From a virus (taxonomy: Duplodnaviria; Heunggongvirae; Uroviricota; Caudoviricetes): a stretch of 46,140 bases of DNA. The notes below the pieces were generated by a model that saw nothing but the letters and a program-made list of their open reading frames with translations, was not told the origin of the DNA and did not search any database. The position numbers and the translations under genes are program-made. The DNA lies in IMG/VR virus record IMGVR_UViG_2693429508_000014, positions 1-46,140 of that record. One strand, 5' to 3'. Positions within the stretch are counted from its first letter, which is position 1, and the number at the start of each line of letters is the position of its first letter. Positions 1 to 46,140 of this stretch are shown here, piece by piece.

Positions 1-1056
1 TTACAAATGCTGATTATTGAGTTTTATTGTCTGTAGTGCGTTTTTATCGCCACTATTTTTGGTGTAAATACGATCTAATGGATTGAGCGTTACCGCAGCC
101 TCAAGGTGGTCTGGGGCAAAGTGTGCATATCGCATCGTCATAAGAATCGTACTATGACCTAGTATCTGCTGTAGCACCAAGATATTCCCCCCATTCATCA
201 TAAAGTGGCTTGCAAAGGTATGCCTGAGAACGTGAGTTCGCTGACCTTCCGGCAACTCAATTTTTGCTTTCTTTAGCGCCCAAGTAAAAGCTTCATAGCA
301 ATTTGAAAAGAGACGGCCTCGACGTTTGGGTAACAGCTTCTGGATGTTATCCGAAATCGGGACGGTTCTGTTTTTCTTGCTCTTGGTATTCGTAAATGTG
401 ATCCGTCCCGGTAAAACCTGAGACTGTGTTAATTTTTCAGCCTCACTCCATCTGGCCCCAGTCGCCAGACATACACGAACAACAGAACCAAGATCGGCGT
501 TGCCTGATTCATCGCAAACCGAAAGAAGCCTCTCAATCTCATCTTCATACAGAAATGAGAGTTCGCTTTCACTAACTTTAAAATGGCGCACACCTTCTAA
601 AGGATTTTCACCAGCCCACGCGCCAAGACGCTTTAACTCAGAAAAAACAGCGTGCAAATATGACTGCTCACGATTTACGGTAGCTTCCTTAGTTGGCTTT
701 TTCTTATTAGCACTCCATTCACCTGATAACCGACGCTTCCGGTAAACAGCAAACATATTGCGGTCAAATTCTGAAACGAGCGGATCTCCCATCCTTTCGC
801 AAACAGCCTTCAACTTAGCCTGCCGTTCTTCACCCGTAGTCAATGTTTTACCGTGCATCTCGTACCAAATATCAACAAGCTCAGACAATCGTTTTGAACT
901 ATTAACCACTGAAACATCGGCATGCACCATCAATCGGCGCTCATGAGAAAGCGCCTCACCTTTTGTAGCAAACTGTCTACGAATACGCCTTCCGCTTGCC
1001 CCATATGGATAACATTCACAAAGCCACTTTCCTGATGCGAGTCGCCGAACTGTCAT
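1..1056 (-). CDS. int: Tyrosine integrase, P2 Int family
   Basis: 351-aa ORF. C-terminal catalytic region with HxLRHTFAS...MxYAHF motifs (R-H-R-Y recombinase signature) and N-terminal GKRIRRQF-type segment resembling P2 Int. The window begins exactly at its stop codon. Confidence 0.9.
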   Translation of the reverse strand: MTVRRLASGKWLCECYPYGASGRRIRRQFATKGEALSHERRLMVHADVSVVNSSKRLSELVDIWYEMHGKTLTTGEERQAKLKAVCERMGDPLVSEFDRNMFAVYRKRRLSGEWSANKKKPTKEATVNREQSYLHAVFSELKRLGAWAGENPLEGVRHFKVSESELSFLYEDEIERLLSVCDESGNADLGSVVRVCLATGARWSEAEKLTQSQVLPGRITFTNTKSKKNRTVPISDNIQKLLPKRRGRLFSNCYEAFTWALKKAKIELPEGQRTHVLRHTFASHFMMNGGNILVLQQILGHSTILMTMRYAHFAPDHLEAAVTLNPLDRIYTKNSGDKNALQTIKLNNQHL

Positions 1057-1066
1057 GTCACAACCC

Positions 1067-1324
1067 TCATGAACAATATTTGTCAGGGATTACGCCTAAA
1101 TTTAAAAAATCCAGAAACTCACTTTCAGTTAATATCATAGTTCCTTTTAATGCTGCTATTTCCATTTTTTTCGGACCCGCATTGCGGCCACAGCAAAGAA
1201 TATGAAGATTTGCAGTCACATCATTGCGAACTATCATACCGGCAGAAATTGCAGAATTTTTTAGCCTGTCCTTATCTGTTTTTTTAAAACCAGTAAAACA
1301 AACTTCGAACCACAGATAGGGCAA
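1067..1324 (-). CDS. Small protein with BRCT-like motif; TTG-initiated ORF overlapping an upstream Zn-ribbon ORF in another frame
   Basis: The translation VCFTGFKKTDKDRLKNSAISAGMIVRNDVTANLHILCCGRNAGPKKMEIAALKGTMILTESEFLDFL follows the BRCT pattern as recalled from the NAD-ligase C-terminus. AT-rich. The frame opens right after an in-frame TAA, with no ATG until codon 30. Confidence 0.35.
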   Translation of the reverse strand: MPYLWFEVCFTGFKKTDKDRLKNSAISAGMIVRNDVTANLHILCCGRNAGPKKMEIAALKGTMILTESEFLDFLNLGVIPDKYCS

Positions 1325-1401
1325 TTAGTATCTGTACTAGGTATATAACAATCACATTTTTGGCAATGCACTATTTTCAAAATTTCATTGTGATTTCCCA
1401 T
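1261..1401 (-). CDS. Small Zn-ribbon ORF (46 aa), overlapping the 5' part of the BRCT-like ORF in a different frame
   Basis: ATG 13 nt downstream of the preceding gene's stop. Translation MGNHNEILKIVHCQKCDCYIPSTDTNCPICGSK... has CxxC-(x10)-CPxC spacing. Confidence 0.3.
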   Translation of the reverse strand: MGNHNEILKIVHCQKCDCYIPSTDTNCPICGSKFVLLVLKKQIRTG

Positions 1402-1413
1402 AGCTATCTCACT

Positions 1414-2088
1414 TCATATTTTTGAAACGATTTCGCCCACAACAAAACCAACAACAAATACGATAATGAACACTAAATAATGCGTTGTCAGCATTTTAAT
1501 AAATGGTGTTCTATTAACAGAATTACTAGTTCTGATGTTGTCATTAAAGGAAACAGACATATCCTCTTTACATTCAGGTGAAACAATGGGAGCTGTTTTT
1601 TCTATCCACTCATAAATTTCAACGAGTTGATTGTGGCTTAATTCATCCAGCCGTGTGTTTTTGTAATAAATACTACAATGTTCATTCAGTTTATGGCGCA
1701 AATCCTGCGCCTCTGTTTTATTCAAGATCTTAGCGACAAGAACTTTTTTTGTTTTCTTCTCCTTACTTTCTGCCAGTAAATCGTTGAGGAATTTTAACGC
1801 AACCTTGTACTGACTACCTGATATCTCACTCACACCGTTCACGCCAAGTTCAGCGTGCAACTTTACCCAAACTGGCGCTGTTTCTGTGTTTTCAGACTCA
1901 GCTACAGCATTTACAAGTTTTCGAATGCTGATACGTTGGGACTTTACTAACGGGCGCTCTTCGCCCGCCTTAGCTGAAACATTGATATTGATTGTCTGGC
2001 TACTATCCAAACTCTCAATCTGGACGTTATTTTCTTTATAATCACGCCCTGCAATTTTATTTTTATCCCCGTTCAAGTTTAAATCCAT
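1414..2088 (-). CDS. Hypothetical C-terminally membrane-anchored protein (224 aa); AT-rich cargo gene
   Basis: ATG at 2088 preceded by GAGGAAGG Shine-Dalgarno, 21 nt after the repressor stop (co-transcribed). Hydrophobic C-terminus YLVFIIVFVVGFVVGEIV. Low GC versus the flanking phage genes. Confidence 0.6.
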   Translation of the reverse strand: MDLNLNGDKNKIAGRDYKENNVQIESLDSSQTININVSAKAGEERPLVKSQRISIRKLVNAVAESENTETAPVWVKLHAELGVNGVSEISGSQYKVALKFLNDLLAESKEKKTKKVLVAKILNKTEAQDLRHKLNEHCSIYYKNTRLDELSHNQLVEIYEWIEKTAPIVSPECKEDMSVSFNDNIRTSNSVNRTPFIKMLTTHYLVFIIVFVVGFVVGEIVSKI

Positions 2089-2109
2089 ACCCAGCCTTCC
2101 TCTCACTAC

Positions 2110-2493
2110 TTACTTTTTCTTTTCGTGATAATCCCCGCCCGCTACACGGTTACTGTTGCCTGATACGTTGACAGAAACAGAAGCAGAACTACCGGCTGTA
2201 AGAGCTGCCAATGCTGCAGCTTTAACGGCCAATGGAGCAGAACGATAAAGCGACAAAAGCTCACTTTCATCATTACTCAATGCCGACATAGAGCGCTCAC
2301 CAACCACAACATATTGAATATCAAGACCAAACTTGGACAAAAGAGCTAAGTAAACAGAATCAGGGGAACTATCGCCCTTTTCATATTTGATCTGAGTCCA
2401 CTTTTTAACCCCTCCCATATCCCCCATAGCAGCCTGACTCAACCCTAGCCTTTCTCTTTCTTCCTTCAAACGCGCGCCAATTGATATTTTCAC
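2110..2493 (-). CDS. Prophage immunity repressor, XRE-type HTH (C/CI-like)
   Basis: N-terminal HTH ISIGARLKEERERLGLSQAAMG. Probable GTG start at 2493 with AAGGGG Shine-Dalgarno (the ORF track's longer N-terminus uses an upstream alternative start). Divergent from the cox-like genes. No S24 peptidase-like C-terminal domain seen. Confidence 0.7.
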   Translation of the reverse strand: MKISIGARLKEERERLGLSQAAMGDMGGVKKWTQIKYEKGDSSPDSVYLALLSKFGLDIQYVVVGERSMSALSNDESELLSLYRSAPLAVKAAALAALTAGSSASVSVNVSGNSNRVAGGDYHEKKK

Positions 2494-2570
2494 ACCAAAC
2501 CCCTTGACAGGTGTGTTTTTCCACACCACAATATTATTAACGAACTGATAGAGGATCACAATATATCACT
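2494..2570. promoter_or_regulatory. Divergent lysis-lysogeny switch region between the repressor and the rightward early genes
   Basis: Intergenic region between divergently oriented repressor and early operon. TTGACA at 2504-2509 with a weak -10-like CACAAT 17 nt downstream. Operators not resolved. Confidence 0.3.
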
Positions 2571-2777
2571 ATGAATCAAGAACAACACACTCATAAGTCA
2601 CGATTGCCTAAAGGTGCCTTCAAAGGCAGGCCGATCGCCCTGCGTCTGACACCAGAAGTTCGTAAGACTGTAGAGGACCTGGCAAAGAAAGAGCTTCGCA
2701 CTGACTGCAATATGGCCCACGTCATTTTCATGCGCGGACTTGAGATCATCACTCAGGAGGGAGAAGAAAAAGAATGA
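2571..2777 (+). CDS. Small early regulator, possible ribbon-helix-helix (Cro/Apl-like position)
   Basis: 68 aa. GRPIALRLTPEVRKTVEDLAKKE resembles an RHH beta-strand plus helix. First gene of the rightward early operon. Confidence 0.45.
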   Translation: MNQEQHTHKSRLPKGAFKGRPIALRLTPEVRKTVEDLAKKELRTDCNMAHVIFMRGLEIITQEGEEKE

Positions 2778-2977
2778 GTAACATAACTATCAACATTAAC
2801 ATACCTACAGCCTACGTCCGCTTGGAGAAATACGCGGAAATGACAGGTACACCAATCGGCACATGTAGGGGAATGGTTCGCGATGGACGGATTATTATCC
2901 GTCCAAAAGAAAAAGCTAAAGACGCTATTGAGGTAAATCTCGTAGCCATGCTGAAAGATGCCATTGCGAATAGCTGA
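2774..2977 (+). CDS. Cox-like excisionase / transcriptional regulator
   Basis: 67 aa. AYVRLEKYAEMTGTPIGTCRGMVRDGRIII resembles the HTH region of P2 Cox as recalled. ATGA overlap with the upstream gene. Confidence 0.45.
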   Translation: MSNITININIPTAYVRLEKYAEMTGTPIGTCRGMVRDGRIIIRPKEKAKDAIEVNLVAMLKDAIANS

Positions 2978-3274
2978 ACTTGCAGCCATGAGCAAAACAC
3001 TAATATATATTTCAATCAAATACATGATTATACCTGTTCTAGCCATGCTGGCATCGCTGATTATTATAACTTTTAACAGGGCTTAATCATGTTCAACCCA
3101 AAAAACCTGCTTGCAGGCATAACAGGGGGATTGCGATCATCTGTTTAGGTATAGTTTGGTTACTACAACCATTAAATTTATCACCAGTTATATTTTTAAC
3201 ATGATATTAAAAATGAACACATTAATTAAAACCCAAAGGTTTCATTAAAAACATCAAGATTTGAAGGTGTTGAT

Positions 3275-3469
3275 ATGACTGGCTTCACTCAAACAAAAGA
3301 CTTATACAGCAATTTACGCATCATCATCATGCAACAACAATCAGGCCGGCTGGCTCCCACACGGGCAAGCCATGCCTGGAAAATGGCACTGACCAATCAG
3401 GACGTCAATGTAATTAGCGAAGTTCTGGCTGAAATGATTTTTAAGCTGACAATAAACGAGTCACTGTAA
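3275..3469 (+). CDS. Hypothetical early protein
   Basis: 64-aa ORF with GAAGGTG Shine-Dalgarno 8 nt upstream. Confidence 0.4.
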   Translation: MTGFTQTKDLYSNLRIIIMQQQSGRLAPTRASHAWKMALTNQDVNVISEVLAEMIFKLTINESL

Positions 3470-3497
3470 CTACCGTCACACAAGGACCAGTAGAAAT

Positions 3498-3848
3498 ATG
3501 AAACAACAACTCAATTCTTCACAGCAGCGCTTCCGCAACGGCGCAGAACGCTATGCCAACCGTTTCGCTACCAGCGCATCACGCAGCAACACCCGCTACA
3601 GCCTGAGCGAGACACACGCCACACCTGACGGTCATGCCGTAAAACAGACCGGCAATCATTCCTGGCTGGTTGAGAAAGCAGGCATCGTGATCCACAAATG
3701 CCCGCGCAATCCGATCACCGGCAATCACATTTTTACCCTGAGCCGCGGTGATAATCAGTTCGGGCAGGATTTCACATTATACGAAGCCCTGCGCACCGTT
3801 GATCGCCTTCTTTGCGGAGGGAATTTTATTAAACAGGCTGAGTTATAG
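3498..3848 (+). CDS. Hypothetical early protein
   Basis: 116-aa ORF with AAGGA ribosome-binding site; same strand as the early operon. Confidence 0.5.
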   Translation: MKQQLNSSQQRFRNGAERYANRFATSASRSNTRYSLSETHATPDGHAVKQTGNHSWLVEKAGIVIHKCPRNPITGNHIFTLSRGDNQFGQDFTLYEALRTVDRLLCGGNFIKQAEL

Positions 3849-3890
3849 CAGCGGGTTTATCGCCGGTTATTTTTTAACGAGGACTCTGTT

Positions 3891-4133
3891 ATGAGAAAAC
3901 ACACGGCAGAACAGGTAAACGAATTTCTACAGGGATATTACTTCGATAACGAAATTAATCCCCGCGCCAGAAAAACACACTTCGAAGTAATGAAGTGCGG
4001 AATATTCAGCGTCCGCAACACCCTGTTTTGTTCAAAAGATACGGGAGCCAGCGAGGACCTTAAAGAACTTAACCGGATGGCGAAACAATTAACGGATGGC
4101 ATGGTTCCCGAACCCGCAATAATTACGGAGTAA
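3891..4133 (+). CDS. Hypothetical early protein
   Basis: 80-aa ORF with GAGGA Shine-Dalgarno. Confidence 0.5.
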   Translation: MRKHTAEQVNEFLQGYYFDNEINPRARKTHFEVMKCGIFSVRNTLFCSKDTGASEDLKELNRMAKQLTDGMVPEPAIITE

Positions 4134-4138
4134 TCACG

Positions 4139-4351
4139 ATGAATTTCAGTTATTCATTCAGTGTACCGGAGTCGTTATTTGTTATCACACTGATTGCAGC
4201 CGCAATGTTTTTTGCCATCTGCATACTGACACTTATTGATACATGGCGGGAAATACGCGACAGACGTCGTCAGAAAAAAAAACGGGATGCATATAACGCA
4301 TTTATTCAGCACAAAGAAGAAGTAGAGCGTAAAGCACGCCGCCGTCTTTAG
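4139..4351 (+). CDS. Small single-pass membrane protein, basic C-terminus
   Basis: 70 aa. Hydrophobic segment LFVITLIAAAMFFAICILTLI followed by an R/K-rich tail. GGAG Shine-Dalgarno. Confidence 0.5.
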   Translation: MNFSYSFSVPESLFVITLIAAAMFFAICILTLIDTWREIRDRRRQKKKRDAYNAFIQHKEEVERKARRRL

Positions 4352-4422
4352 TTAATTAACCGGTTCCGTTAATACACCGCTCACGCGGCGGAATTCGCAC
4401 AATCTGAATAAGGGAAATAAAA

Positions 4423-5055
4423 ATGATTAATCCGACACTCACCCTCAAAGATAAAGCCCTTGCGGGCGCAATGTTTTTACGCAACTACGCCGCAATGATG
4501 GCTGACACTGACAACCCGATGATGGTGCTGTCAGTGGAGCCTCACCTTATCGCCGCAGACGCAATTGAACAGGTGGTACAGGAAAACACCTGTCTGAGAA
4601 ATCAGCTTGCCACCCTTCAGACAGCAGCTGACCCGGCAAAGGAAAGTGCTGAACACACCTGCCACACCACATTCATCAAAGGGACCCGCGTATGTCTGAA
4701 AAACAGTCCGCAGCAACGCGGAACGGTCGTTGACACCCGCACCAGTAGCCCCGCCATTGACCGGGTTTTCGTCCGTTTCGATTCCCCCTTCGAGGAAGAC
4801 CGCTGGGTAAAGACCAGAAACCTGGAAATAACCCCGACAAATGAAGCTGATTATCCCTGCGCGACACCGCAAAAACCGGATGAAGCCAGGGGGAAAGCCG
4901 GAGCGGGCAGCAAGGGCGGCATACCGTCGCCTGCTGAAGGGGGACCGGTCACACGTGCGACGACTGGAGCGGGTACCGCCCGCCCGCGTCATCAACGTCA
5001 TGTACCGTTACCGGCTGTTAAGTCTGGACGAAGGCCGGACATGGGTACTGCTTAA
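4423..5055 (+). CDS. Hypothetical early protein; 3' end uncertain (probably ends or changes frame near 4830-4880)
   Basis: 210-aa ORF whose last ~65 residues are low-complexity G/A/P/R-rich, typical of an out-of-frame read. A protein-like alternative frame overlaps (4880..5098). Confidence 0.4.
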   Translation: MINPTLTLKDKALAGAMFLRNYAAMMADTDNPMMVLSVEPHLIAADAIEQVVQENTCLRNQLATLQTAADPAKESAEHTCHTTFIKGTRVCLKNSPQQRGTVVDTRTSSPAIDRVFVRFDSPFEEDRWVKTRNLEITPTNEADYPCATPQKPDEARGKAGAGSKGGIPSPAEGGPVTRATTGAGTARPRHQRHVPLPAVKSGRRPDMGTA

Positions 5056-5098
5056 CCATAACGAATACGTGAAGAGGATAAGACGATGTTACAGATGA
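4880..5098 (+). CDS. Hypothetical small basic protein (start uncertain)
   Basis: Protein-like frame ...RLERVPPARVINVMYRYRLLSLDEGRTWVLLNHNEYVKR. Its stop overlaps the downstream ATG (translational coupling). Confidence 0.35.
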   Translation: MKPGGKPERAARAAYRRLLKGDRSHVRRLERVPPARVINVMYRYRLLSLDEGRTWVLLNHNEYVKRIRRCYR

Positions 5099-5616
5099 AA
5101 TTTAAGCCCTGCTTTATTGACGCATTCCGCAACGGACGCAAGACCACATCCCTTCGCCCGACGGGGTTTGATTGCTACCAGGCGGGCCAGGAGTCAGCAG
5201 AATATTTTCATGAAGACACCCTGACCCGCAACATCGTTCTTCCCGATTACAGCGCCGGCGGTACCCTGGTTTTTGAGGAGGGAACCACATTTACCCGCGC
5301 ATCAGACTTTGCCGGACTCCTGAAAAGACAGCCCTACCGGCAGTATGACAACATTCATCTGGTCACAGAAAACAAGAACGGCGAAACCGTGCCGTTCGCC
5401 GTGGCCTTCATTGCCGATATCGGTGTAATACAGGGCCGCCAGATAACCGATGAAGTGGCCGTCAGGGACGGCTTTAACCCTGAAAACCATCCCCGCGACG
5501 AACTCTTTGCATTCATGCGGGACACCTGCCACATAGAAAACCCCAAAAACGAAACCTACTGGCGGTACACCTTCACCCACATCGTGATGTTGTCGCAGTG
5601 GAGGGCTGACGCATGA
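5086..5616 (+). CDS. ASCH-domain (PUA-like fold) protein
   Basis: N-terminus KFKPCFIDAFRNGRKTTSLRP matches the ASCH pattern F...I..G.KT.T.R as recalled. Translationally coupled to neighbours. Confidence 0.5.
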   Translation: MLQMKFKPCFIDAFRNGRKTTSLRPTGFDCYQAGQESAEYFHEDTLTRNIVLPDYSAGGTLVFEEGTTFTRASDFAGLLKRQPYRQYDNIHLVTENKNGETVPFAVAFIADIGVIQGRQITDEVAVRDGFNPENHPRDELFAFMRDTCHIENPKNETYWRYTFTHIVMLSQWRADA

Positions 5617-5852
5617 AACCCGCCATTATCTGCATTCTGTGCGAGAGCACTGTCACCGGCGACCATTACCGCATCAGGGAACGCCACATCAACCCTGACC
5701 GTTCGCTGCTGGACAACATCACCGGCCCGGATGATGAACGCGTGATCTGCCTGAACGACGGCTCGCAGTTACGCGTGCGCAATATCCGGCGCGAAATCAC
5801 GCTCGAACCCACCCCATTCACACGCGGGAAAAAACCGGAGAGTGACGCATGA
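5613..5852 (+). CDS. Hypothetical protein
   Basis: 79-aa ORF with ATGA overlaps on both sides. Confidence 0.45.
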   Translation: MKPAIICILCESTVTGDHYRIRERHINPDRSLLDNITGPDDERVICLNDGSQLRVRNIRREITLEPTPFTRGKKPESDA

Positions 5853-6811
5853 AAGGTATTCTGAACCAGCGCTCACCGCTCAAATGGGCGGGCGGCAAAT
5901 TCAGTATCATGCCGCAGCTGCGCGAATATTTACCCAAAGCCGCCTGCCTGATCGAACCCTTCGTGGGCGGCGGCTCGGTCTTCATGAACACGGATTATGA
6001 CTATTACGTATTGTGTGACAGCAACCCCACGCTGATTAATTTCTACCAGCAACTGACGACCAACACCACGGAATTAATGGATCGTGCATGGTCGCTCTTT
6101 AAGGATGGCGGCACACCGGAAGCCTACAAACGCCATCGCGGGGCATTTAACACCATCGCGCTGGCCACCGACAGATTACGCGGCGAATCCCTGGAATGGG
6201 CAGCGCTGTTTCTGTACCTGAACCGCCATTGCTTTAACGGCCTGTACCGCACCAACCAAAAAGGCGAATTCAATGTGCCATTCGGCAAACACCGCATGCC
6301 TTATTTCCCCTGCCAGGAAATGCGCCTGTTTGCTGATAAAGCCAACGAGACCCGGACCCGCTTTATTCACGCGGATTTCCGTACAGCCTTCACAATGCCG
6401 GCTGAGATCCGCCGTTTTTCTTCGGTGCACGACGATATCGCCATTTACTGCGATCCGCCCTACCTGCCACCGGACGGTAAAGAGGCGTTCACTCACTACA
6501 ACGGCCGGGCATTTACCCGCAAAGACCACCGTGACCTTGCGGCGCTCATGATGAACGCCTGGCAGCGTTACGGTATCCGCCCGGTGGTCTCCAACAGTGA
6601 CACCACCGAAACCCGGCAAATCTATTCCTCGTTTGAGCTGCACACCCTGAGCGTTCGCCGCTCTGTTGCTGCCAGCAGCAGCGCACGCCAGCAGGCAAAA
6701 GAGGTAATTGGTGTTTATCCGCCAGCCCATAAAAGCCAGCTCCGGGACGTCAATGTGGGCTGGCCGTCTCCCCTTCACGCTCCACACCCCACCACGGAGA
6801 TCATGCAATGA
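5849..6811 (+). CDS. DNA adenine methyltransferase, Dam family (N6-adenine, D12 class), orphan
   Basis: 320 aa. LKWAGGKF N-terminus, EPFVGGGSVFMN (motif I) and CDPPYLPP (DPPY motif IV), with overall collinearity to E. coli Dam as recalled. No adjacent restriction endonuclease. Confidence 0.9.
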   Translation: MKGILNQRSPLKWAGGKFSIMPQLREYLPKAACLIEPFVGGGSVFMNTDYDYYVLCDSNPTLINFYQQLTTNTTELMDRAWSLFKDGGTPEAYKRHRGAFNTIALATDRLRGESLEWAALFLYLNRHCFNGLYRTNQKGEFNVPFGKHRMPYFPCQEMRLFADKANETRTRFIHADFRTAFTMPAEIRRFSSVHDDIAIYCDPPYLPPDGKEAFTHYNGRAFTRKDHRDLAALMMNAWQRYGIRPVVSNSDTTETRQIYSSFELHTLSVRRSVAASSSARQQAKEVIGVYPPAHKSQLRDVNVGWPSPLHAPHPTTEIMQ

Positions 6812-7119
6812 CCGTTATCTATATCGCCGGCCCCATGACGGGAAAGCCTGATTTCAACCGCACCGCCTTCACCATGACAGCGACCCGCCTGAGGATGCAG
6901 GGCCATACCGTACTCAACCCCGCAACACTCCCTGACGGGCTGAGATACAGGGACTACATGCTTATCGGGAGCGCCATGCTGCACTGTGCCGATGTGATTT
7001 ACCTGCTGGATGGCTGGGAGGACTCGCCGGGGGCAAAAGAGGAACACGCCACCGCCCTGAAACTGAATCTGATCATCTCCACACCAGAAAGCCGTAAGGA
7101 GGCCAAATCATGTTTCTGA
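6808..7119 (+). CDS. DUF4406 / nucleoside 2-deoxyribosyltransferase-like protein
   Basis: 103 aa. N-terminus MTVIYIAGPMTGKPDFNRTAF...VLNPA matches the DUF4406 pattern as recalled. ATGA overlap with the methylase gene. Confidence 0.5.
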   Translation: MTVIYIAGPMTGKPDFNRTAFTMTATRLRMQGHTVLNPATLPDGLRYRDYMLIGSAMLHCADVIYLLDGWEDSPGAKEEHATALKLNLIISTPESRKEAKSCF

Positions 7120-7664
7120 AACCAATGGGGGGACCAGGTAAAGCACCGAAGCACGTCAGTGCATGGACACAACAGGAAGACGAACTGCTTATCTCGCTTT
7201 ATCAGGATCACAGCACATGGCAAATGGCTGAACGACTTCAGCGAACCCGCAGCGCAGTGATGCACCGGATTCTTTTTTTACGTAATCGCGGGTTGATTGG
7301 TCGCAAGAAAAAAGCACCGCTGAGTGCAGAAGCCATCGCCTTTCTCATCAAAAACCGTCACGCAAAAACCGCACGGGAACTGGCCCGGAAGGCGGGATGC
7401 AGCGAGTGCACCGTGAGGTACACACTGCATAAACGGGGTTACAGCCTTAAGAAATGCGGCGAGAGCCACCATTGCACCAGATACAGCGATCGTCTGGCTG
7501 AGCTGGTTACGGAGCTACGCGACAGACGCAACATGACGTTCTGCATAATCGCGAAACACATCAACATCACGATGCAAATGCACATCAGCGATGATACGGC
7601 GTTTCACCTCTACAACCGCCGGACCGCCGCCGACGCCCTGTTGTACGAACTGCTGCCGAACTGA
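7110..7664 (+). CDS. DNA-binding protein with GcrA-like / Myb-type HTH
   Basis: 184 aa. WTQQEDELLISLYQDHSTWQMAERLQRTRSAVMHRILFL resembles the GcrA N-terminal HTH. A second HTH-like segment is TARELARKAGCSECTVRYTL. Overlaps the upstream gene by 10 nt. Confidence 0.45.
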   Translation: MFLKPMGGPGKAPKHVSAWTQQEDELLISLYQDHSTWQMAERLQRTRSAVMHRILFLRNRGLIGRKKKAPLSAEAIAFLIKNRHAKTARELARKAGCSECTVRYTLHKRGYSLKKCGESHHCTRYSDRLAELVTELRDRRNMTFCIIAKHINITMQMHISDDTAFHLYNRRTAADALLYELLPN

Positions 7665-7784
7665 GTGATCATCATGCACACACAAAAAAACCGCTTGCCA
7701 TGTCGCAATCAGTCAGGTTACATTTCCGCTGCACCTCATAAAACGGGTGCCGGGATTGAGACCCCGCTGACAAACATAGCGCAC

Positions 7785-7806
7785 AACCGCGCCAGCGGTT
7801 TTTTTG
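7785..7806 (+). terminator. Putative rho-independent terminator of the early operon
   Basis: AACCGC-GCCA-GCGGTT hairpin followed by a T7 run. Confidence 0.4.
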
Positions 7807-7984
7807 TGCGTACTGTATCGCCACATCTTTTTCGCACACGAATTATGGTGGGGCGTACGGGGCCGACTTCGGTCGGGCCGGGTTCTATGTTTGCCGGTAG
7901 TCTCAACCCTGTACGTCTCGCCACCCCGAGTTTGAGACCTCTGGATGGTGAGTTTTCAAAACTTACACACATAGAGGCCACATC

Positions 7985-8212
7985 ATGGCAAACCGCAAAC
8001 AACAGCGCGCATACGCTGCGCGTCGTCACATCCAGACTGAAATCAACCGCAGACTTTTCCGCGCCTTCCGCGTCGCGCATATCATGCACATCAATATGCT
8101 GCATGAGCACAGTCACGCACTGTCAAACACCTATTCCGCCGCTGTTTTCAGCTATCTGGCGGATGATCTGCGCGGGCTGCGGGACCTCATTAACCAGCAC
8201 TACCACCACTAA
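7985..8212 (+). CDS. Hypothetical small protein (weak call)
   Basis: 75-aa ORF with GAGG upstream; lies in an otherwise non-coding 616-bp region. Confidence 0.25.
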   Translation: MANRKQQRAYAARRHIQTEINRRLFRAFRVAHIMHINMLHEHSHALSNTYSAAVFSYLADDLRGLRDLINQHYHH

Positions 8213-8280
8213 TCAACATCCCGAAGCCATCCCGCATCCATACGCGGGAGGCTTCCGCACGTCCGTTTCCGGAGGTTCTC

Positions 8281-8694
8281 ATGAAGAGCGTTAAGGGACT
8301 TTCAGATATTCAGGATTTTTTTAACTGGATGTGGGCGGTGGATCCACGCCTCGCTTCCCGTCTCAATGACCTGCACGACTATTACCGCCGCGCCTGTAAA
8401 CAGGCCGCCAGCAGCGCCACCACATACGGTGACTTTTCCTTCACCGTTGACGACCGTTACCGCGTGGACGTCAGAGACCAGAACAACAGCCTGGAGCTGG
8501 GCCTGTTCCACATCAACGGACTCGACAGCAGTGTTATCAGCTGGTCATCGTCAGAAATGGTGCTCGTTCTGGAAATGACCACCCACAGCGTGGTCGTGAA
8601 AGGGATTAAAACGGCAGAAGACTTTATCGCTGAATACCAGCGTCTTCTTGTGCTGTACCGGGCTGCATTTCAGAAGGCAACAGCAGGGGAGTAA
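8281..8694 (+). CDS. Hypothetical protein upstream of the replication gene
   Basis: 137-aa ORF with GGAGG Shine-Dalgarno, immediately upstream of the gpA-like gene. Confidence 0.5.
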   Translation: MKSVKGLSDIQDFFNWMWAVDPRLASRLNDLHDYYRRACKQAASSATTYGDFSFTVDDRYRVDVRDQNNSLELGLFHINGLDSSVISWSSSEMVLVLEMTTHSVVVKGIKTAEDFIAEYQRLLVLYRAAFQKATAGE

Positions 8695-8699
8695 GCGGA

Positions 8700-11216
8700 A
8701 TGAGCCATCACAACACACACCTGGCGTACCCGTGGAATGCCCCGCTGCCGGTTATTGATCCTGAGACGTTCGGCAGAGCGTTACCGCAGAAGCCAACCGC
8801 ATTACAACGGGCAATCCGGGACTACCTCACCGAAGACATTCGCACTGAGGCCCGGCTGGATGAAGAAACCGTGGTCTTCCTGACAACCACGGACAAAGGC
8901 AAACAAATTAATTCACACCTTCACCGGGACGAAGAGCGGCAGACAAGGTTGGATAAGCTGGCACGACACAGACGCGAAAATCCGCCAACGGAGGTATCGG
9001 AAGCGATAGCCGAACTTCGCGCCCTGCCACCGTTTCTTGCCAGCGTGCTGATCCGCGATCTGGCACGCCTGAACCGGAAACAGCAAAGCGCCCGCAGCAA
9101 AGGTGTAAAAAACAATAGCGCATACGTGGCCGATAACTTCGTTCGCCGTGGACTGCGCGCGCGCCTGAAACGTATCGAACGGGTTAACGACCGCTTTGCA
9201 ACGCCGGCATTCAAATCCAGTGTCATACGCCATCGCCTTGAAGAGCTGCTCATGCTGCCGCAACTCAGCCGCGACAAGATCCAGCGCATCGCCACACTGA
9301 CTGCGCAGTTCTTTACCGCAGAATTTGAACGCATATGTGATGAAGTTCCTGAACAGACCGGAAAGAATAATGACAGCCCGGTTATCTGGCTGCTGGCCTA
9401 CCAGAAGATGGCACGCATAGCCTTAACGCTGGGCGTGATCCCGCCATACTGGCCGGAACTCGAAATCAGGCACAACCGACGCACACCGCCGGACCCTGAA
9501 CTGATACCGGGTGCGGTACTGCGCATCACCTGCGCGACCTGGTGGAACAACCAGTTACGCCACATCGCCGATCTCTGGCGGGAGGAGTTACTGCGTGCCG
9601 CCGGCAGAGTGTCACGTAAACAATCCCCTTATATCAGCCATGAATCACTACTGGAGTTTCGCGAGAAGCGCCAGCGCACCCGTGATTTTCTCAAAAGCTG
9701 GGATATTGAAAACGAAGACGGCGAGCGCCTGAGTCTGGAGGAAGTGTACTGGGCGGGCCCGGGGAATCCACGCAACCGCCGCAATGAAATGATGGTCTGC
9801 GTCAGAGGGATGGAGATGGTAGCCGAATTGCGGGGTGACGTCGCATTCTTCATCACGGTAACAGCCCCTTCCCGCTTTCACAGCGTGAACGAAGACGGCA
9901 GCCTGAACCCGAAATACAACGGTGCCACTGTACGCGATACCAGTGATTATCTGGTTTACGACTTCTTCGCAGCCGTAAGAAAAAAAATCAAAAAAGAGGG
10001 GCTGGGCTGGTACGGCGTGCGAACCGCTGAGCCACACCATGACGGCACGCCACACTGGCATATGCTGGTATTCACGTCCCCTGAGAACGCAGAGCGCATC
10101 ATCGAAATTATGCGCGACGCAGCGATTAAATCAGATCGCCACGAACTGGGGGACGATATTTCGCCGCGCTTTGAATGCGAGAAGATAGATCCGGAAAAAG
10201 GGTCGCCGGCAAGCTATATCGCAACCTATATCGGTAAGAACCTGGACGCCAGCGCCTTCCACAACAATGATCCGAAAACCGGAAAACCTTACGTCGATAA
10301 GGAATCCGGGAAAACCATGGCGGAAACCGTGGAGAACGCCATTGCATGGGCGAGCCTTCACCGCATACGTCAGTTCCAGTTTTTCGGCATTCCGCCCCGC
10401 CAGGTGTGGCGAGAACTCCGCCGCCTTGCAAGCCAGATGGAGCGCAACCCGGCATCACCGAAGCGACTCGATCATGGAGATATTGACGCCATTATGGCCG
10501 CCGCAGACGTGGGGTGTTTTGCCACCTACATCATGAAACAGGGTGGCGTGCTTATTCCACGCAACCAGTATCTGGTCCGCACCGCATACAAAACCGCAGA
10601 CGAAGCTAATGACTACGGCGAATTCCCGCAGCGCATCTACGGAATTTGCGCCCCGTCACTCGGGGAACGGTACACCATCTGCACCCATCCGGATGAGTGG
10701 AAACTGGTCAGAAAAGAATCTGACGCCGACAACAGCACGGACGAGGGTTTTGACCTTCGGGGCGGCTTCGCCGCACCTTGGACTCGTGGCAATAACTGTC
10801 CCGGTGACGAAAAAACAGCCGGAACCGGCACAGAAAACAGGCAGCGTGGGTCGCGGCTGACGCTTCCGGAAAGCGGCCTGGCGCACTGGTTGCAGACGTT
10901 AACCCGTCACGAGCGGAAACAGCTCATCAGACAGCTTAAAAATCAGCCGCCCACCACGGATACCGGACAAAATAACACCAGACCAGCATCAGACACCCCT
11001 GTCAGGGTGGAGGTTGTCGTGCCTGTCGACACCACGACCATCGCACAAATCACCCGCGAACTCGACGCGCTGGGTGTGCAGCTGCCTGACGCAGCCATTA
11101 TTTCCGTGAGTAACGGTGCCCGCGTTCGCCCGGGCGACGGGCGTATCGCGTACTGGAGCGCCACAACCCGCCGTATCGTCATCACACAGGAGTCGTCAGC
11201 GGAGGTAAGATCATGA
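8700..11216 (+). CDS. Replication initiation protein, P2 gpA-like rolling-circle (HUH) endonuclease
   Basis: 838 aa. Motifs FITVTAPSRFH, YGVRTAEPHHDGTPHWHMLVF (HUH motif) and SYIATYIGKNLD match P2 gpA as recalled. Confidence 0.9.
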   Translation: MSHHNTHLAYPWNAPLPVIDPETFGRALPQKPTALQRAIRDYLTEDIRTEARLDEETVVFLTTTDKGKQINSHLHRDEERQTRLDKLARHRRENPPTEVSEAIAELRALPPFLASVLIRDLARLNRKQQSARSKGVKNNSAYVADNFVRRGLRARLKRIERVNDRFATPAFKSSVIRHRLEELLMLPQLSRDKIQRIATLTAQFFTAEFERICDEVPEQTGKNNDSPVIWLLAYQKMARIALTLGVIPPYWPELEIRHNRRTPPDPELIPGAVLRITCATWWNNQLRHIADLWREELLRAAGRVSRKQSPYISHESLLEFREKRQRTRDFLKSWDIENEDGERLSLEEVYWAGPGNPRNRRNEMMVCVRGMEMVAELRGDVAFFITVTAPSRFHSVNEDGSLNPKYNGATVRDTSDYLVYDFFAAVRKKIKKEGLGWYGVRTAEPHHDGTPHWHMLVFTSPENAERIIEIMRDAAIKSDRHELGDDISPRFECEKIDPEKGSPASYIATYIGKNLDASAFHNNDPKTGKPYVDKESGKTMAETVENAIAWASLHRIRQFQFFGIPPRQVWRELRRLASQMERNPASPKRLDHGDIDAIMAAADVGCFATYIMKQGGVLIPRNQYLVRTAYKTADEANDYGEFPQRIYGICAPSLGERYTICTHPDEWKLVRKESDADNSTDEGFDLRGGFAAPWTRGNNCPGDEKTAGTGTENRQRGSRLTLPESGLAHWLQTLTRHERKQLIRQLKNQPPTTDTGQNNTRPASDTPVRVEVVVPVDTTTIAQITRELDALGVQLPDAAIISVSNGARVRPGDGRIAYWSATTRRIVITQESSAEVRS

Positions 11217-11644
11217 CGCGATTTCACTGCACCATGCAGCGTCAGCAGTTCGACGCCGTTATGCGCCAGCGCACGCCAGCCATGACACTGAGAGGCGTAG
11301 CCACAAGACCACAGCCCGGGGACGAACTGGAAATCACGGTGGCCAGCCCCGATCGCACCACCACAACCACCATCACCGACATACTTAACAGGCGACCGGG
11401 CAGTGAATATCAGAGCTGGACCATTGCCGTTCGCCCACGCCGTTCGCCGGAAGAACCGGAGCCGCTCACCCCGGCCGGAAAAATCATGCAGAAGTACCAC
11501 GAAGAGCAGGCCCGCAAACACAATGTCGCGCTGGCCAGAACACTGACTGCCGTCAATCGCAAGGCCGCACTGGCGCGAAGGGTCTTTTCATCGCAGCACC
11601 CTTCATTCGCCAGACCGGCACAACACAGGAGAGATCCACAATGA
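11213..11644 (+). CDS. Hypothetical protein (orf91-like position after the replication gene)
   Basis: 143-aa ORF with ATGA overlap with the gpA-like stop. Confidence 0.45.
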   Translation: MTRFHCTMQRQQFDAVMRQRTPAMTLRGVATRPQPGDELEITVASPDRTTTTTITDILNRRPGSEYQSWTIAVRPRRSPEEPEPLTPAGKIMQKYHEEQARKHNVALARTLTAVNRKAALARRVFSSQHPSFARPAQHRRDPQ

Positions 11645-11889
11645 GAGAGCAATTACCAGACACCGTGCCAGTACAGGAAATCAAAGAAAATATCAGGCAA
11701 CAACTTCACGGATTTTATATTACTTATGATTTGTGGCTGAAAAACGGAGCAAATCCAGACGGAATATTTTCGCGAAACTGTGGTTTATGCGCCAGCCTCT
11801 GGGATTATCTCGAATTAACGGGTGCTGATAAAGAAGCCGCACTGGAGCTATTGCACATTGATTTCAGAAATGCCGGGCGAACCGCATAG
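11641..11889 (+). CDS. Hypothetical small protein, lower GC (possible cargo)
   Basis: 82-aa ORF with ATGA overlap; visibly AT-richer codon usage than neighbours. Confidence 0.4.
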   Translation: MREQLPDTVPVQEIKENIRQQLHGFYITYDLWLKNGANPDGIFSRNCGLCASLWDYLELTGADKEAALELLHIDFRNAGRTA

Positions 11890-11944
11890 CGGTGAGTCTG
11901 TCAGGGCGAGGAAGCGGAAGATCCACCGCCCCACAGAATGGCAC

Positions 11945-12208
11945 TTACGCGCCATCACTGAGCAGAATATCCAGTGCCATTTGCCTTTCGTCTGGTTTAA
12001 GGCGCTGGAGCAATGCTTTAACGACACCATCAGTTTGCAGGTCACTGGGTGAAATCACGCGAAGATCGGAAAGATTGAGCGAAAAACGCATATTACAGTC
12101 AGAATTAGTGCAGGTGCAATAAACTACCGCCAGCGTTTTTGCGTCATCCTGCCATGCAGTTTTGCGTATAGCCGCCCGGCAGTGACACGCCGGACATTCA
12201 ATTTTCAT
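11945..12208 (-). CDS. ogr: Ogr/Delta-family zinc-finger late transcription activator
   Basis: MKIECPACHC...YCTCTNSDCNMRF matches the Ogr Cys4 pattern (MFHCPLC...C.N..C). An alternative start 12 nt upstream at 12220 (MAGVMKIE...) is possible. Confidence 0.7.
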   Translation of the reverse strand: MKIECPACHCRAAIRKTAWQDDAKTLAVVYCTCTNSDCNMRFSLNLSDLRVISPSDLQTDGVVKALLQRLKPDERQMALDILLSDGA

Positions 12209-12270
12209 CACACCCGCCATAACCCCCCCACAATCTGACCGGTTGCAGGGGTAATATAGTCTTTTTCGGG

Positions 12271-13326
12271 TTATTTTTCATCAGCCAGCGCAGACACCAC
12301 ATTTTCCACATCTTCCAGCGTAAAATTAAGGTGTAACGACGGGGGGATTTCGGGATCGCTGTTCACAGCCTGCATGAATTTACGGCAGACAGGTGTCACT
12401 TCATCCCGTCCATAGGTTGTCCTTGCCTTATCGGGATCGCCAAGTCCGCTCGCATTTTGCGGGATAATACCGGCAAGACCAGCCGGAAAGCGGTGCGCCG
12501 TAAGAACATCCTGAGCGCTGATATTCTTCACATTTGAAAACTCATCTTTTTGCTGAATATCCCCAACCGGAATAATTTTAATCCCGTCCGGTTGCCCTTT
12601 TGGGATACTGATAAACATGTTACGGAAATTCCCAAGCCCGTTACCGCTCTCTATTTTTTTACGTATAGCTTCTTCAGCCTCAACAGACATATTCGGGTCG
12701 GACGCGTACATGATGAACCCCATATGCGCACCGTTGTGATAGTAGCGACGTCTGAAAATGGTCGCCTCACTGTTCAGTAACGCTGAATGAATACCACCGA
12801 TATAATCAGGCAGTCCATAAATCTGCTGTCGCGGATCATGCATACGTAAAAACACAACATCAGACGGCGAATAGACCAGCGGCTCGCCCTCCTGTAACAC
12901 GATAAAATCAAGTTGCTTGCTGCGACGCAGATACAAAGACGGTAATGGTGCCAGCGCCACCACCCGTCCCCACCCGTTACGGACCTTCAGAATGGCCACA
13001 TCACCAAACAGCAGGTAGTCAAAGACAGCCATTTCCATCTGATCGGTCGTCAGTCCACCCCCCTGGTAGCTGGCACACACCATATTTTTGCGTGCATACA
13101 GTACGCCGCCATGCTGGGCGTTAAGGTTCGGCAACTGCGCGAGCGCAAGTCTGTCTATTGGTAGTGTCCAGTAGTTGTAGCTACCGTTATACCAGACGTT
13201 GATGTATTCCGTGCCGGTAGTCAGTATCGGTTCCGGCTCCCCAAAAGTGATAATATTGCCGCGTCCGGGAGTAAAATTTTCTGTCTGTGCCCGTTTACGC
13301 AGGCGTGCGCTTTTACGTTTACTCAT
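12271..13326 (-). CDS. Portal protein (P2 gpQ-like)
   Basis: 351 aa, downstream of and overlapping (ATGA) the terminase ATPase gene on the minus strand. Position and size as for P2 Q. Confidence 0.8.
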   Translation of the reverse strand: MSKRKSARLRKRAQTENFTPGRGNIITFGEPEPILTTGTEYINVWYNGSYNYWTLPIDRLALAQLPNLNAQHGGVLYARKNMVCASYQGGGLTTDQMEMAVFDYLLFGDVAILKVRNGWGRVVALAPLPSLYLRRSKQLDFIVLQEGEPLVYSPSDVVFLRMHDPRQQIYGLPDYIGGIHSALLNSEATIFRRRYYHNGAHMGFIMYASDPNMSVEAEEAIRKKIESGNGLGNFRNMFISIPKGQPDGIKIIPVGDIQQKDEFSNVKNISAQDVLTAHRFPAGLAGIIPQNASGLGDPDKARTTYGRDEVTPVCRKFMQAVNSDPEIPPSLHLNFTLEDVENVVSALADEK

Positions 13327-15146
13327 GCAGCCTTCCCGAATGCCCACACCGAGGGGCGGTCATATTCATAGTCGAGCGGTTCATTACAGACCGCGTGCGA
13401 TATGGCAAAAAATACGTCCGCGTGACCGGTCGTTTCGCTGCGTTCGGCGGCGAACGTCATTGCGTTCTGACTGGCAGTCATTACACGGCGGATGGCCATA
13501 AATGCCAGCGGGATATCGGCACGTTCTTTTGTCACCTCATCAACCGCATCTTTCACCCACTGGATACGTCGCCGCTCAATGAGGTCAATCATCTTAAGCA
13601 CCAGTTTATTTTTATTATCAACACTGTAGTTAATCCCCATCACCTCACGCGGTGCGGAGCGTACCAGTTGATCATAAACACCCCGGCCAATACCCGTGAT
13701 ATCCACCCCGATATGCGTAAACCGGTAGCGTTTCATTAATTCTTCAATCTGCTTAACCTGCCAGGTGAAGTTAAGCCCCACCCACTGGTAGACAGCCAGC
13801 ACGCGAAATTTTTCTTTAGGCTCAACAGGCGGGGCCACAATAACAAATGTTGAGTTATCACCCGTTCGTGACGGATCAAAACCACCCCACACCTCACGAT
13901 TACCAAAAGGCCGTAATGCGGAGGGGTCGAAGTCCTGCCAGATGCCGAACTCAACCTCACATTTTTCAAGGTCTGAGAATTTAAATACTGTGTCGCGGGA
14001 GTCAGTGAACTCACACATGTACAGCATGGCAAACGCCGTGGCGCTGTAGCGGTTACGCAGCTTCTCAATGTTAACTCTGGCACTGAGTCCCTTAGCGCAC
14101 GCATCCTCCATTGTGATGACATAGCGCCAGATCCCGTCAGGGCAGACCTGTCCACCTTTACGCAATTCCTTGCTGGTCGGGAACTCCGCCGCCTTACGTT
14201 TCGGATCGTCGCCCTTCCATTCATCCCCTGTCCACAGCCTGTAAGCCTGGTGCGTTTTAGTGCTGGGGGTTGAAAAATAGGTAATACGGAATTCGTCATG
14301 CGTCGCCATCGCTGACGCCACTTCATGCAGGCGGGCAAATTTCGATATCCAGAAGACCTCATCCCCGTACAGGTCGCCACTGTAGGACTGCGCCGTATTG
14401 GGATTGGTCGCCAGAAAACGCAGTATCGCACCATTGCTGAGGCGAATCGGGTTGCCTTTAAGCTCGACACCAAAGAATTGCTGCGCAATACTGAGAATAT
14501 AGAAACGGAAAACTTCCGCCTGGGGTTTACTGGCGGAAAAGAATATCTGATTCTTGCCCGTGAGAACGGCCTTTTCAAACCCTTCCCATGCAAAATAGTA
14601 GGTAAATCCTTCCTGTCGCCCTTTCAGAATGAAGCGGAACAGTTCGTCGCCGTGCTCACGCACATATTGCTGATATTCAAACAGATGACCATTCGCTTTT
14701 TCATCAAATATTTCTTTTGTCAGTCCGCCGACATCATTTTTACGTAGTCGCTTCCTTTTTTTACCACCTTCGTCATTCCCTTCTTCACTGCTACCCTGTC
14801 GGCCATCATTGACCACCACGCCGGTATTGACCATCGCCCGGATCTCTTCCATCCGTTCAGCATGTTTGTTCTTCTGCGCCATCAGCCTGACGTGCTGGGA
14901 TATCAGGAAGCGCAGCTCTTCAAGCTCAAGCTCGCTTTTACCATCCTTGCAGGTCAGTCGTTCCACTCGCCGAGCGACAGCCACTTCCACCGACTCGGCT
15001 GGTAACATTTCATTCCATTGCCCCCGGACAGCCCAGTTATAAACGGTACGCACAGGAAGCCCCAGCGTGGCCGCTATCTCTTTTGGTGTACTGAATTTCA
15101 GATACAGGGCGCGGGCAGCGTCCCTGACTTCTTCGGTATATTTCAT
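13323..15146 (-). CDS. Terminase large (ATPase) subunit, P2 gpP-like
   Basis: N-terminus MKYTEEVRDAARALYLKFSTPKEIAATLGLPVRTVYNWA resembles the gpP N-terminal HTH. The ORF track's longer N-terminus is unlikely; ATG at 15146 chosen. Confidence 0.85.
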   Translation of the reverse strand: MKYTEEVRDAARALYLKFSTPKEIAATLGLPVRTVYNWAVRGQWNEMLPAESVEVAVARRVERLTCKDGKSELELEELRFLISQHVRLMAQKNKHAERMEEIRAMVNTGVVVNDGRQGSSEEGNDEGGKKRKRLRKNDVGGLTKEIFDEKANGHLFEYQQYVREHGDELFRFILKGRQEGFTYYFAWEGFEKAVLTGKNQIFFSASKPQAEVFRFYILSIAQQFFGVELKGNPIRLSNGAILRFLATNPNTAQSYSGDLYGDEVFWISKFARLHEVASAMATHDEFRITYFSTPSTKTHQAYRLWTGDEWKGDDPKRKAAEFPTSKELRKGGQVCPDGIWRYVITMEDACAKGLSARVNIEKLRNRYSATAFAMLYMCEFTDSRDTVFKFSDLEKCEVEFGIWQDFDPSALRPFGNREVWGGFDPSRTGDNSTFVIVAPPVEPKEKFRVLAVYQWVGLNFTWQVKQIEELMKRYRFTHIGVDITGIGRGVYDQLVRSAPREVMGINYSVDNKNKLVLKMIDLIERRRIQWVKDAVDEVTKERADIPLAFMAIRRVMTASQNAMTFAAERSETTGHADVFFAISHAVCNEPLDYEYDRPSVWAFGKAA

Positions 15147-15303
15147 TCGCCCATCATAAAGAGCAATAACACTCTGAAATATCGTTAAATTTTGGCATTT
15201 TTCGCACATAAAATCATATACGAAAAGCCCGGATTCAGAACGAATGAAACCCGCGAAAACAGCCGCAATAATACCGCCAGATACATCAAAAAGCGGTAAT
15301 GAA

Positions 15304-16416
15304 ATGGCAAAGCAGAAATACACCACTGACTGGATATGCATAGCAACCGAAGGCTACGCCATCGACGGTCGCCCCATTACCCGCGAAATGATCCAGCAGG
15401 CCGCTGACAACTACAGCACCGCCAGATACACAGCGATGATCTGGCCTAATCACCCCGTATACAGTCTTCAGGAGCGAGAATTTACCCCCAATCTGGGGCT
15501 TGTTTCCGAGCTGGCGGCTAAAGAAGACGCCGGAAGACTGCGCCTTATGGCGAAGCTGGAGCCTAACCAGGCGCTGGTTAACCTTAACGATCGCGGCCAG
15601 AAGCTCTTTACCTCGTGCGAGTTCTGGGAGAACTATGCCAACACCGGGCAAACCTATCTGTACGGGCTGGCAGCAACCGACAGTCCGGCAAGTCTGGGAA
15701 CCCAGCGCATGGAAATCAAATCAGTGGAAAACAACACACAGGGCTCACGTCCGCAGTATGCCGCCGCTGGAAATATTGAAATGTTCAGTCTTGGGCGTCT
15801 GACGCTGGTCGCTGACACCCCAACAAACCATCATGAGGATAAATCCATGACTAAAGAACAGGCGAACCAGTTGCTAGCCCAGATTGTCACTCTGACGGCA
15901 AAAATTGACGCGCAGGCGAACACGCAACCACAGGCACAGCAACCCGCACCGGCGCAGCCCACGGCATCCGCAACAGCAGACACACAGCCAGTAACCGGGG
16001 ATTTCAGCGCTCACGCTAATCACGTTGCGGAGCTGAGTGAAAAGCTTTCCGTTGCCACTGACACACTGGCCATCAACCCGAAAGACGACACGGCACGCCA
16101 GAACTACACCACCGCCGTGACGGAGCTACAGACCGCACTTAACACCTTTACGGTGCAGCCACAGGATGCTGAAACCGCAAAACTCCAGGCACGTATCGCC
16201 GCCCGTAATGGCGGACAACAGCCAGCACCAGCCGCAGCGCAGAATTTCAGTACCCGAAAGACGGAAAAAGATGATGAGGCCGACGCCGCCACACTGACAA
16301 CGCTTACCAGTGCAATCGAAAATCTGAGCCAGCGTTTTTCGGCCATTGAAGCCCGGCGCACACCGATGCCGGGCGTAGCACCCGGCGGACAACCCGCACA
16401 GTTTGAGCCGCTGTAA
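15304..16416 (+). CDS. Capsid scaffolding protein (P2 gpO-like)
   Basis: Divergent from the terminase gene. WICIATEGYAIDGRPITREMIQQAA resembles the gpO N-terminus. Q/A/P-rich C-terminal half. Start could be 15244. Confidence 0.75.
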   Translation: MAKQKYTTDWICIATEGYAIDGRPITREMIQQAADNYSTARYTAMIWPNHPVYSLQEREFTPNLGLVSELAAKEDAGRLRLMAKLEPNQALVNLNDRGQKLFTSCEFWENYANTGQTYLYGLAATDSPASLGTQRMEIKSVENNTQGSRPQYAAAGNIEMFSLGRLTLVADTPTNHHEDKSMTKEQANQLLAQIVTLTAKIDAQANTQPQAQQPAPAQPTASATADTQPVTGDFSAHANHVAELSEKLSVATDTLAINPKDDTARQNYTTAVTELQTALNTFTVQPQDAETAKLQARIAARNGGQQPAPAAAQNFSTRKTEKDDEADAATLTTLTSAIENLSQRFSAIEARRTPMPGVAPGGQPAQFEPL

Positions 16417-16464
16417 GCGGTCGTTGAGAAAAACAGACAAAAGGACCAACCGGAGAAAAAACCA

Positions 16465-17514
16465 ATGGCCGCACAGATGTTATCACCACAGGCGCAAAAG
16501 TTTTTGCGTAATTACGCCATTTCGATGGCAAAAGCCAATGGCGTATTTACAGCACAACAGTTTTTTACCATCAGCCCACCGCGTGAAACCCTGCTACGCG
16601 ATGCCCTGATTGAGAATGCCGACCCGTTCATGGGCAAGATCACCGTCATGCTGGTCGAACAGCTTGTCGGCCAGGTAGTCAGTACCGGAATTCCGGGGTT
16701 GTATACCGGGCGCAAGAAAGACGGACGCTTCAATAAAGCGCTGGGGAGTGAAGGCAACGAGTACAAGCTTTACGAAGTGGATTCCGGTTCATTCCTGGAC
16801 TACACCACCCTGACCAACTGGGCAAACGCAGGCACCGAAAACGAGTTCTATAACCGTCTTCAGGCGTTCTTTTACAAGTCAGTCACCAACGACCTGTTAC
16901 GCGTGGCACTGAACGGTACACATGCCGCAGATGAAACCAATCCTGATACCTGCCCGAACGGGGAAGATATTCACCCGGGATGGCATCAGATTGTTAAAGC
17001 GCGCACACCAAAACAGATCATTACTGACAAGGTCGTATTGAACCGTACAGGAACCGGGGCTGATTTTACGTCTGTTGATGCTATTGCCGCCGATGTAATC
17101 AATACCTGCATTCCACCCGAATTCCGTCAACACCCGGATCTGGTTGTACTGGTATCACAGAACATTATCGCAGCAGATACGGTCAGTATGCTGAACCGCA
17201 TCGACCGCCCGACAGAAAAAGTCGCCGCCCAGCTTATCAACCGTGAGATCGCCGGACGCAAGTCATTCAGTCCGCCATTTATGCCGGATAACCGCCTGGT
17301 TGTCACCACGCTCTGGAATCTGCATATGTACTTCCAGCGCGGAACACAGCAACGCCGTGCCGAATGGATTGATGACCGCAAACGCTTCGAAAACAACTGG
17401 CTGCGTATGCAGGGTTGCGCCGTGGAATATGACGCACTCTACGGTTCGTTTGACAACATTGAACTGGCAGGACTGCCATCACCTGAACATGCGAAACCAA
17501 ACCAGGCAGCGTAA
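16465..17514 (+). CDS. Major capsid protein (P2 gpN-like)
   Basis: 349 aa. HPDLVVLVSQNIIAAD aligns with the gpN DPDLVVIVG segment as recalled. Position after the scaffold gene. Confidence 0.85.
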   Translation: MAAQMLSPQAQKFLRNYAISMAKANGVFTAQQFFTISPPRETLLRDALIENADPFMGKITVMLVEQLVGQVVSTGIPGLYTGRKKDGRFNKALGSEGNEYKLYEVDSGSFLDYTTLTNWANAGTENEFYNRLQAFFYKSVTNDLLRVALNGTHAADETNPDTCPNGEDIHPGWHQIVKARTPKQIITDKVVLNRTGTGADFTSVDAIAADVINTCIPPEFRQHPDLVVLVSQNIIAADTVSMLNRIDRPTEKVAAQLINREIAGRKSFSPPFMPDNRLVVTTLWNLHMYFQRGTQQRRAEWIDDRKRFENNWLRMQGCAVEYDALYGSFDNIELAGLPSPEHAKPNQAA

Positions 17515-17525
17515 CGGACTGACGT

Positions 17526-18227
17526 ATGCAGACTCCGGCGCAAAAGTTCAGAGCCAGACTGGCCGCGCAGCAGGCAATGGAACACCGCGAGGCACTGACC
17601 GTACGCGACAGTCTTCATCTGCAACTGGCGCAACTGGAAATCGACTGCAGGGCTGTGAGCAGTTGCGCCACCAACGCCGATCGTGTGGCATTCAAGCGTG
17701 AATCCCTGCTGCCGCGCTGGATGCCGACGATTGAGGCGTGGCTGCAAAGCGGCGAGGAGTACAAATACATCCCGTTTACCTGGTGCATCGTCTGGCTGTT
17801 TGATACCGGCGAAATGGACAAAGCTCTGGAATGGGCCGATATCGCCATCGGACAGAATCAACCCATGCCACCACGCTTTGACCGTGATTTGCCAACGTTC
17901 GTCGCCGATGAGGTCATGCAGTGGGCACAGATTCAGTTTGATAAAGGCCTTTCCGTCGAGCCCTATTTCAGCCGCGTGATGAGCCATATCGAAAAAGACT
18001 GGACACTGCACGAAGAGATAGTTGCCAGATGGTACAAATTCGCCGGTCTTAACCTGTTACGGGACAGCGATGGCAAACCGACAACCCCGGCCGCCATTTA
18101 CGACGTGGCGAAACTACGTAGCGCCGATGAGTGGATGGCCCGTGCGCACAGCACCACTCCCAAAGCAGGTGTTCGCGCCATACGAAACAAAATAGCCGCC
18201 CGTCTGCGCGCATTACGGGCGGTATAA
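17526..18227 (+). CDS. Terminase small / endonuclease subunit (P2 gpM-like)
   Basis: 233 aa. LLPRWMPTIEAWL resembles gpM LLPFWLPWVNGVL. Conserved position. Confidence 0.75.
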   Translation: MQTPAQKFRARLAAQQAMEHREALTVRDSLHLQLAQLEIDCRAVSSCATNADRVAFKRESLLPRWMPTIEAWLQSGEEYKYIPFTWCIVWLFDTGEMDKALEWADIAIGQNQPMPPRFDRDLPTFVADEVMQWAQIQFDKGLSVEPYFSRVMSHIEKDWTLHEEIVARWYKFAGLNLLRDSDGKPTTPAAIYDVAKLRSADEWMARAHSTTPKAGVRAIRNKIAARLRALRAV

Positions 18228-18331
18228 CGAAAGCCCCACGGCTTCAGGCGGGCACGGTGAGGATGACACGCACAAGCGTCAGTCATGCCGCGGAACCGTT
18301 CGCCCGACCTGACCTACACAGAGAATCAGCC

Positions 18332-18802
18332 ATGAACCTGAAACCAGGCTACAGCACAGACCAGAACACAGACACTGCTACAGGCATGCTTAAAAATGAT
18401 GGCTTCTGGCCGGATCTGTCCATGGCTGATTTTCGCAAAAGCCGAACTATCCCACTGGATATCCCTGCATCACTGGCAGAACAGGCGTTATTGTCTGCCA
18501 TCTTTGAGGTGAACACCGCACTGACCGGTGTGAAATCCCGCTACGTAGTGCAGGGAATAGCGCAGGCGGCGGACGTGGAAGGCCCGCAACTTAACGGAGA
18601 AAGCGCCCTTTGCGCACAATACAAAAAAGCGGTCTTTGCCCGCGCCAAAGCCGATCTTCTCGGTGAGTTTACGGCGGTGAACACCCGCCACGCCGACAGC
18701 AATATCGACAGTAATGACACCCGCGAAACCCTGCTTGCTGAAGCGGCCTTTGTGCTGCGTGCTATCCAGGGCGCAGGCCGTGTGGGAGTGTACATCTTAT
18801 GA
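18332..18802 (+). CDS. Head completion / stabilisation protein (gpL-like)
   Basis: ATG at 18332 (MNLKPGY...) chosen over the upstream ORF start that overlaps the previous gene. Position after the small terminase. Confidence 0.6.
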   Translation: MNLKPGYSTDQNTDTATGMLKNDGFWPDLSMADFRKSRTIPLDIPASLAEQALLSAIFEVNTALTGVKSRYVVQGIAQAADVEGPQLNGESALCAQYKKAVFARAKADLLGEFTAVNTRHADSNIDSNDTRETLLAEAAFVLRAIQGAGRVGVYIL

Positions 18803-19278
18803 GCCAGTTCGACAGCCTTTATGCATATCTGCGGCAGGTGTTTGACATTTCCGTGTTTGACAATACCGGCTTTGATTCGTGGATGAGTGATATTCGTCTT
18901 TTGCCCGCAGAGAAAGACATGGGGCTTGGACAGATAAGAATGGGTATTCGCCAGTACAACGCCGTGTTCGACTGGCAGCGCTGGCCATGGCGTCAGGTTG
19001 ACCCTGATTTGCTGTTATGCGCCCTACTTGTCTGGCGGGACGAACAGGCTAATGACTACTACAGCCAGCTTGAGCTTGATGCGCCGGATGTCAACATCGA
19101 ACCCACGGACGACAACATTGCAGAAGTGACTGTCAGTATGCCGCTCGCTGACCCCATCATTCTGATCCCGGACGAGGCCGGTTTTATCATGATGGGCGGC
19201 ATCCGTTACCGGCTGGATAAGCCAGAGATCTGGGTGGCAGAAAATATCACTGTATCCACCATCAGGGCAGGGAAATAA
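18799..19278 (+). CDS. Tail completion protein (gpR-like)
   Basis: 159 aa. DPDLLLCALLVWRDEQAND resembles the gpR segment DFDLLIVPVLAWLRENQPD as recalled. Confidence 0.5.
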   Translation: MSQFDSLYAYLRQVFDISVFDNTGFDSWMSDIRLLPAEKDMGLGQIRMGIRQYNAVFDWQRWPWRQVDPDLLLCALLVWRDEQANDYYSQLELDAPDVNIEPTDDNIAEVTVSMPLADPIILIPDEAGFIMMGGIRYRLDKPEIWVAENITVSTIRAGK

Positions 19279-19281
19279 ACA

Positions 19282-20010
19282 ATGGACATCTCCCTGCACG
19301 GCGAACTTAACCGGACACAGCTTAAGCAGTTGCAGACAATGCTGGCCAACGGTGAGCTCCCCCCGGCAAAACAACAGCGTCTGCTGCAGCGTATCGCAAA
19401 ACGCGGCGTTATTCCGGCCGCAAAGCGCCATGTTCGCGAACAAAAGAATGTTGATGGCAGCAGTTTTGCAGAACGCCGCTATGGCAACAGACCGCTGCTG
19501 AAGGGGCTCCCTAAATTTCTGAAAGTGCACGACATGCCATCAGCGAAATCGGTGCGTATATACGCAGCAGGCAGGAGCTATCGCCAGCCCCACAACCACA
19601 GGGAAATCAGCGTGGGTGCAGTGGGATATATCCAGAGCCATGGCGTTACGTTCACAGTGAACGCATCGCAGCTGAAAACCGACGCGATGGAAAAAGCCAG
19701 CAAGGAACCCTGCTCCCGCCGTCAGGCGATAAAGCTGCGCAAGCTGGGCTATACGGTGAGCGGCAAAAAAAGGGGGACGCGCCGCAAACCATCAACGGCA
19801 GATATCCGGACGTCGCTCACGAAAGGGCAGGCAGGCGTGATTATCCGCAGCATGGAAGGCATACCATCCAAAAGCTACTGGACGATAACCATCCCACCCC
19901 GTCAGTTCCTTGGTGTCAGTAACGAGGAATTTGCACGGATACTGTCCCGCCAGTTGCAGGGCATCAATTATGGCTGGCAGACAAAGCCGCAGGACATTAA
20001 GAGGAAATAA
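19282..20010 (+). CDS. Virion morphogenesis / tail completion protein (gpS-like)
   Basis: NVDGSSFAERR and IPPRQFLGVSNEEFARIL resemble gpS-family motifs as recalled. Confidence 0.5.
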   Translation: MDISLHGELNRTQLKQLQTMLANGELPPAKQQRLLQRIAKRGVIPAAKRHVREQKNVDGSSFAERRYGNRPLLKGLPKFLKVHDMPSAKSVRIYAAGRSYRQPHNHREISVGAVGYIQSHGVTFTVNASQLKTDAMEKASKEPCSRRQAIKLRKLGYTVSGKKRGTRRKPSTADIRTSLTKGQAGVIIRSMEGIPSKSYWTITIPPRQFLGVSNEEFARILSRQLQGINYGWQTKPQDIKRK

Positions 20011-20013
20011 CCC

Positions 20014-21138
20014 ATGACGTTTCCACAGGTCACAATTAATCAGCTCAACACCCACAGCGGAAGCAAGCGTGGGATCGCCTGCACCCTGCTGATGGTGGGC
20101 GAGCATACAAAAGCCATTCTCCCGACACCGGTTACAGCACAAACCGATCTTGACTCGCTGTTAGGAACAAAGGATTCATTGTTACGCAGTAACGTGCAGG
20201 CGTTTCTGGATAATGCCGGACAAAATGCCATGATCTGGCTGGCAACCGTGCAGACACCCCAGCCTTCTGGTCAGACCCGAACGTGGGCTGATGTGGTTAT
20301 GGATGCACAGGCCACCCTCTCGGTGGAAGGCGTTGTCGTTGTTCGCGCTAACGCCTCAGGTAACGATATCGACAAAGCGCAGCAACTGCGCAGCAAACTC
20401 AATAACACCTTCCAGCGCTGGACATGGTTTATCCTAGCTATTCGCGGCTGCGGAACAGGCGAGAAGTGGTCAGAATACGTCACCGCCATGACCGGACTAC
20501 AGAAAGGCATTGCCGCTTACGCGGTGCAGCTTACCCCGATGCTGTTCGGCAATGAACCGGGGATACTGGCCGGTCGCCTTTGCAATCCATCAGTGACGAT
20601 TGCTGATTCCCCCGCCCGTGTTGCAACCGGCGCACTGGTCAATATGGGCCGCAACGATAAACCGCAGGACAGCGACAAGCGCGAACTGGACATTGCCACC
20701 ATCAGGGCCCTGAACAGGGCGCGTTTCAGCGTACCAACGTGGTATCCCGACTACGAAGGTTACTACTGGGCCGACGGCGTCACGCTCGATGTGGACGGTG
20801 GCGATTATCAGGCTATCGAATATCTGCGCGTTGCCGATGAAATGGCCCGTCAGGTGCGTTTGCTGGCTATCCCAAAAATCGCCGATCGCTCACTGAACTC
20901 CACCCCGGCAAGTGTGGCCGCGCACCAACAGCTTTTCGCGAAGCCCATGCGCGACGGCGCAAAGAGCCTGAAAATCAACGGCACGGTATTCCCTGGCCTT
21001 TGCATGTCACCGCACGACGGCGACGTAAAAATCTCATGGCCGGAAAAAGACAAAGTGCAGATTGCGATCGTGGTTCGCCCGTATAACTGCCCGAAAGAAA
21101 TCACCATCAGCATCATGCTGGACGAAAGCGGAGAGTAA
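20014..21138 (+). CDS. Putative contractile tail sheath protein
   Basis: 374 aa. Assigned by position and size (sheath-tube-chaperone-tape measure order); no diagnostic motif recognised. Confidence 0.45.
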   Translation: MTFPQVTINQLNTHSGSKRGIACTLLMVGEHTKAILPTPVTAQTDLDSLLGTKDSLLRSNVQAFLDNAGQNAMIWLATVQTPQPSGQTRTWADVVMDAQATLSVEGVVVVRANASGNDIDKAQQLRSKLNNTFQRWTWFILAIRGCGTGEKWSEYVTAMTGLQKGIAAYAVQLTPMLFGNEPGILAGRLCNPSVTIADSPARVATGALVNMGRNDKPQDSDKRELDIATIRALNRARFSVPTWYPDYEGYYWADGVTLDVDGGDYQAIEYLRVADEMARQVRLLAIPKIADRSLNSTPASVAAHQQLFAKPMRDGAKSLKINGTVFPGLCMSPHDGDVKISWPEKDKVQIAIVVRPYNCPKEITISIMLDESGE

Positions 21139-21141
21139 CCC

Positions 21142-21603
21142 ATGAACACCGAACGCATCAGTGGTATGAGCTTTGACACGTCATTTAATGGCCGCATCGT
21201 TCACGTAAAAACCGCCACCCTTGATATTACCGACAACACCAAAGCCATTCAGGAGCGCGGTGTACCTGATGGCTGGGTACGCGGCGACGTGGAAGCCGGC
21301 GGTGAAATTGAACTGGATACCGTTAACTTCCAGCTTCTTGGTGAAGCCGCGCGTGAAGCAGGGAGCTGGCGCGACATCGAAGAAGCCGACTTTCTCTTCT
21401 TTGCCCGTGCAGCAAAGACAGAACTCAGGGTGGAAGCCTTTGGTTGCAAACTGCTGATCAGTAACCTGCTGAATATCGACAGCAAGGGCGGTGACAACAT
21501 AAGCCATAAAATCAAATTTATGGTGACTTCGCCGGAGTTCGTCAAAATTGACGGTGTTCCGGTTCTCAGCGCCACCGATGTTCGGGACATCATGAACCAA
21601 TAG
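21142..21603 (+). CDS. Putative tail tube protein
   Basis: 153 aa immediately after the putative sheath gene; assignment by synteny. Confidence 0.45.
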   Translation: MNTERISGMSFDTSFNGRIVHVKTATLDITDNTKAIQERGVPDGWVRGDVEAGGEIELDTVNFQLLGEAAREAGSWRDIEEADFLFFARAAKTELRVEAFGCKLLISNLLNIDSKGGDNISHKIKFMVTSPEFVKIDGVPVLSATDVRDIMNQ

Positions 21604-21611
21604 GAAAGACA

Positions 21612-21950
21612 ATGCAAAGCACCCCCCACAACTGGAGCGACTGGCTGGCGATAATCAAAGACTGGTTACGTGGTGATATCCCTCTTGACAGTCTGCTGAT
21701 GACTGCCGTCATTGCAGCACTCAGAGTGTTTTACACAGGCCGCAGCTGGCGTCGTCTTTTGCTTGAGGTGCCGTTGTGTTGCCTGCTGGCCGTGGCGGCA
21801 TTCACCCTCATTAAGCCGGTCCCCGTCGCATGGCTGACCGAAGACTGGCGCGTCGGTATCGGTGCCGCAATTGGCCTTATTGGTGTTGAACATATCCGGG
21901 CACTGGGTGTGTTCATCACAAAGAAATTTGCAGGGAAAAGTGACGAATGA
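21612..21950 (+). CDS. Holin
   Basis: 112 aa with multiple hydrophobic segments and a charged C-terminus; directly upstream of the lysozyme gene, overlapping it. Confidence 0.6.
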   Translation: MQSTPHNWSDWLAIIKDWLRGDIPLDSLLMTAVIAALRVFYTGRSWRRLLLEVPLCCLLAVAAFTLIKPVPVAWLTEDWRVGIGAAIGLIGVEHIRALGVFITKKFAGKSDE

Positions 21951-22390
21951 AAATTTCAGACAACGGGCTGGCCGCACTTAAACGCGAAGAAAACTGCAAA
22001 CTGACCGCTTACCCCGATCCGCGCGGCGTATGGACCATTGGTACAGGTCACACAGGAAAGGTTGATGGTGTCGCAGTTCACAAAGGCATGACCATCACCC
22101 AGGACACCGCCGACAGACTGCTACGCGACGATCTGTCATGGGTGGAGCACTGCATCGCTGAACGGGTAACAGTTCCGCTGAACCAGAGTCAGTATGACGC
22201 GTTGTGTAGCCTGATTTTCAATATCGGCGCTGACGCTTTTATCGGTTCCACCGTTCGCCGTCAGTTAAACGCCGGCAACTACACCGCCGCCGCTGATGCT
22301 TTCCTGAAATGGAGCCGCGCAGGCAGTAACCCGACAATTCTGGCCCCGCGTCGCGGACGTGAGCGGGCAATGTTTCTGGGACAGAGGTAA
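21947..22390 (+). CDS. Endolysin, phage lysozyme family
   Basis: ALKREENCKLTAYPDPRGVWTIGTGHT matches the catalytic Glu-Asp-Thr region of T4-type lysozymes. Confidence 0.85.
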   Translation: MKISDNGLAALKREENCKLTAYPDPRGVWTIGTGHTGKVDGVAVHKGMTITQDTADRLLRDDLSWVEHCIAERVTVPLNQSQYDALCSLIFNIGADAFIGSTVRRQLNAGNYTAAADAFLKWSRAGSNPTILAPRRGRERAMFLGQR

Positions 22391-22396
22391 GGCCAC

Positions 22397-22861
22397 ATGA
22401 AACGCGCAACACTCGCCTTTATCGTCTTCATGGTCGTCGCCGTGGCCGTGCTCGGCTTCACAGCTGACTACTGGCACAACCGCTTCACCAAGGCAGAAAA
22501 AGCCCGCCAGAAAGCCGTAAATCTTGCCGACACCCGACAGCAGACCATTGACGACATGACACTGCGTCAGCGCCAGAACGCCGCGCTTGATGCGAAATAC
22601 ACAAAGGAGCTCGCCAATGCAAAAGCTGAATCCGAAAAGTTACGCGCCGATCTTGCTTCTGGCCGTCGCCGGTTGCAGCTCCACGCCGTCTGTATGCCCG
22701 CCGCCACGCGTGATACCACCGCCACCGGCTCAACTGATGCAACCGCCGCCCGACTTACTCCGGACGCTGAACGGGATTATCAGCATCTCAGAGCCGAAGC
22801 GAAAGCCGTCGTTGCACAAGTGAACGGCCTGCAACAGTACATTACTGAACAATGTCATTAA
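22397..22861 (+). CDS. Rz-like inner-membrane spanin
   Basis: N-terminal transmembrane segment ATLAFIVFMVVAVAVLGF followed by a charged coiled-coil-like region; contains the embedded Rz1 ORF. Confidence 0.75.
   Translation: MKRATLAFIVFMVVAVAVLGFTADYWHNRFTKAEKARQKAVNLADTRQQTIDDMTLRQRQNAALDAKYTKELANAKAESEKLRADLASGRRRLQLHAVCMPAATRDTTATGSTDATAARLTPDAERDYQHLRAEAKAVVAQVNGLQQYITEQCH
22617..22823 (+). CDS. Rz1-like outer-membrane lipoprotein spanin, embedded in the +1 frame of Rz
   Basis: AAGGAG Shine-Dalgarno 7 nt upstream of the ATG. Lipobox LLLAVAGCSS and a Pro-rich mature region. Confidence 0.75.
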   Translation: MQKLNPKSYAPILLLAVAGCSSTPSVCPPPRVIPPPPAQLMQPPPDLLRTLNGIISISEPKRKPSLHK

Positions 22862-22864
22862 AAA

Positions 22865-23164
22865 ATGGCACCACTCACCGGGGAAAATAGCATGAAAGAC
22901 GAAAATACCACCATCATCACCCTGACCGTCGCAGGCGAGGACATTCGCTTCGCCCCGACCGAAGCTGTCTACAACAAGTTCGTGAATGAAATAACGATGG
23001 ATAACAAGGTGGCGCCAGCCAAAAACTACCTGATGCGCTGCGTACACCCGGAAGACAAAGAGAAACTGGAGAAGCTCATTCACCGCCCGGGAGCAGCCCT
23101 TCAGATGGCAGCAAAACTCAATGAAGATTTTGCCGTCAATCTGGATATCACCGTAAAAAAATAA
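22865..23164 (+). CDS. Tail assembly chaperone (gpE-like); -1 frameshift extension to 23350 predicted
   Basis: 99 aa directly upstream of the tape measure gene. A7 slippery run at 23155-23161 just before the stop; the -1 frame stays open to a TAA at 23348-23350, abutting the tape measure ATG. Confidence 0.55.
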   Translation: MAPLTGENSMKDENTTIITLTVAGEDIRFAPTEAVYNKFVNEITMDNKVAPAKNYLMRCVHPEDKEKLEKLIHRPGAALQMAAKLNEDFAVNLDITVKK

Positions 23165-23351
23165 AGGCGGCACTGTCCGGCATTGAGCGCAACGGCTACG
23201 CGCAATATCTGGTATTACGCCGCCACTGGCTACCGGATGGCGAGGACACACCGGAAGACATTGCCGCTGCGGTCTGGCTGGACAACCGTTATTTCGAAAA
23301 CATGAGTGTTGCCGTCAATAACGGCATTGCGAGAGCATTTAAAGGTGGGTA

Positions 23352-25433
23352 ATGGCTGCTGAACTTGATTTTACGCTAAGTCTGGTTGATAAGCTGACGA
23401 GACCCTTAAAACAGGCGCAATCGGCTGTGACCGGATTTGCTGACAAGGCAACAGCCGACTTTAAACGTCTCGGTTTTGGTGTGGCCGGGTTATGGGGGGC
23501 TGCTCAGGGAATAAAAGGACTGGTCAACCCCGCCCGCGACATGGAAGCCGCGCTGGCCGAAGTCAGCTCGCTGGATGTGGCAAATAAAACACTCGATCAG
23601 CTGCGTAAAACTTCACAGACGTTTGCCATTAACTACGGCGAAAGCGCCAGCAATTTCGTCCGCAGCGCCTACGATATCCAGTCCGCCATCGCAGGACTTC
23701 AGGGTGACGAACTGCCAAAATTTACTGAAGCATCCGCCATTCTCGCCAAAGCCACCAAATCAGACACGGCCACCATTACTAACTATATGGGCACCATGTA
23801 CGGTGTTTTTAAAAATACCGCAGAGAAGATGGGGCGCACGCAGTGGGTTGAACAAATTGCCGGGCAGACCGCAACCGCCGTTCAGGTGTTCAAAACTACC
23901 GGTAATGAAATGTCTGCTGCCTTTACTGCGCTGGGTGCCAACGCGCAGGCAATGAAGGTATCTGCCGCTGAACAGTTCGCCGTACTGGGACAGCTCCAGT
24001 CCACCATGTCAGGCAGCGAGGCGGGAACCAAATATAAATCATTCCTGGCGGGGATTGGGAATGCGCAAAAAGTGCTGGGGCTGAACTTTACCAACCGGGA
24101 CGGCAGTGCCAGAAGCATTACCGGTATCATCGACCTGATTAAAGGAAAGTTTGGCGATTTGTCAAAAGTGGCAGATGCAGACCTGCTGAAAAAAGCCTTT
24201 GGCAGCGATGAAGCGGTGTCCATGATTAAACTACTGGCCGGAGATGTTGACGGGCTGAAACGGAACATCAATACATTAGGTAACATCAAAGGCATGGATA
24301 AAGCCATCGAAATGGCGAAAAAGATGGTTGACCCGTGGGATCAGGTTAATTCTTTACTGGAGCAGGTTCGCGTCAGCATCGGTCTGCGGCTCGATCCCGT
24401 CTTTGCCCCGTTCCTGCAAAAAATCATCACCGGCGGGAAAGCCTTCATGAAATGGCTGGATACGTTCCCCAATATTGCCCGCTGGCTGGGATATATCACT
24501 GCAATGACCCTCGCCTTTGCCGCAGCAGGGGCGCTTGCCAGTATCACGATGGGGGCCTTCGGCTTTATCATGACCGGGCTCAGCGGAATTGCTGGCGTGC
24601 TGAAAGGCGCATGGAAAGGACTAATCTTCACCCTGGATTTATTACGCCCCTCCCTGCTTTCAACCCGTCTTGGCCTGATGGGGCTATGGATTCAGGAAAA
24701 AGCCGTCTGGGTGTGGTCAAAGCTGGTCGCTCTTTGGGCAGGGATCTGTAAAGCAGCGATCGTAGCCTGGAACGTAGTGTTACGTGCGGGCGCGGTTGCA
24801 ATGCGCCTGTGGGGCGTGGCGACGGCATTCGCAGGCGGTGCGCTTCAACTCCTGATAAGTCCCATAACCCTGATTATTCTCGCCATTGCCGCACTTGCCG
24901 TAGGGATCTGTCTGGCTATCAAATACTGGGACAGTATTAAAGCCGCCATCATGGACACGGAAGCTTTCAGTGCCCTGCTAAAAGTCATTAACGCTGTGGT
25001 GGGCTGGTTTGATGATGCATGGAACAGCATTAAAGCCGGATGGGACAATCTGACGAACTGGTTTAAAAATTTCTCGCTGGCCGACACATTCGGCAATATC
25101 ACAGCTGGAATTGGCAAGCTCTTTGACGGCATATGGGATTCCATTAAGAGCGCCTTTACCGGGACATGGAACTGGATAGCAGAGAAGCTCAACAAAATCC
25201 CCGGTGTCAATATCAGCACCGCACAACAGACCGTCGCACCGACACCCGCCCCGGAGCTTATCACTGGCAACCGTAGCGCCGCCATCCAGGGCGGGCCGGT
25301 AAGTCACCAGATAAGCAACAACCGGGGCGACAAAGTCACCAATAACAACGTTAAGCAGGATATCACACTGCACGTTGACACCCTGGCGACACCGGGACAA
25401 CTGGCGGAATACAGCGAACTGGCAGCGGGGTGA
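23352..25433 (+). CDS. Tail tape measure protein
   Basis: 693 aa, alpha-helical and Ala-rich with central hydrophobic segments and a W/G-rich C-terminal region, after the chaperone gene. Confidence 0.8.
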   Translation: MAAELDFTLSLVDKLTRPLKQAQSAVTGFADKATADFKRLGFGVAGLWGAAQGIKGLVNPARDMEAALAEVSSLDVANKTLDQLRKTSQTFAINYGESASNFVRSAYDIQSAIAGLQGDELPKFTEASAILAKATKSDTATITNYMGTMYGVFKNTAEKMGRTQWVEQIAGQTATAVQVFKTTGNEMSAAFTALGANAQAMKVSAAEQFAVLGQLQSTMSGSEAGTKYKSFLAGIGNAQKVLGLNFTNRDGSARSITGIIDLIKGKFGDLSKVADADLLKKAFGSDEAVSMIKLLAGDVDGLKRNINTLGNIKGMDKAIEMAKKMVDPWDQVNSLLEQVRVSIGLRLDPVFAPFLQKIITGGKAFMKWLDTFPNIARWLGYITAMTLAFAAAGALASITMGAFGFIMTGLSGIAGVLKGAWKGLIFTLDLLRPSLLSTRLGLMGLWIQEKAVWVWSKLVALWAGICKAAIVAWNVVLRAGAVAMRLWGVATAFAGGALQLLISPITLIILAIAALAVGICLAIKYWDSIKAAIMDTEAFSALLKVINAVVGWFDDAWNSIKAGWDNLTNWFKNFSLADTFGNITAGIGKLFDGIWDSIKSAFTGTWNWIAEKLNKIPGVNISTAQQTVAPTPAPELITGNRSAAIQGGPVSHQISNNRGDKVTNNNVKQDITLHVDTLATPGQLAEYSELAAG

Positions 25434-25436
25434 CAA

Positions 25437-25775
25437 ATGAGTACGAAATCACTTTATATCGACCTGCTCATTACTGACGGCGATCTTACGTTCAACTCCG
25501 CCAGTGAGCCGGTCTTGTGTGACAACCGCCAGAGTATTGCTCAGGACATGATTCACGCCCTGATTGAAAGTGGTCTGCCCTGTCGTCTGATTGCGGAGAA
25601 CAGCCCCACACTCAGGGCCGACCTGTTCACGCAAATGGTGATACTCCTGGAGGAGGATGAACGCCTCATTCCCGGCTCCGTATTTATTGACGAAGAGCAA
25701 CGCGGCCAGCTCCTTGTTACCGCCGATACCTACGATTTTGGTCAGTTAAGCCAGGGGATGCGCTATGCAGAATAA
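25437..25775 (+). CDS. Baseplate protein (gpW-like, small baseplate wedge component)
   Basis: 112 aa immediately upstream of the baseplate J-like gene; assignment by synteny. Confidence 0.4.
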   Translation: MSTKSLYIDLLITDGDLTFNSASEPVLCDNRQSIAQDMIHALIESGLPCRLIAENSPTLRADLFTQMVILLEEDERLIPGSVFIDEEQRGQLLVTADTYDFGQLSQGMRYAE

Positions 25776-26943
25776 TATCGACTTCAAAAACATACTGCGC
25801 GAAAGCGGAATGCCGGTTGATGAACAGACCGTACGTGACACCCTGCAACAGGTGGCAGATGATGAAAAACTCATCACCAATACGTCGCGCATGTCGCCAT
25901 TCTGGCGGCTGATTCAGTTGCTGGTTATCACGCCGTATGTGTGGATTGTTGACACACTGGCTGACAATGTACTGCATAATCTGTTTCTGATGACTGCCAG
26001 AGGGCCGTTCGTTGACCTGTTCGCTGCCGCCCTCAAGCTTACCCGCAAGGAAGCCACGCGTGCGATCGGTAAAATCATTTTTACCAAAAACAACCAGAAT
26101 GACAGTGTGACCGTACCGGCTGGCACACTGATTCAGACGGAGCGTATTAACGGTGTGATTTATTCCATGGCGACCCGCGAGCAGGTAATTATCCCCGCAG
26201 GCACGCAAAGCACCCTTATTGATGTGATCGCCACCGACAGCGGTACGGCATTCAATCTGGCACCAGGCTATTACCAGATACTCCCCAAAGCGATTAACGG
26301 AATTGCGTCTGTACGTAACGGTGATAACTGGCTGACCATACCGGGCGCAAACCGCGAAAGTGACGACGAACTGAAAGATCGTTGCCGTAACCAGTTTAAC
26401 CTTGCCGGCAGTTATCACACTGACGCAGTTTACCGCAGCCTGATAGCTGCACAGGCCGGACTGACCATCGATCGCATCTTCTTTTTACATGACGCCCCGC
26501 GAGGACCTGGTACAGCTAATGCCTACCTGCTGCTGGATACCGGGGTTATTTCGCAACCCTGGGTTGACAGCGTGAATGATTACATCATGGCACAGGGACA
26601 TCACGGCCACGGCGATGATATGCGTTGTTTTGCCATGCCGGAAACCCGCCACGATCTGGCGGTTACGGTGTATGTTGAAAACCTTTCCAATATCAGCAAA
26701 AACGATATCGACGCCCTGAAATCAGGCACTGAAAACCTGATTCGTTGTGCATTCCGTGAAAACAGTAACTACGACGTAACCCGCACATGGCCATACAGTC
26801 GCTTTTCATTCTCGCAACTGGGACGCGAACTGCATGACACCTTTCCTCTGGTGGGATCCGTGACGTTTTCCCTTGAGGATATCATCAGCGATCTGAACGT
26901 ACCCCGCCTGAACACACTGATAGTTGAGGTGAAGAATGCCTGA
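25765..26943 (+). CDS. Baseplate J-like protein
   Basis: 392 aa in the conserved W-J-I-H position; central region has the alternating hydrophobic/Gly pattern typical of the baseplate J family. Confidence 0.6.
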   Translation: MQNNIDFKNILRESGMPVDEQTVRDTLQQVADDEKLITNTSRMSPFWRLIQLLVITPYVWIVDTLADNVLHNLFLMTARGPFVDLFAAALKLTRKEATRAIGKIIFTKNNQNDSVTVPAGTLIQTERINGVIYSMATREQVIIPAGTQSTLIDVIATDSGTAFNLAPGYYQILPKAINGIASVRNGDNWLTIPGANRESDDELKDRCRNQFNLAGSYHTDAVYRSLIAAQAGLTIDRIFFLHDAPRGPGTANAYLLLDTGVISQPWVDSVNDYIMAQGHHGHGDDMRCFAMPETRHDLAVTVYVENLSNISKNDIDALKSGTENLIRCAFRENSNYDVTRTWPYSRFSFSQLGRELHDTFPLVGSVTFSLEDIISDLNVPRLNTLIVEVKNA

Positions 26944-27508
26944 TAAATCACCGGACATTAAGTTGCCGTCATGGCTGAATCGCGGCGATGTGCTCCGCCT
27001 GAAAAACACCTTTATCCGTTTCTGGGGAAAGGTGCACAACTGGGTAACATGGCCACTGAGCCAGACCGACCCACTGACATGTGCGGAATCCATTCTGAAC
27101 CTGACAGCCTGGCAATATGATATAGCCCGTTTTGACGGCGAACCGCTCACGCTGTACAGAAAGCGTGTCAAATATGCCTTTATCAACGCACAGGACGCGG
27201 GCAGCGCGGCGGGATTCAGGGCAATTTTTGAACGACTGGGGATCGGTTATGTGGAGATTCAGGAGCGCCAGCCAGGCACAGACTGGGATGTTGTTCTTTT
27301 GCGCCTGACAGACAACCAGATCTCAGAAAATACAACATTACTCAATCAGATAATTCGCCAGTACGGTCGCACCTGCCGCCGTTACCATCTTCAGATAATC
27401 ACATCCACGGATTGTGTTATCGGACACGGATACTGGCATGGCAGCTATCACTATTTTTATGCACCGGAGATGAAAAATGACCCAGAGCGCTATCACTTCA
27501 GCATTTGA
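26936..27508 (+). CDS. Tail protein I-like
   Basis: 190 aa between the baseplate J-like gene and the tail fibre gene, with overlapping starts and stops. Confidence 0.45.
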   Translation: MPDKSPDIKLPSWLNRGDVLRLKNTFIRFWGKVHNWVTWPLSQTDPLTCAESILNLTAWQYDIARFDGEPLTLYRKRVKYAFINAQDAGSAAGFRAIFERLGIGYVEIQERQPGTDWDVVLLRLTDNQISENTTLLNQIIRQYGRTCRRYHLQIITSTDCVIGHGYWHGSYHYFYAPEMKNDPERYHFSI

Positions 27509-29431
27509 GCGCCTGAAAGCGCAGGAAGCCGCAGGCGGCAACCGTATCATCATTGATCAGTTTGTATTTGCAAATATCCCGGATCTGAACATTGCCGACA
27601 CGCCGTCTGAAAACGAACCATTGCCCCCCGATGCACAGATAGTTCACCGCCAGAACGTTGATCGCAACGGAATGGTAAATGAGAACACCGTCGCCTACTC
27701 CGTTACCCTGCCGGAGTCCACGGGTGATTTTACTTTTAACTGGCTGGGTCTGGTAAGCAGCACCACAAATACACTTTGTATGGTGGTATATCTTCACCCT
27801 CAGAAAAAAATAAAAACCGCAGACGGCAAACAGGGTAATACCCTGATTTATTCTGAAATTATGGAATACGCCGGAGCCAGCGCCGCAACCGGCATCACCA
27901 CGCCAGTAAGCACCTGGCAGATTGATTTTACGGCACGGCTTCACGGCATGGACGAGGCCACCCGCAAAGCGGCGCTGGATATCTACGGGCCTGGCCTGTT
28001 CTTTAATAACGCCTTTAAACTCACCGCTCAGGCTACCGGGCAGGCGACCTTCGCGCCGGGTATTGCCTATCTGCGCGGATTACGTGTGGAGCTGGATGAA
28101 CAAGGCACACTGACATACGCCACCGGAATTTCACAAACTGTTTATGTTGACGCGGCATTAACCGGTACCCTGACCGGGGAAAATAAAGCCATATTCAGCC
28201 TGACGAGTCAGAAAACAGCCGACTATACCGACAGTTCAGGATTTGCCCATTATGTCGAACCCATCGCCACAATATCAGACAGTGGCGAGATCACCGATAT
28301 ACGAAAAACCCGCAAACCATTAAATGACCGCCTTGATGGCGAATACCTGACCCGTAACGGGAACCTGAAAGAAATTGCTGACAAAGGTGAACAGGCCCAG
28401 TCTGATGCCAGAAAGCATATGGGCCTCGGCGACAGCGCCACCCTTAATGTTGGCACCGCGCAGGACACTGTAGCCGCAGGTGACGACATCCGCATCACAG
28501 GAGCGCTGCAAAAAAATCAGAACGGAGCAGATATTCCCGATAAACCGCTGTTTATCCAGAACGTTGGTTTACAGGAAACGGTAAACAAGGCTGATAACGC
28601 TGTCCAAAAGACAGGCGATACCTTGTCCGGTGGACTTACTTTTGAAAACGACTCAATCCTCGCCTGGATTCGGAATACTGACTGGGCGAAGATTGGATTT
28701 AAAAATGATGCCGACAGCGATACTGATTCATACATGTGGTTTGAAACAGGTGACAACGGCAATGAGTATTTCAAATGGAGACACCGCCTCGCTGGCGGCC
28801 GGGTTAAAGACCTGATGAATCTTAAATGGGATTCACTAAATATTCTGGTTAATGCCGTCATTAATGGTTGTCTTGGAATTGGTACGACGAATGCGTTAGG
28901 TGGAAGTTCAATCGTTTTAGGAGATAACGATACCGGGTTTAAACAAAATGGCGATGGTCTGCTTGATGTTTATGCGAATGGTCAGCGAGTATTCCGTTTT
29001 CAGAATGGTGTGACTATTGCTTTTAAGAATATTCAGGCCGGAACTGCCAGAAAATTCACGTTATCCAGCGCCAACAACTCCACGAAAAATGCAGCGTTTT
29101 ATTTGTGGGGTAATCCATCCAGGCCTGTTGTTGCAGAGCTTGGTGATGATTCAGGCTGGCATTTTTTCAGCCAGAGGAATACAGATAACAGCATCACGTT
29201 CGCCGTAAACGGACAGGTAATTCCGTTAAATTACGGAAACTTCGATGCCTGCTATAAATATCGAACAGAGGGGGTACAGGATGTACGGTATGGCCATGAA
29301 ATGTATTACACCCCCGGCAGTAACACCGTTTCGTGGACATTTCGCTCACCTTCGGGACACGGGCTGTCAGGGATATCGATATCGGATACCGGCCGTAACT
29401 CAGCGGATAACGTCAACGGTGTGTATTACCG
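27477..29431 (+). CDS. Tail fibre protein (P2 gpH-like), 3' end truncated by the scaffold gap
   Basis: Contains [47 protein letters not shown] and later segments matching P2 gpH as recalled. The true C-terminus is not in this contig; a diverged copy continues at 38969-39433. Confidence 0.75.
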
Positions 29432-29440
29432 NNNNNNNNN
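29432..29440. other. Assembly gap (9 N) joining a P2-type fibre gene to the middle of a lambda J-like gene
   Basis: Run of N. Coding content changes from the gpH-like to the J-like frame with no stop or start. Confidence 0.95.
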
Positions 29441-32400
29441 CGCCTGCTGGTTCAGATACAGCGTAACGGTGGCTGGGTGACGGAAAAAGACATCACCATT
29501 AAGGGCAAAACCACTTCGCAGTATCTGGCCTCGGTGGTGGTGGGTAACCTGCCGCCGCGCCCGTTTAATATCCGGATGCGCAGGATGACACCGGACAGCA
29601 CCACAGACCAGCTGCAGAACAAAACGCTCTGGTCGTCGTACACCGAAATCATCGATGTGAAACAGTGCTACCCGAACACGGCGCTGGTCGGCGTGCAGGT
29701 GGATTCAGAGCAGTTCGGTAACCAGCAGGTGAGTCGCAATTATCATCTTCGCGGGCGCATTCTGCAGGTGCCGTCGAACTATAACCCGCAGACGCGGCAA
29801 TACAGCGGTATCTGGGACGGAACGCTTAAGCCAGCATACAGCAACAACATGGCCTGGTGTCTGTGGGACATGCTCACTCATCCGCGCTACGGCATGGGGA
29901 AACGTCTTGGTGCGGCAGATGTGGACAAATGGGCGCTGTATGTCATCGGCCAGTACTGCGACCAGTCAGTGACGGACGGATTTGGCGGCACGGAGCCGCG
30001 CATCACCTGTAACTCTTACCTGACCACACAGCGTAAGGCGTGGGATGTTCTCAGTGATTTCTGCTCGGCGATGCGCTGTATGCCGGTATGGAACGGACAG
30101 ATGCTGACGTTCGTGCAGGACCGACCGTCGGATAAGGTGTGGACCTATAACCGCAGTAATGTGGTGATGCCGGACGATGGCGCGCCGTTCCGCTACAGCT
30201 TCAGCGCCCTGAAGGACCGCCATAATGCCGTTGAGGTGAACTGGATTGACCCGGATAACGGCTGGGAGACGGCGACAGAGCTTGTGGAGGATACGCAGGC
30301 CATTGTCCGTTACGGTCGTAACGTCACGAAGATGGATGCCTTTGGCTGTACCAGCCGGGGGCAGGCACACCGAGCCGGGCTGTGGCTGATTAAAACGGAA
30401 CTGCTGGAAACGCAGACCGTGGACTTCAGCGTGGGCGCAGAAGGGCTTCGCCATGTACCGGGTGATGTCATTGAAATCTGCGATGATGATTATGCCGGTA
30501 TCAGCACCGGTGGTCGCGTACTGGCGGTGAACAGCCAGACCCGGACGCTGACGCTCGACCGTGAAATCACGCTGCCGTCCTCCGGTACCACGCTGATAAG
30601 CCTGGTTGACGGAAGTGGCAATCCGGTCAGCGTGGAGGTCCAGTCCGTCACCGACGGCGTGAAGGTGAAAGTGAGCCGGGTTCCTGACGGCGTTGCAGAA
30701 TACAGCGTGTGGGGGCTGAAGCTGCCGACGCTGCACCAGCGATTGTTCCGCTGCGTGAGTATCCGTGAGAACGACGACGGCACGTATGCCATCACCGCCG
30801 TGCAGCATGTGCCGGAAAAAGAGGCCATCGTGGATAACGGGGCACACTTTGACGGTGACCGGCGCGGCACGGTGAATGGTGTCACGCCGCCAGCGGTGCA
30901 GCACCTGACTGCCGAAGTCACCGCAGACAGCGGGGAATATCAGGTGCTGGCGCGATGGGACACGCCGAAGGTGGTGAAGGGTGTGAGCTTCCTGCTTCGC
31001 CTGACCGTGGCAGCGGACGACGGCAGTGAGCGGCTGGTCAGCACAGCCAGGACGACGGAAACCACATACCGCTTCAGGCAGCTGGCGCTGGGGAATTACA
31101 GTCTGACAGTCCGGGCGGTAAATGCCCGGGGGCAGCAGGGCGATCCGGCGTCGGTATCGTTCCGGATTGCGGCACCGGCAGCGCCTGTCACTATTGAACT
31201 GATACCGGGGTATTTTCAGATAACGGCGGTCCCGAAACTGGCTGTATATGACCCGACGGTGCAGTTTGAGTTCTGGTTTTCGGAAAAGCGGATTGCGGAT
31301 ATCAGGCAGGTTGAAACCAGCGCCCGCTATCTTGGCACGGCGCTGTACTGGATAGCCGCCAGTATCAATATCAGGCCGGGCCATGATTATTATTTTTACG
31401 TTCGCAGTGTGAACACCGTTGGCAAATCGGCATTTGTGGAGGCCATCGGTCGGGCGAGCGATGATGCAGAAGGTTATCTGAATTTTTATAAAGGGTTGAT
31501 CAATAAAACGCATCTCGGCAAGGAGTTGTGGACGCAGATTGATAACGGTCAGCTTGCGCCGGACCTGACTGAAATCAGGACGTCCATTACGAATGTCAGC
31601 AATGAAATCACGCAAACCGTCAATAAAAAACTGGAAAATCAGAGTGCTGCAATCCAGCAGATACAGAAAGTTCAGGTTGATACAAATAATAACCTGAACA
31701 GCATGTGGGCTGTGAAGCTGCAACAGATGAAGGACGGACGCCTTTATATTGCGGGTATCGGTGCCGGTATTGAGAATACGCCAGCAGGAATGCAGAGTCA
31801 GGTGCTGCTGGCGGCAGACAGGATTGCGATGATTAATCCTGCGAATGGCAACACAAAGCCGATGTTTGTTGGTCAGGGCGATCAGATATTCATGAACGAC
31901 GTGTTCCTGAAATGCCTGACGGCTCCGACCATTACCAGCGGCGGTAATCCTCCGGCATTTTCCCTGACACCTGGCGGACGGCTGACGGCGAAAAATGCCG
32001 ATATCAGCGGTAACGTGAACGCGAACTCCGGGACGCTCAACAACGTCACGATTAATAAGAACTGTCGGGTTCTGGGAAAATTGTCCGCGAACCAGATTGA
32101 AGGCGATCTCGTTAAAACAGTGGGCAAACCTTTCCCACGGGACTCCCGGGCACCGGAGAGGTGGCCATCAGGGACCATTACCGTCAGGGTTTATGACGAT
32201 CAGCCGTTTGATCGGCAAATTGTTATTCCCGCGGTGGCGTTTCGCGGTGCTAAACATGAGCGGAAGAATAACAATATTTATTCGTCATGCCGCCTGATAG
32301 TGAAGAAAAACGGTGCTGAAATTTATAACCGAACGACCCTGGATAATACGCTGATATATACGGGTGTTATTGATATGCCTGCCGGTCACGGTCACATGAC

Positions 32401-32515
32401 GCTGGAGTTTTCTGTATCGGCATGGCTGGTAAATGGCTGGTATCCCACAGCAAGTATCAGCGATTTGCTGGTTGTGGTGATGAAGAAAGCCACTGCAGGC
32501 ATCACGATTAGCTGA
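29441..32515 (+). CDS. J: Lambda J-like host specificity (central tail fibre) protein, 5' partial
   Basis: Open from the first base after the gap. Long stretches ([19 protein letters not shown]..., [30 protein letters not shown]...) match lambda gpJ as recalled; the C-terminal ~150 aa differ from lambda. Confidence 0.9.
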
Positions 32516-32582
32516 ATTTTATAACCCAGATACGGGCACCAGAAATGGTGCCTTTTTTATTGCAGAAAAGCGAGAGGTAATT

Positions 32583-32765
32583 ATGCGTAAAGTTTGTGCA
32601 GCCATTTTGTCCGCAGCCATCTGTCTGGCCGTATCCGGTGCGCCTGCATGGGCGTCTGAACATCAGTCCACGCTGAGCGCCGGGTATCTTCAGACCCATA
32701 CTGATATGCCAGGCAGCGATGACCTGAAGGGCATTAACGTGAAATACCGTTATGAGTTTACGGAC
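32583..32765 (+). pseudogene. lom: lom-like outer membrane protein gene, 5' fragment cut at the N at 32766
   Basis: The first 61 codons (MRKVCAAILSAAICLAVSGAPAWASEHQ...) are nearly identical to the intact lom at 33701; the frame is interrupted at the N and joined to J-like sequence. Confidence 0.6.
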
Positions 32766-32766
32766 N

Positions 32767-33633
32767 GCAATCCAGCAGATACAGAAGGTTCAGGTTGATA
32801 CAAATAATAACCTGAACAGCATGTGGGCTGTGAAGCTGCAACAGATGAAGGACGGACGCCTTTATATTGCGGGTATCGGTGCCGGTATTGAGAATACGCC
32901 AGCAGGAATGCAGAGTCAGGTGCTGCTGGCGGCAGACAGGATTGCGATGATTAATCCTGCGAATGGCAACACAAAGCCGATGTTTGTTGGTCAGGGCGAT
33001 CAGATATTCATGAACGACGTGTTCCTGAAACGCCTGACGGCTCCCACCATTACCAGCGGCGGTAATCCTCCGGCATTTTCCCTGACACCGGACGGAAAAC
33101 TGACCGCTAAAAATGCAGATATCAGTGGCAGTGTGAATGCGAACGCCGGGACGCTCAACAATGTCACAATTAATGAGAACTGTCAGATTAAGGGGAAACT
33201 GTCAGCCAACCAGATTGAAGGCGATATAGTCAAAACAGTGGGTAAGGCTTTTCCGCGGGACTCCCGGGCACCGGAGCGGTGGCCATCAGGGACCATTACC
33301 GTCAGGATTTATGACGATCAGCCTTTTGACAGGCAAATTGTTATTCCGGCGGTGGCATTCAGCGGCGCTAAACATGAGCGGGAGAATAACGATATTTATT
33401 CGTCATGCCGCCTGATAGTACGGAAAAACGGTGCTGAAATTTATAACCGTACCGCGCTGGATAATACGCTGATTTACAGTGGTGTTATTGATATGCCAGC
33501 TGGTCGCGGCCACATGACGCTGGAGTTTTCGGTGTCAGCATGGCTGGTGAATAACTGGTATCCCACAGCAAGTATCAGCGATTTGCTGGTTGTGGTGATG
33601 AAGAAAGCCACCGCAGGCATCAGTATCAGCTGA
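32767..33633 (+). CDS. Second, diverged copy of the J-like 3' end (5' partial, starts at the N join)
   Basis: Roughly 90-95% nucleotide identity by eye to 31649-32515; encodes an alternative J C-terminal receptor-binding region ending ...[10 protein letters not shown]. Confidence 0.7.
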
Positions 33634-33700
33634 ATTTTATAACCCATATACGGGCGCCAGAAATGGCGCCTTTTTTATTGCAGAAAAGCGAGAGGTAATT

Positions 33701-34300
33701 ATGCGTAAAGTTTGTGCAGCCATTTTGTCCGCAGCCATCTGTCTGTCCGTATCCGGTGCGCCTGCATGGGCGTCTGAACATCAGTCCACACTGAGCGCGG
33801 GGTATCTTCATGCCCGTACGAACGCTCCCGGCAGCGATAATCTGAACGGGATTAACGTGAAATACCGTTATGAGTTTACGGACGCGCTGGGGCTGATTAC
33901 GTCCTTCAGTTATGCCAATGCTGAGGATGAGCAAAAAACGCACTACAGCGATACCCGCTGGCATGAAGATTCCGTGCGTAACCGCTGGTTCAGCGTGATG
34001 GCGGGGCCGTCTGTACGCGTGAATGAATGGTTCAGCGCGTATGCGATGGTGGGTGTGGCTTACAGCCGTGTGTCGACTTTCTCCGGGGATTATCTCCGCG
34101 TAACTGACAACAAGGGGAAAACGCACGATGTGCTGACCGGAAGTGATGACGGTCGCCACAGCAACACGTCTCTGGCGTGGGGGGCTGGCGTGCAGTTTAA
34201 CCCGACCGAATCCGTGACCATTGACCTTGCTTATGAAGGTTCCGGTAGTGGTGACTGGCGAACGGATGCATTTATTGTTGGTATCGGATACCGTATCTGA
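33701..34300 (+). CDS. lom: Lom / Ail / PagC-family outer membrane beta-barrel protein
   Basis: 199 aa with signal peptide MRKVCAAILSAAICLSVSGAPAWA, alternating beta-strand pattern and a C-terminal aromatic residue (GYRI); in the lambda position downstream of J. Confidence 0.85.
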   Translation: MRKVCAAILSAAICLSVSGAPAWASEHQSTLSAGYLHARTNAPGSDNLNGINVKYRYEFTDALGLITSFSYANAEDEQKTHYSDTRWHEDSVRNRWFSVMAGPSVRVNEWFSAYAMVGVAYSRVSTFSGDYLRVTDNKGKTHDVLTGSDDGRHSNTSLAWGAGVQFNPTESVTIDLAYEGSGSGDWRTDAFIVGIGYRI

Positions 34301-34451
34301 CAACAGACGCCGATTTATCTTCTGTAAATATTGTTATGATACGCAGGTTCATCCACCTTATGGGGTGAACTGCGTTTGAGGAAACGTAAAGTTACACTGT
34401 CCTGAAGCCCGTGGCGTCACTGCTGCGGGCTTTTTTTATTGGTGGAAAAGT

Positions 34452-37208
34452 ATGACAGTAAAAATTTCTGGCGTGCTTAAAGATGGCACAGGAAAACCAG
34501 TACAGAACTGCACCATTGTGCTGAAGGCCAGACGAACCAGCAGCACGATGGTGGTGAACACGGTGGCCTCTGAAAATCCGGATGAAGCCGGACGTTACAG
34601 CATGGATGTTGAGCATGGTCAGTACAGCGTCACCCTGCTGGTTGAAGGTTTTCCGCCTTCACATGCCGGGACCATTACCGTCTATGAAGGTTCCAGACCA
34701 GGTACGCTGAATGATTTTCTCGGTGCCATGACGGAGGATGATGTCCGACCGGAGGCACTGCGCCGCTTTGAGCAGATGGTGGAAGAGGTGTCACGTAACG
34801 CCTCCGCGGTTGCACAGAATACGGCAGCCGCGAAAAAATCAGCCAGCGAGGCGGCAACTCATGCAACCGATGCTGCAGCCTCAGCACGTGCCGCCAGCAC
34901 GTCAGCCGGACAGGCCGCGTCGTCGGCTCAGTCAGCGTCTTCCAGCGCAGGAACGGCATCGACAAAGGCCCGTGAAGCAGCAAAAAGTGCTGCTGCAGAG
35001 TCATCAAAAAGCGCGGCAGCTACCAGCGCCAGTGCCGCGAAAACGTCAGAAACGAATGCCGCAGCATCACAAAAATCGGCAGCCACTTCTGCATCCACAG
35101 CGACCACGAAGGCGTCAGAAGCTGCCACCTCGGCACGGGGTGCGGCGGCCTCAAAAGAGGCAGCGAAATCTTCAGAAACGAATGCATCATCAAGTGCCAG
35201 TAGTGCAGCTTCCTCGGCAACGGCGGCAGGAAATTCCGCGAAGGCGGCAAAAACGTCCGAGACGAACGCTAAGTCTTCTGAAACAGCAGCGGGACAGAGC
35301 GCCTCAGCTGCGGCAGGTTCAAAAACAGCGGCTGCATTATCTGCCAGTGCCGCGTCAACAAGTGCCGGGCAGGCCTCAGCCAGTGCCACCGCCGCCGGAA
35401 AATCGGCAGAAAGCGCCGCATCATCCGCTTCAACAGCCACAACGAAGGCTGGCAAAGCCACTGAGCAAGCCACTGCAGCAGCGAGGTCTGCTTCTGCAGC
35501 AAAAACCTCTGAAACAAATGCAAAGACTTCAGCAGACAATGCTGCTTCCTCTAAGGCAGCAGCCGCATCGTCAGCCAGTTCAGCGGCGTCATCGGCATCA
35601 TCTGCGTCTGCTTCAAAAGATGAGGCGACCAGACAAGCGTCAGCAGCGAAAGGTAGTGCCACGACAGCAACAACGAAAGCATCAGAGGCGGCAGGCAGTG
35701 CGACGGCTGCATCTCAGAGCAAAGTTGCTGCTGAATCCGCGGCAACGCGCGCCGAGACAGCAGCAAAACGGGCAGAGGATATTGCATCCGCCGTGGCGCT
35801 GGAGGATGCGAGCACGACGAAAAAGGGGATAGTACAGCTCAGCAGTGCGACCAACAGCACTTCCGAGTCACTGGCGGCAACGCCAAAAGCGGTTAAGGCG
35901 GTAATGGGTGAAACGAACAAGAAAGCGCCCTTAAATAGTCCTGCACTGACCGGAACGCCAACAACACCAACTGCGCGACAGGGAACGAATAATACCCAAA
36001 TCGCAAGCACGGCTTTCGTTATGGCTGCGATTGCCGCCCTTGTAGATTCGTCACCTGATGCACTGAACACGCTGAACGAGCTGGCTGCGGCGCTGGGCAA
36101 CGACCCGAATTTTGCGACCACCATGACTAACGCGCTTGCGGGTAAGCAACCGAAAGATGCCACCCTGACGGCGCTGGCCGGACTTACTACTGCGGCAGGC
36201 AAGTTTCCGTATTTTACGGGGAATGATGTCGCCAGCCTGGCAACCCTGACAAAAGTCGGGCGGGATATTCTTGCGAAATCGACCGTTGCTGCCGTTATCG
36301 AATACCTCGGTTTACAGGAAACGGTAAACAAGGCTGGTAACGCCGTTCAGCGTTCCGGCGATAAAATGACCGGAGAACTGAAAATTGGCACGGTGAATGC
36401 GCTGCGAATTTTCAATGATACCTTCGGTCTAATTTTCCGTCGTTCAGAAGATTTTCTTCATTTCATTCCGACGGCTGAAGGACAAGGCGAAAACGGTAAT
36501 ATCGGCCCATTAAGGCCATTCGCTATAAATCTGAGAACAGGTGCTATATCTGTCAGCCACGGGGCCAAAATTAAAGGAGGTCTAGCTATTGGAGCTACTG
36601 ATAACGCACTGGGTGAAAACTCCATTGTTCTGGGAGATAACGACACCGGATTTAGGCAAGATGGAGATGGTATTATTAGCTTCTATTCAAATGGTTCGCG
36701 CATCGGACATATTGATGAGTTAGGATTACATCTTTATAAAGATATTGAATCTAATGGCAGCAATTTTAGATTAAAAAGTAATTACCGCCACCACATTACA
36801 TTCGCCAACGAAGACGGAAGAATTCGTATGTTTTTGTGGAAAGATAACGGTGGTGATGGTGTTCATATTAATAACGGTTCAGATGGTGGTGGTGATTTCA
36901 TTTTTAAAACAGATGGGGGATTTGCGCTGGGAAGTGGTGCGCAAGTTGCGTCTAGTGGCGATATTTATGGTTCAGTGTGGGAAAACAACTGGTTAAGCAC
37001 ATGGCTGCATAATCATGTCGTTCGGGATATTCGTCTTGGCAGCATTGAATATAAAAACGTATGGCGCGACTACGGCTTTGGCGATGCGTCAGGTTATGTT
37101 TTAACAGCCGCAATTAACAGCAATGCGGATGATATTGTCGACACTGTTGCCAGAAGGCCAATTCAGAAATTGATTGGGGGAATATGGTACAACGTGGGGA
37201 GTGTTTAA
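34452..37208 (+). CDS. stf: Side tail fibre protein (lambda Stf-like N-terminus, mosaic C-terminus)
   Basis: N-terminus [28 protein letters not shown]... matches lambda Stf as recalled. Long Ala/Ser/Thr-rich repeats. Conserved fibre block [29 protein letters not shown]...[15 protein letters not shown]. Ends [16 protein letters not shown]. Confidence 0.85.
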
Positions 37209-37209
37209 G

Positions 37210-37737
37210 ATGATGCACCTGAAAAATATTAAGGCCGGGAATCCGAAAACACCGGAACAATACCAGCTAACTAAAAAAGCGGGCGTGGTATGGCTCTTTT
37301 GCGAAGATGGCAAAAACTGGTATGAGGAACAAAAGAATTTTCAGCCAGACACCATAAAAATTGCTTACGATGAGAACAACATCATCGTTGCTGTCAGTAA
37401 AGACGTTTCAACTATTAATCCTGAAGGGCTAAGCATAGTTGAAGTTCCTGATATTACGGCAAATCGTCACGCAGACAATAACGGAAAATGGATGTTTCTG
37501 GATGGTAAAGTAGTAAAGAGGGAATATACAGAACAGGAACTGCAACAACAGGCCGAATCACAAAAGGCCGCATTGCTTTCCGAAGCTGAATCAGTCATCC
37601 AGCCGCTGGAACGCGCTGTCAGGCTGAATATGGCAACAGACGAGGAACGCACACGACTGGAAGCATGGGAACGCTACAGTGTTCTGGTCAGCCGTGTGGA
37701 TACGGCAAATCCTGAATGGCCACAAAAGCCTGAATAA
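37210..37737 (+). CDS. tfa: Tail fibre assembly protein
   Basis: Starts [23 protein letters not shown], 2 nt after the stf stop; paralogous to 37766-38299 and 39435-39962. Confidence 0.8.
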
Positions 37738-37742
37738 AAATT

Positions 37743-37762
37743 AAGGCCCGATAGCGGGCCTT
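37743..37762. terminator. Hairpin between the convergent tfa genes (likely terminator, strongest for the minus-strand transcript)
   Basis: Perfect 8-bp stem AAGGCCCG / CGGGCCTT with loop ATAG; the T-rich tract lies on the minus-strand side. Confidence 0.35.
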
Positions 37763-37765
37763 CTC

Positions 37766-38299
37766 TCATTCTGGTTGTTCGGGAAACGTTACTGGCAGGC
37801 TGGAGGTGTCTGTGGATTCAACCTTCTGCGCATAGAGCATCCACTCGGTTAATTTTTGTTTATTCTCATCGGAAATGATGCCCAGCTGTAGCTGAGAGTC
37901 CCACAGCTGGGTTTTATCCCTGACGAGCTGCAGCAGGCTCTGCTTTTCATTTTCCGCTTGTTGCCTTTGCTCTTCCTCGGTATAAGTTCGCTTTATCACC
38001 GCACCATCTTTGAACATCCAGTTGCCCGAAATATCAGCCCGGCGATTTGCTGTAATATCAGGCAACTCAACGACACTTAAACCTTCTGGATTAATTGCTG
38101 ATACATCCTTGTCTATAGCAATAATTATTCCCTCAACTGTGTAAGCCAGTTTTATTGTATCCTCCTGAAAGTTTTTTAATTCCTCATGCCAATTTTTTCC
38201 ATCTTCGGACCATAACCAGATAACATCAAAATTCTTTGTTAGCTGGTATTGTTCAACGGTTTTTGGATTACCTGCGACAATGTTTTTTAAATGCTGCAT
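37766..38299 (-). CDS. tfa: Tail fibre assembly protein (inverted orientation)
   Basis: 177 aa starting [23 protein letters not shown]; paralogue of the plus-strand tfa genes; convergent with tfa at 37210. Confidence 0.8.
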
Positions 38300-38301
38300 G
38301 A

Positions 38302-38964
38302 TTATACCTGCGATACGTTATACCATGTTCCGTTAATTAACTTTTGTATTGGTCTGAATACTGCCGGATCATCACCATCGACTTCACCGATAATACCAAG
38401 CCCCGTGATTACATGGCCTGATTTTTCATACATCACGCCTTTCTTCATGGTCTGAACAACTCGTGTGCCAAGTCTGACATCTCTCACATAGCGGGAATCA
38501 AAGTTACCGTAATCCGAGGGATTAACACGTCCCGTAATATTTATGGTTTTATTACTTTGAATGCTTCCGGAGACAAAGCGCATAACATGGACGTTATTAG
38601 CATAAACATCCAGATTACCATCGCCTTTTTGTTTAAAGCCCGTGTCATTATCACCCAATACAATCGAATTACCGCCAAGAGCACTGGATGTTCCGATACC
38701 CAGTGCACCATTCAGTTGACCACCAGATAACGGCAGTGCACCAACATCTCCTGCTGAAGGTTTTCTGGTGGTGTAAAATTCGGACCAGTCGGCTTCAAAA
38801 CCATAACCATCACGGGCTGAACGATAAAAAATACCGCCATTTTTATAATTAATCCGAAACTGAGCTGCAGGACAACTTCCTTCTCCCATATAAAAATGAA
38901 TAATTAACGTTGATGCACCACTAATAGTTGCGTTATAGGCTCCGCTACTCCAGTTCCATCCAAC
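38302..38964 (-). CDS. Tail fibre C-terminal (variable) segment, inverted orientation, 5' truncated at the N at 38966
   Basis: Reading frame open to the gap. C-terminal sequence ...[19 protein letters not shown]...[28 protein letters not shown] closely matches the P2 gpH C-terminus as recalled. Confidence 0.7.
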
Positions 38965-38968
38965 TNTT

Positions 38969-39433
38969 GCTTTTAAGAATATTCAGGCCGGAACTGCCAG
39001 AAAATTCACGTTATCCAGCGCCAACAACTCCACGAAAAATGCAGCGTTTTATTTGTGGGGTAATCCATCCAGGCCTGTTGTTGCAGAGCTTGGTGATGAT
39101 TCAGGCTGGCATTTTTTCAGCCAGAGGAATACAGATAACAGCATAGTGTTCACTGTTAACGGACAGGTAATTCCGTTAAATTACGGAAACTTCGATGCCC
39201 GCTATAAACATCGAACTGAGGGGGTACAGGATGTGCGGTATGGCCATGAAATGTATTACAACCCTGGCAGCAACACCGTTTCATGGACGTTTCGCTCACC
39301 TTCGGGACACGGGCTGTCAGGGATATCGATATCGGATACCGGCCGTAACTCAGCGGATAACGTCAACGGCGTGTATTACCGACCGCTGCAAAAACTGATT
39401 AATGGCACCTGGTATAACGTAGCGAGTATTTAA
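38969..39433 (+). CDS. Tail fibre C-terminal segment (gpH-like), 5' truncated at the N at 38966
   Basis: About 96% identical by eye to 29018-29431 (about 15 substitutions) and extends it to a proper C-terminus ...[17 protein letters not shown]. Confidence 0.7.
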
Positions 39434-39434
39434 T

Positions 39435-39962
39435 ATGATGCACTTAAAGAACATAAAAGCGGGTAACGCTAAAACGCCGGAACAGTATGAGTTAACAAAG
39501 AAGCACAGAGTCATCTGGCTTTACGCTGAAGACGGGAAAAACTGGTATGAGGAAGTGAAGAACTTTCAGCCAGATACAATAAAGATTGTTTACGACGAAA
39601 ATAATATTATTGTTGCCATTACCAAAGATACCTCAACGCTTAATCCTGAAGGTTTCAGCGTTGTCGAAGTTCCTGATATTACCGCCAACCGACGTGCTGA
39701 TGACTCCGGGAAGTGGATGTTTAAGGACGGAGCTGTGGTTAAGCGGATTTATACGGCAGGCGAGCAGCAACAACAGGCCGAATCACAAAAGGCCGCGTTA
39801 CTTTCCGAAGCTGAATCAGTCATCCAGCCGCTGGAACGCGCTGTCAGGCTGAATATGGCAACAGACGAGGAACGCACACGACTGGAAGCATGGGAACGCT
39901 ACAGTGTTCTGGTCAGCCGTGTGGACACTGCAAAACCTGAATGGCCACAAAAGCCCGGGTGA
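39435..39962 (+). CDS. tfa: Tail fibre assembly protein
   Basis: 175 aa starting [23 protein letters not shown]; start overlaps the fibre stop. Confidence 0.8.
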
Positions 39963-39968
39963 AAACCA

Positions 39969-39990
39969 AGGCCCGAACGCCAGGCCTTTT
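39969..39990 (+). terminator. Weak putative terminator after tfa
   Basis: AGGCC-(9 nt loop)-GGCCT hairpin followed by TTTT. Confidence 0.3.
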
Positions 39991-40098
39991 GCGAATACAC
40001 CGGCATGCCAGAGTGGAAACAAATTGCGACGCACCAGTCCGTGCACATTTCTGACCGGGCAGCTATTCCAGAAAACAGCAGACAAGAGAGGTACAGAT

Positions 40099-40842
40099 AT
40101 GTGGTTTCCGGCAAAACTGATGCTTCCGACAGGTAATATCACCCCCATAACATGTTCAGCTATGGCCGTACATCCGTGGGATGTTGAAGCGGGGCACATT
40201 ACGCCAGACGGTGCGTATTTAAGCCCCGTCAACGCAATAAACCACCTTAACAGCAAACTCCCGGGCCTGACCGAAAACAGCGATATCGCCATCATAATGG
40301 TAACAGGCAGCAATAATAATGATTTTATTCGTCAACTGTCAGCACTGGCAGACACACTCCCTTTACCCACTCTGACGCAGACGCTAAGACGCGCAAGAAC
40401 ACAGCTCACCCAGGCAATCACCAGAATGCAAATCCCGGCGACACCACAGAACGGACTACCCGCTCCGCAACCACTTATTGCCAGCACACTACAGAACAGC
40501 ATCAGTAACCACACCGCGCTTAACGCTATGAAGGCCGAAGGGCTGAACTCTGTCGACTCACTGAAAAACGCGTTATCCGGTTTTCAGGCACAACGTCAAC
40601 GGTTGCAGCAACAGATAATCGCTGAACTGGCAGGAGCAGGCGATAAAGTGGCAAAAGCATTTGCGTTCGTGCACACCGGCGACGCCGTTTTAGCCCGCCG
40701 GGAAATGATGAAAAATATTCCGCACCCCACAGCTTCACTGACATATGCACACCTGTTCGCAGGCGATCTTTCCGGGATGCTGAACTGGATAACGAAGGCA
40801 GAAAATGAGCCAGAACACGACAACGCCACTGCTGGCCCTTAA
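40099..40842 (+). CDS. Hypothetical protein (248 aa) between tfa and the tail genes
   Basis: ATG at 40099 with GAGAGG Shine-Dalgarno 8 nt upstream; preferred over the ORF-track start at 39904, which overlaps tfa. No recognisable motif. Confidence 0.5.
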   Translation: MWFPAKLMLPTGNITPITCSAMAVHPWDVEAGHITPDGAYLSPVNAINHLNSKLPGLTENSDIAIIMVTGSNNNDFIRQLSALADTLPLPTLTQTLRRARTQLTQAITRMQIPATPQNGLPAPQPLIASTLQNSISNHTALNAMKAEGLNSVDSLKNALSGFQAQRQRLQQQIIAELAGAGDKVAKAFAFVHTGDAVLARREMMKNIPHPTASLTYAHLFAGDLSGMLNWITKAENEPEHDNATAGP

Positions 40843-41371
40843 TGGTCAGATAATCCCGCTAAAACGCTTAAGTGTCAGCGTGAAGCTGACCATCAAAGAC
40901 AAAGACGCTTCCGGAAAATCCTCATCAACAGCGACTTCAGAACAGGGTGTAAAAGCCAAGGAGCTGCAGATTTCCGGACTGATTCCGTTCACCCAGCCGG
41001 AAGCACTCACACGCTTATTTCGTCTGGCTGAAGCCAGAGCCGCTAACGGTGCACAACAGGTTTACCGCATCGCCAACATGGATGCCAAAGCGGTCAATAT
41101 GAAGCAAGGGATTTTTTCCGGTGCCGTGGGCGCAACTCCTGAAACAGGCCTGATGGCATGGAAAGTTGACTTCACTCTGAAAGAAAAACTCAGCAGTGCC
41201 GAAAAGGCGACAGGACGCGGCCCGGCTGGCAGCCAGAGTGCTGAACAGCACGCACAGGCCGTCAAATCAGGTGGCAAAGGCGAAAAAAACGAAGAGCATG
41301 GCTGGTTCTGGAAAATGTCAGACAAACTCAATAACTGGATAGGCCCGGCAGGCAATGAAACCAATTCGTGA
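40805..41371 (+). CDS. Tail protein, gpU-like
   Basis: 188 aa. WKVDFTLKEKLSSAEKATG resembles gpU ...KIDFTLSLTRVDESLAALYG as recalled; upstream of the gpD-like gene. Confidence 0.4.
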   Translation: MSQNTTTPLLALNGQIIPLKRLSVSVKLTIKDKDASGKSSSTATSEQGVKAKELQISGLIPFTQPEALTRLFRLAEARAANGAQQVYRIANMDAKAVNMKQGIFSGAVGATPETGLMAWKVDFTLKEKLSSAEKATGRGPAGSQSAEQHAQAVKSGGKGEKNEEHGWFWKMSDKLNNWIGPAGNETNS

Positions 41372-43043
41372 TCTCTGCATTAACGGCAGGCGTTATCCTG
41401 TCGTGGAAGAAAACATCATGTTGCGTCTCAACGGCGCGGGAACCGGCTTTATCACCATTAACGCCGCCGACAATACTCCCCCGCTACGCGGCAAACCCGT
41501 AGAGCTGTCCATCGGTTACAATGATCAGCCTGTAAAGTGGTTTTCGGGATATGTGGAAAGTGACAGTTGTACAGGCAGAGGGCTGCACAAGCTGATGGTG
41601 CGCGAAGCTGCTGCTATTCTGCAATACCCGCTCAACATCTCCATGCAGCATCCGACGCTGAAACAGGTCGCAGGACACATTGAAGGCAATACAGGTTTAC
41701 GCATACAACTCCCGAAGGCAGGCTACACCACCACTCCGGTCCCTCATCTGACCCACAATGGCAACGGTTATCAGCTGATGGCCATGCTTGGCCGCATATT
41801 CAGTATCCCGGATTACGTCTGGTATCCGTCGGTTGACGGCATCATCTACGCCGGAAGCTTTGCTGACTGCCGTTTTGCAAAACGCCCTGCCAGATTGCCG
41901 GTCGATATCACCAGAGGTGATCACGGAGCAAATGGCTGGACAATACAGACGATTCCCATGATGCGCCCCGGCGTGGTCATGAACGATCACCGTATAAATC
42001 AGGTACAGCTACAGGGCGACAGCATGATCATTAGCTGGAGTGATGGCCGTCAGTCGCCCGTACAACGCCAGATCGAAACCCTTTACCCCGAGATAGGCAA
42101 CAAAACCCACCTTCCACGCATGGGACGCGTGATCTCACCAACTGAAAACACAACCCAGGGGGATTTGCATGATGAATTTCGCCCACGCTACGCCGTCAAT
42201 GTGCAGTTGCTCGACGAGAACGGCACCCCCGATAAGAACACACCGGTATATAACGCCGTCCCCGTTCCTGTGCCAATGGCCGGCAATGAATCCGGGATAT
42301 TCCAGTACCCGCCCCCAGGAACCATAGTTACACTGGCCCACGTTGACGGCAGGCCGGATAAACCCATCATCACCGGCACTCACGCCAGCGGCCAGAGTCT
42401 GCCGGGAATAAAGCCCGGCGAACAACTACAACAGCAACGCGCAGAGGTATTCCAGCGTGTGCATACAGATGGCACATGGCAGCGTGAAACCGATCAGGTT
42501 ATTCGTGAGAAATCCACCGACCGCATCATCCAGAACACAACGGAAACGCGCACCAGTACCACTCGTAATATTACCGTAAAGGCCAACAACACCATAACGG
42601 TGCTCGGCACTCATAAGCTGATGAGCGGCCACATACAGCACATCGCAGACGGTGACTATGCCGTAGCCGCCACGAAGAAACTGATACAGCACGCCGACAG
42701 CGCTGAACTCGACGTTACTCACCAGTGGCAAACCAGCACAGAAAGCACCACCCACAATGTGGCGAAAACGCTGGAAGAAAAGATTGGCCGGATTAAAAAA
42801 TCCGTCGCTGGCCAGATGCAACAGATCATCGCCCCGCAGGTCTGGTTTGGCAGCAATACCATCAACACACTTAACCTCATGCTGGATCTTTGCGACACCG
42901 TTCAGCAACTGGCGCAGCTCACCGCACAACACACTCATACCAACAACGGGTCGTCACAGCCCACCAACAGCGGCAGCATAGACACGGTGGCATCAATGGC
43001 AGGCAACCTGAAAGCGAAGTACAGTACCGTGATTAAGCAGTAA
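41355..43043 (+). CDS. Tail / baseplate hub protein, gpD-like (gp27/VgrG-like N-terminus)
   Basis: 562 aa. N-terminal GKPVELSIGYNDQPVKWFSGYVESDSCTGRGLHKLMVREAAAIL follows the hub-family pattern; last tail gene before the junction region. Confidence 0.45.
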   Translation: MKPIRDLCINGRRYPVVEENIMLRLNGAGTGFITINAADNTPPLRGKPVELSIGYNDQPVKWFSGYVESDSCTGRGLHKLMVREAAAILQYPLNISMQHPTLKQVAGHIEGNTGLRIQLPKAGYTTTPVPHLTHNGNGYQLMAMLGRIFSIPDYVWYPSVDGIIYAGSFADCRFAKRPARLPVDITRGDHGANGWTIQTIPMMRPGVVMNDHRINQVQLQGDSMIISWSDGRQSPVQRQIETLYPEIGNKTHLPRMGRVISPTENTTQGDLHDEFRPRYAVNVQLLDENGTPDKNTPVYNAVPVPVPMAGNESGIFQYPPPGTIVTLAHVDGRPDKPIITGTHASGQSLPGIKPGEQLQQQRAEVFQRVHTDGTWQRETDQVIREKSTDRIIQNTTETRTSTTRNITVKANNTITVLGTHKLMSGHIQHIADGDYAVAATKKLIQHADSAELDVTHQWQTSTESTTHNVAKTLEEKIGRIKKSVAGQMQQIIAPQVWFGSNTINTLNLMLDLCDTVQQLAQLTAQHTHTNNGSSQPTNSGSIDTVASMAGNLKAKYSTVIKQ

Positions 43044-43987
43044 GTTTACAGATGAGAAGAGGTGCACAGGCAGCCCGGTTTACCGCTCAAGAATCATGCC
43101 ACAAAATACAGACAAATAAGCCTTTCGTGAAATTATTCATATATCAATAAATTTCATTCATCGAACCAGACGAAAGCCCGTCGCGACGGGCATTCCCCCA
43201 GAAAAACACCCCCCACCAGACGCGCTGTATCGCATTCTGCGACATGCTTTAAGCAAATAAACGCGCGAGTCCCCCTGAATTCAGCTCGTAACGCCTGAAA
43301 GCGTACACGCACGCTACGTGGATATTTCACGGCATGATGAGCCCAACACACGGCACGGGCGCAAGCCCCCCGCGCTTGCACTCTTTACGATAAAAATTTT
43401 TTGCCAAATAAATTTGTGCAAAACGACACTCCAGACCGCGCCAGCACTGGCGCTTTACAAAAAAGCCATCTGGCACAAAGTGTCAAAGATTGCCAGGCTT
43501 TGCCAGATTAACGTTAAAAAAGGATCTGACAGGAAAATTAACCATATGAAAAACAAAACCATTTTTTGTTTTCGTCATTTTAAAGGATCTGAATGCCGCC
43601 AAAGTGCCACATACAGGAACCACATAACACAATGAAATAAAAGGTAAAAATAAAACATTGGACAAGGATCGTTTTGGCGCAGCGTTACACAGTTTCACTG
43701 TGTAACTATTTTCAGGCGCAAGCAAAAACCGCTCACGAAAGCAGCGACAAAAGCGGCAAAATTTTAACTTTCGCGGAGAACCGAACGGGTGACGTGAAAC
43801 TTTACGTAGCAGAGAAGCGGGAAATCAGTAGAATAATCGCGGGTGCCTTTCGGCTGATGGTCGGAGGGAATACCCGAAGGCCGGATGTGGAAAGGCCCCG
43901 GAAAACATTTCTGTTTAACCGAGGCCCTAACATATCTACCTTAAGCAAGTGATAGGTTAGCGCCTCTCCAACAAAGGAGCAAGCGCT

Positions 43988-44128
43988 ATGTCGCAAAAAT
44001 CGCTTACGGCCATCACGTTCTGCGTGACGGCAATCCTCATCATCTGGATGCTGCACGGTTCGCTGTGTGAAATACGGATGAGCTTCTGGGGAGCGGAGTT
44101 TGCGGCGTTCTTACAGTGTAAACAGTAA
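43988..44128 (+). CDS. hok: Hok/Gef-family type I toxin (46 aa)
   Basis: Not in the ORF track (under 60 aa). Translation MSQKSLTAITFCVTAILIIWMLHGSLCEIRMSFWGAEFAAFLQCKQ has an N-terminal transmembrane helix and the family hallmark SLCEIR...AAF. AAGGAG Shine-Dalgarno 8 nt upstream. Confidence 0.75.
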   Translation: MSQKSLTAITFCVTAILIIWMLHGSLCEIRMSFWGAEFAAFLQCKQ

Positions 44129-44214
44129 GGAAACCGCGACGGGGGAGCAATCCCCCGTCAATCGGTTGCTAAGGTTGGCTGAAGTGGCACCCTATCTCAC
44201 AGACGTGAACAACA

Positions 44215-44248
44215 AACCCGCAGCGTAAGAACTGCGGGTTTTCTTTTT
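44215..44248 (+). terminator. Rho-independent terminator at the 3' end of the hok-like transcript
   Basis: CCCGCAG-(loop)-CTGCGGG hairpin followed by TTTTCTTTTT. A second GC hairpin (CGACGGGGG..CCCCCGTC) lies about 60 nt upstream, consistent with a hok mRNA 3' fold-back element. Confidence 0.5.
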
Positions 44249-44316
44249 GGAACTATCACTAGCTAGTGTACCGTTAACGGCACATAATGCTCGCACAACA
44301 AACCTGTTAAAAGAGA

Positions 44317-44598
44317 TTACTCAGCATTCTCCTGCTTCCATTGCCGGATCATTTCATCGGTAACATCACCCTCATAACATACCACGTCATACCCTCCATT
44401 ACGGCTATATGCACTGCGTCCACCACATCTACTACCATTCCTTGCATGATTATAAGGACACGCACAATTGCCTGGATAAGATTCAATGGATTCTTTAATT
44501 ATTTCTTTTTTGATCTGAGCATCAGACTTTCCTGTTGCTGCATATCCACTAAAAGATACTAAACAAAGGCAGATTGCCATTAATAAACCACATCGCAT
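44317..44598 (-). CDS. Small secreted Cys-containing protein (93 aa), AT-rich
   Basis: Signal-peptide-like N-terminus MRCGLLMAICLCLVSFSGYAATG, four Cys in the mature part, roughly 40% GC. The ORF-track start at 44712 was replaced by the internal ATG at 44598. Confidence 0.5.
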   Translation of the reverse strand: MRCGLLMAICLCLVSFSGYAATGKSDAQIKKEIIKESIESYPGNCACPYNHARNGSRCGGRSAYSRNGGYDVVCYEGDVTDEMIRQWKQENAE

Positions 44599-45071
44599 AC
44601 CGATACACTCTATTACTAACCAATCATAGCCCACATCATAAAATCGAGATGAGGAGTACAATACCTTTAACAAGAAGGTGTCATAACGATAATATGTCGT
44701 GCAATTCATCAAAAAAAAGATCTATATCAAAGAGATAGAACTCTTATCAGTGCTTCAGACATCGGCATTCGAGGCAGCAGAAAAACAGTAAATCTGACGA
44801 ATTTGCCTTTTCCCAAGATGTTGTCAGATTAAAAAAGATAGATTAGCGCAGGTACCTGTTGGTGGATTGCAGGAGGAAAAATGAAGTCGAGTGGAAAAAT
44901 CCCAAAAAAATTTTTGTTTAACAGAGGTCCTGGTTCACTATGCGAAATACGGAGGAGCTGCAGAAGAATTCTGCTTCATCCTTAGAGTTTAAACAGCACG
45001 TGCACTACCATTGTTTCTGCATATCGCCACACCATCGCCACTCTACCGCCATTGCACAAAATACAAATACG

Positions 45072-45094
45072 AAAAAACCACCCGAAGGTGGTTT
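45072..45094 (-). terminator. Rho-independent terminator of the tRNA operon
   Basis: On the minus strand a GGTGG/CCACC hairpin followed by T6 lies about 45 nt downstream of the tRNA-Leu 3' end. Confidence 0.55.
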
Positions 45095-45137
45095 CACGAC
45101 ACTGCTTATTGCTTTGATTTTATGCTTATCTTTCCCA

Positions 45138-45224
45138 TGGTACCCGGAGCGGGACTTGAACCCGCACAGCGCGAACGCCGAGGGATTTTAAATCCCTTGT
45201 GTCTACCGATTCCACCATCCGGGC
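45138..45224 (-). tRNA. leuZ: tRNA-Leu (anticodon UAA)
   Basis: 87-nt type II tRNA on the minus strand; anticodon loop GATTTAAAATC; ends with encoded CCA; matches E. coli leuZ as recalled. Confidence 0.9.
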
Positions 45225-45236
45225 TCGGGAAGAAAG

Positions 45237-45310
45237 TGGAGGCGCGTTCCGGAGTCGAACCGGACTAGACGGATTTGCAATCCGCTACATAACCGCTTTG
45301 TTAACGCGCC
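45237..45310 (-). tRNA. cysT: tRNA-Cys (anticodon GCA)
   Basis: 74-nt tRNA on the minus strand; anticodon stem-loop GCGGATTGCAAATCCGT; encoded CCA. Confidence 0.9.
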
Positions 45311-45364
45311 AAATTCTTCAGGCCTTTCAGCCAGACATCCGCTTGACGCCGATGTCTTTTAAAC

Positions 45365-45440
<76 letters not shown>

Positions 45441-45591
45441 ATTCATCAAGCAATCAGTTAATCACTTGATTTTATTATCGTCTGGCAATCAGTGCCGCCG
45501 TTCGATGCGTTGCATTCTACTTACCTGGCGCGATGAGTCAACGATATTTTTCACCACTTTTGATCGTTTGCTGAAAATTACGCCGAAACGA

Positions 45592-46140
45592 TCACTGATC
45601 AAGCAAATCTGCACGCGCAGCGCTCAAATATTGCAACATTGACCACAGAGTCAGTACCGCAGCCACAAAGAAAAGTGCAATACCGGCGTACTCAACCCAA
45701 ATGTTCGGACGCCACAGCAGCCATGCCAACGCCACCATCTGGGCAGTGGTTTTCACTTTCCCAATCCAGGAGACAGCCACGCTACTGCGTTTACCCAACT
45801 CCGCCATCCATTCGCGTAGCGCAGAAATAATAATTTCACGGGCGATCATCGTTGCTGCCGGTAAGGTCACCCACCAGCTGTGGTAATGCTCGGTTACCAG
45901 CACCATGGCGATAGCCACGAGAACTTTATCTGCTACAGGGTCAAGGAAAGCACCAAACCGGGTACTCTGGTTCCAGCGGCGTGCCAGAAAACCATCGAAC
46001 CAGTCAGTCACCGCCGCGACGCAGAAAATGAGCGCGGCGGCAAACGGCGACCAGGTGACAGGCAGATAAAAGACCAATACAAAGAATGGGATAAGGATGA
46101 CACGGAACAGTGTAAGCAACGTAGGGATATTAAATTGCAT
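45592..46140 (-). CDS. pgsA: CDP-diacylglycerol--glycerol-3-phosphate 3-phosphatidyltransferase
   Basis: 182 aa starting [26 protein letters not shown], with the CDP-alcohol phosphotransferase motif D-x2-DG-x2-AR...G...D...D ([27 protein letters not shown]). Conserved pgsA-glyW-cysT-leuZ arrangement. Confidence 0.95.

What the first reader, a model, noticed from the sequence alone, without database searches (positions are those of the whole stretch)
1067..2088. AT-rich cargo cassette between integrase and immunity repressor, co-transcribed with the repressor
P2-type phages normally have int directly next to the repressor. Here about 1 kb of clearly AT-richer DNA sits between them. It encodes a 224-aa protein with a single C-terminal membrane anchor, whose ATG lies 21 nt after the repressor stop with a strong Shine-Dalgarno, followed by small Zn-ribbon and BRCT-like ORFs. 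Genes expressed from the lysogen's repressor transcript are classically superinfection-exclusion, abortive-infection or lysogenic-conversion functions. I recognise no known family for the 224-aa protein, so this is a candidate undescribed prophage-encoded defence or exclusion module.
Basis: partly seen in the sequence, partly recalled or inferred. Interest (0 to 1): 0.68.

Follow-up and report, generated by a model that had tools for sequence, protein, structure and literature searches.

The report
Repressor and membrane partner share motif
The AT-rich DNA between the integrase and the repressor of this P2-like prophage holds a conserved membrane-anchored partner of the repressor, whose front end copies the repressor's tail, followed by the broken remains of a cargo gene; the pairing hints at an undescribed layer of lysogeny control.

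Summary
Window 1067-2088 is the most AT-rich kilobase of the 46 kb (GC 0.366 against a mean of 0.516). It lies in a minus-strand operon: repressor, 224-aa gene, Zn-ribbon/BRCT ORFs, int.

The 224-aa protein is not orphan cargo. It belongs to PHROG 5825 and Pfam Flk_N (PF27202). It is a tail-anchored inner-membrane protein with a confident helical cytoplasmic core of ORF6C / Red-beta C-terminal-domain type.

A homologue follows the immunity repressor in every P2-like and Mu-like prophage or phage examined in which the family is present, in Enterobacterales, Pseudomonas, Burkholderia and Ralstonia. Its disordered N-terminal "head" repeats the ~20-aa motif that ends the repressor. In the window these are NLNGDKNKIAGRDYKEN and NVSGNSNRVAGGDYHEK. 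Where the motif changes class, both proteins change together.

I infer a repressor-binding or tethering modulator of immunity. This mechanism is untested.

The Zn-ribbon and BRCT ORFs are two out-of-frame fragments of one 459-aa gene (Zn-ribbon, 2 TM, WYL, WYL, BRCT), broken by a 1045-bp deletion. That position, not the 224-aa gene, is the variable cargo slot. No known defence family matches the 224-aa protein.

The parts
2110..2493 (-). Immunity repressor, 127 aa, GTG start. XRE helix-turn-helix at residues 1-64, two further helices at 74-103, disordered tail at 104-127.
   Evidence: Pfam HTH_3 E=2.7e-6. tblastn matches the helix-turn-helix region of immunity repressors in 243 phage records. 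AF2: helices confident, residues 106-127 below pLDDT 50.
2113..2175 (-). Repressor C-terminal 'tail' motif, residues 107-127: SVSVNVSGNSNRVAGGDYHEKKK-COOH (class A: G-x-x-N-R-x-A-G-R/G-D-Y/F-x-E, then x-K-K and the end of the protein).
   Evidence: 105 of 120 repressor homologues carry the motif, and 95 of those have exactly 3 residues after it. The tail weakly hits the first 21 positions of phrog_5825, the family of the downstream gene.
2089..2109 (-). 21-nt intergenic spacer with a Shine-Dalgarno-like GAGAGGAAGG (2104-2095), 6 nt before the ATG.
   Evidence: Sequence. In the other loci the two genes are always collinear, from a 4-nt overlap to 73 nt apart.
1414..2088 (-). 224-aa tail-anchored membrane protein, Flk_N / PHROG 5825 family.
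   Evidence: phrog_5825 E=4.8e-68, full length. Precomputed Pfam PF27202 Flk_N. NCBIfam Flk 49.8 bits, far below the 353-bit cut-off. 51 cluster representatives (clusters at 50% identity) match at E<=1e-3.
2023..2088 (-). N-terminal 'head', residues 1-22: MDLNLNGDKNKIAGRDYKENNV. Same motif as the repressor tail, in a disordered segment (residues 1-44).
   Evidence: Tail and head are identical at 8 of 17 aligned residues, and 4 of those 8 use different codons. Local alignment score 53, against 18.3 +/- 4.4 (maximum 38) for shuffled heads. pLDDT 42-50. These are the only two occurrences of the motif in the six-frame translation of the window.
1591..1956 (-). Helical cytoplasmic core, residues 45-166: two ORF6C / Red-beta C-terminal-domain-like helical units, which together make up the Flk_N region.
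1420..1503 (-). C-terminal transmembrane tail anchor, residues 196-223, with one residue after it.
   Evidence: AF2 helices 196-202 and 204-223. Hydrophobic sequence. Conserved in all family members.
1261..1401 (-). 5' stub (46 codons) of a deleted cargo gene. The Zn-ribbon CQKC...CPIC is followed by 20 out-of-frame codons.
   Evidence: The same N-terminus heads the intact 459-aa (L010, L009) and 234-aa (L003) Salmonella genes. Weak Zn-ribbon Pfam hits.
1307..1309 (-). Deletion junction. The TTC microhomology is shared by both flanks. 1045 bp (3n+1) of the intact gene are missing.
   Evidence: blastn: window 2066..1307 matches L010 566..1328, and window 1309..41 matches L010 2371..3642. Base-level junction.
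1067..1309 (-). 3' remnant of the same gene: a BRCT domain, out of frame with the stub. NCBI's PGAP pipeline annotates it from a TTG at 1324.
   Evidence: Pfam BRCT E=7.4e-5. phrog_2561 positions 92-167 of 167 only. 91% identical to the C-terminus of the 459-aa protein.
1..1056 (-). Tyrosine integrase, last gene of the operon.
   Evidence: Pfam Int_N E=1.2e-33 and Phage_integrase E=7.3e-24.
2504..2561 (.). Face-to-face promoter-like sites: TTGTGA-17-AATAAT on the minus strand (toward the repressor) and TTGACA-17-CACAAT on the plus strand (toward the Arc-like and Cox-like genes).
   Evidence: Consensus scan only. The count is not enriched over shuffled sequence, so the positions are suggestive and no more.
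2571..2977 (+). Divergent early genes: an Arc-like repressor (2571-2777) and a Cox-like excisionase/repressor (2774-2977).
   Evidence: phrog_3431 E=2.9e-24 and phrog_575 E=1.3e-25. The order cox, arc | repressor, Flk-like gene, cargo, int is conserved in the Enterobacterales loci long enough to show it.

Best explanation
Window 1414-2088 encodes the dedicated operon partner of the prophage's immunity repressor. It is not a cargo gene. It is a tail-anchored inner-membrane protein whose cytoplasmic part has two elements:
- a disordered N-terminal 'head' that copies the ~20-aa motif ending the repressor, and
- two ORF6C / Red-beta C-terminal-domain-type helical modules (Pfam Flk_N), a fold used by phage proteins to hold partner proteins or their terminal peptides.

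Shown here:
- the family assignment, architecture and operon position;
- conservation of the pair across P2-like and Mu-like phages of gamma- and beta-proteobacteria;
- that head and tail always belong to the same motif class.

Inferred: head and tail interact. This could be direct, by strand pairing, or both could compete for the helical module. Either way a fraction of the repressor would be held at the membrane. The protein would then act as a built-in antirepressor-like sink or tether that sets the level of free repressor and could couple the lysis-lysogeny switch to the state of the envelope.

Window 1067-1401 is a dead remnant of the real cargo gene (Zn-ribbon, 2 TM, WYL, WYL, BRCT), inactivated by a 1045-bp frame-breaking deletion.

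My confidence in the descriptive part is about 0.9. The 0.4 given below is for the mechanism.
For: 1. Family and fold.
- phrog_5825 E=4.8e-68.
- Pfam Flk_N.
- AF2 core pLDDT above 90, head and linker disordered, C-terminal TM helix.

2. Conserved pairing.
- In the 24 genome loci from the pattern scan plus the Salmonella loci, the gene just upstream is an XRE repressor ending ...GxGNRVAGRDYxExKK. L029 was left unresolved, and in two or three loci the partner is truncated or decayed.
- Starting instead from two repressor homologues (P0176, P0169) again finds a Flk_N gene downstream.
- The same pairing occurs in the isolated phages BcepMu (gp17/gp18), AP3 (gp39/gp38) and RsoM1USA. AP3 gp38 homologues occur in 70 phage records, and profile comparison confirms homology (hhalign probability 96.2% and 93.6%).

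3. Class-level co-variation.
- Class A tails against class A heads score 54.4 on average. Class B against class B scores 35-50. Cross-class pairs score 17.7-18.7, the same as shuffled background (18.3 +/- 4.4). All 23 scored pairs are class-matched.

4. Selection acts on the protein.
- About half of the identical residues use different codons.

5. Both motifs sit in disordered termini.

6. The invariant features are the head plus a membrane anchor.
- L033 and L031 encode head-plus-TM proteins that lack Flk_N.

7. The partner is dispensable for carriage of the prophage.
- It is pseudogenised in phage 520873, L026 and L042. This fits a modulator better than a core repressor component.

8. The remnant.
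-.
Against: - There is no direct evidence of binding.
- Within class A, a tail is no more similar to its own head than to heads from other loci. Co-variation is therefore seen only between classes and could in part reflect shared ancestry.
- A shared motif could equally mean that both proteins bind a third factor.
- It is not obvious why a phage would co-express a sink with its repressor.
- The repressor of Pseudomonas phage Komp_PAO1_1 has a class B tail but no head-bearing neighbour.
- Expression in the lysogen is inferred from layout only.
Confidence: 0.4

Rival explanations
1. Superinfection-exclusion or abortive-infection effector expressed from the repressor transcript. The membrane protein blocks or kills on phage attack. 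The repressor tail could cap it and keep it silent until the repressor is titrated or inactivated.
For: - Position in the lysogenic operon.
- Membrane anchor.
- By established knowledge, lambda rexAB and P22 sieB sit in comparable positions.
- The adjacent slot carries defence-like cargo: WYL and BRCT proteins with weak to moderate hits to the PADLOC candidate PDC-S48 (E=1.4e-8 and 2.1e-6).
Against: - No PADLOC hit for this protein or its homologues.
- Defence morons are usually patchy, whereas this gene is fixed next to one repressor family across phage types and host classes.
- It has a single tail anchor with essentially no periplasmic part, which is a poor design for blocking DNA entry.
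- The conserved soluble helical core suggests partner binding rather than pore formation.
Confidence: 0.2
2. The shared motif is a common recognition tag for a third, host or phage, factor such as a protease, an adaptor or a chaperone. Repressor and membrane protein would then be processed, degraded or localised together, or the head would act as a decoy that protects the repressor tail.
For: - Both copies lie in disordered termini, as degrons and short linear motifs do.
- Tails end in a conserved basic x-K-K.
- Within class A there is no cognate specificity, which fits a shared external reader.
Against: - Several motif classes switch in both partners together, across hosts from Pectobacterium to Burkholderia. 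A conserved host reader would be expected to hold the motif constant.
- No candidate third gene travels with the pair.
Confidence: 0.15
3. A lysogenic-conversion Flk mimic. Like host Flk (Fluke), it acts on the flagellar type III export gate and changes FlgM secretion or motility of the lysogen.
For: - Pfam Flk_N domain, NCBIfam Flk hit E=2.9e-13, and the same tail-anchored architecture.
Against: - It scores 49.8 bits against a 353-bit equivalog cut-off.
- It is a third shorter than Flk. The Flk-type proteins seen here (P0056, P0066) lack the head motif.
- The idea does not explain the link with the repressor tail.
- The family occurs in Mu-like and P2-like phages of Pseudomonas, Burkholderia and Ralstonia. 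I did not check whether those hosts have Flk.
Confidence: 0.08

Closest known systems
Flk / Fluke (RflH), the flagellar export regulator of Salmonella and E. coli
   Same: Flk_N helical domain (PF27202), a cytoplasmic body and a single C-terminal tail anchor (PMC13344023).
   Different: It is 224 aa against 333 aa. It scores far below the equivalog threshold. It is encoded in a prophage immunity operon. It carries the repressor-like head motif, which the Flk-type proteins P0056 and P0066 lack. Nothing links it to flagella.
Phage antirepressors (P22 Ant-type proteins with ORF6C-like C-terminal regions; Qtip of vibriophage VP882, which sequesters its repressor)
   Same: The proposed logic is a phage protein that binds and withdraws the immunity repressor. 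There are weak PHROG matches to the C-terminal parts of antirepressors, and an ORF6C-type fold. Qtip sequestration is described in bioRxiv 10.1101/2019.12.16.877910 (abstract seen).
   Different: Known antirepressors are soluble, are expressed only on induction and sit elsewhere in the genome. This protein is membrane-anchored, lies in the repressor's own operon, and mimics the repressor's tail.
Genes carried on repressor transcripts for exclusion (lambda rexA/rexB, P22 sieB)
   Same: It lies directly downstream of the repressor with no terminator-like signal between them, and it is membrane-associated.
   Different: There is no sequence or fold relation. It is conserved with one repressor family across phage types, and it shares a motif with the repressor.
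Amyloid signalling motif pairs (fungal HET-S/NWD2; bacterial BASS1-10)
   Same: A ~20-25-aa motif rich in G, N, Q, V and I sits at the C-terminus of one protein and at the N-terminus of the protein encoded by the adjacent collinear gene, and one partner is membrane-directed (bioRxiv 10.1101/2020.01.06.895854).
   Different: There is no NLR (NB-ARC or NACHT) and no Bell or HeLo effector. The hosts are Proteobacteria, where BASS motifs are reported as rare. One partner is a DNA-binding repressor. The motif is richer in charged residues. Amyloid formation is untested.
Red-beta C-terminal domain bound to the SSB C-terminal peptide (PDB 8tfu, 6m9k)
   Different: This is structural resemblance only. 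The protein has no recombinase domain and binding of the tail peptide is hypothetical.
WYL-BRCT phage proteins (phrog_2561) and the PADLOC candidate PDC-S48
   Same: The BRCT remnant at 1067-1309 is the C-terminal third of such a protein. Intact relatives occupy the same slot.
   Different: In the window the gene is broken and out of frame. The hits to PDC-S48 are partial. The N-terminal Zn-ribbon and two TM segments are not part of phrog_2561.

Membership tests
PHROG 5825 / Pfam PF27202 (Flk_N) phage family | Full-length profile match | tested here: met
   phrog_5825 E=4.8e-68, residues 1-221 on profile positions 1-207 of 208. PF27202 is precomputed for this exact protein and all 27 close homologues.
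Flk (NCBIfam NF007987 equivalog) | Score at or above the curated equivalog cut-off (353 bits) | tested here: not met
   49.8 bits, E=2.9e-13, covering only residues 35-160.
Flk (NCBIfam NF007987 equivalog) | Cytoplasmic body with a single C-terminal membrane anchor | tested here: met
   AF2 helix 196-223 with one residue beyond it. Architecture of Flk as described in PMC13344023.
Flk (NCBIfam NF007987 equivalog) | Holds the flagellar type III export apparatus in early-secretion mode | not testable with these tools
   Needs genetics: FlgM secretion in ring mutants.
Known anti-phage defence systems (PADLOC-DB 2.0) | Match to any defence-protein model | tested here: not met
   No hit at E<=1 for the 224-aa protein or for P0010 and P0026.
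Phage antirepressor (Ant/KilAC-type) | N-terminal Ant / BRO / KilA-type domain plus a C-terminal region | tested here: not met
   Only the central helical region matches, and weakly, the C-terminal parts of phrog_245 (E=7.8e-5) and phrog_2127 (E=1.1e-3). No Ant or BRO domain in Pfam.
Amyloid signalling motif gene pairs (BASS / HET-s type) | Short motif shared by the C-terminus of one protein and the N-terminus of the adjacent collinear gene's product | tested here: met
   Window score 53 against shuffled 18.3 +/- 4.4. All 23 scored pairs are class-matched.
Amyloid signalling motif gene pairs (BASS / HET-s type) | Partners are an NLR (NB-ARC/NACHT) and a Bell/HeLo-type effector | tested here: not met
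   The partners are an XRE repressor and a Flk_N tail-anchored protein.
Amyloid signalling motif gene pairs (BASS / HET-s type) | The motif forms cross-beta fibrils and templates its partner | not testable with these tools
   Monomer AF2 leaves both motifs disordered. Fibril and seeding assays are needed.
P2-type immunity region | Repressor and int on one strand, facing a divergent Cox-type gene across back-to-back promoters | tested here: met
   Cox-like phrog_575 E=1.3e-25. Promoter-like pair at 2504-2561. P2-like replication, head and sheath genes. The relative, phage 520873, is classified in Peduoviridae.
WYL-BRCT protein (phrog_2561) | Intact WYL plus BRCT in one reading frame | tested here: not met
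   Only profile positions 92-167 are present. The WYL part and 1045 bp are deleted and the frame is broken.

The most novel reading that the evidence does not exclude
The head and tail are a prion-like or beta-solenoid signalling pair, analogous to HET-S/NWD2 and the bacterial BASS motifs. The membrane protein, whose head region shows two pseudo-repeats (AGRD... then ...GRD/TINI), would template or co-assemble with the single-repeat tail of the repressor. A membrane-located conformational switch would then sequester or aggregate the repressor and flip the lysis-lysogeny decision, or conversely trigger a membrane effector. This would be the first amyloid-type signalling motif found in phage immunity, and in Proteobacteria.
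Probability: 0.12. Interest if true: 0.9.

Novelty: new variant of a known kind. Interest (0 to 1): 0.62.

Why it matters
Immunity regions of P2-like and Mu-like phages are treated as a repressor plus Cox/Ner-type switch. Here a second conserved component appears. It is a membrane-anchored protein that mimics the repressor's own tail. It is present from E. coli and Salmonella to Pseudomonas, Burkholderia and Ralstonia, including isolated and sequenced phages (BcepMu gp18, AP3 gp38, phiE202 gp22), where it is annotated only as 'membrane protein', 'hypothetical protein' or, wrongly, 'alpha/beta hydrolase'.

If the two proteins interact, several things follow:
- It would be a new way of setting or sensing repressor activity, by membrane tethering or motif mimicry.
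- It would explain a very common unannotated gene.
- It would give a testable handle on how these phages, whose best-known relative P2 is not SOS-inducible, regulate induction.
- It suggests that host Flk derives from a phage protein-binding module.

Practically, the analysis also corrects the annotation. The PGAP 'BRCT domain-containing protein' is a gene fragment. The true variable cargo slot lies between the Flk-like gene and int.

Tried and rejected
- Stop-codon readthrough fusion. In the window the repressor stop and the ATG are in frame, 7 codons apart. The frame is not kept in L012 or L013, so I rejected this.
- AF2 of the natural read-through fusion, to probe head-tail pairing. 
- AF2 with locus-derived repressor sequences (A3). 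Redone with database homologues (A4).
- AlphaFold database (afdb50) fold search. The library is not installed.
- The search for related loci with the broad alignment A1. No sufficiently conserved stretch. The narrower A2 worked.
- Locus-specific (cognate) co-variation within class A. Not found: the cognate head ranks 1-17 of 23. Only class-level co-variation holds.
- Recent duplication or gene conversion as the cause of head-tail similarity. Rejected, because about half of the identical residues use different codons.
- Pfam LETM1_RBD hit (E=0.0058, below cut-off). Dismissed as a chance helical match.
- Sequence search of PDB with the family profile. Nothing credible.
- Megablast against phages. 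No match. Only 1 of 5426 complete E. coli genomes carries this exact region.
- Literature searches (PF27202; Flk plus prophage; Xuanwuvirus; P2-like immunity plus membrane protein; BcepMu gp17/gp18; membrane-anchored antirepressor). No description of this pair.
- Programmed -1 frameshift joining the Zn-ribbon to BRCT. Rejected in favour of a deletion, because the intact 459-aa orthologue shows 1045 bp missing exactly at the frame change.
Full report
**1. What is in the window**

The minus strand of window 1-2600 carries one tightly packed gene string:

| Feature | Coordinates | Notes |
|---|---|---|
| Repressor | 2110..2493 | GTG start, 127 aa, Pfam HTH_3 E=2.7e-6 |
| Spacer | 2089..2109 | 21 nt, contains GAGAGGAAGG |
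| 224-aa ORF | 1414..2088 | ATG at 2088 |
| Zn-ribbon ORF | 1261..1401 | 46 aa |
| BRCT ORF | 1067..1324 | 85 aa, overlaps the Zn-ribbon ORF in another frame |
| int | 1..1056 | starts 10 nt after the BRCT ORF |

- Divergent Arc-like and Cox-like genes follow on the plus strand (phrog_3431 and phrog_575).
- Promoter-like hexamers face each other at 2504-2561. No terminator-like site lies on the minus strand down to int.
- The rest of the window has P2-type replication, head and sheath genes.
- The nearest phage record, Escherichia phage 520873, is classified in Peduoviridae, genus Xuanwuvirus.
- The region is 99.9% identical to E. coli FDAARGOS_943 and occurs in only 1 of 5426 complete E. coli genomes.
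- GC of 1067-2088 is 0.366, lower than every one of 903 sliding 1022-bp windows across the 46 kb (mean 0.516, sd 0.048).

**2. The Zn-ribbon and BRCT ORFs are one broken gene**

- Salmonella relatives carry, at the same place, an intact 459-aa gene (L010:1234-2613, L009:2814-4193). Its order is Zn-ribbon, two TM segments, a WYL-like domain, WYL, BRCT.
- Its last 175 residues match phrog_2561 end to end (E=2.1e-46). The window's BRCT ORF matches only profile positions 92-167.
- blastn places window 2066..1307 on L010 566..1328 and window 1309..41 on L010 2371..3642.
- At base level, the window joins ...TGTGGTTC to GAAGTTTG... across a TTC microhomology and lacks 1045 bp, which is 3n+1.
- This is exactly why the Zn-ribbon reading frame runs into a stop 20 codons later while BRCT continues in another frame. 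The PGAP 'BRCT domain-containing protein' (TTG start) is thus a gene fragment.

**3. Where the variable cargo slot really is**

Across the Enterobacterales loci long enough to show it, the order is cox(-), arc(-) | repressor, Flk-like gene, [variable 300-1000 bp], int. The variable segment holds:
- the 459-aa gene;
- a 234-aa Zn-ribbon/2TM/WYL gene;
- a 292-aa protein that starts with BRCT;
- 291-295-aa proteins that end in BRCT (PADLOC candidate PDC-S48, E=1.4e-8);
- secreted or lipoproteins, two-TM proteins and small acidic proteins.

This segment is usually more AT-rich than the module upstream of it. It is the moron/defence hotspot. In the window its occupant is dead.

**4. The 224-aa protein has a family and a confident fold**

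Family:
- It matches phrog_5825 over its full length (E=4.8e-68).
- It carries the recent Pfam family PF27202, Flk_N.
- NCBIfam's Flk equivalog is hit at E=2.9e-13 but with 49.8 bits against a cut-off of 353.
- PADLOC has nothing.
- An exhaustive HMMER search of 1.84 billion cluster representatives finds 51 proteins at E<=1e-3. Most are about 200 aa, and a few are host Flk-type proteins of 400-490 aa.

Fold, from AF2 with a 23-sequence alignment:
- residues 1-44 disordered (pLDDT 42-50);
- a helical core at 45-166 with pLDDT above 90;
- a disordered linker at 167-195;
- a C-terminal TM helix at 196-223, with one residue after it.

The protein is therefore a tail-anchored protein facing the cytoplasm.

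Structural neighbours:
- The top match in BFVD, the viral predicted-structure library, is an 'ORF6C domain-containing protein'.
- PHROG gives weak matches to the C-terminal parts of antirepressors.

**5. The key finding: the repressor's tail and the membrane protein's head are the same motif**

In the window:
- The repressor ends ...SVNVSGNSNRVAGGDYHEKKK.
- The 224-aa protein begins MDLNLNGDKNKIAGRDYKENN.
- They share 8 of 17 aligned residues, and 4 of those 8 use different codons.
- The local alignment score is 53, against 18.3 +/- 4.4 (maximum 38) for shuffled heads.
- These are the only two occurrences of the motif in the six-frame translation of the window.

This is not peculiar to the window:
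- A scan of one genome per species with the motif found 24 loci in Enterobacter, Rosenbergiella, Mixta, Izhakiella, Erwinia, Serratia, Kosakonia, Pectobacterium, Yersinia, Buttiauxella, Hafnia, Symbiopectobacterium and Pseudomonas.
- In these loci the gene immediately upstream is an XRE repressor ending ...(I/V)NVSGxGNRVAGRD(Y/F)xExKK, and the membrane protein starts M-x(4-6)-G-x-x-NRxAGRD(F/Y)xE. The exceptions are L029, left unresolved, and two or three loci with a truncated or decayed partner.
- Identity between tail and head reaches 14 of 19 residues, with 6 of the 14 encoded differently (L013).
- Among 120 database homologues of the repressor, 105 carry the motif, 95 of them with exactly three residues after it.
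- Starting from two of those repressors again finds a Flk_N gene immediately downstream.

**6. The motif changes class in both partners together**

| Phage or prophage | Repressor tail | Membrane-protein head |
|---|---|---|
| L036 (Mu-like) | FKDVGQYIEGSVNQAGLTLNVGG | FHGGVGQVAEGDINNFGGINIHL |
| L037 | QVFHGKVGQSIAGNVDQRGAKVGVFG | QVFREDVGQAVAGDLVNSGVVINIG |
| L038 (Mu-like) | QIFHGSVGQVIKGD... | QSFHGDTGVVAGGD... |
| L039 (Pectobacterium, Mu-like) | QIFNGDISGQFAGNQIINN | QEFNGTAQGQFSSRDIINI |
| BcepMu gp17 / gp18 | QVFHGSVGQAVKVEG | QEFNKPVGQAIQAGE |
| AP3 gp39 / gp38 | QNFQGASVGQHVTGDV | QKFSGDVGQVAGGDV |
| RsoM1USA | IKVQGKVGQYIDGN | IVVKGDAGQVVAGD |

Sources.

- Class A tails against class A heads average 54.4. 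Class B pairs score 35-50. Cross-class pairs score 17.7-18.7, which is background. All 23 scored pairs are class-matched.
- AP3 gp38 and BcepMu gp18 are homologous to the family in the head and the first helical unit (hhalign probability 96.2% and 93.6%).
- AP3 gp38 relatives occur in 70 phage records, including phiE202 gp22.
- AF2 of the repressor shows five HTH helices, two further helices (74-103) and a disordered tail (106-127 below pLDDT 50). Both copies of the motif are therefore terminal, disordered short linear elements.
- Two loci encode head-plus-TM proteins without the Flk_N core: L033, with a Zn-ribbon instead, and a second protein in L031. The invariant is therefore 'head motif tethered to the membrane'.
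- The partner gene is decayed in some prophages (phage 520873, L026, L042). The repressor of Pseudomonas phage Komp_PAO1_1 has a class B tail without a head-bearing neighbour. The partner is therefore not required for repression as such.

**7. Mechanism**

Shown: the pair is a conserved, co-varying two-gene module of the immunity operon in P2-like and Mu-like phages of gamma- and beta-proteobacteria.

Inferred: the two termini act on each other. They might pair directly as strands. Alternatively both could be ligands of the ORF6C / Red-beta C-terminal-domain-like module, whose solved relative grips a partner's terminal peptide. In either case, part of the repressor pool would be held at the inner membrane.

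I commit to an antirepressor-like sink or tether that tunes free repressor and could link the switch to the state of the envelope (probability about 0.4).

Rivals:
- a superinfection-exclusion or abortive-infection effector gated by the repressor tail (0.2);
- a shared tag read by a third factor such as a protease (0.15);
- a Flk mimic acting on flagellar export (0.08). Flk keeps the export gate in early mode (PMC13344023).

The most novel reading that is not excluded is templated beta-assembly of the HET-s/BASS type. Its genomic signature is a motif at the C-terminus of one protein and the N-terminus of the adjacent collinear gene's product (bioRxiv 10.1101/2020.01.06.895854). That signature is reproduced here, although the partner domains are quite different.

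**8. Comparison with what is known, and novelty**

- The protein is a member of PHROG 5825 / Pfam Flk_N.
- It is not Flk, because the equivalog threshold is failed by a wide margin.
- It is not in any PADLOC defence family.
- It is not an Ant-type antirepressor, because it has no N-terminal Ant, BRO or KilA domain.
- Six targeted full-text searches found no description of the repressor-tail / membrane-head relation.
- Database annotations call the protein 'membrane protein', 'hypothetical protein', 'alpha/beta hydrolase' or 'flagella biosynthesis regulator'.

I rate it a new variant of a known kind, namely repressor-partner modules. It would be categorically new if the templating reading proves right.

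**9. Verdict**

An AT-rich insert in the repressor operon exists, and a cargo hotspot exists.
- However, the 224-aa gene is a conserved repressor partner rather than cargo, its family is recognisable, the small ORFs are debris of one gene, and a defence role is unsupported.
- Interest is 0.62. It rests on the robust comparative signal of tail/head mimicry, and not on the original defence hypothesis.

Noticed in passing
window 29477-38299: Directly after the P2-like tail-fibre gene (27477-29480) come lambdoid tail genes. These are an N-terminally truncated lambda-J-type central fibre ORF (29477-32515, phrog_31 positions 410-1315 of 1565), the J C-terminal receptor-binding domain (32752-33633), Lom (33701-34300), an Stf-like side fibre (34452-37208) and Tfa (37766-38299, minus strand). 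The P2-like prophage therefore abuts, or has recombined with, a lambdoid prophage remnant and may be defective.
   Followed up: partly
L009:749-1982 (Salmonella enterica): Three tandem paralogues of the repressor precede the Flk-like gene. Two have an intact tail motif. The third has a degenerate tail (...NISDTGNNENK).
   Followed up: partly
L011:5635-6513; L017:5663-6538; L021:5652-6539; L010:1234-2613: BRCT domains recur in the cargo slot next to int in three unrelated architectures: Zn-ribbon/2TM/WYL/WYL/BRCT, a 292-aa protein that starts with BRCT, and 291-295-aa proteins that end in BRCT. Two of these hit the PADLOC candidate PDC-S48 (E=1.4e-8 and 2.1e-6). They may be an uncharacterised family of DNA-sensing defence or moron genes.
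   Followed up: partly
window 2978-3274: An AT-rich (GC 0.32-0.34), ORF-poor gap lies after the Cox-like gene. It has a strong minus-strand promoter-like site (3054-3027, 10 of 12 matches) and a minus-strand terminator-like hairpin (3118-3105). The E. coli record has no annotated gene here.
   Followed up: no
window 4841-5098: An 85-aa ORF carries a ParE-like toxin domain (PF24732, E=1.1e-9) in the early region. It overlaps the end of a 210-aa ORF (4423-5055) that has no family. Some Salmonella relatives lack the ParE-like gene.
   Followed up: no
P0056, P0066 (host Flk-type proteins) compared with the phage family: The Flk_N unit has the ORF6C / Red-beta C-terminal-domain-type fold that is typical of phage proteins, and the phage family is the more diverse. 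Host Flk may therefore be a domesticated phage module. Flk-type proteins lack the head motif.
   Followed up: no
L008:3001-3613 and 4027-5027 (Escherichia phage 520873, NC_049344): In this RefSeq 'complete phage' the Flk-like gene is split into 55-aa and 115-aa ORFs and is not annotated. The integrase is also split in two. The record looks like a decaying prophage.
   Followed up: partly
L045:2305-3060 (AP3 gp38) and its relatives in Burkholderia phages: Several GenBank records annotate this head-motif membrane protein as 'alpha/beta hydrolase'. Nothing in the sequence or in the profile comparison supports that name.
   Followed up: partly

What the first reader, a model, noticed from the sequence alone, without database searches (positions are those of the whole stretch)
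1067..1401. Zn-ribbon ORF and BRCT-like ORF overlapping in two frames: possible frameshifted LigA-C-terminus-like mini-protein
On the minus strand a 46-aa ORF with CxxC...CPxC (1261-1401) overlaps an 85-aa frame (1067-1324) whose translation follows the BRCT-domain pattern (FTGF...GG/AG...hydrophobic strand...GxKK...EFLDFL). That second frame opens immediately after a TAA and has no ATG for 29 codons. Zn-finger followed by BRCT is the arrangement at the C-terminus of NAD-dependent DNA ligase. Either a single-base indel has split one gene into two frames, or the two products are made separately or by recoding. A small phage protein mimicking the ligase DNA-nick-binding module would be unusual.
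Basis: partly seen in the sequence, partly recalled or inferred. Interest (0 to 1): 0.6.

Follow-up and report, generated by a model that had tools for sequence, protein, structure and literature searches.

The report
Deletion remnant of a prophage gene
The two overlapping small reading frames are the head (zinc ribbon) and tail (BRCT domain) of one 455-codon prophage membrane-protein gene that lost 1,033 bases from its middle, so this is an ordinary gene remnant rather than a ligase-mimicking mini-protein or a recoding signal.

Summary
On the minus strand, a 46-aa CxxC…CPxC ORF (1401..1261) overlaps an 85-aa ORF in the −1 frame (1324..1067), and that ORF is a genuine BRCT domain (Pfam 23.3 bits against a cutoff of 21.3; AF2 pLDDT about 95; Foldseek hits to LigA and RFC1 BRCTs). 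Related prophages carry a single intact 455–461-aa gene: Zn ribbon, two TM helices, β-barrel, WYL-like β-barrel, BRCT. The window matches an intact locus at 98–99% on both sides and lacks exactly 1,033 bp (344×3+1). The join is at 1307|1306, with only a TT microhomology. This fuses codon 32 to codon 376 out of frame. Nine E. coli/Shigella loci carry the identical junction with no sequence variation, so it was a single recent event and not a sequencing error or a 1-bp indel. A T_TTA_AAA_AAA run lies in phase for −1 slippage. It is ancestral coding sequence (FKKT), it has no downstream structure or upstream SD, and slipping there would replace the near-invariant CFTGF motif. The TTG start that RefSeq annotates has no Shine-Dalgarno sequence. 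Verdict: a pseudogene remnant in the lysogeny operon of a P2-like prophage. Interest is low. The intact parent gene is uncharacterised and is mildly interesting.

The parts
1307..1401 (-). Retained 5' end of the ancestral 455-codon gene. It comprises the native RBS-proximal ATG (1401) and codons 1-32, which encode the Zn ribbon (CQKC...CPIC).
   Evidence: 98% identical to L006 up to L006 position 2247, which is gene position 95. The four Cys are conserved in P0011, P0014-16, P0161 and P0195. The SD duplex for this start is -5.0 kcal/mol.
1306..1307 (-). Deletion junction (GGTTC|GAAGTTT). Relative to the intact allele, 1,033 bp are missing (gene positions 96-1128, codons 32/33-376). The only microhomology is TT.
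   Evidence: Base-by-base alignment of the window against both flanks of L006. The junction is identical in L001 and L009-L015.
1067..1306 (-). Retained 3' end of the ancestral gene: codons 377-455 plus the stop. This is the complete BRCT domain, now in the -1 frame relative to the ATG at 1401.
   Evidence: 99% identical to L006 3278-3520. Pfam BRCT match. In the AF2 model of the intact protein, residues 377-446 have pLDDT about 95 with beta-alpha-beta-beta-alpha-beta-alpha topology. Foldseek top hits are LigA, RFC1, Rad4/TopBP1 and XRCC1 BRCTs.
1261..1401 (-). The 46-aa ORF as it is now read: 32 native residues followed by a 14-residue out-of-frame tail (KFVLLVLKKQIRTG), ending at TAA 1263..1261.
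1067..1324 (-). The 85-aa ORF that RefSeq annotates as 'BRCT domain-containing protein' (WP_094185612.1). Its first five codons (MPYLW) are Zn-ribbon DNA read out of frame, and its TTG start has no Shine-Dalgarno sequence.
   Evidence: The SD duplex is +0.4 kcal/mol against a background mean of -2.5.
1279..1289 (-). T4A7 run, in phase as T_TTA_AAA_AAA for the 1401 frame. It is a fortuitous -1 slippery sequence: these are the ancestral F-K-K-T codons of the BRCT.
   Evidence: for the phase. The same run is present in L006 and L002, where it is read as TTT AAA AAA ACA. There is no downstream structure (z +0.45 and +0.97) and no upstream SD (-0.9 kcal/mol).
1414..2106 (-). Upstream neighbour: an Flk_N-like, C-terminally anchored membrane protein (224-230 aa). 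It precedes the BRCT gene in nearly every related locus fetched; the exception is L003.
   Evidence: phrog_5825 at E 5e-68. PF27202 Flk_N hits in the related loci.
1..1056 (-). Downstream neighbour: the prophage tyrosine integrase.
2110..2559 (-). HTH (CI/C-type) repressor, the first gene of the same leftward lysogeny operon.
   Evidence: weak PF01381 hit; PGAP calls it a 'helix-turn-helix transcriptional regulator'.

Best explanation
Window 1401..1067 (minus strand) is an internally deleted, frame-disrupted allele of a 455-codon accessory gene. The gene sits in the lysogeny operon (repressor, Flk_N-like gene, this gene, integrase) of a P2/186-like prophage. The intact protein has an N-terminal Zn ribbon, a two-helix membrane hairpin, a beta-barrel domain, a second WYL-like beta-barrel, and a C-terminal BRCT of the LigA/RFC1 DNA-binding type. 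An illegitimate deletion of 1,033 bp (not a multiple of three; only TT microhomology) joined codon 32 to codon 376. As a result the Zn ribbon is followed by 14 nonsense codons and a stop, and the BRCT domain lies in the -1 frame without a start codon or RBS of its own. Shown here: the deletion, its endpoints, its single origin, and the identity of the two pieces. Inferred: ribosomes starting at ATG 1401 make a 46-aa peptide that is probably inert. The BRCT frame is translated poorly if at all, either from the SD-less TTG or by occasional unprogrammed -1 slippage on T_TTA_AAA_AAA. The locus is therefore a recent pseudogene remnant carried along with the prophage.
For: P0011 (455 aa) shares a 90% cluster with the 85-aa ORF. 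It starts MGNHNETLKIVHCQKCDCYIPSTDTNCPICGS and ends with the identical BRCT tail. Window 3551..1307 matches L006 2..2247 at 98%, and window 1309..1 matches L006 3278..4586 at 99%. The gap is 1,033 bp, which is 344x3+1, and this explains the -1 offset. Intact orthologs of 459-461 aa at 74-84% identity and 100% coverage come from independent sources, including a 1.08-Mb Salmonella contig, so the long ORF is the conserved form. Nine deletion-allele loci from different assemblies are 100% identical over 364 nt, and the 85-aa product is indexed in 64 blocks of the collection. The TTG start has no SD. There is no PRF stimulator. CFTGF is nearly invariant across 69 family members and would be lost in a slip product. 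P2-like prophages almost always carry at least one pseudogene (98%), often as remnants in accessory loci (PMC13586616).
Against: The deletion allele is more frequent in public assemblies than the intact E. coli allele: at least 64 index blocks against about 3 contigs, and 1 against 0 of 5,426 complete genomes. This could mean the loss is favoured, or even that the remnant is useful. The BRCT domain is retained complete. The slippery heptamer is in the right phase, so some 111-aa Zn-ribbon-BRCT chimera may be made. The deletion is too recent (no substitutions) to test for relaxed selection. No expression data were available.
Confidence: 0.88

Rival explanations
1. Programmed -1 ribosomal frameshifting (or transcriptional slippage) on T_TTA_AAA_AAA fuses the Zn ribbon to the BRCT and yields a functional 111-aa mini-protein.
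For: The heptamers T_TTA_AAA and A_AAA_AAA are in the correct phase for the 1401 frame, and the BRCT frame is -1. The slip product still scores 20.0 bits against Pfam BRCT (protein 3).
Against: The run is ancestral FKKT coding sequence, present in the intact single-ORF genes. Its phase follows automatically from the -1 offset. Downstream RNA folds no better than shuffled sequence (z +0.45 and +0.97), and there is no upstream SD-like element (-0.9 kcal/mol). The slip product replaces the near-invariant CFTGF strand and loop with FVLLVL. No diverged homolog has a two-frame arrangement, and all long forms are one ORF. No Zn-ribbon+BRCT mini-protein appeared among 647 representative hits.
Confidence: 0.04
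2. The remnant has been co-opted. The stand-alone 85-aa BRCT (from TTG 1324) and/or the 46-aa Zn-ribbon peptide act as separate small proteins, for example as a dominant-negative or decoy for DNA-end binding.
For: The 85-aa ORF contains the whole BRCT fold. PGAP annotates it. The allele is widespread in E. coli and Shigella.
Against: The TTG has no SD (+0.4 kcal/mol, worse than the background mean of -2.5), and the next ATG (codon 30) would cut off beta1 and alpha1. All copies are identical, so the spread is explained by descent with the prophage. The few cluster variants are non-synonymous singletons (E54K, V32D, F13L), and one contig has lost the stop of the Zn-ribbon ORF; none of these suggests constraint. 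The short BRCT-only hits elsewhere are fragments or have unrelated N-termini.
Confidence: 0.07
3. A single-base indel or a sequencing/assembly error split one small Zn-ribbon-BRCT gene into two frames.
For: The two frames differ by one base, and homopolymer runs are present in the overlap.
Against: The identical sequence occurs in nine independent assemblies, including a finished genome. The frame offset is fully accounted for by a 1,033-bp deletion mapped to the base. No small fused gene exists among relatives.
Confidence: 0.01

Closest known systems
phrog_2561: small WYL-like + BRCT proteins (about 157-194 aa) of P2-like phages and prophages. Examples are YP_009949243 of Escherichia phage 500465-1, and genes of phage Cartapus, Yersinia phage vB_YpM_MLG42 and Mannheimia phage PHL101.
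   Same: Residues 280-451 of the intact parent protein match the whole profile (E 4e-46), and the window's BRCT is the C-terminal half of that module. Both are cargo genes at the ends of P2-like prophages.
   Different: The window allele has lost the beta-barrel half of the module. Its parent also carries an extra N-terminal Zn-ribbon-2TM-beta-barrel module of about 280 aa, which no sequenced phage in the collection has (no hit covers 80% or more). The family's function is untested, and the 'DNA ligase' and 'exonuclease' labels rest on the BRCT alone.
BRCT domains of NAD-dependent DNA ligase LigA and of replication factor C subunit 1 (the DNA-binding, 5'-phosphate-end class; PDB 1dgs, 1l7b, 2ebu, 2k7f, 7tfh)
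   Same: Same fold: RFC1 BRCT aligns at rmsd 1.9 A over 72 columns with 26% identity, and LigA is the top hit. These are also the best sequence-profile matches (E 0.004-0.03), with the G-x-K of alpha2 aligned. The T-G of the beta1-alpha1 loop is near-invariant in the family.
   Different: No ligase catalytic, OB, LigA zinc-binding or HhH domains, and no clamp-loader AAA+ module. Here the BRCT is the tail of a membrane-anchored prophage protein. DNA-end binding is inferred and was not tested.
WYL-domain ligand sensors (PafBC, DriD, CapW/BrxR-type regulators)
   Same: The beta-barrel before the BRCT gives sub-threshold WYL hits (Pfam 16.2 bits against a cutoff of 21.8; PADLOC WYL E 0.002) around the 'RTFRKDRI' signature. 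There is also a weak fold match to PafBC (probability 0.66).
   Different: Below the family thresholds. No HTH or WCX domains. This domain is deleted in the window allele.
Programmed -1 frameshift sites of E. coli (dnaX A_AAA_AAG; IS3-family transposases, e.g. IS2 in L001)
   Same: An A-rich X_XXY_YYZ heptamer in the right phase, with a -1 second frame.
   Different: No stimulatory hairpin or pseudoknot, no upstream SD, no conservation of the two-frame layout, and the site arose by accident from a deletion.

Membership tests
BRCT domain (Pfam PF00533) | Profile score at or above the curated gathering score | tested here: met
   85-aa ORF: 23.3 bits against 21.3, profile positions 10-77 of 78. 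Intact P0011: 22.6 bits.
BRCT domain (Pfam PF00533) | beta-alpha-beta-beta-alpha-beta-alpha fold superimposable on solved BRCTs | tested here: met
   AF2 model residues 377-446 have pLDDT about 95 with strands and helices in BRCT order. Foldseek hits: RFC1 BRCT at rmsd 1.9 A over 72 columns, plus LigA, Rad4, XRCC1 and TopBP1 BRCTs at probability 1.00.
BRCT domain (Pfam PF00533) | Phosphate-pocket residues (S/T-G after beta1; Lys in alpha2), as in the 5'-phosphate-DNA or phosphopeptide-binding BRCTs | tested here: inconclusive
   T381-G382 and K423 are at least 90% conserved in 69 relatives, and the Lys aligns with the G-SK / GQSK of LigA and RFC1. Binding itself is not testable here.
NAD-dependent DNA ligase (LigA) C-terminal module | LigA-type C4 zinc-binding domain (PF03119) followed by HhH repeats and then BRCT, downstream of adenylation and OB domains | tested here: not met
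   No PF03119, HhH, OB or adenylation hit at E<=1 in the 46-aa ORF, in conceptual fusions or in the intact 455-aa protein. In the intact protein the Zn ribbon is followed by two TM helices and two beta-barrels.
phrog_2561 (WYL-like + BRCT phage protein) | End-to-end match to the 167-position profile (N-terminal beta-barrel plus C-terminal BRCT) | tested here: not met
   The feature is met by the intact parent (P0011 residues 280-451 match profile positions 2-167, E 4e-46). The window allele retains only codons 377-455, because the barrel half lies inside the 1,033-bp deletion.
Programmed -1 ribosomal frameshift signal | Slippery X_XXY_YYZ heptamer in the zero frame | tested here: met
   T_TTA_AAA / A_AAA_AAA at 1289..1279 in the frame of ATG 1401.
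Programmed -1 ribosomal frameshift signal | Stimulatory element: a downstream hairpin or pseudoknot and/or an upstream SD-like sequence | tested here: not met
   The 49-nt and 89-nt downstream folds give -4.5 and -15.1 kcal/mol, z +0.97 and +0.45 against shuffles. The upstream anti-SD duplex is -0.9 kcal/mol.
Programmed -1 ribosomal frameshift signal | Two-frame organisation conserved among diverged homologs | tested here: not met
   Homologs at 74-84% identity are single ORFs of 455-461 aa. All two-frame copies are identical by descent.
WYL domain (PF13280) | Profile score at or above the gathering score | tested here: inconclusive
   P0002 scores 16.2 bits against 21.8, and P0003 scores 12.0. 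PADLOC WYL models give E 0.002-0.02. The domain is absent from the window allele.
PADLOC candidate defence system PDC-S48 | Match across the 411-position profile | tested here: not met
   Only profile positions 322-406 (the BRCT tail) match, at E 7e-7 to 7e-4.

The most novel reading that the evidence does not exclude
The deletion allele is not inert. Low-level -1 slippage on T_TTA_AAA_AAA, or SD-independent TTG initiation, yields a soluble Zn-ribbon-BRCT or BRCT-only protein. This product, freed from the membrane anchor and sensor barrels, would bind 5'-phosphate DNA ends and alter prophage or host behaviour, which would explain why the deleted allele is commoner than the intact one in E. coli and Shigella. 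Separately, the intact parent (Zn ribbon-2TM-barrel-WYL-like-BRCT, paired with an Flk_N-like tail-anchored protein in the lysogeny operon) may be an uncharacterised membrane-located sensor of incoming DNA, acting in superinfection exclusion or abortive infection.
Probability: 0.07. Interest if true: 0.55.

Novelty: already known. Interest (0 to 1): 0.15.

Why it matters
The value here is mainly as a correction. (1) RefSeq's 85-aa 'BRCT domain-containing protein' (WP_094185612.1) is the tail of a deleted gene, read from an SD-less TTG, and should be flagged as a pseudogene fragment. (2) The 'DNA ligase' labels on phrog_2561 members are artefacts of BRCT similarity. (3) An in-phase slippery heptamer next to a -1 ORF can arise trivially from an out-of-frame deletion, so it is not evidence of recoding. 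The intact parent gene and the widespread WYL-like+BRCT module of P2-like prophages remain functionally uncharacterised. They are reasonable candidates for a defence or exclusion screen, but that is a separate question from this finding.

Tried and rejected
(a) Single-base indel or sequencing error: rejected, because nine assemblies are identical and a 1,033-bp deletion accounts for the offset.

(b) N-terminal domain swap. This was my first reading from the comparison with L002, where 102 nt replace 309 nt. I dropped it once the 455-aa form showed that the 102 nt are the native 5' end of a longer gene.

(c) Programmed frameshifting: tested by phase, folding, SD scan and conservation, and not supported.

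(d) LigA relationship beyond the BRCT: no other LigA domain was found.

(e) DNA search of the region against sequenced phages found nothing. A protein search found only the short module, at 42% identity or less.

(f) A literature search for BRCT+WYL+prophage found nothing relevant.

(g) The search for a natural short Zn-ribbon+BRCT protein among 647 representative hits was negative. The 87-aa hit is a fragment, and the 114-aa hits have unrelated N-termini.

(h) A dN/dS test for relaxed selection after the deletion is impossible, because there is no variation.

(i) I did not predict the structure of the hypothetical 111-aa slip product. It is not a direct translation of the window, and the BRCT part is already modelled within the parent.

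Full report
**Observation**

On the minus strand, ATG 1401 opens a 46-codon ORF ending at TAA 1263..1261. It encodes MGNHNEILKIVHCQKCDCYIPSTDTNCPICGSKFVLLVLKKQIRTG. A second frame opens directly after a TAA, runs 1324..1067 (85 codons counted from a TTG) and has its first ATG at codon 30. The second frame is −1 relative to the first. It matches Pfam BRCT above the curated threshold: 23.3 bits against 21.3, covering profile positions 10-77 of 78. The 46-aa ORF gives only weak generic zinc-ribbon hits and no hit to the LigA zinc-binding domain.

**Context**

The locus lies between a tyrosine integrase (1056..1) and a 224-230-aa Flk_N-like, C-terminally anchored membrane protein (2106..1414). An HTH repressor gene (2559..2110) precedes that. 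Further in, the window holds a P2-type GpA and a gpP-type terminase. This is the lysogeny operon of a P2/186-like prophage. One complete E. coli genome (FDAARGOS_943) carries the same DNA at 99.8% identity. There PGAP annotates only the 85-aa TTG ORF, as 'BRCT domain-containing protein' WP_094185612.1.

**What the two ORFs are**

A search with a conceptual fusion found only BRCT-containing relatives of 174-186 aa. Their homology to the window starts exactly at FEVCFTGF. They sit in the same place, between the Flk_N-like gene and the integrase.

At the DNA level, the nearest such locus (L002) is collinear with the window on both sides, but 102 nt of the window replace 309 nt of L002. At first this looked like an N-terminal module swap.

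The 90% cluster of the 85-aa protein resolved it. Member P0011 (455 aa) begins MGNHNETLKIVHCQKCDCYIPSTDTNCPICGSGKYL… and ends with the identical BRCT tail. Its contig (L006) matches window 3551..1307 at 98% and window 1309..1 at 99%, and it carries 1,033 extra bases in between.

The junction reads GGTTC|GAAGTTT (window 1307|1306). The only microhomology is TT. The deletion removes gene positions 96-1128, which is codon 32/33 to codon 376. Because 1,033 = 344×3+1, the retained 3' part falls into the −1 frame. That is exactly the arrangement observed.

Intact 459-461-aa orthologs at 74-84% identity and 100% coverage exist in independent sources, including a Salmonella enterica genome. The long ORF is therefore the conserved, functional form and not an assembly chimera.

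**Population picture**

Nine loci with the deletion (the window, L001, L009-L015) come from different E. coli and Shigella assemblies. All have the prophage next to yecA/tyrP, and all are 100% identical over the 364 nt from upstream of the ATG to the integrase start. The 85-aa product is indexed in 64 blocks of the collection. This indicates one recent event inherited with the prophage, not an error and not recurrent.

The long allele in E. coli (L007/L008) is itself disrupted in a different way. Two T-runs in the TM1-coding region are contracted (T8→T7 and T7→T6), which puts the Zn ribbon out of frame with the remaining 414 codons. The deleted segment is absent from all 5,426 complete E. coli genomes in the collection.

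**The parent protein**

An AlphaFold2 model built on 69 relatives (mean pLDDT 72) shows the following:
- a Zn-ribbon β-hairpin at residues 10-21
- a long helical hairpin at 40-89, corresponding to the two hydrophobic segments
- a β-barrel at 152-224
- a second β-barrel at 282-331 (pLDDT above 90)
- a βαββαβα domain at 377-446 (pLDDT about 95)

Foldseek against the PDB returns BRCT domains almost exclusively. These include E. coli LigA, human RFC1 BRCT (rmsd 1.9 Å over 72 columns, 26% identity), yeast Rfc1 on DNA, and the Rad4/TopBP1 and XRCC1 BRCTs. There is also a weak PafBC (WYL) match.

A family profile searched against PDB sequences picks LigA and RFC1 BRCTs first (E 0.004-0.03), with the conserved G-P-K-K aligned to their G-x-S-K.

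Residues 280-451 match phrog_2561 end to end (E 4e-46). That phrog is labelled 'DNA ligase', evidently only because of the BRCT. Pfam and PADLOC give sub-threshold WYL hits on the barrel, and PADLOC PDC-S48 matches only in the BRCT tail.

An exhaustive representative search found 647 relatives at E ≤ 0.001:
- The barrel+BRCT module is common as a 155-190-aa protein, or fused to other domains.
- The Zn-ribbon-2TM-barrel module also occurs alone (P0161 and P0195, 226-230 aa).
- No short Zn-ribbon+BRCT protein was seen.

Sequenced P2-like phages (500465-1, Cartapus, vB_YpM_MLG42, PV94, Burkholderia and Mannheimia phages) carry only the short module, at 42% identity or less.

**Recoding?**

The overlap contains T4A7 (1289..1279), in phase as T_TTA_AAA_AAA for the 1401 frame. 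That is a textbook −1 slippery sequence. Five points count against it being programmed:
1. The run is the ancestral F-K-K-T coding sequence, present in the intact single-ORF genes. Its phase is an automatic consequence of the −1 offset.
2. Downstream RNA folds no better than shuffled controls (z +0.45 and +0.97).
3. No SD-like element lies upstream (−0.9 kcal/mol).
4. A slip there would replace CFTGF with FVLLVL. CFTGF is at least 90% conserved in 69 relatives and contains the T-G of the putative phosphate pocket.
5. No diverged homolog keeps a two-frame layout.

Independent initiation of the BRCT frame also looks poor. The TTG has a +0.4 kcal/mol anti-SD duplex against a background mean of −2.5, whereas the native ATG at 1401 has −5.0. 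Some unprogrammed slippage on A7 is plausible from general knowledge of E. coli, but nothing indicates selection for it.

**Conclusion**

The finding is a recent, out-of-frame internal-deletion remnant of a prophage accessory gene. The Zn ribbon and the BRCT were never adjacent, and there is no LigA-like Zn-HhH-BRCT module.

Such remnants are common in P2-like prophages: 98% carry at least one pseudogene, and many are small leftovers in accessory loci (PMC13586616). Interest is therefore low.

The residual novel possibility is that the freed BRCT is expressed and useful, or that the intact membrane-anchored protein is a DNA-end sensor used for exclusion or defence. This is inference only and needs the experiments listed under next steps.

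Noticed in passing
L007:2394-3759 and L008:2187-3552 (homologous to the segment deleted from the window): The long allele in another E. coli lineage is broken independently. Two T-runs in the TM1-coding region are contracted (T8→T7 and T7→T6, gene positions 158 and 174), leaving the Zn ribbon out of frame with a 414-codon remainder. A Salmonella relative (P0074) also starts in the alternative frame ('MISLLF…'). This suggests recurrent homopolymer indels, or possibly phase variation, in this gene.
   Followed up: partly
window 1414-2106 (minus strand): An Flk_N-like, C-terminally membrane-anchored protein (phrog_5825, E 5e-68, with weak anti-repressor-like similarity in the centre). It immediately precedes the BRCT gene in almost every related locus, which suggests a two-gene cassette expressed from the lysogeny operon. 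Its function is unknown.
   Followed up: partly
window 27477-33633: A P2-type tail-fibre gene (27477..29480) directly abuts a 5'-truncated lambda-J-like tip-attachment gene (29477..32515, starting inside the FNIII-A domain). A second copy of the J C-terminal receptor-binding part follows at 32752..33633. The prophage region looks mosaic or partly decayed.
   Followed up: partly
window 45138-46140: tRNA-Leu(taa), tRNA-Cys and tRNA-Gly genes and a pgsA-like CDP-alcohol phosphatidyltransferase mark the chromosomal flank at the far end of the window. In related loci the integrase end neighbours yecA and tyrP.
   Followed up: no
window 1261-1263 (stop of the 46-aa ORF); protein P0013: One public contig carries a 55-aa version of the Zn-ribbon ORF in which the TAA stop is lost. 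This is consistent with no constraint on the ORF's out-of-frame tail.
   Followed up: no
L016:3022-3504 (Escherichia phage 500465-1, YP_009949243) and other hits: Members of the short WYL-like+BRCT family are annotated 'DNA ligase' or 'putative exonuclease' in RefSeq phage records and in PHROGs, although they have no catalytic ligase or nuclease domain. The name is an artefact of BRCT similarity. In phage 500465-1 the gene sits next to ogr, at the opposite prophage end from the integrase.
   Followed up: partly
L001:8663-11198 (E. coli FDAARGOS_943, downstream of the prophage integrase): A second integrase gene there is split by an IS2 insertion, as annotated by PGAP. This is further evidence of decay around this integration site.
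   Followed up: no

What the first reader, a model, noticed from the sequence alone, without database searches (positions are those of the whole stretch)
4880..7664. Translationally coupled operon: ASCH-domain protein, small ORF, orphan Dam methylase, DUF4406-like protein, GcrA-like regulator
Five consecutive genes have overlapping stop/start codons (ATGA-type junctions at 5098/5086, 5616/5613, 5852/5849, 6811/6808, and a 10-nt overlap at 7110), implying tight co-expression. Their predicted functions all relate to nucleic-acid modification: a PUA-fold ASCH domain (a fold class that reads modified bases), an N6-adenine methyltransferase, a nucleoside deoxyribosyltransferase-like protein and a GcrA-like DNA-binding protein. 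This could be an anti-restriction / epigenetic-control module rather than isolated hitchhiker genes.
Basis: partly seen in the sequence, partly recalled or inferred. Interest (0 to 1): 0.6.

Follow-up and report, generated by a model that had tools for sequence, protein, structure and literature searches.

The report
Prophage Dam methylase accessory gene block
This is a tightly packed run of accessory genes in the early operon of a P2-like E. coli prophage, built around an orphan Dam DNA methylase; it is an ordinary phage feature, except that one companion gene (DUF4406) sits next to DNA methylases in many unrelated phages far more often than chance.

Summary
The ORFs and overlapping junctions are real, but there are six genes here, not five. 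The unnamed first one (4841-5098) is ParE-like. Overlaps are not special to this block: 16 of 35 same-strand junctions in the window overlap.

Domain checks:
- Dam: confirmed, with GATC-contact residues conserved.
- DUF4406: confirmed, with the catalytic Glu of nucleoside 2-deoxyribosyltransferases kept.
- ASCH: supported only indirectly, as a divergent member with a ~65-aa insert.
- GcrA: not supported. The protein is three tandem Myb/HTH repeats.

The block lies in the early operon of a P2-like prophage, between cox/DUF4761 and the isrK/C4 RNAs and replication gene A. It occurs in 5 of 5426 complete E. coli genomes.

Salmonella P2-like prophages keep 146aa–ParE-like–ASCH–79aa–Dam with the same junctions. 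The downstream slot varies: DUF4406+Myb, Myb+Dcm, or PAPS reductase. Every gene also occurs without the others. This points to a mosaic of methylation-related cassettes, not one obligate five-part system.

One new lead emerged. Across 59 distinct viral contexts, DUF4406's immediate neighbours are DNA methyltransferases 17 times in 116, against 1 in 108 for third neighbours. Four Pfam families are represented there, and a fifth in deposited phages.

The parts
4423..5055 (+). Upstream early-operon gene (phrog_20495; 146 aa in relatives). Its last codons are frameshifted here, which extends the ORF to 210 aa over the next gene.
   Evidence: The PHROG match covers only aa 1-140. Relatives L030/L031 and Salmonella have a CCCCC run and an ATGA junction, whereas the window and FDAARGOS_943 have CCCC. 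RefSeq leaves this stretch unannotated.
4841..5098 (+). ParE-like small protein (85 aa).
   Evidence: Pfam PF24732 scores 38.6 bits against a 24.4 cut-off. RefSeq calls it 'ParE family toxin-like protein'. It is 86-87% identical to Salmonella orthologues, with codon-position differences of 5/6/24.
5086..5616 (+). Divergent ASCH-domain protein (176 aa) with a ~65-aa insertion after the N-terminal GxKxxxxR motif.
   Evidence: Its own ASCH hit is 16.1 bits, below the 21.2 cut-off. 14 of 25 relatives hit ASCH. Profile-reached relatives P0162, P0163 and P0165 pass the ASCH cut-off over their full length. K19, R24 and D128 are invariant.
5613..5852 (+). Conserved 79-aa protein of unknown function.
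   Evidence: It matches phrog_20193. It is 68-74% identical in Salmonella, always in this block. It has no Pfam, NCBIfam, PADLOC or PDB match.
5849..6811 (+). Orphan Dam-family N6-adenine DNA methyltransferase (320 aa), predicted to be GATC-specific.
   Evidence: PF02086 scores 178.9 bits and TIGR00571 237.5 bits. The best PADLOC model is 'orphan methyltransferase'. It aligns to EcoDam 2g1p at E 4.5e-57, with the FxGxG and DPPY motifs and the K9, L122, R124 and P134 equivalents kept.
6808..7119 (+). DUF4406 protein (103 aa) of the nucleoside 2-deoxyribosyltransferase superfamily.
   Evidence: PF14359 scores 104 bits and it matches phrog_355. The family profile hits NDT structures 2a0k and 7m5h, and the invariant E79 aligns to the NDT Glu.
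7110..7664 (+). DNA-binding protein (184 aa) made of three tandem Myb/SANT-like helix-turn-helix repeats. It is not a GcrA.
   Evidence: The AF2 model has pLDDT 81.8 and shows three tri-helical units. Best fold and profile matches are tandem-HTH proteins: 2lvs, Tc3, Mos1 and Reb1. No GcrA hit was found. RefSeq names it 'SANT/Myb-like DNA-binding domain-containing protein'.
2504..2532 (+). Candidate early promoter (Pe-like) from which the operon would be transcribed.
   Evidence: This is the best sigma-70 consensus match in 1-12000 (TTGACA-17-CACAAT, 10 of 12), facing away from the repressor gene. It rests on a consensus scan only.
7731..7928 (+). Downstream boundary of the block: isrK-like RNA (7731-7805, with terminator-like hairpin at 7785-7800) and C4 antisense RNA (7841-7928).
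   Evidence: Rfam RF01394 scores 66.7 bits and RF01695 81.5 bits.
8700..11216 (+). Replication endonuclease gpA. It identifies the operon as the P2-type early/replication operon.
   Evidence: PF05840 scores 352.3 bits and phrog_91 820 bits.

Best explanation
The region is the non-essential middle stretch of the early (Pe-type) operon of a P2-like (Peduoviridae) E. coli prophage. It lies between the cox/DUF4761 genes and the isrK/C4 RNA module plus replication gene A.

It is a chain of six tightly abutting genes, seven in intact relatives. They would be transcribed together as soon as the phage is derepressed or infects (inferred).

The core activity is an orphan Dam-family methyltransferase. 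It most likely methylates GATC on the rapidly replicating phage DNA. Host Dam is limiting for high-copy DNA. Extra Dam would keep phage DNA fully methylated, avoiding MutH nicking and SeqA binding at hemimethylated sites. It would also protect against GATC-cutting restriction enzymes in new hosts (inferred from established Dam biology).

The flanking genes are separately exchangeable cassettes that recur beside phage DNA methyltransferases:
- an ASCH (PUA-like) protein, a possible reader or hydrolase of modified bases;
- a conserved 79-aa protein;
- a DUF4406 protein, a probable N-glycosidase acting on a methylation-related nucleotide or by-product;
- a triple-HTH Myb-like DNA-binding protein.

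They form a loose 'methylation toolkit' neighbourhood, not an obligate multi-subunit system.
For: Context:
- gpA, ogr, portal, integrase and repressor surround the block.
- P2 itself has the same operon plan, with other small genes in this position.
- Dam sits in the early operon of other P2-like phages and prophages, e.g. Klebsiella 3LV2017 and E. coli L021-L024.

Dam identity: its Dam identity and conserved GATC-contact residues come. Its best PADLOC model is an orphan MTase, and no nuclease partner is present.

Conserved sub-block: 146aa-ParE_like-ASCH-79aa-Dam recurs in Salmonella prophages with the same overlapping junctions and SD sites. This holds even where ASCH is only 23% identical.

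Cassette behaviour: the downstream slot holds DUF4406+Myb184 here, Myb167/172+C5-MTase, or PAPS reductase. Myb184 homologues at 76% aa identity lack any Dam upstream. DUF4406+Myb179 occur without ASCH or Dam.

Recurrent association:
- Immediate neighbours of DUF4406 in 59 distinct viral contexts are MTases 17/116, against 1/108 for third neighbours. Fisher p is about 1e-4.
- The gaps are typically -4 to +2 nt.
- The pattern is also seen in N15, Acidovorax Alfacinha1, Pseudomonas LESphi3 and Gordonia Gudmit.
- In Citrobacter lambdoid prophages the order is HTH, then a PF05869 Dam, then DUF4406.

Literature:
- ASCH-N6A-MTase operonic linkage is already published (PMC4738411).
- Phage Dams are regarded as anti-restriction genes, and host Dam is limiting for high-copy DNA (10.1101/2020.06.22.160242).

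GATC is under-represented in the window (120 observed, 199 expected).
Against: - No methylation or expression data exist. GATC specificity is inferred from conserved contact residues, with one change (Y119->F).
- E. coli already has Dam, so the benefit of a second GATC methylase is assumed, not shown.
- The ASCH assignment is indirect, and the AF2 model was unusable (pLDDT 49).
- The functions of DUF4406, the 79-aa protein, the ParE-like protein and Myb184 are unknown.
- The DUF4406-MTase statistics come from the 80 best IMG/VR hits (>=49% identity, probably mostly enterobacterial; hosts not checked) and a crude ORF caller. Contexts are not phylogenetically independent.
- In 6 of 10 sampled deposited phages no MTase is adjacent.
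- The promoter and co-transcription are inferred from a consensus scan only.
Confidence: 0.6

Rival explanations
1. One reading: the five genes form one integrated anti-restriction / epigenetic-control system. The ASCH and Myb/'GcrA-like' proteins read the Dam mark, DUF4406 processes a nucleotide, and all of them need each other.
For: - Tight coupling and shared orientation.
- The ASCH-79aa-Dam trio is conserved across E. coli and Salmonella.
- MTase+DUF4406+HTH recurs in Citrobacter lambdoid prophages, Gordonia phage Gudmit and a Brachyspira prophage, and MTase+DUF4406+ASCH in Pseudomonas LESphi3.
- The Citrobacter HTH is a remote homologue of Myb184 repeats 1-2 (hhalign prob 77%, E 2e-5).
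- HTH repeat 1 faintly resembles the GcrA DNA-binding domain (hhalign E 0.0018, prob 15%).
Against: - Every component is found without the others.
- Myb184 is not a GcrA.
- Only 4 of 59 DUF4406 contexts have any Myb184-like neighbour, and only the near-identical prophages carry this ASCH family.
- Overlapping junctions are generic here.
Confidence: 0.15
2. Unrelated hitchhiker ('moron') genes. The cox-to-A interval is simply a permissive slot where P2-like phages accumulate independent cargo. Adjacency and overlap reflect genome compaction only.
For: - The interval is highly mosaic among P2-like prophages. P2, P88, L003/L004, L021-L024 and 3LV2017 all differ.
- The block is rare, in 5 of 5426 E. 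coli genomes.
- Overlaps are common throughout the phage.
Against: - DUF4406 is adjacent to methyltransferases of five different Pfam families in unrelated phage types, about 15-fold over the third-neighbour control.
- The slot after Dam is repeatedly filled by DNA-modification genes: a C5 MTase, PAPS reductase or DUF4406.
- ASCH-MTase linkage is independently documented.
Confidence: 0.2
3. A toxin-antitoxin or abortive-infection/defence cassette centred on the ParE-like protein, with the neighbouring small proteins as antitoxin and the methylase incidental.
For: - The ParE_like Pfam hit is above the cut-off.
- The ParE-like gene is the most conserved in the block, at 86-87% aa against 49-73% for its neighbours.
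- It travels with the 146-aa and 79-aa genes even when ASCH and Dam are absent.
Against: - No PADLOC hit for any gene other than the MTase.
- No recognisable antitoxin family.
- The location is inside the lytic early operon, not a prophage-expressed moron site.
- The upstream partner is frameshifted here without obvious consequence.
Confidence: 0.05

Closest known systems
Phage-encoded orphan Dam methyltransferases (P1 Dam, T4 Dam, Stx-phage Dam; Dam genes of P2-like phages such as Klebsiella phage 3LV2017)
   Same: It is a D12-class N6-adenine MTase with FxGxG and DPPY motifs and EcoDam-like GATC contacts. It has no cognate nuclease and is encoded among early/replication genes.
   Different: It is about 50% identical at most to any Dam in 50,697 deposited phage genomes. 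It carries a ~30-aa C-terminal extension and is embedded in a conserved ParE-like/ASCH/79-aa block that deposited phages lack.
ASCH (PUA-like) domains operonically linked or fused to N6-adenine methyltransferases (Iyer, Zhang & Aravind 2016, PMC4738411)
   Same: An ASCH-family protein is encoded just upstream of an N6A-MTase in the same operon. The GxKxxxxR motif and a conserved acidic residue are kept.
   Different: It is a very narrow, divergent subfamily: 15 hits in 1.84 billion representatives. It has a ~65-aa insertion and falls below the Pfam cut-off itself. A conserved 79-aa gene always lies between it and Dam.
Nucleoside 2-deoxyribosyltransferase / DNPH1(Rcl) / LOG superfamily
   Same: The DUF4406 profile aligns end-to-end with solved NDTs, and the invariant E79 falls on the NDT Glu. 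From my own knowledge, the S73...E79 spacing resembles the Rcl Ser/Glu pair.
   Different: It is much shorter (~100 aa). No substrate is known, and only three papers in the library mention it. Unlike NDT or DNPH1, it is habitually adjacent to DNA methyltransferases in phages.
GcrA / CcrM methylation-reading transcription factor of Alphaproteobacteria
   Same: A small DNA-binding protein is encoded near an adenine methylase. HTH repeat 1 shows a W-T-x-E...Q-[IM]-A...T-R-x-A-V pattern like the GcrA DNA-binding domain (hhalign E 0.0018).
   Different: There is no PF07750 hit and no GcrA C-terminal sigma70-binding domain. The protein has three tandem HTH repeats. Its best structural matches are bipartite HTH proteins such as Cbp1 (2lvs), Tc3 and Mos1. 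Homologues occur without any methylase.
Phage P2 early operon (cox-orf78-B-orf80..83-A)
   Same: It has the same operon logic: divergent repressor and early promoter, small overlapping genes, and gpA at the end.
   Different: None of the P2 B/orf80-83 genes is present, and Myb184 is unrelated to gpB. An isrK/C4 RNA module and a 'derepression' gene precede gpA.
ParE/RelE-superfamily toxins
   Same: The 85-aa protein matches Pfam ParE_like above the cut-off.
   Different: No recognisable antitoxin is present and no toxicity data exist. It sits in a lytic early operon rather than a stand-alone TA pair.

Membership tests
Dam-family (D12 class) GATC N6-adenine DNA methyltransferase | Match to the family models above curated cut-offs | tested here: met
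   PF02086 scores 178.9 bits (cut-off 22). TIGR00571 scores 237.5 bits (cut-off 114.85). It is below the host-Dam equivalog NF008152 (234 < 441), so it is a family member, not the host orthologue.
Dam-family (D12 class) GATC N6-adenine DNA methyltransferase | SAM-binding FxGxG and catalytic DPPY motifs, plus the EcoDam GATC-contact residues (K9, Y119, L122, R124, P134; residue roles from my knowledge of the EcoDam-DNA structure) | tested here: met
   The alignment to 2g1p shows EPFVGGGSVF, CDPPY, K12=K9, L=L122, R=R124 and P=P134. Y119 is replaced by F.
Dam-family (D12 class) GATC N6-adenine DNA methyltransferase | Actual methylation of GATC | not testable with these tools
   Needs a DpnI/MboI assay or SMRT/nanopore methylome.
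Orphan (solitary) methyltransferase | No cognate restriction endonuclease nearby | tested here: met
   Neighbours are phage early genes, and none hits a PADLOC nuclease model. The best PADLOC model for the MTase is 'oMTase' at 269 bits.
ASCH domain (PF04266) | Match to the Pfam model at or above the gathering score | tested here: inconclusive
   The window protein scores 16.1 bits against a 21.2 cut-off. 14 of 25 relatives hit at E<=0.1, best 1.2e-5. Remote relatives found with the family profile (E 9e-9 to 2.6e-5) score 26-33 bits over ASCH positions 2-102.
ASCH domain (PF04266) | N-terminal GxKxxxxR motif and a conserved acidic residue (YqfB K21/T24/E74 equivalents; roles from my own knowledge) | tested here: met
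   G17-R-K19-T-T-S22-L-R24 is present, with K19, R24 and D128 invariant in the family alignment. hhalign to YqfB aligns only the C-terminal segment, and weakly.
ASCH domain (PF04266) | PUA-like beta-barrel fold | tested here: inconclusive
   The AF2 model has mean pLDDT 49 and is unusable. Sequence and profile searches of the PDB found nothing.
DUF4406 (PF14359), nucleoside 2-deoxyribosyltransferase-like clan | Match to the Pfam model, and relationship to NDT enzymes with the catalytic Glu kept | tested here: met
   PF14359 scores 104 bits (cut-off 22). The profile hits NDT 2a0k at E 3.9e-4 with E79 aligned to the NDT Glu.
GcrA family (PF07750) | Match to the GcrA model | tested here: not met
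   There is no PF07750 hit at E<=0.1. None of 37 homologues carries it. Only a 'faint' precomputed hit exists on a 36%-identical Salmonella relative.
GcrA family (PF07750) | Architecture: a single N-terminal DNA-binding domain plus a C-terminal sigma70-interacting domain | tested here: not met
   The AF2 model (pLDDT 81.8) shows three tri-helical HTH units. The PDB profile search and Foldseek top 50 contain no GcrA chain, although 5yiu and 7ye1 are in the library. Only repeat 1 aligns to the GcrA DBD (prob 15%).
GcrA family (PF07750) | Preferential binding to m6A-methylated sites | not testable with these tools
   Needs EMSA or ChIP with methylated and unmethylated DNA.
ParE/RelE-like toxin (PF24732 ParE_like) | Match to the model above the cut-off | tested here: met
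   It scores 38.6 bits against a 24.4 cut-off.
ParE/RelE-like toxin (PF24732 ParE_like) | Cognate antitoxin and toxicity | not tested
   No antitoxin family was recognised in the flanking 146-aa or 79-aa proteins. Toxicity needs experiment.
Translationally coupled operon | Stop/start overlaps with ribosome-binding sites inside the upstream gene, conserved in orthologous loci | tested here: met
   Window junctions are -13, -4, -4, -4 and -10 nt, with GGAG-type SD sites. The same junctions occur in Salmonella L005, L006 and L012.
Translationally coupled operon | Dependence of downstream translation on upstream translation | not testable with these tools
   Needs premature-stop reporter experiments.

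The most novel reading that the evidence does not exclude
DUF4406 proteins may be dedicated partners of phage orphan DNA methyltransferases. They lie directly beside, usually overlapping, MTases of five different Pfam families (D12 Dam, PF05869 Dam, C5, MT-A70, N6_N4). These cover both adenine and cytosine methylation.

The common denominator would therefore be SAM-dependent DNA methylation itself. One possibility is an N-glycosidase that removes methylated (d)NMPs such as N6-methyl-dAMP or 5-methyl-dCMP from the pool. Another is cleavage of the inhibitory by-product S-adenosylhomocysteine.

Together with ASCH and Myb-like HTH proteins, this would define an unrecognised 'methylation support' toolkit of temperate phages.
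Probability: 0.3. Interest if true: 0.55.

Novelty: new member of a known kind. Interest (0 to 1): 0.3.

Why it matters
As it stands, this is a routine accessory segment of a P2-like prophage. It adds one more orphan Dam to a long list. It corrects three annotations:
- the 'GcrA-like' gene is a triple Myb/HTH protein;
- a ParE-like gene was overlooked;
- ASCH is a divergent member.

Its modest value lies in the comparative by-product. The uncharacterised but very widespread phage family DUF4406 (533 deposited phage genomes) shows a strong positional association with DNA methyltransferases of several unrelated families. This gives it a testable functional hypothesis. It also suggests that phage orphan methylases commonly travel with helper genes. 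If confirmed, that would refine how anti-restriction and epigenetic functions of temperate phages are annotated.

Tried and rejected
- **AF2 model of the ASCH-like protein** from a 25-sequence alignment: mean pLDDT 49, so no fold search was attempted.
- **PDB searches for the ASCH-like protein**, by sequence and by profile: nothing relevant. hhalign to E. coli YqfB aligned only 21 columns.
- **GcrA hypothesis**: tested four ways (Pfam, PDB profile, Foldseek, direct hhalign to the GcrA DBD) and rejected as a family assignment.
- **Myb184 as an analogue of P2 gpB**: no similarity.
- **Defence-system models (PADLOC)**: only the MTase matched.
- **79-aa and ParE-like proteins against the PDB**: nothing.
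- **ASCH-like protein against 50,697 deposited phage genomes**: no match, so named-phage context could not be obtained.
- **Megablast of the block against deposited phages**: only the isrK/C4 region matched.
- **Gordonia Gudmit HTH against Myb184**: unrelated.
- **A Pfam call with wrong coordinates** failed.
- **Overlap run as a signal in itself**: rejected, since 46% of same-strand junctions in the window overlap and another run of five exists.

Full report
**What is in the sequence**

Six ORFs abut on the + strand between 4841 and 7664:
- 4841-5098 (85 aa)
- 5086-5616 (176 aa)
- 5613-5852 (79 aa)
- 5849-6811 (320 aa)
- 6808-7119 (103 aa)
- 7110-7664 (184 aa)

Reading the DNA confirms three true ATGA junctions at 5613, 5849 and 6808. 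It also confirms a 10-nt overlap at 7110-7119. The junction at 5086-5098 is a 13-nt overlap, not an ATGA.

Each start from 5086 onward has a GGAG-type ribosome-binding site 7-8 nt upstream, inside the preceding gene.

The unnamed sixth gene is the 85-aa ORF. Its start is 4841 in RefSeq and in Salmonella orthologues, not 4880.

All six are real genes. Each matches a Pfam or PHROG family. In codon-aligned comparisons with Salmonella orthologues, third-position differences exceed first and second positions. The ParE-like ORF shows 5/6/24 and Dam shows 78/64/136.

The run of overlaps is not unusual for this phage. A crude gene call gives 16 overlaps among 35 same-strand junctions, and another run of five lies in the late genes.

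**Genomic setting**

The window is a P2-like prophage of E. coli. Its landmarks are:
- integrase at 1-1056
- a divergent HTH repressor
- replication endonuclease gpA at 8700-11216 (PF05840, 352 bits)
- ogr, portal and terminase beyond that

The block therefore lies in the early operon, in the position where P2 carries B and orf80-83. The best sigma-70-like site in the first 12 kb is at 2504-2532. No strong + strand terminator-like site precedes 7785-7800. Co-transcription from an early promoter is inferred, not shown.

Directly after the block, Rfam finds an isrK-like RNA (7731-7805) and a C4 antisense RNA (7841-7928). A 'derepression protein' ORF follows.

That RNA region is shared at 83-93% identity with relatives. 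1354 of 5426 complete E. coli genomes match some part of the 4400-8700 query. The methylase block itself is in only 5 of 5426.

**Domain checks**

*Dam.* Confirmed. PF02086 scores 178.9 bits and TIGR00571 scores 237.5 bits (cut-off 114.85). The best PADLOC model is an orphan methyltransferase.

The alignment to E. coli Dam (2g1p, E 4.5e-57) keeps the FxGxG and DPPY motifs. It also keeps the equivalents of K9, L122, R124 and P134, with Y119 replaced by F. The roles of these residues in GATC recognition come from my knowledge of the EcoDam-DNA structure. GATC specificity is therefore inferred.

No nuclease partner is nearby.

*DUF4406.* Confirmed at 104 bits. A family profile aligns end to end with solved nucleoside 2-deoxyribosyltransferases (2a0k, E 3.9e-4). 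The invariant E79 falls on the NDT glutamate.

*ASCH.* Supported only indirectly.
- The window protein scores 16.1 bits against a 21.2 cut-off.
- 14 of 25 relatives hit ASCH.
- An exhaustive profile search of 1.84 billion representatives finds just 15 proteins.
- Three remote members among these pass the ASCH cut-off over the whole model (26-33 bits). This shows the family is an ASCH domain with a ~65-aa insertion.
- The GxKxxxxR motif (K19, R24) and an invariant D128 are kept.
- The AF2 model was too poor to use (pLDDT 49).

*GcrA.* Not supported. There is no PF07750 hit for the protein or its 37 homologues.

A confident AF2 model (pLDDT 81.8) shows three tandem tri-helical HTH units. Both the PDB profile search and Foldseek return bipartite-HTH proteins: 2lvs, Tc3, Mos1 and Reb1. 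No GcrA chain appears, although GcrA chains are in that library.

Only HTH repeat 1 aligns faintly to the GcrA DNA-binding domain (hhalign E 0.0018, probability 15%). RefSeq calls the protein SANT/Myb-like.

*The overlooked first gene.* It matches Pfam ParE_like above the cut-off (38.6 bits against 24.4).

*The 79-aa protein.* It matches only an unannotated PHROG.

**Is it a module?**

Salmonella P2-like prophages keep the order 146 aa – ParE-like – ASCH – 79 aa – Dam. They use the same overlapping junctions.

In one of them the ASCH protein is only 23% identical, yet it still sits before the 79-aa gene and Dam. That sub-block is therefore a conserved unit.

The next slot is variable:
- DUF4406 + Myb184 in this window
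- a 36%-identical Myb-like protein + a C5 methyltransferase
- a PAPS-reductase-family gene
- neither (L007)

Each gene also occurs without the others:
- Myb184 homologues at 76% aa identity sit before the isrK/C4 region in E. coli prophages with no Dam, ASCH or DUF4406.
- ParE-like – 79 aa – DUF4406 – Myb179 occurs without ASCH and Dam.
- A remote ASCH relative occurs without Dam.
- Dam and DUF4406 occur together in another P2-like lineage, separated by two small genes and preceded by an Rv2179c-like exonuclease.

This is cassette-like mosaicism, not an obligate five-component system.

**The DUF4406–methyltransferase association**

DUF4406 homologues are present in 533 deposited phage genomes across many host phyla.

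Among ten deposited phages inspected, four have a DNA methyltransferase directly abutting DUF4406:
- N15 gp57-gp58 (C5)
- Acidovorax Alfacinha1 (C5)
- Pseudomonas LESphi3 (PF01555), followed by an ASCH gene
- Gordonia Gudmit (PF01555), followed by an HTH gene

Citrobacter lambdoid prophages carry HTH – PF05869 Dam – DUF4406 with ATGA overlaps. That HTH is a remote homologue of Myb184 repeats 1-2 (hhalign probability 77%).

For a less anecdotal test I took these steps:
1. I fetched 80 IMG/VR loci with a DUF4406 alignment.
2. I reduced them to 59 distinct neighbour contexts.
3. I scanned the immediate upstream and downstream ORFs against Pfam.

17 of 116 immediate neighbours are DNA methyltransferases: PF00145 ×6, PF05869 ×5, PF02086 ×5 and PF05063 ×1. 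Two more are Lar restriction-alleviation proteins.

Among 108 third neighbours only one methyltransferase appears in the listed families.

A local phmmer tally puts methyltransferases at positions -1 (10), +1 (5), ±2 (3), -3 (2) and -4 (3), with none at +3/+4. The gaps are typically -4 to +2 nt.

Caveats:
- The sample is the best 80 hits (>=49% identity).
- The ORF caller is crude.
- The contexts are not phylogenetically independent.

The literature library mentions DUF4406 in only three papers, none proposing a function. One lists 'wHTH regulator, N-6 DNA methylase, DUF4406' consecutively in a Brachyspira prophage.

By contrast, the operonic linkage of ASCH with N6-adenine methyltransferases is already published (PMC4738411).

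**Most likely mechanism**

*Shown:* an orphan Dam-family gene with intact catalytic and GATC-contact residues lies in a compact early operon, ahead of the replication gene.

*Inferred:* on induction or infection the operon is transcribed from the early promoter. Dam then methylates GATC on the rolling-circle-replicating phage DNA.

Host Dam is limiting for high-copy DNA, and phage Dams are regarded as anti-restriction functions (10.1101/2020.06.22.160242). Extra Dam would keep phage DNA fully methylated. That would avoid MutH and SeqA action at hemimethylated sites, and would protect against GATC-cutting enzymes in other hosts.

GATC is under-represented in the window (120 observed, 199 expected). 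This is compatible with selection acting on these sites.

*Speculative:* DUF4406 partners with both adenine and cytosine methyltransferases. Its role is therefore likely tied to methylation in general. It could hydrolyse methylated (d)NMPs, by analogy with LOG, MilB and DNPH1 in the same superfamily (from my knowledge). Alternatively it could cleave S-adenosylhomocysteine.

ASCH may read or hydrolyse a modified base. Myb184 is a sequence-specific DNA-binding protein of unknown target.

**Verdict**

It is partly wrong on GcrA and on treating coupling as evidence of a unified system.

The object is a new member of a known kind: the accessory methylase region of a P2-like early operon. Interest is low to moderate. 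The one lead worth following is the DUF4406–methyltransferase association.

Noticed in passing
window 7731-7805, 7841-7928 and 7985-8212: An isrK-like RNA and a C4 antisense RNA (a P1 immI-type module) lie just after the block. A 'derepression protein' ORF follows them, ahead of gpA. This stretch is shared at 83-93% identity with relatives; 1354 of 5426 complete E. coli genomes match some part of the 4400-8700 query. A 36-nt piece matches P1-like phages RCS47 and JL22. The 209-aa ORF 7665-8294 that overlaps the RNAs is probably spurious.
   Followed up: partly
window ~4833-4836 (within ORF 4423-5055): A C5->C4 homopolymer deletion, relative to near-identical prophages and Salmonella, frameshifts the last codons of the upstream 146-aa gene. 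This removes its ATGA junction with the ParE-like gene and extends it 70 aa over that gene. FDAARGOS_943 has the same change, and RefSeq leaves the stretch unannotated. It could be a real mutation or a homopolymer sequencing error.
   Followed up: yes
window 4841-5098: The ParE-like ORF is by far the most conserved gene of the block, at 86-87% aa identity to Salmonella against 49-73% for its neighbours. It persists with the 146-aa and 79-aa genes when ASCH and Dam are absent. This hints at an important but unknown role.
   Followed up: partly
L012 6719-7729; L115 487-1476; L016 3883-5262: PAPS-reductase-family genes occupy the slot after Dam in one Salmonella prophage. They also sit next to, or near, DUF4406 in Pseudomonas phage Riah and Acidovorax phage Alfacinha1. 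This is another recurrent member of the neighbourhood.
   Followed up: no
window 32752-37208 and 40805-43043: The late region carries lambda-type genes: tip attachment protein J C-terminal domain, Lom and the side tail fibre N-terminus. It also carries HP1/P2-type baseplate genes, beside P2-type portal, terminase and capsid genes. The prophage is therefore either a head/tail mosaic or abuts remnants of a second phage.
   Followed up: no
whole window: GATC is among the most avoided palindromic tetramers, with 120 observed against 199 expected (O/E 0.60). This is similar to TATA and CTAG, despite the phage encoding its own Dam.
   Followed up: partly
L021-L024 1225-3014; L025 3796-4401; L110 3315-3893: An Rv2179c-like 3'-5' exonuclease gene recurs next to Dam or DUF4406 in other P2-like and lambdoid prophages of E. 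coli, Edwardsiella and Klebsiella.
   Followed up: no
window 45138-45440: A tRNA-Leu(taa)/Cys/Gly cluster lies on the minus strand at the far end of the window. It is presumably host flank.
   Followed up: no
L011 5817-6146 (phage P2 orf91): P2's own Orf91, just after gene A, is annotated as DUF3850, which to my recollection is an ASCH/PUA-related family (not tested here). If so, PUA-like proteins are a recurring feature of P2-type early operons even without a methylase.
   Followed up: no

Follow-up and report, generated by a model that had tools for sequence, protein, structure and literature searches.

The open reading frame at 7110-7664 of the window (the whole 46,140 nt stretch analyzed here) is a real, conserved gene whose product consists, as modelled, of three successive helix-turn-helix (HTH) domains. 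On this model and by analogy with tandem-HTH binders, the product is probably a stand-alone, strongly basic, sequence-specific DNA binder that would sit as a monomer on an extended site and act as an accessory early regulator. The element that carries it is a P88-like prophage (Xuanwuvirus, P2 family), with the triple-HTH gene in its early operon. The evidence points to an ordinary case, one more cargo gene by which temperate phages encode an uncharacterized multi-HTH protein predicted to bind DNA, and not to the methylation-sensing transcription factor of the GcrA type that had been proposed for this locus.

The gene was initially annotated as lying immediately downstream of a Dam methylase gene; the actual order is Dam, a DUF4406 gene and then the triple-HTH gene (Table 1). 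Dam and DUF4406 share 4 bases, and DUF4406 and the triple-HTH gene share 10; because all three overlap, we suggest that they are one transcription and translation unit. The methylase matches Pfam PF02086 (2e-52) and TIGR00571 (237.5 bits) and is labelled by PADLOC as an "orphan methyltransferase". We looked for a promoter-like site of the triple-HTH gene's own on the + strand of positions 4123-7695 and found none, and there is a promoter-like hexamer pair 30 bp past its stop codon (positions 7695-7724). A terminator-like site (positions 7785-7800) and a T run at the end of the isrK-type sRNA close the transcription unit of the gene.

Table 1. Coordinates of the triple-HTH gene, the parts of its product and the neighboring features in the window.
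Feature	Positions	Strand	Basis and remarks
D12-class Dam methyltransferase (context)	5849..6811	+	Two genes upstream of the triple-HTH gene
DUF4406 gene, nucleoside 2-deoxyribosyltransferase-like	6808..7119	+	Between Dam and the triple-HTH gene; Pfam PF14359, 5.7e-30; PHROG 355
Shine-Dalgarno AAGGAGG	7096..7102	+	Read from the sequence; ATG seven bases downstream
CDS, triple-HTH DNA-binding protein (184 aa; DNA binding predicted)	7110..7664	+	ORF list; homologues; ATG start, stop codon 7662-7664
N-terminal arm, residues 1-18, motif LKPMGxPGxxPxH	7110..7163	+	Conserved in close and broad family alignments; modelled without regular secondary structure
Domain 1, residues 19-60, Myb/SANT-like and GcrA-DBD-like HTH	7164..7289	+	AF2 helices 21-31, 36-43, 47-59; hhalign; sub-threshold Pfam Myb
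Basic linker, residues 61-70 (GLIGRKKKAP)	7290..7319	+	Sequence; helix absent from the model
Domain 2, residues 71-113, three-helix HTH	7320..7448	+	AF2 helices 73-81, 88-95, 99-108; Pfam HTH hits
Linker, residues 114-126, family-invariant K115 and G117	7449..7487	+	Invariant columns; low confidence, pLDDT 63-66
Domain 3, residues 127-168, three-helix HTH	7488..7613	+	AF2 helices 127-138, 144-154, 161-168; weak Sigma70_r4 match, residues 135-154
C-terminal tail, residues 169-184, motif RxTAxDxxxxELLP	7614..7661	+	Alignments; helix 173-181, low-confidence model
isrK-type sRNA	7731..7805	+	Rfam RF01394, 66.7 bits (gathering score 50)
C4 antisense RNA	7841..7928	+	Rfam RF01695, 81.5 bits (gathering score 45)

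The deduced protein has a pI of 9.98, with 32 K+R against 17 D+E. Its AF2 model (pLDDT 81.1) shows nine helices, grouped by threes into the HTH domains, and a further helix at the C terminus, and fits a beads-on-a-string arrangement in which the relative placement of the domains is of low confidence (pTM 0.43). The first of these domains had already been described as an N-terminal HTH, whereas the other two were missed. The motif quoted for it is essentially there (W19-x3-E23-D24-E25-L26-L27-x2-L30-x6-W37-x2-A40-x2-L43-x-R45-T46-x2-A49-V50-x2-R53-x3-L57), save for a one-residue slip, "EED.LL" reading "EDELL" in the sequence. Pfam and NCBIfam matches are all of the HTH type and extend across the three domains. 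The query's own Pfam HTH matches are all under the curated thresholds; they include Myb_DNA-bind_6 (18.2 bits, cut-off 22.9) and Myb_DNA-binding (16.7 bits, cut-off 24.4) in residues 18-53, and, in domain 2, HTH_11 (residues 76-103, E = 1.1e-4), HTH_23 and a Tc3-type HTH. When domain 1 was modelled by itself, with AF2 and a single sequence, the result was poor (pLDDT 71, with the helices fused into two) and was left out of the fold search.

Full-length homologues, with 30-99% identity, occur in many prophages. There are 37 close homologues, from E. coli, and an exhaustive HMMER search retrieved 2353 relatives, many of them with 4-12 HTH repeats and some being fusions with an HNH nuclease or with a helicase; a scan of genome contigs with the close-family alignment found no relatives. 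Near-identical E. coli copies are named in RefSeq "SANT/Myb-like DNA-binding domain-containing protein" or "DNA-binding protein", and the Myb/SANT families PF00249 and PF13921 are matched at E ≤ 1 by 17 or 18 of 23 relatives (best E = 6.4e-6). Of the aromatic residues of the Myb core, W19 never varies and 19 of 20 members of the broad family have an aromatic residue at position 31, but W37 is not conserved and is replaced in relatives by R, H, A or K. The positions of the recognition helix differ strongly among family members, while W19, R45 and R53, which belong to the framework, do not change; this is the pattern that would be expected of a diversifying sequence specificity. A putative zinc site (C97/C116/H120) is fixed in close relatives but not conserved in the broad family, and was rejected. 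We found no link to anti-phage defence, since PADLOC gave no more than three weak matches (E 0.004-0.007, 14-15 bits), to the HTH portions of CARF and CasR proteins, and a literature search on Xuanwuvirus and P88 listed nothing that seemed relevant to the function of the gene.

The likeness of the N-terminal HTH to GcrA, put forward in the initial annotation, is remote and was partly supported, at the level of the fold. [quoted passage not shown] By this alignment and the AF2 model, domain 1 is an N-terminal three-helix domain of the GcrA fold, and a lack of structural similarity to GcrA, which had been named in advance as evidence against the proposal, was not observed. Conversely, the query gave no match at E ≤ 1 to the GcrA family PF07750 (gathering score 26.9 bits), this family was missing from the 25 that were matched by most of 23 family members, and blastp could not align the protein with the GcrA DBD. 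In HTH fold space, domain 1 falls with Myb/SANT, the GcrA N-terminal domain and sigma-4; a likeness to the GcrA head, being common to Myb, SANT and sigma-4, is fold-level and, alone, does not predict methyl reading. By these sequence comparisons, the triple-HTH protein is not an orthologue of GcrA or a member of its family.

In P2-like phages, the triple-HTH gene belongs to the variable cargo of the early operon, close upstream of gpA. In Mu-like phages its homologue is found between Gam-like and GemA-like ORFs, within the early region that is semi-essential and holds host-directed functions. The operon slot is constant across P2-like loci and likewise across Mu-like loci. Both locations would also suit a non-transcriptional accessory, which could help gpA-dependent rolling-circle replication at the origin or take part in host DNA takeover or nucleoid remodelling. 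A possible analogue would be the T5 D5 protein, after which PHROG 323 is named: the PHROG 323 label includes "D5-like", and the phage multi-HTH proteins matched in BFVD include a "D5 protein" from a Vibrio phage. Nevertheless, the gene was present in only 4 of 41 de-duplicated P2-like loci anchored on gpA (obtained from the best 80 of at least 589), so that most P2-like phages replicate without it, and we did not find specific similarity to characterized replication or nucleoid proteins; we regard a role of this kind as rather unlikely.

The region downstream of the gene raises the question of whether it regulates the adjoining isrK/C4/derepression module, as in an anti-immunity switch like P1 immI, for instance through the promoter-like pair beyond its stop codon. 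A homologue of the derepression ORF follows the gene within approximately 1.4 kb in the window, and the same holds for all P2-like loci that extend far enough downstream. The gap between both genes is of around 320 bp, except in two loci (L014 and L084) with an inserted Dam gene, and Rfam confirmed isrK and C4 in this gap in the window and in the eight diverged P2-like loci scanned (8/8). Against such a role, isrK, C4 and the derepression gene are all retained in P88 and its relatives although these have no triple-HTH gene, whose slot is occupied in P88 by a lipoprotein gene; a Mu-like locus with the homologue (L018) showed neither isrK nor C4 within the 6 kb scanned; and in L014 the Dam gene sits between the triple-HTH gene and isrK. 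Therefore, the synteny reflects common descent of the P88-like backbone, and a regulator dedicated to this module is unlikely.

The initial annotation had suggested a methylation-sensing transcription factor, which would here be a GcrA-like reader of N6-methyladenine that binds phage promoters only once these have been methylated by the co-encoded Dam, coupling early transcription to methylation. In addition to the likeness of domain 1 to the GcrA DBD, three observations would agree with it: Dam, DUF4406 and the triple-HTH gene overlap end to end in the window; certain distant multi-repeat relatives have repeats above the Pfam threshold for GcrA; and Dam is found within approximately 530 bp of the gene in 9 of the 16 P2-like lineages that contain it, seven times upstream and twice downstream, i.e., in both orders. 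In a first sample of 16 loci Dam had appeared to be confined to near-identical copies, an idea that was dropped upon finding seven diverged lineages with an adjacent Dam. However, Dam also precedes gpA in 23 of the 37 P2-like loci without the triple-HTH gene in the gpA-anchored set (Fisher p = 0.76, odds ratio 0.78), which led us to reject a specific linkage. P2-like phages commonly have a Dam gene directly upstream of gpA (ca. 60% of the sampled loci). Adjacency to it carries no functional information by itself. Conversely, the triple-HTH gene occurs without Dam in seven P2-like lineages and in the three Mu-like lineages (3/3).

The residues of the protein speak against methyl reading as well. 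GcrA acts on GANTC methylation sites, a subset of which is preferred when N6-adenine-methylated, and uses R33, N34, I37, G38, H41 and R42 for its methyl pocket and for base reading (PMC5887438). These six residues were invariant in 28 GcrA sequences, whereas among 23 close and 20 distant members of the triple-HTH family their equivalents, which depend on the hhalign register (positions 47, 48, 51, 52, 55, and 56), are hypervariable. At the equivalent of G38, position 52, close relatives mostly have H, W or Y, which resembles the mutations G38Y and G38W that were designed to fill the pocket of GcrA, most of whose mutants were impaired by bulky side chains (PMC5887438). Additionally, the CCCH domain that interacts with sigma-70 is absent, residues 61-184 being modelled as the two further HTHs, and a search for Cys or His residues conserved across the broad family found none. 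The methylase itself is a D12 Dam and not the GANTC-site enzyme associated with GcrA (PMC5887438). GATC sites are rarer than expected in the window (120 versus 177-199) and do not form clusters in regulatory regions. Finally, the close homologues come from E. coli, whose DNA is already methylated at GATC by the host Dam.

With variable methyl-reading residues, no CCCH domain and a Dam adjacency at background level, methylation sensing is unsupported, as is a functional coupling to the neighboring methylase, and we consider the reader very unlikely; if real, it would place a reader of the GcrA type outside alphaproteobacteria and their phages and add a new layer of phage gene timing. Similarly, it is highly improbable that domain 1 descends, with much divergence, from a GcrA-type head recruited into a three-module protein and that, through different pocket residues and at least in the lineages with adjacent Dam, in either order, it discriminates Dam-methylated from unmethylated or hemimethylated GATC sites, which would amount to a replication- or methylation-timed early switch in enterobacterial P2-like phages. 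It is barely credible, lastly, that the protein represents the multi-HTH targeting module of a phage homing endonuclease, surviving on its own as a remnant or serving as a decoy that shields, for example, a target site from cleavage: BFVD matches include HTH arrays fused to homing endonucleases (Vsr-like, LAGLIDADG and others) and one HMMER relative (P0183) has an HNH_3 domain preceding its repeats, but the form of around 180 residues is maintained, at 30-99% identity, with its own conserved arm and tail and no trace of a nuclease, and its fixed slots in P2-like and in Mu-like loci are unlike those of a mobile homing cassette.

We favor an accessory early regulator of transcription that would act on phage or host genes. 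The early lytic promoter of the P88-like prophage would drive transcription of the gene, as the last ORF before the isrK terminator. We infer that the protein binds DNA as a monomer, on an extended asymmetric site, with each module putatively placing its recognition helix in successive major grooves, as is the case in Myb R2R3, in the bipartite domains of Tc3 and Pax and in the archaeal Cbp2. Phage DNA-binding proteins can also have other jobs, such as accessory to replication, nucleoid or host takeover and protection of sites.

Comparison with known systems places the protein among tandem-HTH binders rather than with GcrA. GcrA (PF07750; PDB 5YIU, 5YIV, 5YIW, 5YIX) and domain 1 have in common a compact three-helix HTH and the framework residues W3/W19, W15/Y31 (aromatic), T32/T46 and K39/R53. 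However, GcrA has a single HTH followed by a long disordered linker, a CCCH domain for sigma-70 region 2 and a C-terminal basic patch, whereas the triple-HTH protein has three HTHs and none of the rest; likewise, GcrA is alphaproteobacterial and reads GANTC, while the triple-HTH protein is from an enterobacterial host and neighbors a D12 Dam. Among the papers found in a literature search, phage GcrA-like genes were described only for Caulobacter and Brucella phages. The coliphage protein T5 A1 is predicted to resemble the GcrA DBD structurally in its N-terminal 60 residues (bioRxiv 10.1101/2022.08.27.505566); likened here from this published description, it differs in having a single HTH and a C-terminal putative nuclease domain. 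As T5 A1 shows, enterobacterial phages have GcrA-like HTH heads in settings for which methylation sensing has not been reported.

PHROG 323 ("transcriptional regulator, D5-like"), also made up of phage-encoded HTH arrays, matches most of the protein significantly (residues 4-174; E = 8.5e-27, 95.5 bits), although the alignment covers only positions 82-248 of the 319 in the profile and the label is an annotation of putative function. Among structures, Foldseek comparisons against PDB gave as top matches the archaeal CRISPR-repeat-binding protein Cbp2 (2LVS, E = 0.013) and the bipartite domain of Tc3 (1U78, E = 0.023), followed by tandem engrailed homeodomains, Mos1 and Pax; 2LVS was also the best PDB match in the sequence-profile comparison (E = 0.049). 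These matches are statistically weak and Cbp2, Tc3 and Pax have two modules, while Myb R1R2R3 has three; their grouping with the triple-HTH protein is an architectural class and not a family of homologues. What Cbp2, Tc3, Pax and Myb R2R3 share with it is a series of consecutive three-helix HTHs joined by short basic linkers, and by this analogy they are likely the model for its monomeric binding to an extended site.

The window is a prophage that belongs to the P2 family and is of the P88/Xuanwuvirus type. Its early operon runs on the + strand through DUF4761, a ParE-like ORF, an ASCH-like ORF, Dam, DUF4406 and the triple-HTH gene examined here, and beyond the replication endonuclease gene gpA lie the ogr gene and the portal and terminase genes. 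The initial annotation placed the triple-HTH gene immediately downstream of the Dam methylase; strictly, the DUF4406 gene intervenes, but it overlaps the end of the Dam gene by 4 bases and is itself overlapped by 10 bases by the start of the triple-HTH gene, and these serial overlaps place the latter in the Dam transcription unit. Further upstream, two overlapping + strand ORFs compete for the stretch 4423–5098; the counterpart of the shorter one is labelled as a ParE-family toxin in Escherichia coli FDAARGOS_943, and no antitoxin partner was evident for it.

Features of the prophage early region and of the triple-HTH protein
Feature	Position	Strand	Details
Integrase	1–1056	-	
Repressor-like HTH gene	2110–2559	-	
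Competing ORF, longer	4423–5055	+	210 aa, without Pfam match
Competing ORF, shorter	4841–5098	+	85 aa, ParE_like toxin domain, 38.6 bits
D12 Dam methyltransferase gene	5849–6811	+	PF02086, 2e-52; TIGR00571, 237.5 bits
DUF4406 gene	6808–7119	+	PF14359, 5.7e-30
Shine-Dalgarno	7096–7102	+	AAGGAGG, consensus
Triple-HTH ORF	7110–7664	+	184 aa, ATG start
N-terminal arm	residues 1–18		no helices
Domain 1	residues 19–60		helices 21–31, 36–43, 47–59
Basic linker	residues 61–70		GLIGRKKKAP, no helices
Domain 2	residues 71–113		helices 73–81, 88–95, 99–108
Low-confidence linker	residues 114–126		no helices
Domain 3	residues 127–168		helices 127–138, 144–154, 161–168
C-terminal tail	residues 169–184		helix 173–181
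isrK-type sRNA	7731–7805		66.7 bits (Rfam)
Terminator and T run	7785–7800		isrK end; closes the transcription unit with the triple-HTH gene
C4 antisense RNA	7841–7928		81.5 bits (Rfam)
Derepression ORF	7985–8212		75 aa; PF25738, 25.6 bits, just below threshold
gpA	8700–11216		after the early operon genes

Database searches revealed that the gene is real: a word-indexed search retrieved 37 proteins with 55–99% identity, E. coli being the source of most of those with a named source, and an exhaustive profile search with HMMER matched 2353 proteins. Copies at least 98% identical occur in 5 of 5426 complete E. coli genomes, named either 'DNA-binding protein' or 'SANT/Myb-like DNA-binding domain-containing protein'. 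The family is already known in generic terms, through such RefSeq names and as PHROG 323 ('transcriptional regulator, D5-like'), which matches residues 4–174 (E=8.5e-27).

An AlphaFold2 model built on a 23-sequence alignment (pLDDT 81.1, pTM 0.43) predicts three HTH domains in this basic protein (pI 9.98). Pfam and NCBIfam gave HTH-type matches only, all under curated cut-offs and spread across the three domains; those from Pfam were of the Myb type in domain 1, HTH_11, HTH_23 and Tc3 in domain 2, and Sigma70_r4 in domain 3. The same architecture is found in relatives of around 180 aa with 29–50% identity, in a broad alignment that includes homologs from Mu-like prophages; here W19, D24, R45, K115, G117, D127, R137 and Y168 are invariant, and both the N-terminal LKPMGxPGxxPxH and the C-terminal RxTAxD...ELLP motifs are conserved. 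Among BFVD neighbours and HMMER relatives the same array occurs in fusions with homing endonucleases, an HNH domain or a helicase, indicating that it is a general phage DNA-targeting module. Several relatives of 400–800 aa (P0160, P0171–P0176, P0183 and P0196) carry 4–12 copies of the repeat, and some such long proteins have N-terminal HNH_3 or helicase domains. PADLOC found no link of the gene to defence systems. The product is most likely an accessory, sequence-specific, predicted multi-HTH DNA-binding protein. Its expression would fall early in the lytic cycle, and it would probably serve as a transcription regulator at an extended asymmetric site; the variability of the recognition helices implies that the targets differ from phage to phage.

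The stretch 7718–8212 is a P1 immI-like or Gifsy-1-like module inside a P2-type early operon, made up of isrK, C4, a weak c4 a1/b1 target match at 7718–7770 and the derepression ORF, and phage P88 matches it with 92% DNA identity. A homolog of the derepression ORF follows the triple-HTH gene within about 1.4 kb in the window and in every sufficiently long P2-like locus, usually after a gap of around 320 bp that is longer in two loci with an inserted Dam gene (L014 and L084); Rfam located isrK and C4 in this interval, both in the window and in each of the eight diverged P2-like loci that were scanned. Nevertheless, P88 and its relatives keep the module without the gene, whose slot is occupied in P88 by a lipoprotein gene, and at L018, the Mu-like locus scanned with Rfam, the gene occurs and the module does not, so that the association looks like backbone synteny. 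A 209-aa ORF across the isrK and C4 genes (7665–8294) is almost certainly spurious, its apparent conservation reflecting the RNA genes; gene callers report an equivalent of 205 aa, with a weak Phage_ASH match, in some public assemblies.

The initial annotation proposed that the gene, coupled to a phage adenine methylase, encodes a methylation-sensing transcription factor. A first sample suggested that Dam was confined to near-identical copies of the gene, a reading overturned by a wider scan of the window plus 98 loci. Clustering at 90% identity divided the gene into 21 groups; two of these are frameshifted versions of the lineage found in the window, which leaves 19 lineages. Dam lies within about 530 bp of the gene in 9 of the 16 P2-like lineages, upstream in seven (DUF4406 separates the two genes in four of these) and downstream in two; it is absent from the other seven and from all three Mu-like lineages, one of which has DUF4406 upstream of the gene. 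For background, the 80 gpA loci most like that of the window were sampled independently of the gene. De-duplication and a minimum of 3 kb upstream of gpA left 41 loci, of which 37 lack the gene. Dam occurs within 4 kb upstream of gpA in 23 of these 37 (62%), compared to 9/16 with the gene (odds ratio 0.78, Fisher p=0.76, a rough control uncorrected for kinship). Dam is therefore a common resident of the gpA-proximal region in P2-like genomes and its adjacency to the gene is at background frequency, which takes away the chief comparative support for coupling. Also counting against coupling, the window methylase is of the Dam type, with 'orphan methyltransferase' as its best PADLOC match; close homologs of the protein come from E. 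coli, which methylates GATC with its own Dam; and GATC is depleted in the window, with 120 sites versus 177 (mononucleotide) to 199 (Markov model) expected, and forms no clusters at regulatory regions.

In many of the gpA-anchored loci (L129–L178) Dam stands directly upstream of gpA. A Dam gene within 4 kb upstream of gpA looks like a common trait of P2-like early operons that has seldom drawn comment. The DUF4406 gene (nucleoside 2-deoxyribosyltransferase-like, PHROG 355) accompanies Dam in several P2-like lineages; in a diverged Mu-like lineage (L097 and L098, around 5264–5524) it is found about 500 bp ahead of the triple-HTH homolog, and no Dam was detected there. GATC is nearly absent from around 33–41 kb of the window, although the phage encodes Dam. 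In the P88-like contig L014, a different Dam (5329–6348, 45% identical to that of the window) follows the triple-HTH homolog and has a C-terminal Cys-rich extension, CDACGRHGGGYCPDCG, of zinc ribbon-like appearance.

The resemblance of the N-terminal HTH to GcrA is real at the level of the fold, and apart from a one-residue slip the protein shows the sequence pattern on which it was proposed (EDELL where EED.LL was given). Using the authentic GcrA DNA-binding domain (PDB 7ye1, 5yiu) and a 28-sequence GcrA alignment, hhalign matched domain 1 with 71.8% probability (P=3.5e-5, 35% identity, 40 columns), versus 9.6% for domain 2 and 1.5% for domain 3; the whole family reached 52.5% (E=1.4e-4; residues 18–71 on GcrA 2–51). 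The sister domains within the protein match domain 1 less well than GcrA does (15.6% and 1.7%). The likeness is not exclusive: directly behind GcrA come CoREST SANT (7.0), Lrp-type HTH (6.9), small-terminase HTH (6.8), Tc3 (6.6), sigma-4 (6.3) and Myb (6.2). For the whole model, Foldseek placed tandem-HTH proteins on top (Cbp2 2LVS, Tc3 1U78), and GcrA was not among the top 50 matches. Additionally, repeats in several distant multi-repeat relatives, which also match Myb and sigma-4, pass the Pfam GcrA threshold with 36–48 bits; matches of phage proteins to PF07750 can therefore reflect generic HTH repeats and not GcrA orthology. Domain 1 has the fold of Myb, GcrA-head and sigma-4 domains, with which it may share a distant ancestry; the GcrA DNA-binding domain is itself called sigma-4-like by its authors (PMC5887438).

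In every function-related feature of GcrA that was compared, the protein departs from it, and methylation sensing retains a small residual probability. Pfam GcrA did not match the protein at E≤1, nor was it among the 25 families matched by most family members. In GcrA, R33, N34, I37, G38, H41 and R42 of the recognition helix read bases and two methyl groups (PMC5887438). These six residues are invariant in the 28 GcrA sequences, while the equivalent positions in the hhalign register (47, 48, 51, 52, 55 and 56) rank with the most variable columns across 23 close relatives and 20 distant ones; what is fixed between both is scaffold (W3/W19, T32/T46 and K39/R53, GcrA first). Close relatives mostly have H, W or Y at the G38 equivalent. 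The pocket-filling G38Y and G38W belong to a set of GcrA substitutions that all impaired viability and most of which severely impaired activation from methylated promoters (PMC5887438); read through a moderate-confidence alignment, this position would argue against a GcrA-type methyl pocket. The broad family keeps no Cys/His cluster. GcrA has a single DNA-binding domain (residues 1–45), a linker of around 64 residues and a CCCH zinc-finger domain through which it binds region 2 of sigma-70 (PMC5887438), whereas residues 61–184 of the phage protein form two further HTH domains.

Follow-up and report, generated by a model that had tools for sequence, protein, structure and literature searches.

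A Gin/Pin-type invertible tail-fibre segment in a Shigella sonnei-type lambdoid prophage next to the trp operon, probably flipped in trans

Two tail fibre assembly genes that face each other, the second followed by an inverted fibre C-terminus, raise the question of whether this locus is a switch for tail-fibre specificity and, if it is, why the switch appears to be cut at a single N and is accompanied by no invertase. The locus was analysed within a stretch of 46,140 nt (hereafter the window), which was read as one strand and whose positions supply the coordinates given below unless another locus is named (Table 1). We assign the region, with a probability of roughly 0.9, to an invertible tail-fibre segment of the Gin/Pin type that lies in a lambdoid prophage by the trp operon, is flipped in trans and represents the same element as Phi4 of E. 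coli EC958. The host of the element in the window is most likely Shigella sonnei.

Table 1. Features of the tail-fibre region and of the sequence joined to it (positions in the window)
Feature	Position	Strand	Remarks
lom	33701-34300	+	ORF listing; directly upstream of stf in gene order
stf, lambdoid side tail fibre, whole ORF	34452-37208	+	Encodes 918 aa
Sc, constant part of stf	34452-36294	+	ORF; Pfam phage_tail_N, E 4e-69
Proximal 26-bp crossover site, TTATCGAATACCTCGGTTTACAGGAA	36295-36320	+	Inside stf at the Sc/Sv junction; 0 mismatches
SvA, variable fibre C-terminus now joined to Sc	36321-37208	+	Pfam gp37_trimer; within the 918-aa ORF
tfaA, tail fibre assembly chaperone paired with SvA	37210-37737	+	Pfam Caudo_TAP, E 8e-37
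G+C-rich hairpin	37743-37762		In the 28-bp spacer separating the convergent tfa genes; terminator-like site
tfaB, chaperone paired with silent SvB	37766-38299	-	Pfam Caudo_TAP, E 5e-34
SvB, silent alternative fibre C-terminus	38302-38965	-	220 in-frame open codons; Pfam gp37_C
Single N	38966		Scaffold join of lambdoid contig 32767-38965 to the myovirus-prophage contig from 38967
Fibre gene of the myovirus prophage, 3' end (to 39433), with its tfa (39435-39962)	38967-39962	+	Outside the switch

Fibre cassettes and crossover sites

The convergent tfa genes and the inverted fibre C-terminus described in a sequence-only reading of the same DNA are all present at the positions listed in Table 1. 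They form two opposed cassettes, each consisting of a variable fibre part and its tfa gene, SvA-tfaA on the plus strand and tfaB-SvB on the minus strand, arranged in such a way that inversion gives an in-frame fusion to Sc. SvA is the tip in the expressed state in the window, which is referred to below as SvA-on. The likeness between SvA and SvB is limited to two short stretches of 58% and 40% identity, and tfaA and tfaB show 55% identity. Both tfaB and the part of SvB that is present are intact, while the initial 90 or so codons of SvB and the distal crossover site are missing from the window, having been lost at the contig end. The exact TfaB protein is common in the public collection (4765 blocks listed), and the complete-genome loci examined were of the S. 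sonnei type. The hairpin located in the spacer showed a folding energy of -18.7 kcal/mol (z -3.8) and is a probable bidirectional terminator for the two convergent genes.

The limits of the segment had previously been placed at 37210-38965, a choice that overlooked a perfect crossover site within stf. As this site lies at 36295, the invertible unit begins there, about 900 bp to the left of 37210. The site is built as TTATCGAATACC-TC-GGTTTACAGGAA, is read in frame within stf as VIEYLGLQE, and was detected with a full 26-bp pattern for which 0 chance matches were expected (100 shuffles). Relative to gix of phage Mu, it would show 2 differences over the 26 positions. The site is identical to the Phi4_5prime site reported in Table 3 of Forde et al. 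(PMC4134206). Sc aligns collinearly, at 99.97%, with L016 and L015, both from S. sonnei, as far as position 36315, where the strand of homology flips, and the homology breakpoints of the flipped relatives map inside the site. A short core pattern, AAACCNNGGTTT, was also tried with up to 2 mismatches and was found 22 times against 23 expected by chance; only the full 26-bp pattern was significant.

The 26-bp pattern scan returned no crossover site at 38302-40500 of the window, the contig stopping at 38965. The distal site, as well as the invertase remnant described in the next section, was inferred for the window from a complete chromosome (L006) whose matching proteins are named Shigella sonnei. 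The stretch 32767-38965 is 99.95% identical to this chromosome over 6199 bp, and the match ends exactly at the Ns on both sides. Past the position corresponding to 38965, L006 carries 272 bp more of SvB in frame and then the distal site, TTATCTAAAACCTCGGTTTACGAGAA, built as TTATCTAAAACC-TC-GGTTTACGAGAA, which lies inverted with respect to the proximal site and, by manual count, agrees with it in 22 of the 26 positions. Of the crossover repeats that the sequence-only reading had recommended searching for, one is the perfect site in stf and its partner lies, in L006, 272 bp past the cut. The distal site is also present in L013, L014, L016 and L017, and the sequence read in L006 is identical to the published Phi4 3' site (PMC4134206).

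In the mechanism that we propose, a serine DNA invertase would pair the two inverted 26-bp sites, one within stf and the other at the far end of the silent SvB, exchange strands at the central TC dinucleotide and flip about 2.9 kb. The arrangement of Sc-SvA with tfaA would then be replaced by an in-frame Sc-SvB fusion with tfaB, and the outcome would be a different receptor-binding tip with its own chaperone. The window shows the SvA-on state, cut 272 bp short of the distal site, and inversion would depend on an invertase supplied in trans from another place in the genome.

Orientation of the segment and the neighbouring invertase remnant in relatives

Both orientations of the segment, together with the exchange of half-sites, were observed among the relatives. 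When two S. sonnei draft contigs (L016 and L017) were compared with L006, the flanks were 99.9-100% identical and a 2950-bp middle was inverted. At each site, the blocks of homology share an overlap of 25 bp, and the half-sites have been exchanged about the central dinucleotide, the flipped form reading TTATCGAATACC-TC-GGTTTACGAGAA on the Sc side and TTATCTAAAACC-TC-GGTTTACAGGAA on the remnant side. The same exchange was found between two E. coli isolates from Sweden, 4/0 (UTI, L013) and 4/1-1 (faeces, L014), whose flanks are 100% identical, whose half-sites are swapped and whose inverted middle measures 3119 bp. The fusion predicted for the flipped form was assembled from Stf residues 1-621, the SvB head of L006 and the SvB of the window, resulting in a protein of 925 aa that is an exact entry of the protein collection, listed for S. 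sonnei as "prophage tail fiber N-terminal domain-containing protein" (UniRef n=22). The site at the Sc/Sv junction, the two orientations in relatives and this exact fusion protein bear out the earlier comparison of the locus with the invertible segments of the Mu G / e14 P type.

The public S. sonnei scaffold L015 (CXEH01000067.1) holds both orientations of the segment in tandem at 10115-16907, with single-N joins at 13207 and 15094. This arrangement reflects either a mixed-orientation culture or an artefactual duplication, and Forde et al. warn of artefactual duplications of such a kind (PMC4134206).

Past the distal site, L006 contains, on the opposite strand, a 60-codon resolvase-family open reading frame, which is followed by a methyltransferase, tfa fragments and trpA/trpB. 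The short reading frame retains the catalytic-serine motif YVRVSTNDQ, shows a change of TGG to TGA at codon 61 and has lost homology after about codon 77; owing to the nonsense codon and the loss of homology, it cannot encode a working invertase. Its boundaries, with homology to Pin residues 4-77, are common to ten loci (L001, L003 and L005-L012), and a remnant of 60 aa or 180 nt is annotated next to the segment in L013, L014 and L016. A tblastn search of the window with a full-length Pin-like recombinase from a plasmid locus (L002) returned no serine invertase (best E 0.32), in agreement with the earlier statement that no Gin/Pin/Hin-type enzyme is encoded there. The pin/gin-like gene that the sequence-only reading advised looking for beyond 38966 is represented in the relatives by the 60-codon remnant beside the segment. 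An intact adjacent serine invertase was thus encountered neither in the window nor in these relatives.

Three PLSDB records of 20-33 kb from E. coli of a bone infection of the foot (CP054246.1, CP054240.1 and CP054249.1) carry a 100% identical invertase remnant, and may be alternative-orientation prophage contigs deposited as plasmids. No S. sonnei plasmid was present in the best 15 of at least 5000 plasmid records matched by tblastn with the remnant, the matches being swamped by serine recombinases.

As the neighbouring invertase is a dead 60-codon remnant in the complete relatives, inversion must occur in trans. The same remnant accompanies the segment in both orientations, within S. sonnei as well as between E. 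coli 4/0 and 4/1-1, and the differing orientation of loci that bear the remnant places the inversions after the truncation and calls for an enzyme acting in trans. The simplest reading of these sequences would be that the truncation is ancestral and that the inversions came later, with another invertase acting in trans, and the previous suggestion that the switch was incomplete or driven in trans holds in the light of these loci. By inference, the segment continues to invert in the source strain. Action across prophages has precedents: inversion of Phi4 in trans by the invertase of Phi1, whose sites are nearly identical, was proposed by Forde et al. (2014, PMC4134206), and inversion of the e14 P segment in trans by PinQ of the Qin prophage was shown experimentally (Kirigo et al. 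2025, PMC12529663).

The relatives keep about 230 bp of the 5' part of the invertase gene. A scan with a degenerate Fis motif picked out two conserved positions, +78 and +185, in the remnant as well as in a full-length homologue, which do not show the canonical 48-bp spacing. In known systems, the Fis-dependent cis recombinational enhancer is located in the 5' part of the invertase gene. By analogy with these systems, catalysis would be exerted by a serine invertase within a Fis- and enhancer-dependent invertasome, and the flip would change receptor specificity.

The truncated invertase, with its TGG to TGA change and the homology lost after about codon 77, might also be taken as the sign of a frozen relic, that is, an element with invertible anatomy, a dead invertase of its own and no compatible enzyme in trans, for which the orientations observed in S. 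sonnei would be rare or old events. The dominance of the SvA-on form fits this reading, as exact matches to the 918-aa protein were found in 277 contigs and those to the flipped form in 5. So does an IS3-family element in L005 and L007-L011 (about 8400-9600), which cuts Stf to its last 104 aa and, by removing Sc and the proximal site, locks the segment in several S. sonnei genomes. Moreover, SvB of L006 carries a nonsense codon at about 6850 (VV*TMKK), where the SvB of the window has Q (38302-38889 compared). A frozen relic is nevertheless improbable: the flipped and unflipped S. sonnei forms are identical in protein and 99.8-100% identical in DNA, the homologous ST131 element is oriented differently in 4/0 and 4/1-1, SvB and tfaB of the window are intact, and both orientations of Phi4 were detected by PacBio reads within one culture of EC958 (Forde et al. 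2014, PMC4134206). The preferred reading thus remains a segment that is flipped in trans.

The prophage appears degraded in the relatives, with J split into two open reading frames and with IS insertions, so that the switch may have no virion to act on. Since the prophage is degraded and yet its tips and chaperones are intact and apparently still flipped in trans, the host might retain the segment because it provides a phase-variable function and not for the sake of virion host range, for example as an adsorption-blocking fibre under the invertase of another prophage; the PinQ/StfE2 anti-T2 system provides a model for such a role. We regard this as an outside chance which, if true, would reveal a cross-prophage regulatory network in S. 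sonnei.

The N at position 38966 and the assembly of the window

The window contains Ns at three places (29432-29440, 32766 and 38966), and homology breaks at each of them. Around 38966, homology to the relatives ends at 38965 on the left and begins at 38963 on the right. The stretch 38963-44300 aligns collinearly, at 99.8% identity, to L004, a myovirus-type prophage of E. coli CFSAN029787, the left half of which matches window 24013-29431 at 99.4%; the gene order of this prophage is tape measure, DUF2590, baseplate J, tail protein, fibre, tfa and three more genes. Diverged duplicates occur at the joins, 29013-29431 with 38963-39381 (419 bp, 96%) and 31649-32765 with 32767-33883 (1119 bp, 92%), as would be expected from the side-by-side placement of contigs whose ends lie in paralogous prophage sequence. 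The junction at 38966 is spanned by no complete E. coli genome, and the pattern across the N found no match in the genome-contig collection, a weak test with one genome per species. Similar single-N joins at homology breaks are present in the same region of the S. sonnei scaffold L015. These features indicate that the N at 38966 is a scaffold join of unrelated contigs and not biology.

The cut of the inverted fibre that the sequence-only reading had placed at this N does exist, but its cause is the assembly join: the segment is cut because the draft contig ends at 38965 and is joined by an N to an unrelated prophage contig. As a consequence of this join, the truncation of SvB is an assembly effect and the fibre 3' end and tfa beyond the N are not a third cassette.

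The window as a whole is a scaffold of at least 4 contigs. Two lambdoid contigs, 29441-32765 and 32767-38965, each from a different lambdoid prophage, interrupt the fibre gene of the myovirus-type prophage, whose parts occupy 24013-29431 and 38967-44300. In part, the apparent 667-aa ORF at 27477-29480 is an artefact of the joins, and so is the long 'J' reading frame. Downstream of the myovirus tfa, the stretch 40805-43043 encodes a baseplate protein resembling HP1_ORF34 and a protein of 562 aa that matches Phage_base_V (spike OB-domain) weakly, in the same gene order as in the CFSAN029787 prophage.

An orphan crossover-like site, TTATCCAGAACGTTGGTTTACAGGAA, was located at 28552-28577 inside the myovirus fibre gene, with TT and not TC as its core, and is followed by ACGGTAAACAAGGCTG, the same sequence as at the start of SvA. 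Neither an inverted partner cassette nor an invertase for this site was found in the myovirus prophage of the window or in L004, and the site may be a relic of a past invertible segment or merely conserved coding sequence. Exchange by serine invertases between sites with differing core dinucleotides (TC versus TT) should be blocked from being productive.

The presence of tail-fibre genes on both sides of 38966 could instead point to a real chromosomal rearrangement in which the silent SvB became fused with the fibre gene of the myovirus prophage, inter-prophage recombination being one conceivable route, and the site at 28552-28577 makes invertase-mediated events between prophages conceivable. 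Such a fusion is very unlikely, because the breakpoint coincides exactly with the N and does not fall at a crossover site, the cores of the two sites differ, homology is broken at all three N positions, with diverged duplicates on either side, none of the complete E. coli genomes extends over the junction and no genome contig matches it, and the close relatives run on normally past 38965. A multi-cassette system of the Min/p15B or shufflon kind, with SvA-tfaA, tfaB-SvB and 38967-39962 as three Sv-tfa cassettes, can be dismissed almost entirely even though the window as written has three fibre-tip/tfa pairs in 3.7 kb, given that the third pair is collinear with L004 (99.8%) and forms the 3' end of the fibre operon belonging to the myovirus prophage itself, which rules it out as a Min-like cassette, that the scaffold join separates it from the switch, that 38302-40500 contains no crossover site and that the complete relatives hold two cassettes and two sites only.

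Known systems and significance

The two-cassette segment flipped in trans is an element already known and nothing new in kind, being the same as Phi4 of EC958 (E. coli O25b:H4-ST131, PMC4134206) and a member of the e14 P / Mu G / P1 C class. It shares with Phi4 the sequences of both 26-bp sites, the distal one read in L006, a lambdoid stf carrying phage_tail_N, a pair of convergent tfa genes, a truncated invertase by the distal site and the trp-adjacent location, the latter seen in ST131 strain 4/1-1 and in the S. sonnei loci. The two differ in host lineage, ST131 for Phi4 and S. sonnei here, and in the length of the segment, 3106 bp against about 2.9 kb. In comparison with other E. coli prophages of the Phi4 type (L001 and L003), the tips and tfa genes of the window are about 93-94% identical where they match, and the second tip of those prophages differs from SvA.

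The e14 P segment of E. coli K-12 is likewise a cryptic lambdoid stf/tfa segment flipped by a Pin-family serine invertase, but it has its own intact pin and measures 1797 bp (PMC12529663), whereas the cis gene is a remnant here. The Mu G/Gin and P1 C/Cin systems follow the same logic, with Sc outside, Sv-U and Sv'-U' inside and the sites at the Sc/Sv junction; they differ in having myovirus fibres and an intact adjacent invertase, in place of the lambdoid side tail fibre and dead neighbouring invertase of the present locus. In p15B Min and in shufflons, more than two sites and more than two cassettes occur per block, unlike the two sites of the complete relatives. Of the defining features of the Gin/Pin/Cin/Hin class, the one found to be lacking here is the intact adjacent invertase, a defect shared by the published Phi4.

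The scaffold accounts for the apparent oddities of the locus, namely the cut segment, the missing invertase and the extra cassette. The locus is another copy of textbook phase variation, already described for the same element in E. coli EC958, and its significance is accordingly small. It also calls for caution, as short-read assemblies come apart at invertible fibre segments and at paralogous tail genes of prophages, and single-N scaffolding of unrelated prophage contigs then produces apparent truncated switches, missing invertases and extra cassettes. For the biology of S. sonnei, the assemblies give in-silico support to the view that a segment lying beside a dead invertase can still flip by means of an enzyme encoded elsewhere.

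Follow-up and report, generated by a model that had tools for sequence, protein, structure and literature searches.

A prophage-borne hok/sok-type toxin-antitoxin cassette of Escherichia coli, probably complete and lacking a mok reading frame

The stretch of DNA analysed here, called the window, has a length of 46,140 nucleotides (IMGVR_UViG_2693429508_000014:1-46140). It is Escherichia coli DNA, 100% identical to strain VL40, and contains a mosaic prophage with an integrase gene (1-1056), P2-type gpA, terminase and gpO genes and a lambda-J-like tail. A gpD/Vgr-like gene is found at 41355-43043, followed by the gene considered here, a hok gene located at 43988-44128 on the plus strand. The genes for tRNA-Leu, tRNA-Cys and tRNA-Gly lie about 1 kb downstream of hok, at 45138-45440 on the minus strand, in agreement with an earlier note on this DNA which had placed a Hok toxin locus next to a tRNA cluster. 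Core chromosomal sequence does not return until about 45070, immediately 3' of leuZ, which places hok in the final kilobase of the island.

The same cassette is present between gpD/ogr and the att/int end in the P2-like phages P88 (97.6% identical) and Chuche, and likewise in Salmonella P2-like prophages which are inserted at other integration sites. The homology to P88 stops at window position 44248 (query position 419 of the match), that is, at the terminator of the hok transcript. P2-like phages, among them P88 and Chuche, carry the cassette as cargo. At an identity of at least roughly 85% it was found in 1539 of 5426 complete E. coli genomes (28%), in which PGAP already calls the copies "Hok/Gef family protein". 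Stx2a phages carry copies that are about 82% identical. Lambdoid tail-fibre regions and some plasmids also contain copies, and in Salmonella there are tandemly duplicated ones.

The hok gene encodes a peptide of 46 amino acids, MSQKSLTAITFCVTAILIIWMLHGSLCEIRMSFWGAEFAAFLQCKQ, with the RefSeq entry WP_000078916.1 ("Hok/Gef family protein", NCBI PGAP). The earlier note had recognised this open reading frame by a SLCEIR motif and an N-terminal hydrophobic helix, and the profile searches agree with it. The peptide matches Pfam PF01848 HOK_GEF with 29.9 bits (gathering score 22, E = 4e-7) over residues 7-44 of 46 and PHROG 251 ("MokW-like host killing") from end to end with E = 1.3e-22, and residues 5-22 form a hydrophobic segment with a mean Kyte-Doolittle value of 2.26. 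The match to the Hok family is far beyond chance. The nearest K-12 paralogue is HokA, with 43% identity. An alignment to HokA-E had been proposed as a check, and in it the SLCE motif, the E..AAFL.C tail and both cysteines are all intact. Residues L26, C27, E28 and E37 align with their counterparts in K-12 HokA, HokC and HokE, and in the published Hok logo the equivalent conserved positions are L30, C31, E32 and E41 (bioRxiv 10.1101/2025.08.07.668861). The peptide is HokA-like and not HokA, since its score of 34 bits with the HokA equivalog NCBIfam NF007290 is well under the cutoff of 89. These comparisons strongly support its assignment to the Hok/Gef family as a predicted single-pass membrane peptide closest to HokA. 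A Shine-Dalgarno (SD) sequence, AAGGAG, is located at 43974-43979, 8 nt 5' of the ATG, as the earlier note had reported.

For the comparative analysis an alignment of 16 loci from Escherichia, Salmonella, Klebsiella and phages was used; a profile search for related loci gave 6, of which 3 are probably contaminant contigs, and the diversity was taken from contigs encoding the peptide. The hok reading frame is intact in all 16 loci, and the SD is kept as AAGGAG or AAGGAGT in nearly all of them. All 31 full-length protein clusters are likewise intact, each with 46 amino acids except one with 47, and C27, C44 and the AE.AA.LQCK pattern are invariant across them. Against the divergent Salmonella and Klebsiella copies (dS 0.6-1.2) the dN/dS ratio is 0.12-0.35, which indicates purifying selection. 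The intact 46-aa clusters together with this ratio therefore rule out a decayed fragment, and the suggestion that the locus might be partly degenerate is not supported, the long-range helices of the transcript described below also showing compensatory changes.

The peptide has been studied before. A preprint of 2025-26 (bioRxiv 10.1101/2025.08.07.668861) describes 1264 Hok peptides in 61 clusters, with homologues in almost 80% of Enterobacteriaceae genomes and an enrichment of hok in prophages; mok and Sok were explicitly left out of that analysis. The identical peptide appears there as 72_1621, in the high-abundance, HokA-like cluster 72, and was cloned as LRP137. On arabinose induction 42 of 45 homologues were reportedly toxic, the exceptions being 19_179, 60_1482 and 69_1540 and so not 72_1621, in constructs with a foreign SD and a heterologous promoter that did not include the native leader (bioRxiv 10.1101/2025.08.07.668861). 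The toxicity check proposed in the earlier note comes out in favour of a toxin in this published work. Since the toxin was known already, together with its family, its occurrence in prophages and its toxicity, the locus is an ordinary, catalogued Hok cassette. What is added here is the exact placement of the RNA elements, the covariation support for the long-range folds and the lack of mok in the subfamily.

The hok transcript is predicted to be about 406 nt long and to extend from 43841 to about 44246 on the plus strand, its 5' end being set by position 1 of the Rfam model RF01794 and its 3' end by the terminator. A putative -10 box, TAGAAT, is found at 43829-43834, 6 nt upstream of the predicted 5' end, and reads TAGAAT or TAGATT in 14 of the 16 loci, directly 5' of GCGGGTGCC; its role as the hok promoter is suggested by this conservation upstream of the mRNA start. 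The -35 box is weak in the window, and the E. coli/P88-type promoter reads TTGCCG-17-TAGATT. The earlier note had confined the locus to 43880-44248, and while the features that it named do lie at the places given, the functional unit is larger and begins with the -10 box at 43829. The leader (43841-43998) aligns with RF01794 over its full length (model positions 1-157) with E = 5e-8. The score of 44.8 bits does not reach the gathering score of 59, and the K-12 leaders of hokC, hokB and hokE score 118, 110 and 84 bits. Although RF01794 is named "sok", on K-12 loci it matches the hok-sense strand, its position 1 coinciding with the presumed 5' end of the mRNA and its positions 155-157 with the hok AUG.

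The predicted full-length mRNA (43841-44246) has a minimum free energy of -182.2 kcal/mol (z = -8.3 against shuffles). When the window fold is mapped onto the 16 loci, 89.4% of the cells are paired versus about 40% in slid controls, a percentage inflated by the derivation of the fold from the window sequence; the count of 31 pairs with double changes, which is not inflated in this manner, was reached by none of 500 shuffles. Compensatory changes in the 16 loci support the long-range helices, the hairpin that follows the stop codon and the terminator alike, and the hok mRNA architecture suggested in the earlier note is confirmed. In the predicted fold the 5'-end element (43841-43855), equivalent to tac, pairs with a fold-back inhibition (fbi) element, GGCUGAAGUGGCACCC, at 44177-44192. 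Of the 15 pairs in this helix 4 are compensatory, and pairing across the 16 loci amounts to 89.9%; the GGCACCC of the fbi element is conserved in 15 of them. An alternative tac-stem between the 43841-43855 region and 43893-43899 is paired in 15 to 16 of the 16 loci, without variation; its energetic cost is +4.1 kcal/mol for the truncated RNA and +11.0 for the full-length one. A second long-range helix joins 43938-43953, the region of the 5' end and promoter of the predicted Sok RNA, to a downstream complementary box at 44161-44175, with 14 pairs of which 5 are compensatory.

The hok SD itself is predicted to be sequestered in a local hairpin (43958-43988), in which CUCC at 43966-43969 pairs with GGAG at 43976-43979 and the A of the AUG is paired as well. 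The hairpin has 11 pairs and is 91.5% paired across the 16 loci, with one-sided changes only, and the probability of GGAG being unpaired is about 0 in both the full-length and the truncated ensembles. The folds strongly support a full-length hok mRNA that would be translationally inert, because the SD is buried in this local hairpin (the 5' end also being clamped to 44177-44192). Further downstream the transcript contains a GC-rich hairpin after the stop codon (44138-44159; 9 pairs, 5 compensatory, 98.6% paired) and a Rho-independent terminator at 44214-44248, detected by a terminator scan, with a 10-bp stem (44214-44241; 4 compensatory pairs) followed by a T-run; the earlier note had described both. 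In R1 the last stem-loop of the truncated hok mRNA shields it against 3' exonucleases (PMC9841398), and by analogy the hairpin after the stop codon is probably a 3' stabiliser of the processed mRNA. The "open" leader fold of the Rfam consensus was also compared with the alignment and was not adopted; with 74% of cells paired and 5 compensatory pairs against 5.1 in shuffles, it is permitted and not proven.

The earlier note had held that an antisense Sok RNA could not be placed from sequence alone. Homology to SokB, SokC and SokE nevertheless allows a putative Sok-like antitoxin RNA of about 60 nt to be placed on the minus strand, from 43946 to 43887. The annotated SokC 5' end falls on Rfam model position 106, which is window position 43946, and the body aligns with the three K-12 RNAs in having a common GGCCUCGG...CCGGGGCC hairpin and a GGGGCYUU tail. 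From 5' to 3' the RNA would consist of a single-stranded tail, a GGGCCUCGG...CCGGGGCC hairpin and a terminal UUU, with a predicted fold of -22.7 kcal/mol (z = -3.4). Counted from the hok ATG, its predicted 5' and 3' ends are 42 and about 101 nt upstream, the K-12 ranges being 44-49 and 103-107.

A promoter for this RNA is proposed at 43982 to 43954 on the minus strand, with a -35 box TTGCTC (43982-43977), a 17-nt spacer, a -10 box TAACCT (43959-43954) and, 7 nt further, a G start at 43946. It aligns column for column with the annotated K-12 promoters and 5' ends (sokB TTGCCG..TAAGAT, sokE TTGCCT..TACCAT and sokC TTGACC..CACTCT, all with a G at +1), and every one of the 16 loci has TA(A/T)CCT as its -10 box. 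A generic sigma-70 scan of 43650-44350 returned no promoters, and both the hok and the Sok promoters were placed by homology instead; the Sok promoter was missed by the scan because its -10 box fits the consensus at only 3 of 6 positions. The alignments support a conserved, putative antisense promoter inside the leader, from which a Sok-like RNA fully complementary to the leader would be transcribed. The ends of the hok mRNA, the Sok RNA with its promoter, the fbi element and the downstream box are all absent from the current genome annotation, and their placement may be of value to it.

No overlapping mok frame with a start codon had been found in the earlier note, and the present scan confirms this. 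In the window leader no frame opened by ATG, GTG or TTG upstream of the hok ATG reads through it, all frames considered, and by the same scan a read-through frame is absent from 11 of the 16 subfamily loci. In the remaining 5 loci such frames begin at -145, -103, -38 and, twice, at -28, and these positions are inconsistent. As a positive control the scan recovers mokB (ATG at -58 behind CCGAGG) and the open frames in hokC and hokE. What appears to be a relic of the mok translation start is located at 43921-43934 (+), where the former mok SD, GAGG (43921-43924), is followed by ATA (43932-43934) at the position of the mokB ATG (hokB CCGAGGCCAACGAATG versus window CCGAGGCCCTAACATA), and the stops TGA TAG are found 3' of it at 43950-43955. 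The GAGG is invariant in all 16 loci, and none of them has a start codon at the mokB-ATG position. A conserved mok or leader reading frame is rejected by the all-frame scan of the 16 loci with its K-12 controls; the ATA is not conserved either.

The lack of a mok frame implies that mok-coupled ribosomes cannot activate hok translation here. In R1 the translation of mok up to the hok SD is mandatory for Hok synthesis (PMC9841398), and the mok-less subfamily therefore gates hok differently or is silent. A limited literature search for mok-less hok loci, or for a standby mechanism in hok, returned nothing specific, which is weak negative evidence. Regulation without mok would be a small, so far undescribed detail of the subfamily, and that a widely distributed and selectively maintained group of Hok loci lacks mok is a modest scientific point.

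The reading that we favour, with a probability of roughly 85%, is that of a complete, phage-carried type I toxin-antitoxin cassette of the hok/sok type. In such a cassette the weak promoter with its -10 box at 43829 would give the hok mRNA of about 406 nt, the 5' end of which would be clamped to 44177-44192. If the cassette behaves like R1 hok/sok and hokW/sokW, slow trimming from the 3' end would remove this clamp and allow the RNA to refold, Sok would pair with the refolded leader, and the duplex would be cut by RNase III. Following the same two systems, decay of Sok, for example after prophage loss or induction, would let Hok be made and the inner membrane be depolarised.

How hok could be opened to ribosomes in this cassette is a more speculative matter. 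One candidate substitute for mok is a relay in the RNA itself: refolding may release the invariant GAGGC at 43921-43925, the former mok SD, which may then pair with GCCUC at 43962-43966 and pull the anti-SD off the hok SD, and Sok, by covering GAGGC, would block the relay. In constrained folds the cost of the open structure is +11.7 kcal/mol for the full-length RNA and falls to +4.8 once fbi is removed, and occupation of the Sok target restores SD sequestration. Against the relay, the open fold is never the minimum free energy structure and the SD hairpin is closed in all unconstrained folds; the covariation neither supports nor refutes the GAGGC:GCCUC pairing, because the pairs are invariant. 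It is accordingly only tentatively proposed that cluster 72 represents a natural mok-less variant of hok/sok in which a purely RNA-based relay or standby replaces translational coupling. The roles given to GAGGC in such a variant, namely that once released it strips the anti-SD or serves as a ribosome landing pad devoid of a start codon, and that Sok acts by covering it, are equally doubtful in our estimation. If the proposal is true, the textbook three-gene design hok/mok/sok would not be obligatory within the family. Moreover, an active cassette would offer a simple natural system for the gating of hok translation without a leader peptide.

Two other explanations of the missing mok have to be weighed against a working cassette. 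The mok-less locus could be translationally silent in its native context, and the hok reading frame and its folds would then persist as a relic, inert cargo from which Hok is never translated. Functional inertness was earlier proposed for the chromosomal K-12 hok loci. The absence of mok, the R1 requirement for its translation (PMC9841398) and the pairing of the hok SD in every unconstrained fold agree with such a relic, as does the inability of chromosomal hokA, hokB and hokC to mediate post-segregational killing, at least as represented by the work cited in a preprint (bioRxiv 10.1101/2025.08.07.668861). A relic is, however, difficult to reconcile with the purifying selection and the 16 intact reading frames across Escherichia, Salmonella and Klebsiella, with the SD kept in nearly all loci, and with the carriage of the cassette by the viable phages P88 and Chuche and by 28% of complete E. 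coli genomes. The compensatory changes that maintain the inhibitory helices also count against it, because without translation to repress there would be no reason to preserve them. A silent relic is thus considered improbable.

Even less credence is given to a cryptic leader reading frame in place of mok, in which ribosomes stopping just before the SD hairpin would open it and Sok would act by blocking the leader frame. The E. coli subgroup does have an upstream frame of 19 codons, from an ATG at 43885 to a stop at 43942-43944, with GAAGG 5 nt upstream and almost wholly under Sok. It is present in the window and in the O157, P88, Chuche, Stx2a-phage and E. albertii copies, and its end, 14 nt before the foot of the SD hairpin at 43958, would suit such a role. 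A second candidate would start on the non-canonical ATA at 43932, which stands exactly at the mokB ATG position. However, the ATG of the first candidate, at -103, is missing in the Salmonella and Klebsiella subgroup, the frames, lengths and stop positions of the upstream frames vary between loci, and non-start codons replace the ATA in 13 of the 16. Furthermore, in R1 stops in mok upstream of the hok SD abolish Hok synthesis (PMC9841398). An arrangement of this kind is considered very unlikely.

Compared with the known systems, the cassette resembles hokA/sokA in the MxQK start, the WM, SLCE and E..AAFL.CK motifs and both cysteines of the peptide, and in a leader of the type beginning with GGGUGC. 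It differs in the length of the peptide (46 amino acids versus 50 in HokA), in its lack of a mok frame, where hokA has mokA (in K-12 a pseudogene), and in being phage cargo, hokA being a fixed chromosomal locus. With R1 hok/mok/sok (PMC9841398) and with hokB/sokB and hokC/sokC of K-12 it shares the tac/fbi pairing of the ends, the downstream complementary box and the terminator after fbi; its leader also resembles RF01794, though under the gathering score, and the predicted Sok promoter and RNA have the same relative position. Unlike these three it has no mok, the mok SD GAGG being retained and followed by an ATA in place of the start and then by stops. Peptide identity to HokB and HokC is just 22-26%, and the Rfam score of 44.8 compares with 110-118 for hokB and hokC.

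Outside the family, tisB/istR-1 and zorO/orzO have no leader reading frame; their antitoxins pair far upstream of a toxin SD that is structurally sequestered, and they become active only after RNA processing. They may offer a functional analogy for control without mok, with neither sequence nor peptide homology to the locus. Their antitoxins are divergently encoded, whereas the Sok predicted here would be a fully overlapping cis-antisense RNA.

The hokW/sokW system of the Stx2 prophage Sp5 is also prophage-borne, and the PHROG family matched by the peptide is named after it. In that system repression by Sok has been shown to depend on RNase III and Hfq, and the system plays a part in phage release (Takada et al. 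2021, PMC8621323). HokW, unlike the peptide described here, is a 51-aa HokC/D-like, Gef-like peptide (MKQQKAM...) of another cluster and has a different leader, as seen from the primer sequences. Identity of the two cassettes was considered and rejected on account of the 51-aa Gef-like HokW and its leader, the PHROG family name being their only link. Stx2a phages carry a separate, about 82% identical copy of the 46-aa cassette at a position other than that of hokW/sokW.

The leaders of the E. coli subgroup of this hok subfamily carry a 19-codon upstream open reading frame (MWKGPGKHFCLTEALTYLP, plus strand), which in the window lies at 43885-43944 and is preceded, 5 nt upstream, by the sequence GAAGG. 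The predicted antisense RNA Sok covers nearly the whole of this frame. In the E. albertii copy (L010) the same ATG opens a frame of 79 codons that runs through hok. This ATG is absent from the leaders of the Salmonella/Klebsiella subgroup.

Upstream of the hok cassette, between the gpD/Vgr-like gene and hok (43044-43828), no recognisable gene was found. In O157:H7, in Chuche and in the P2-like prophages of Salmonella hok is preceded by ogr, whereas this gene is missing from the corresponding interval of the window. The homology to O157 and P88 begins only at position 43829, and the 30 nt upstream of it are instead similar to the cassette as found in Klebsiella/Salmonella. On the other side, between the hok terminator and the tRNA-Leu gene leuZ, the minus strand encodes a Cys-rich protein of 93 amino acids (44317-44598) with a signal-peptide-like N-terminus. 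The protein matches PHROG 27544 (E = 7e-58), a family of unknown function, and no Pfam family was hit. Its gene is accessory DNA: of 5426 complete E. coli genomes, only about 587 have it at full length.

The DNA from 1 to 45070 is a mosaic prophage, in which gpA, the terminase and gpO of P2 type are found together with a tip attachment protein of lambda-J type and a tape measure. A second block, with tail-fibre, baseplate and gpD-like genes, is located at 37-43 kb, and the whole may consist of two elements placed in tandem at the leuZ site.

Among the related loci, two from Salmonella (L018 and L019) have two complete cassettes of the subfamily in tandem, about 490 bp apart, at 1501-1641 and 1991-2131 in the former and at 1501-1641 and 1995-2135 in the latter; every one of these cassettes has a leader and a terminator of its own. 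Some copies are partly decayed: in the Salmonella locus L014 (~1341-1400) the promoter and the 5' GGGUGCC are gone and the 3' GGCACCC is retained, and the copy from an Stx2a phage, L005 (~2870-2936), retains the fbi element and has no terminator. Moreover, hok genes 98% identical to that of the window occur on contigs labelled as a Planococcaceae MAG (L007) and Vagococcus sp. (L008), and one of 72% identity on a contig labelled Xanthomonas pisi (L011); these three most likely represent assembly contamination and not real hosts.

Within the prophage's early region, neighbouring plus-strand matches to isrK (7731-7805, 66.7 bits) and to the C4 antisense RNA (7841-7928, 81.5 bits) were obtained with Rfam, both above the gathering score. 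The pair looks like a C4 immunity RNA module of the P1/P7 type, here found in a phage whose replication and head genes are of P2 type.
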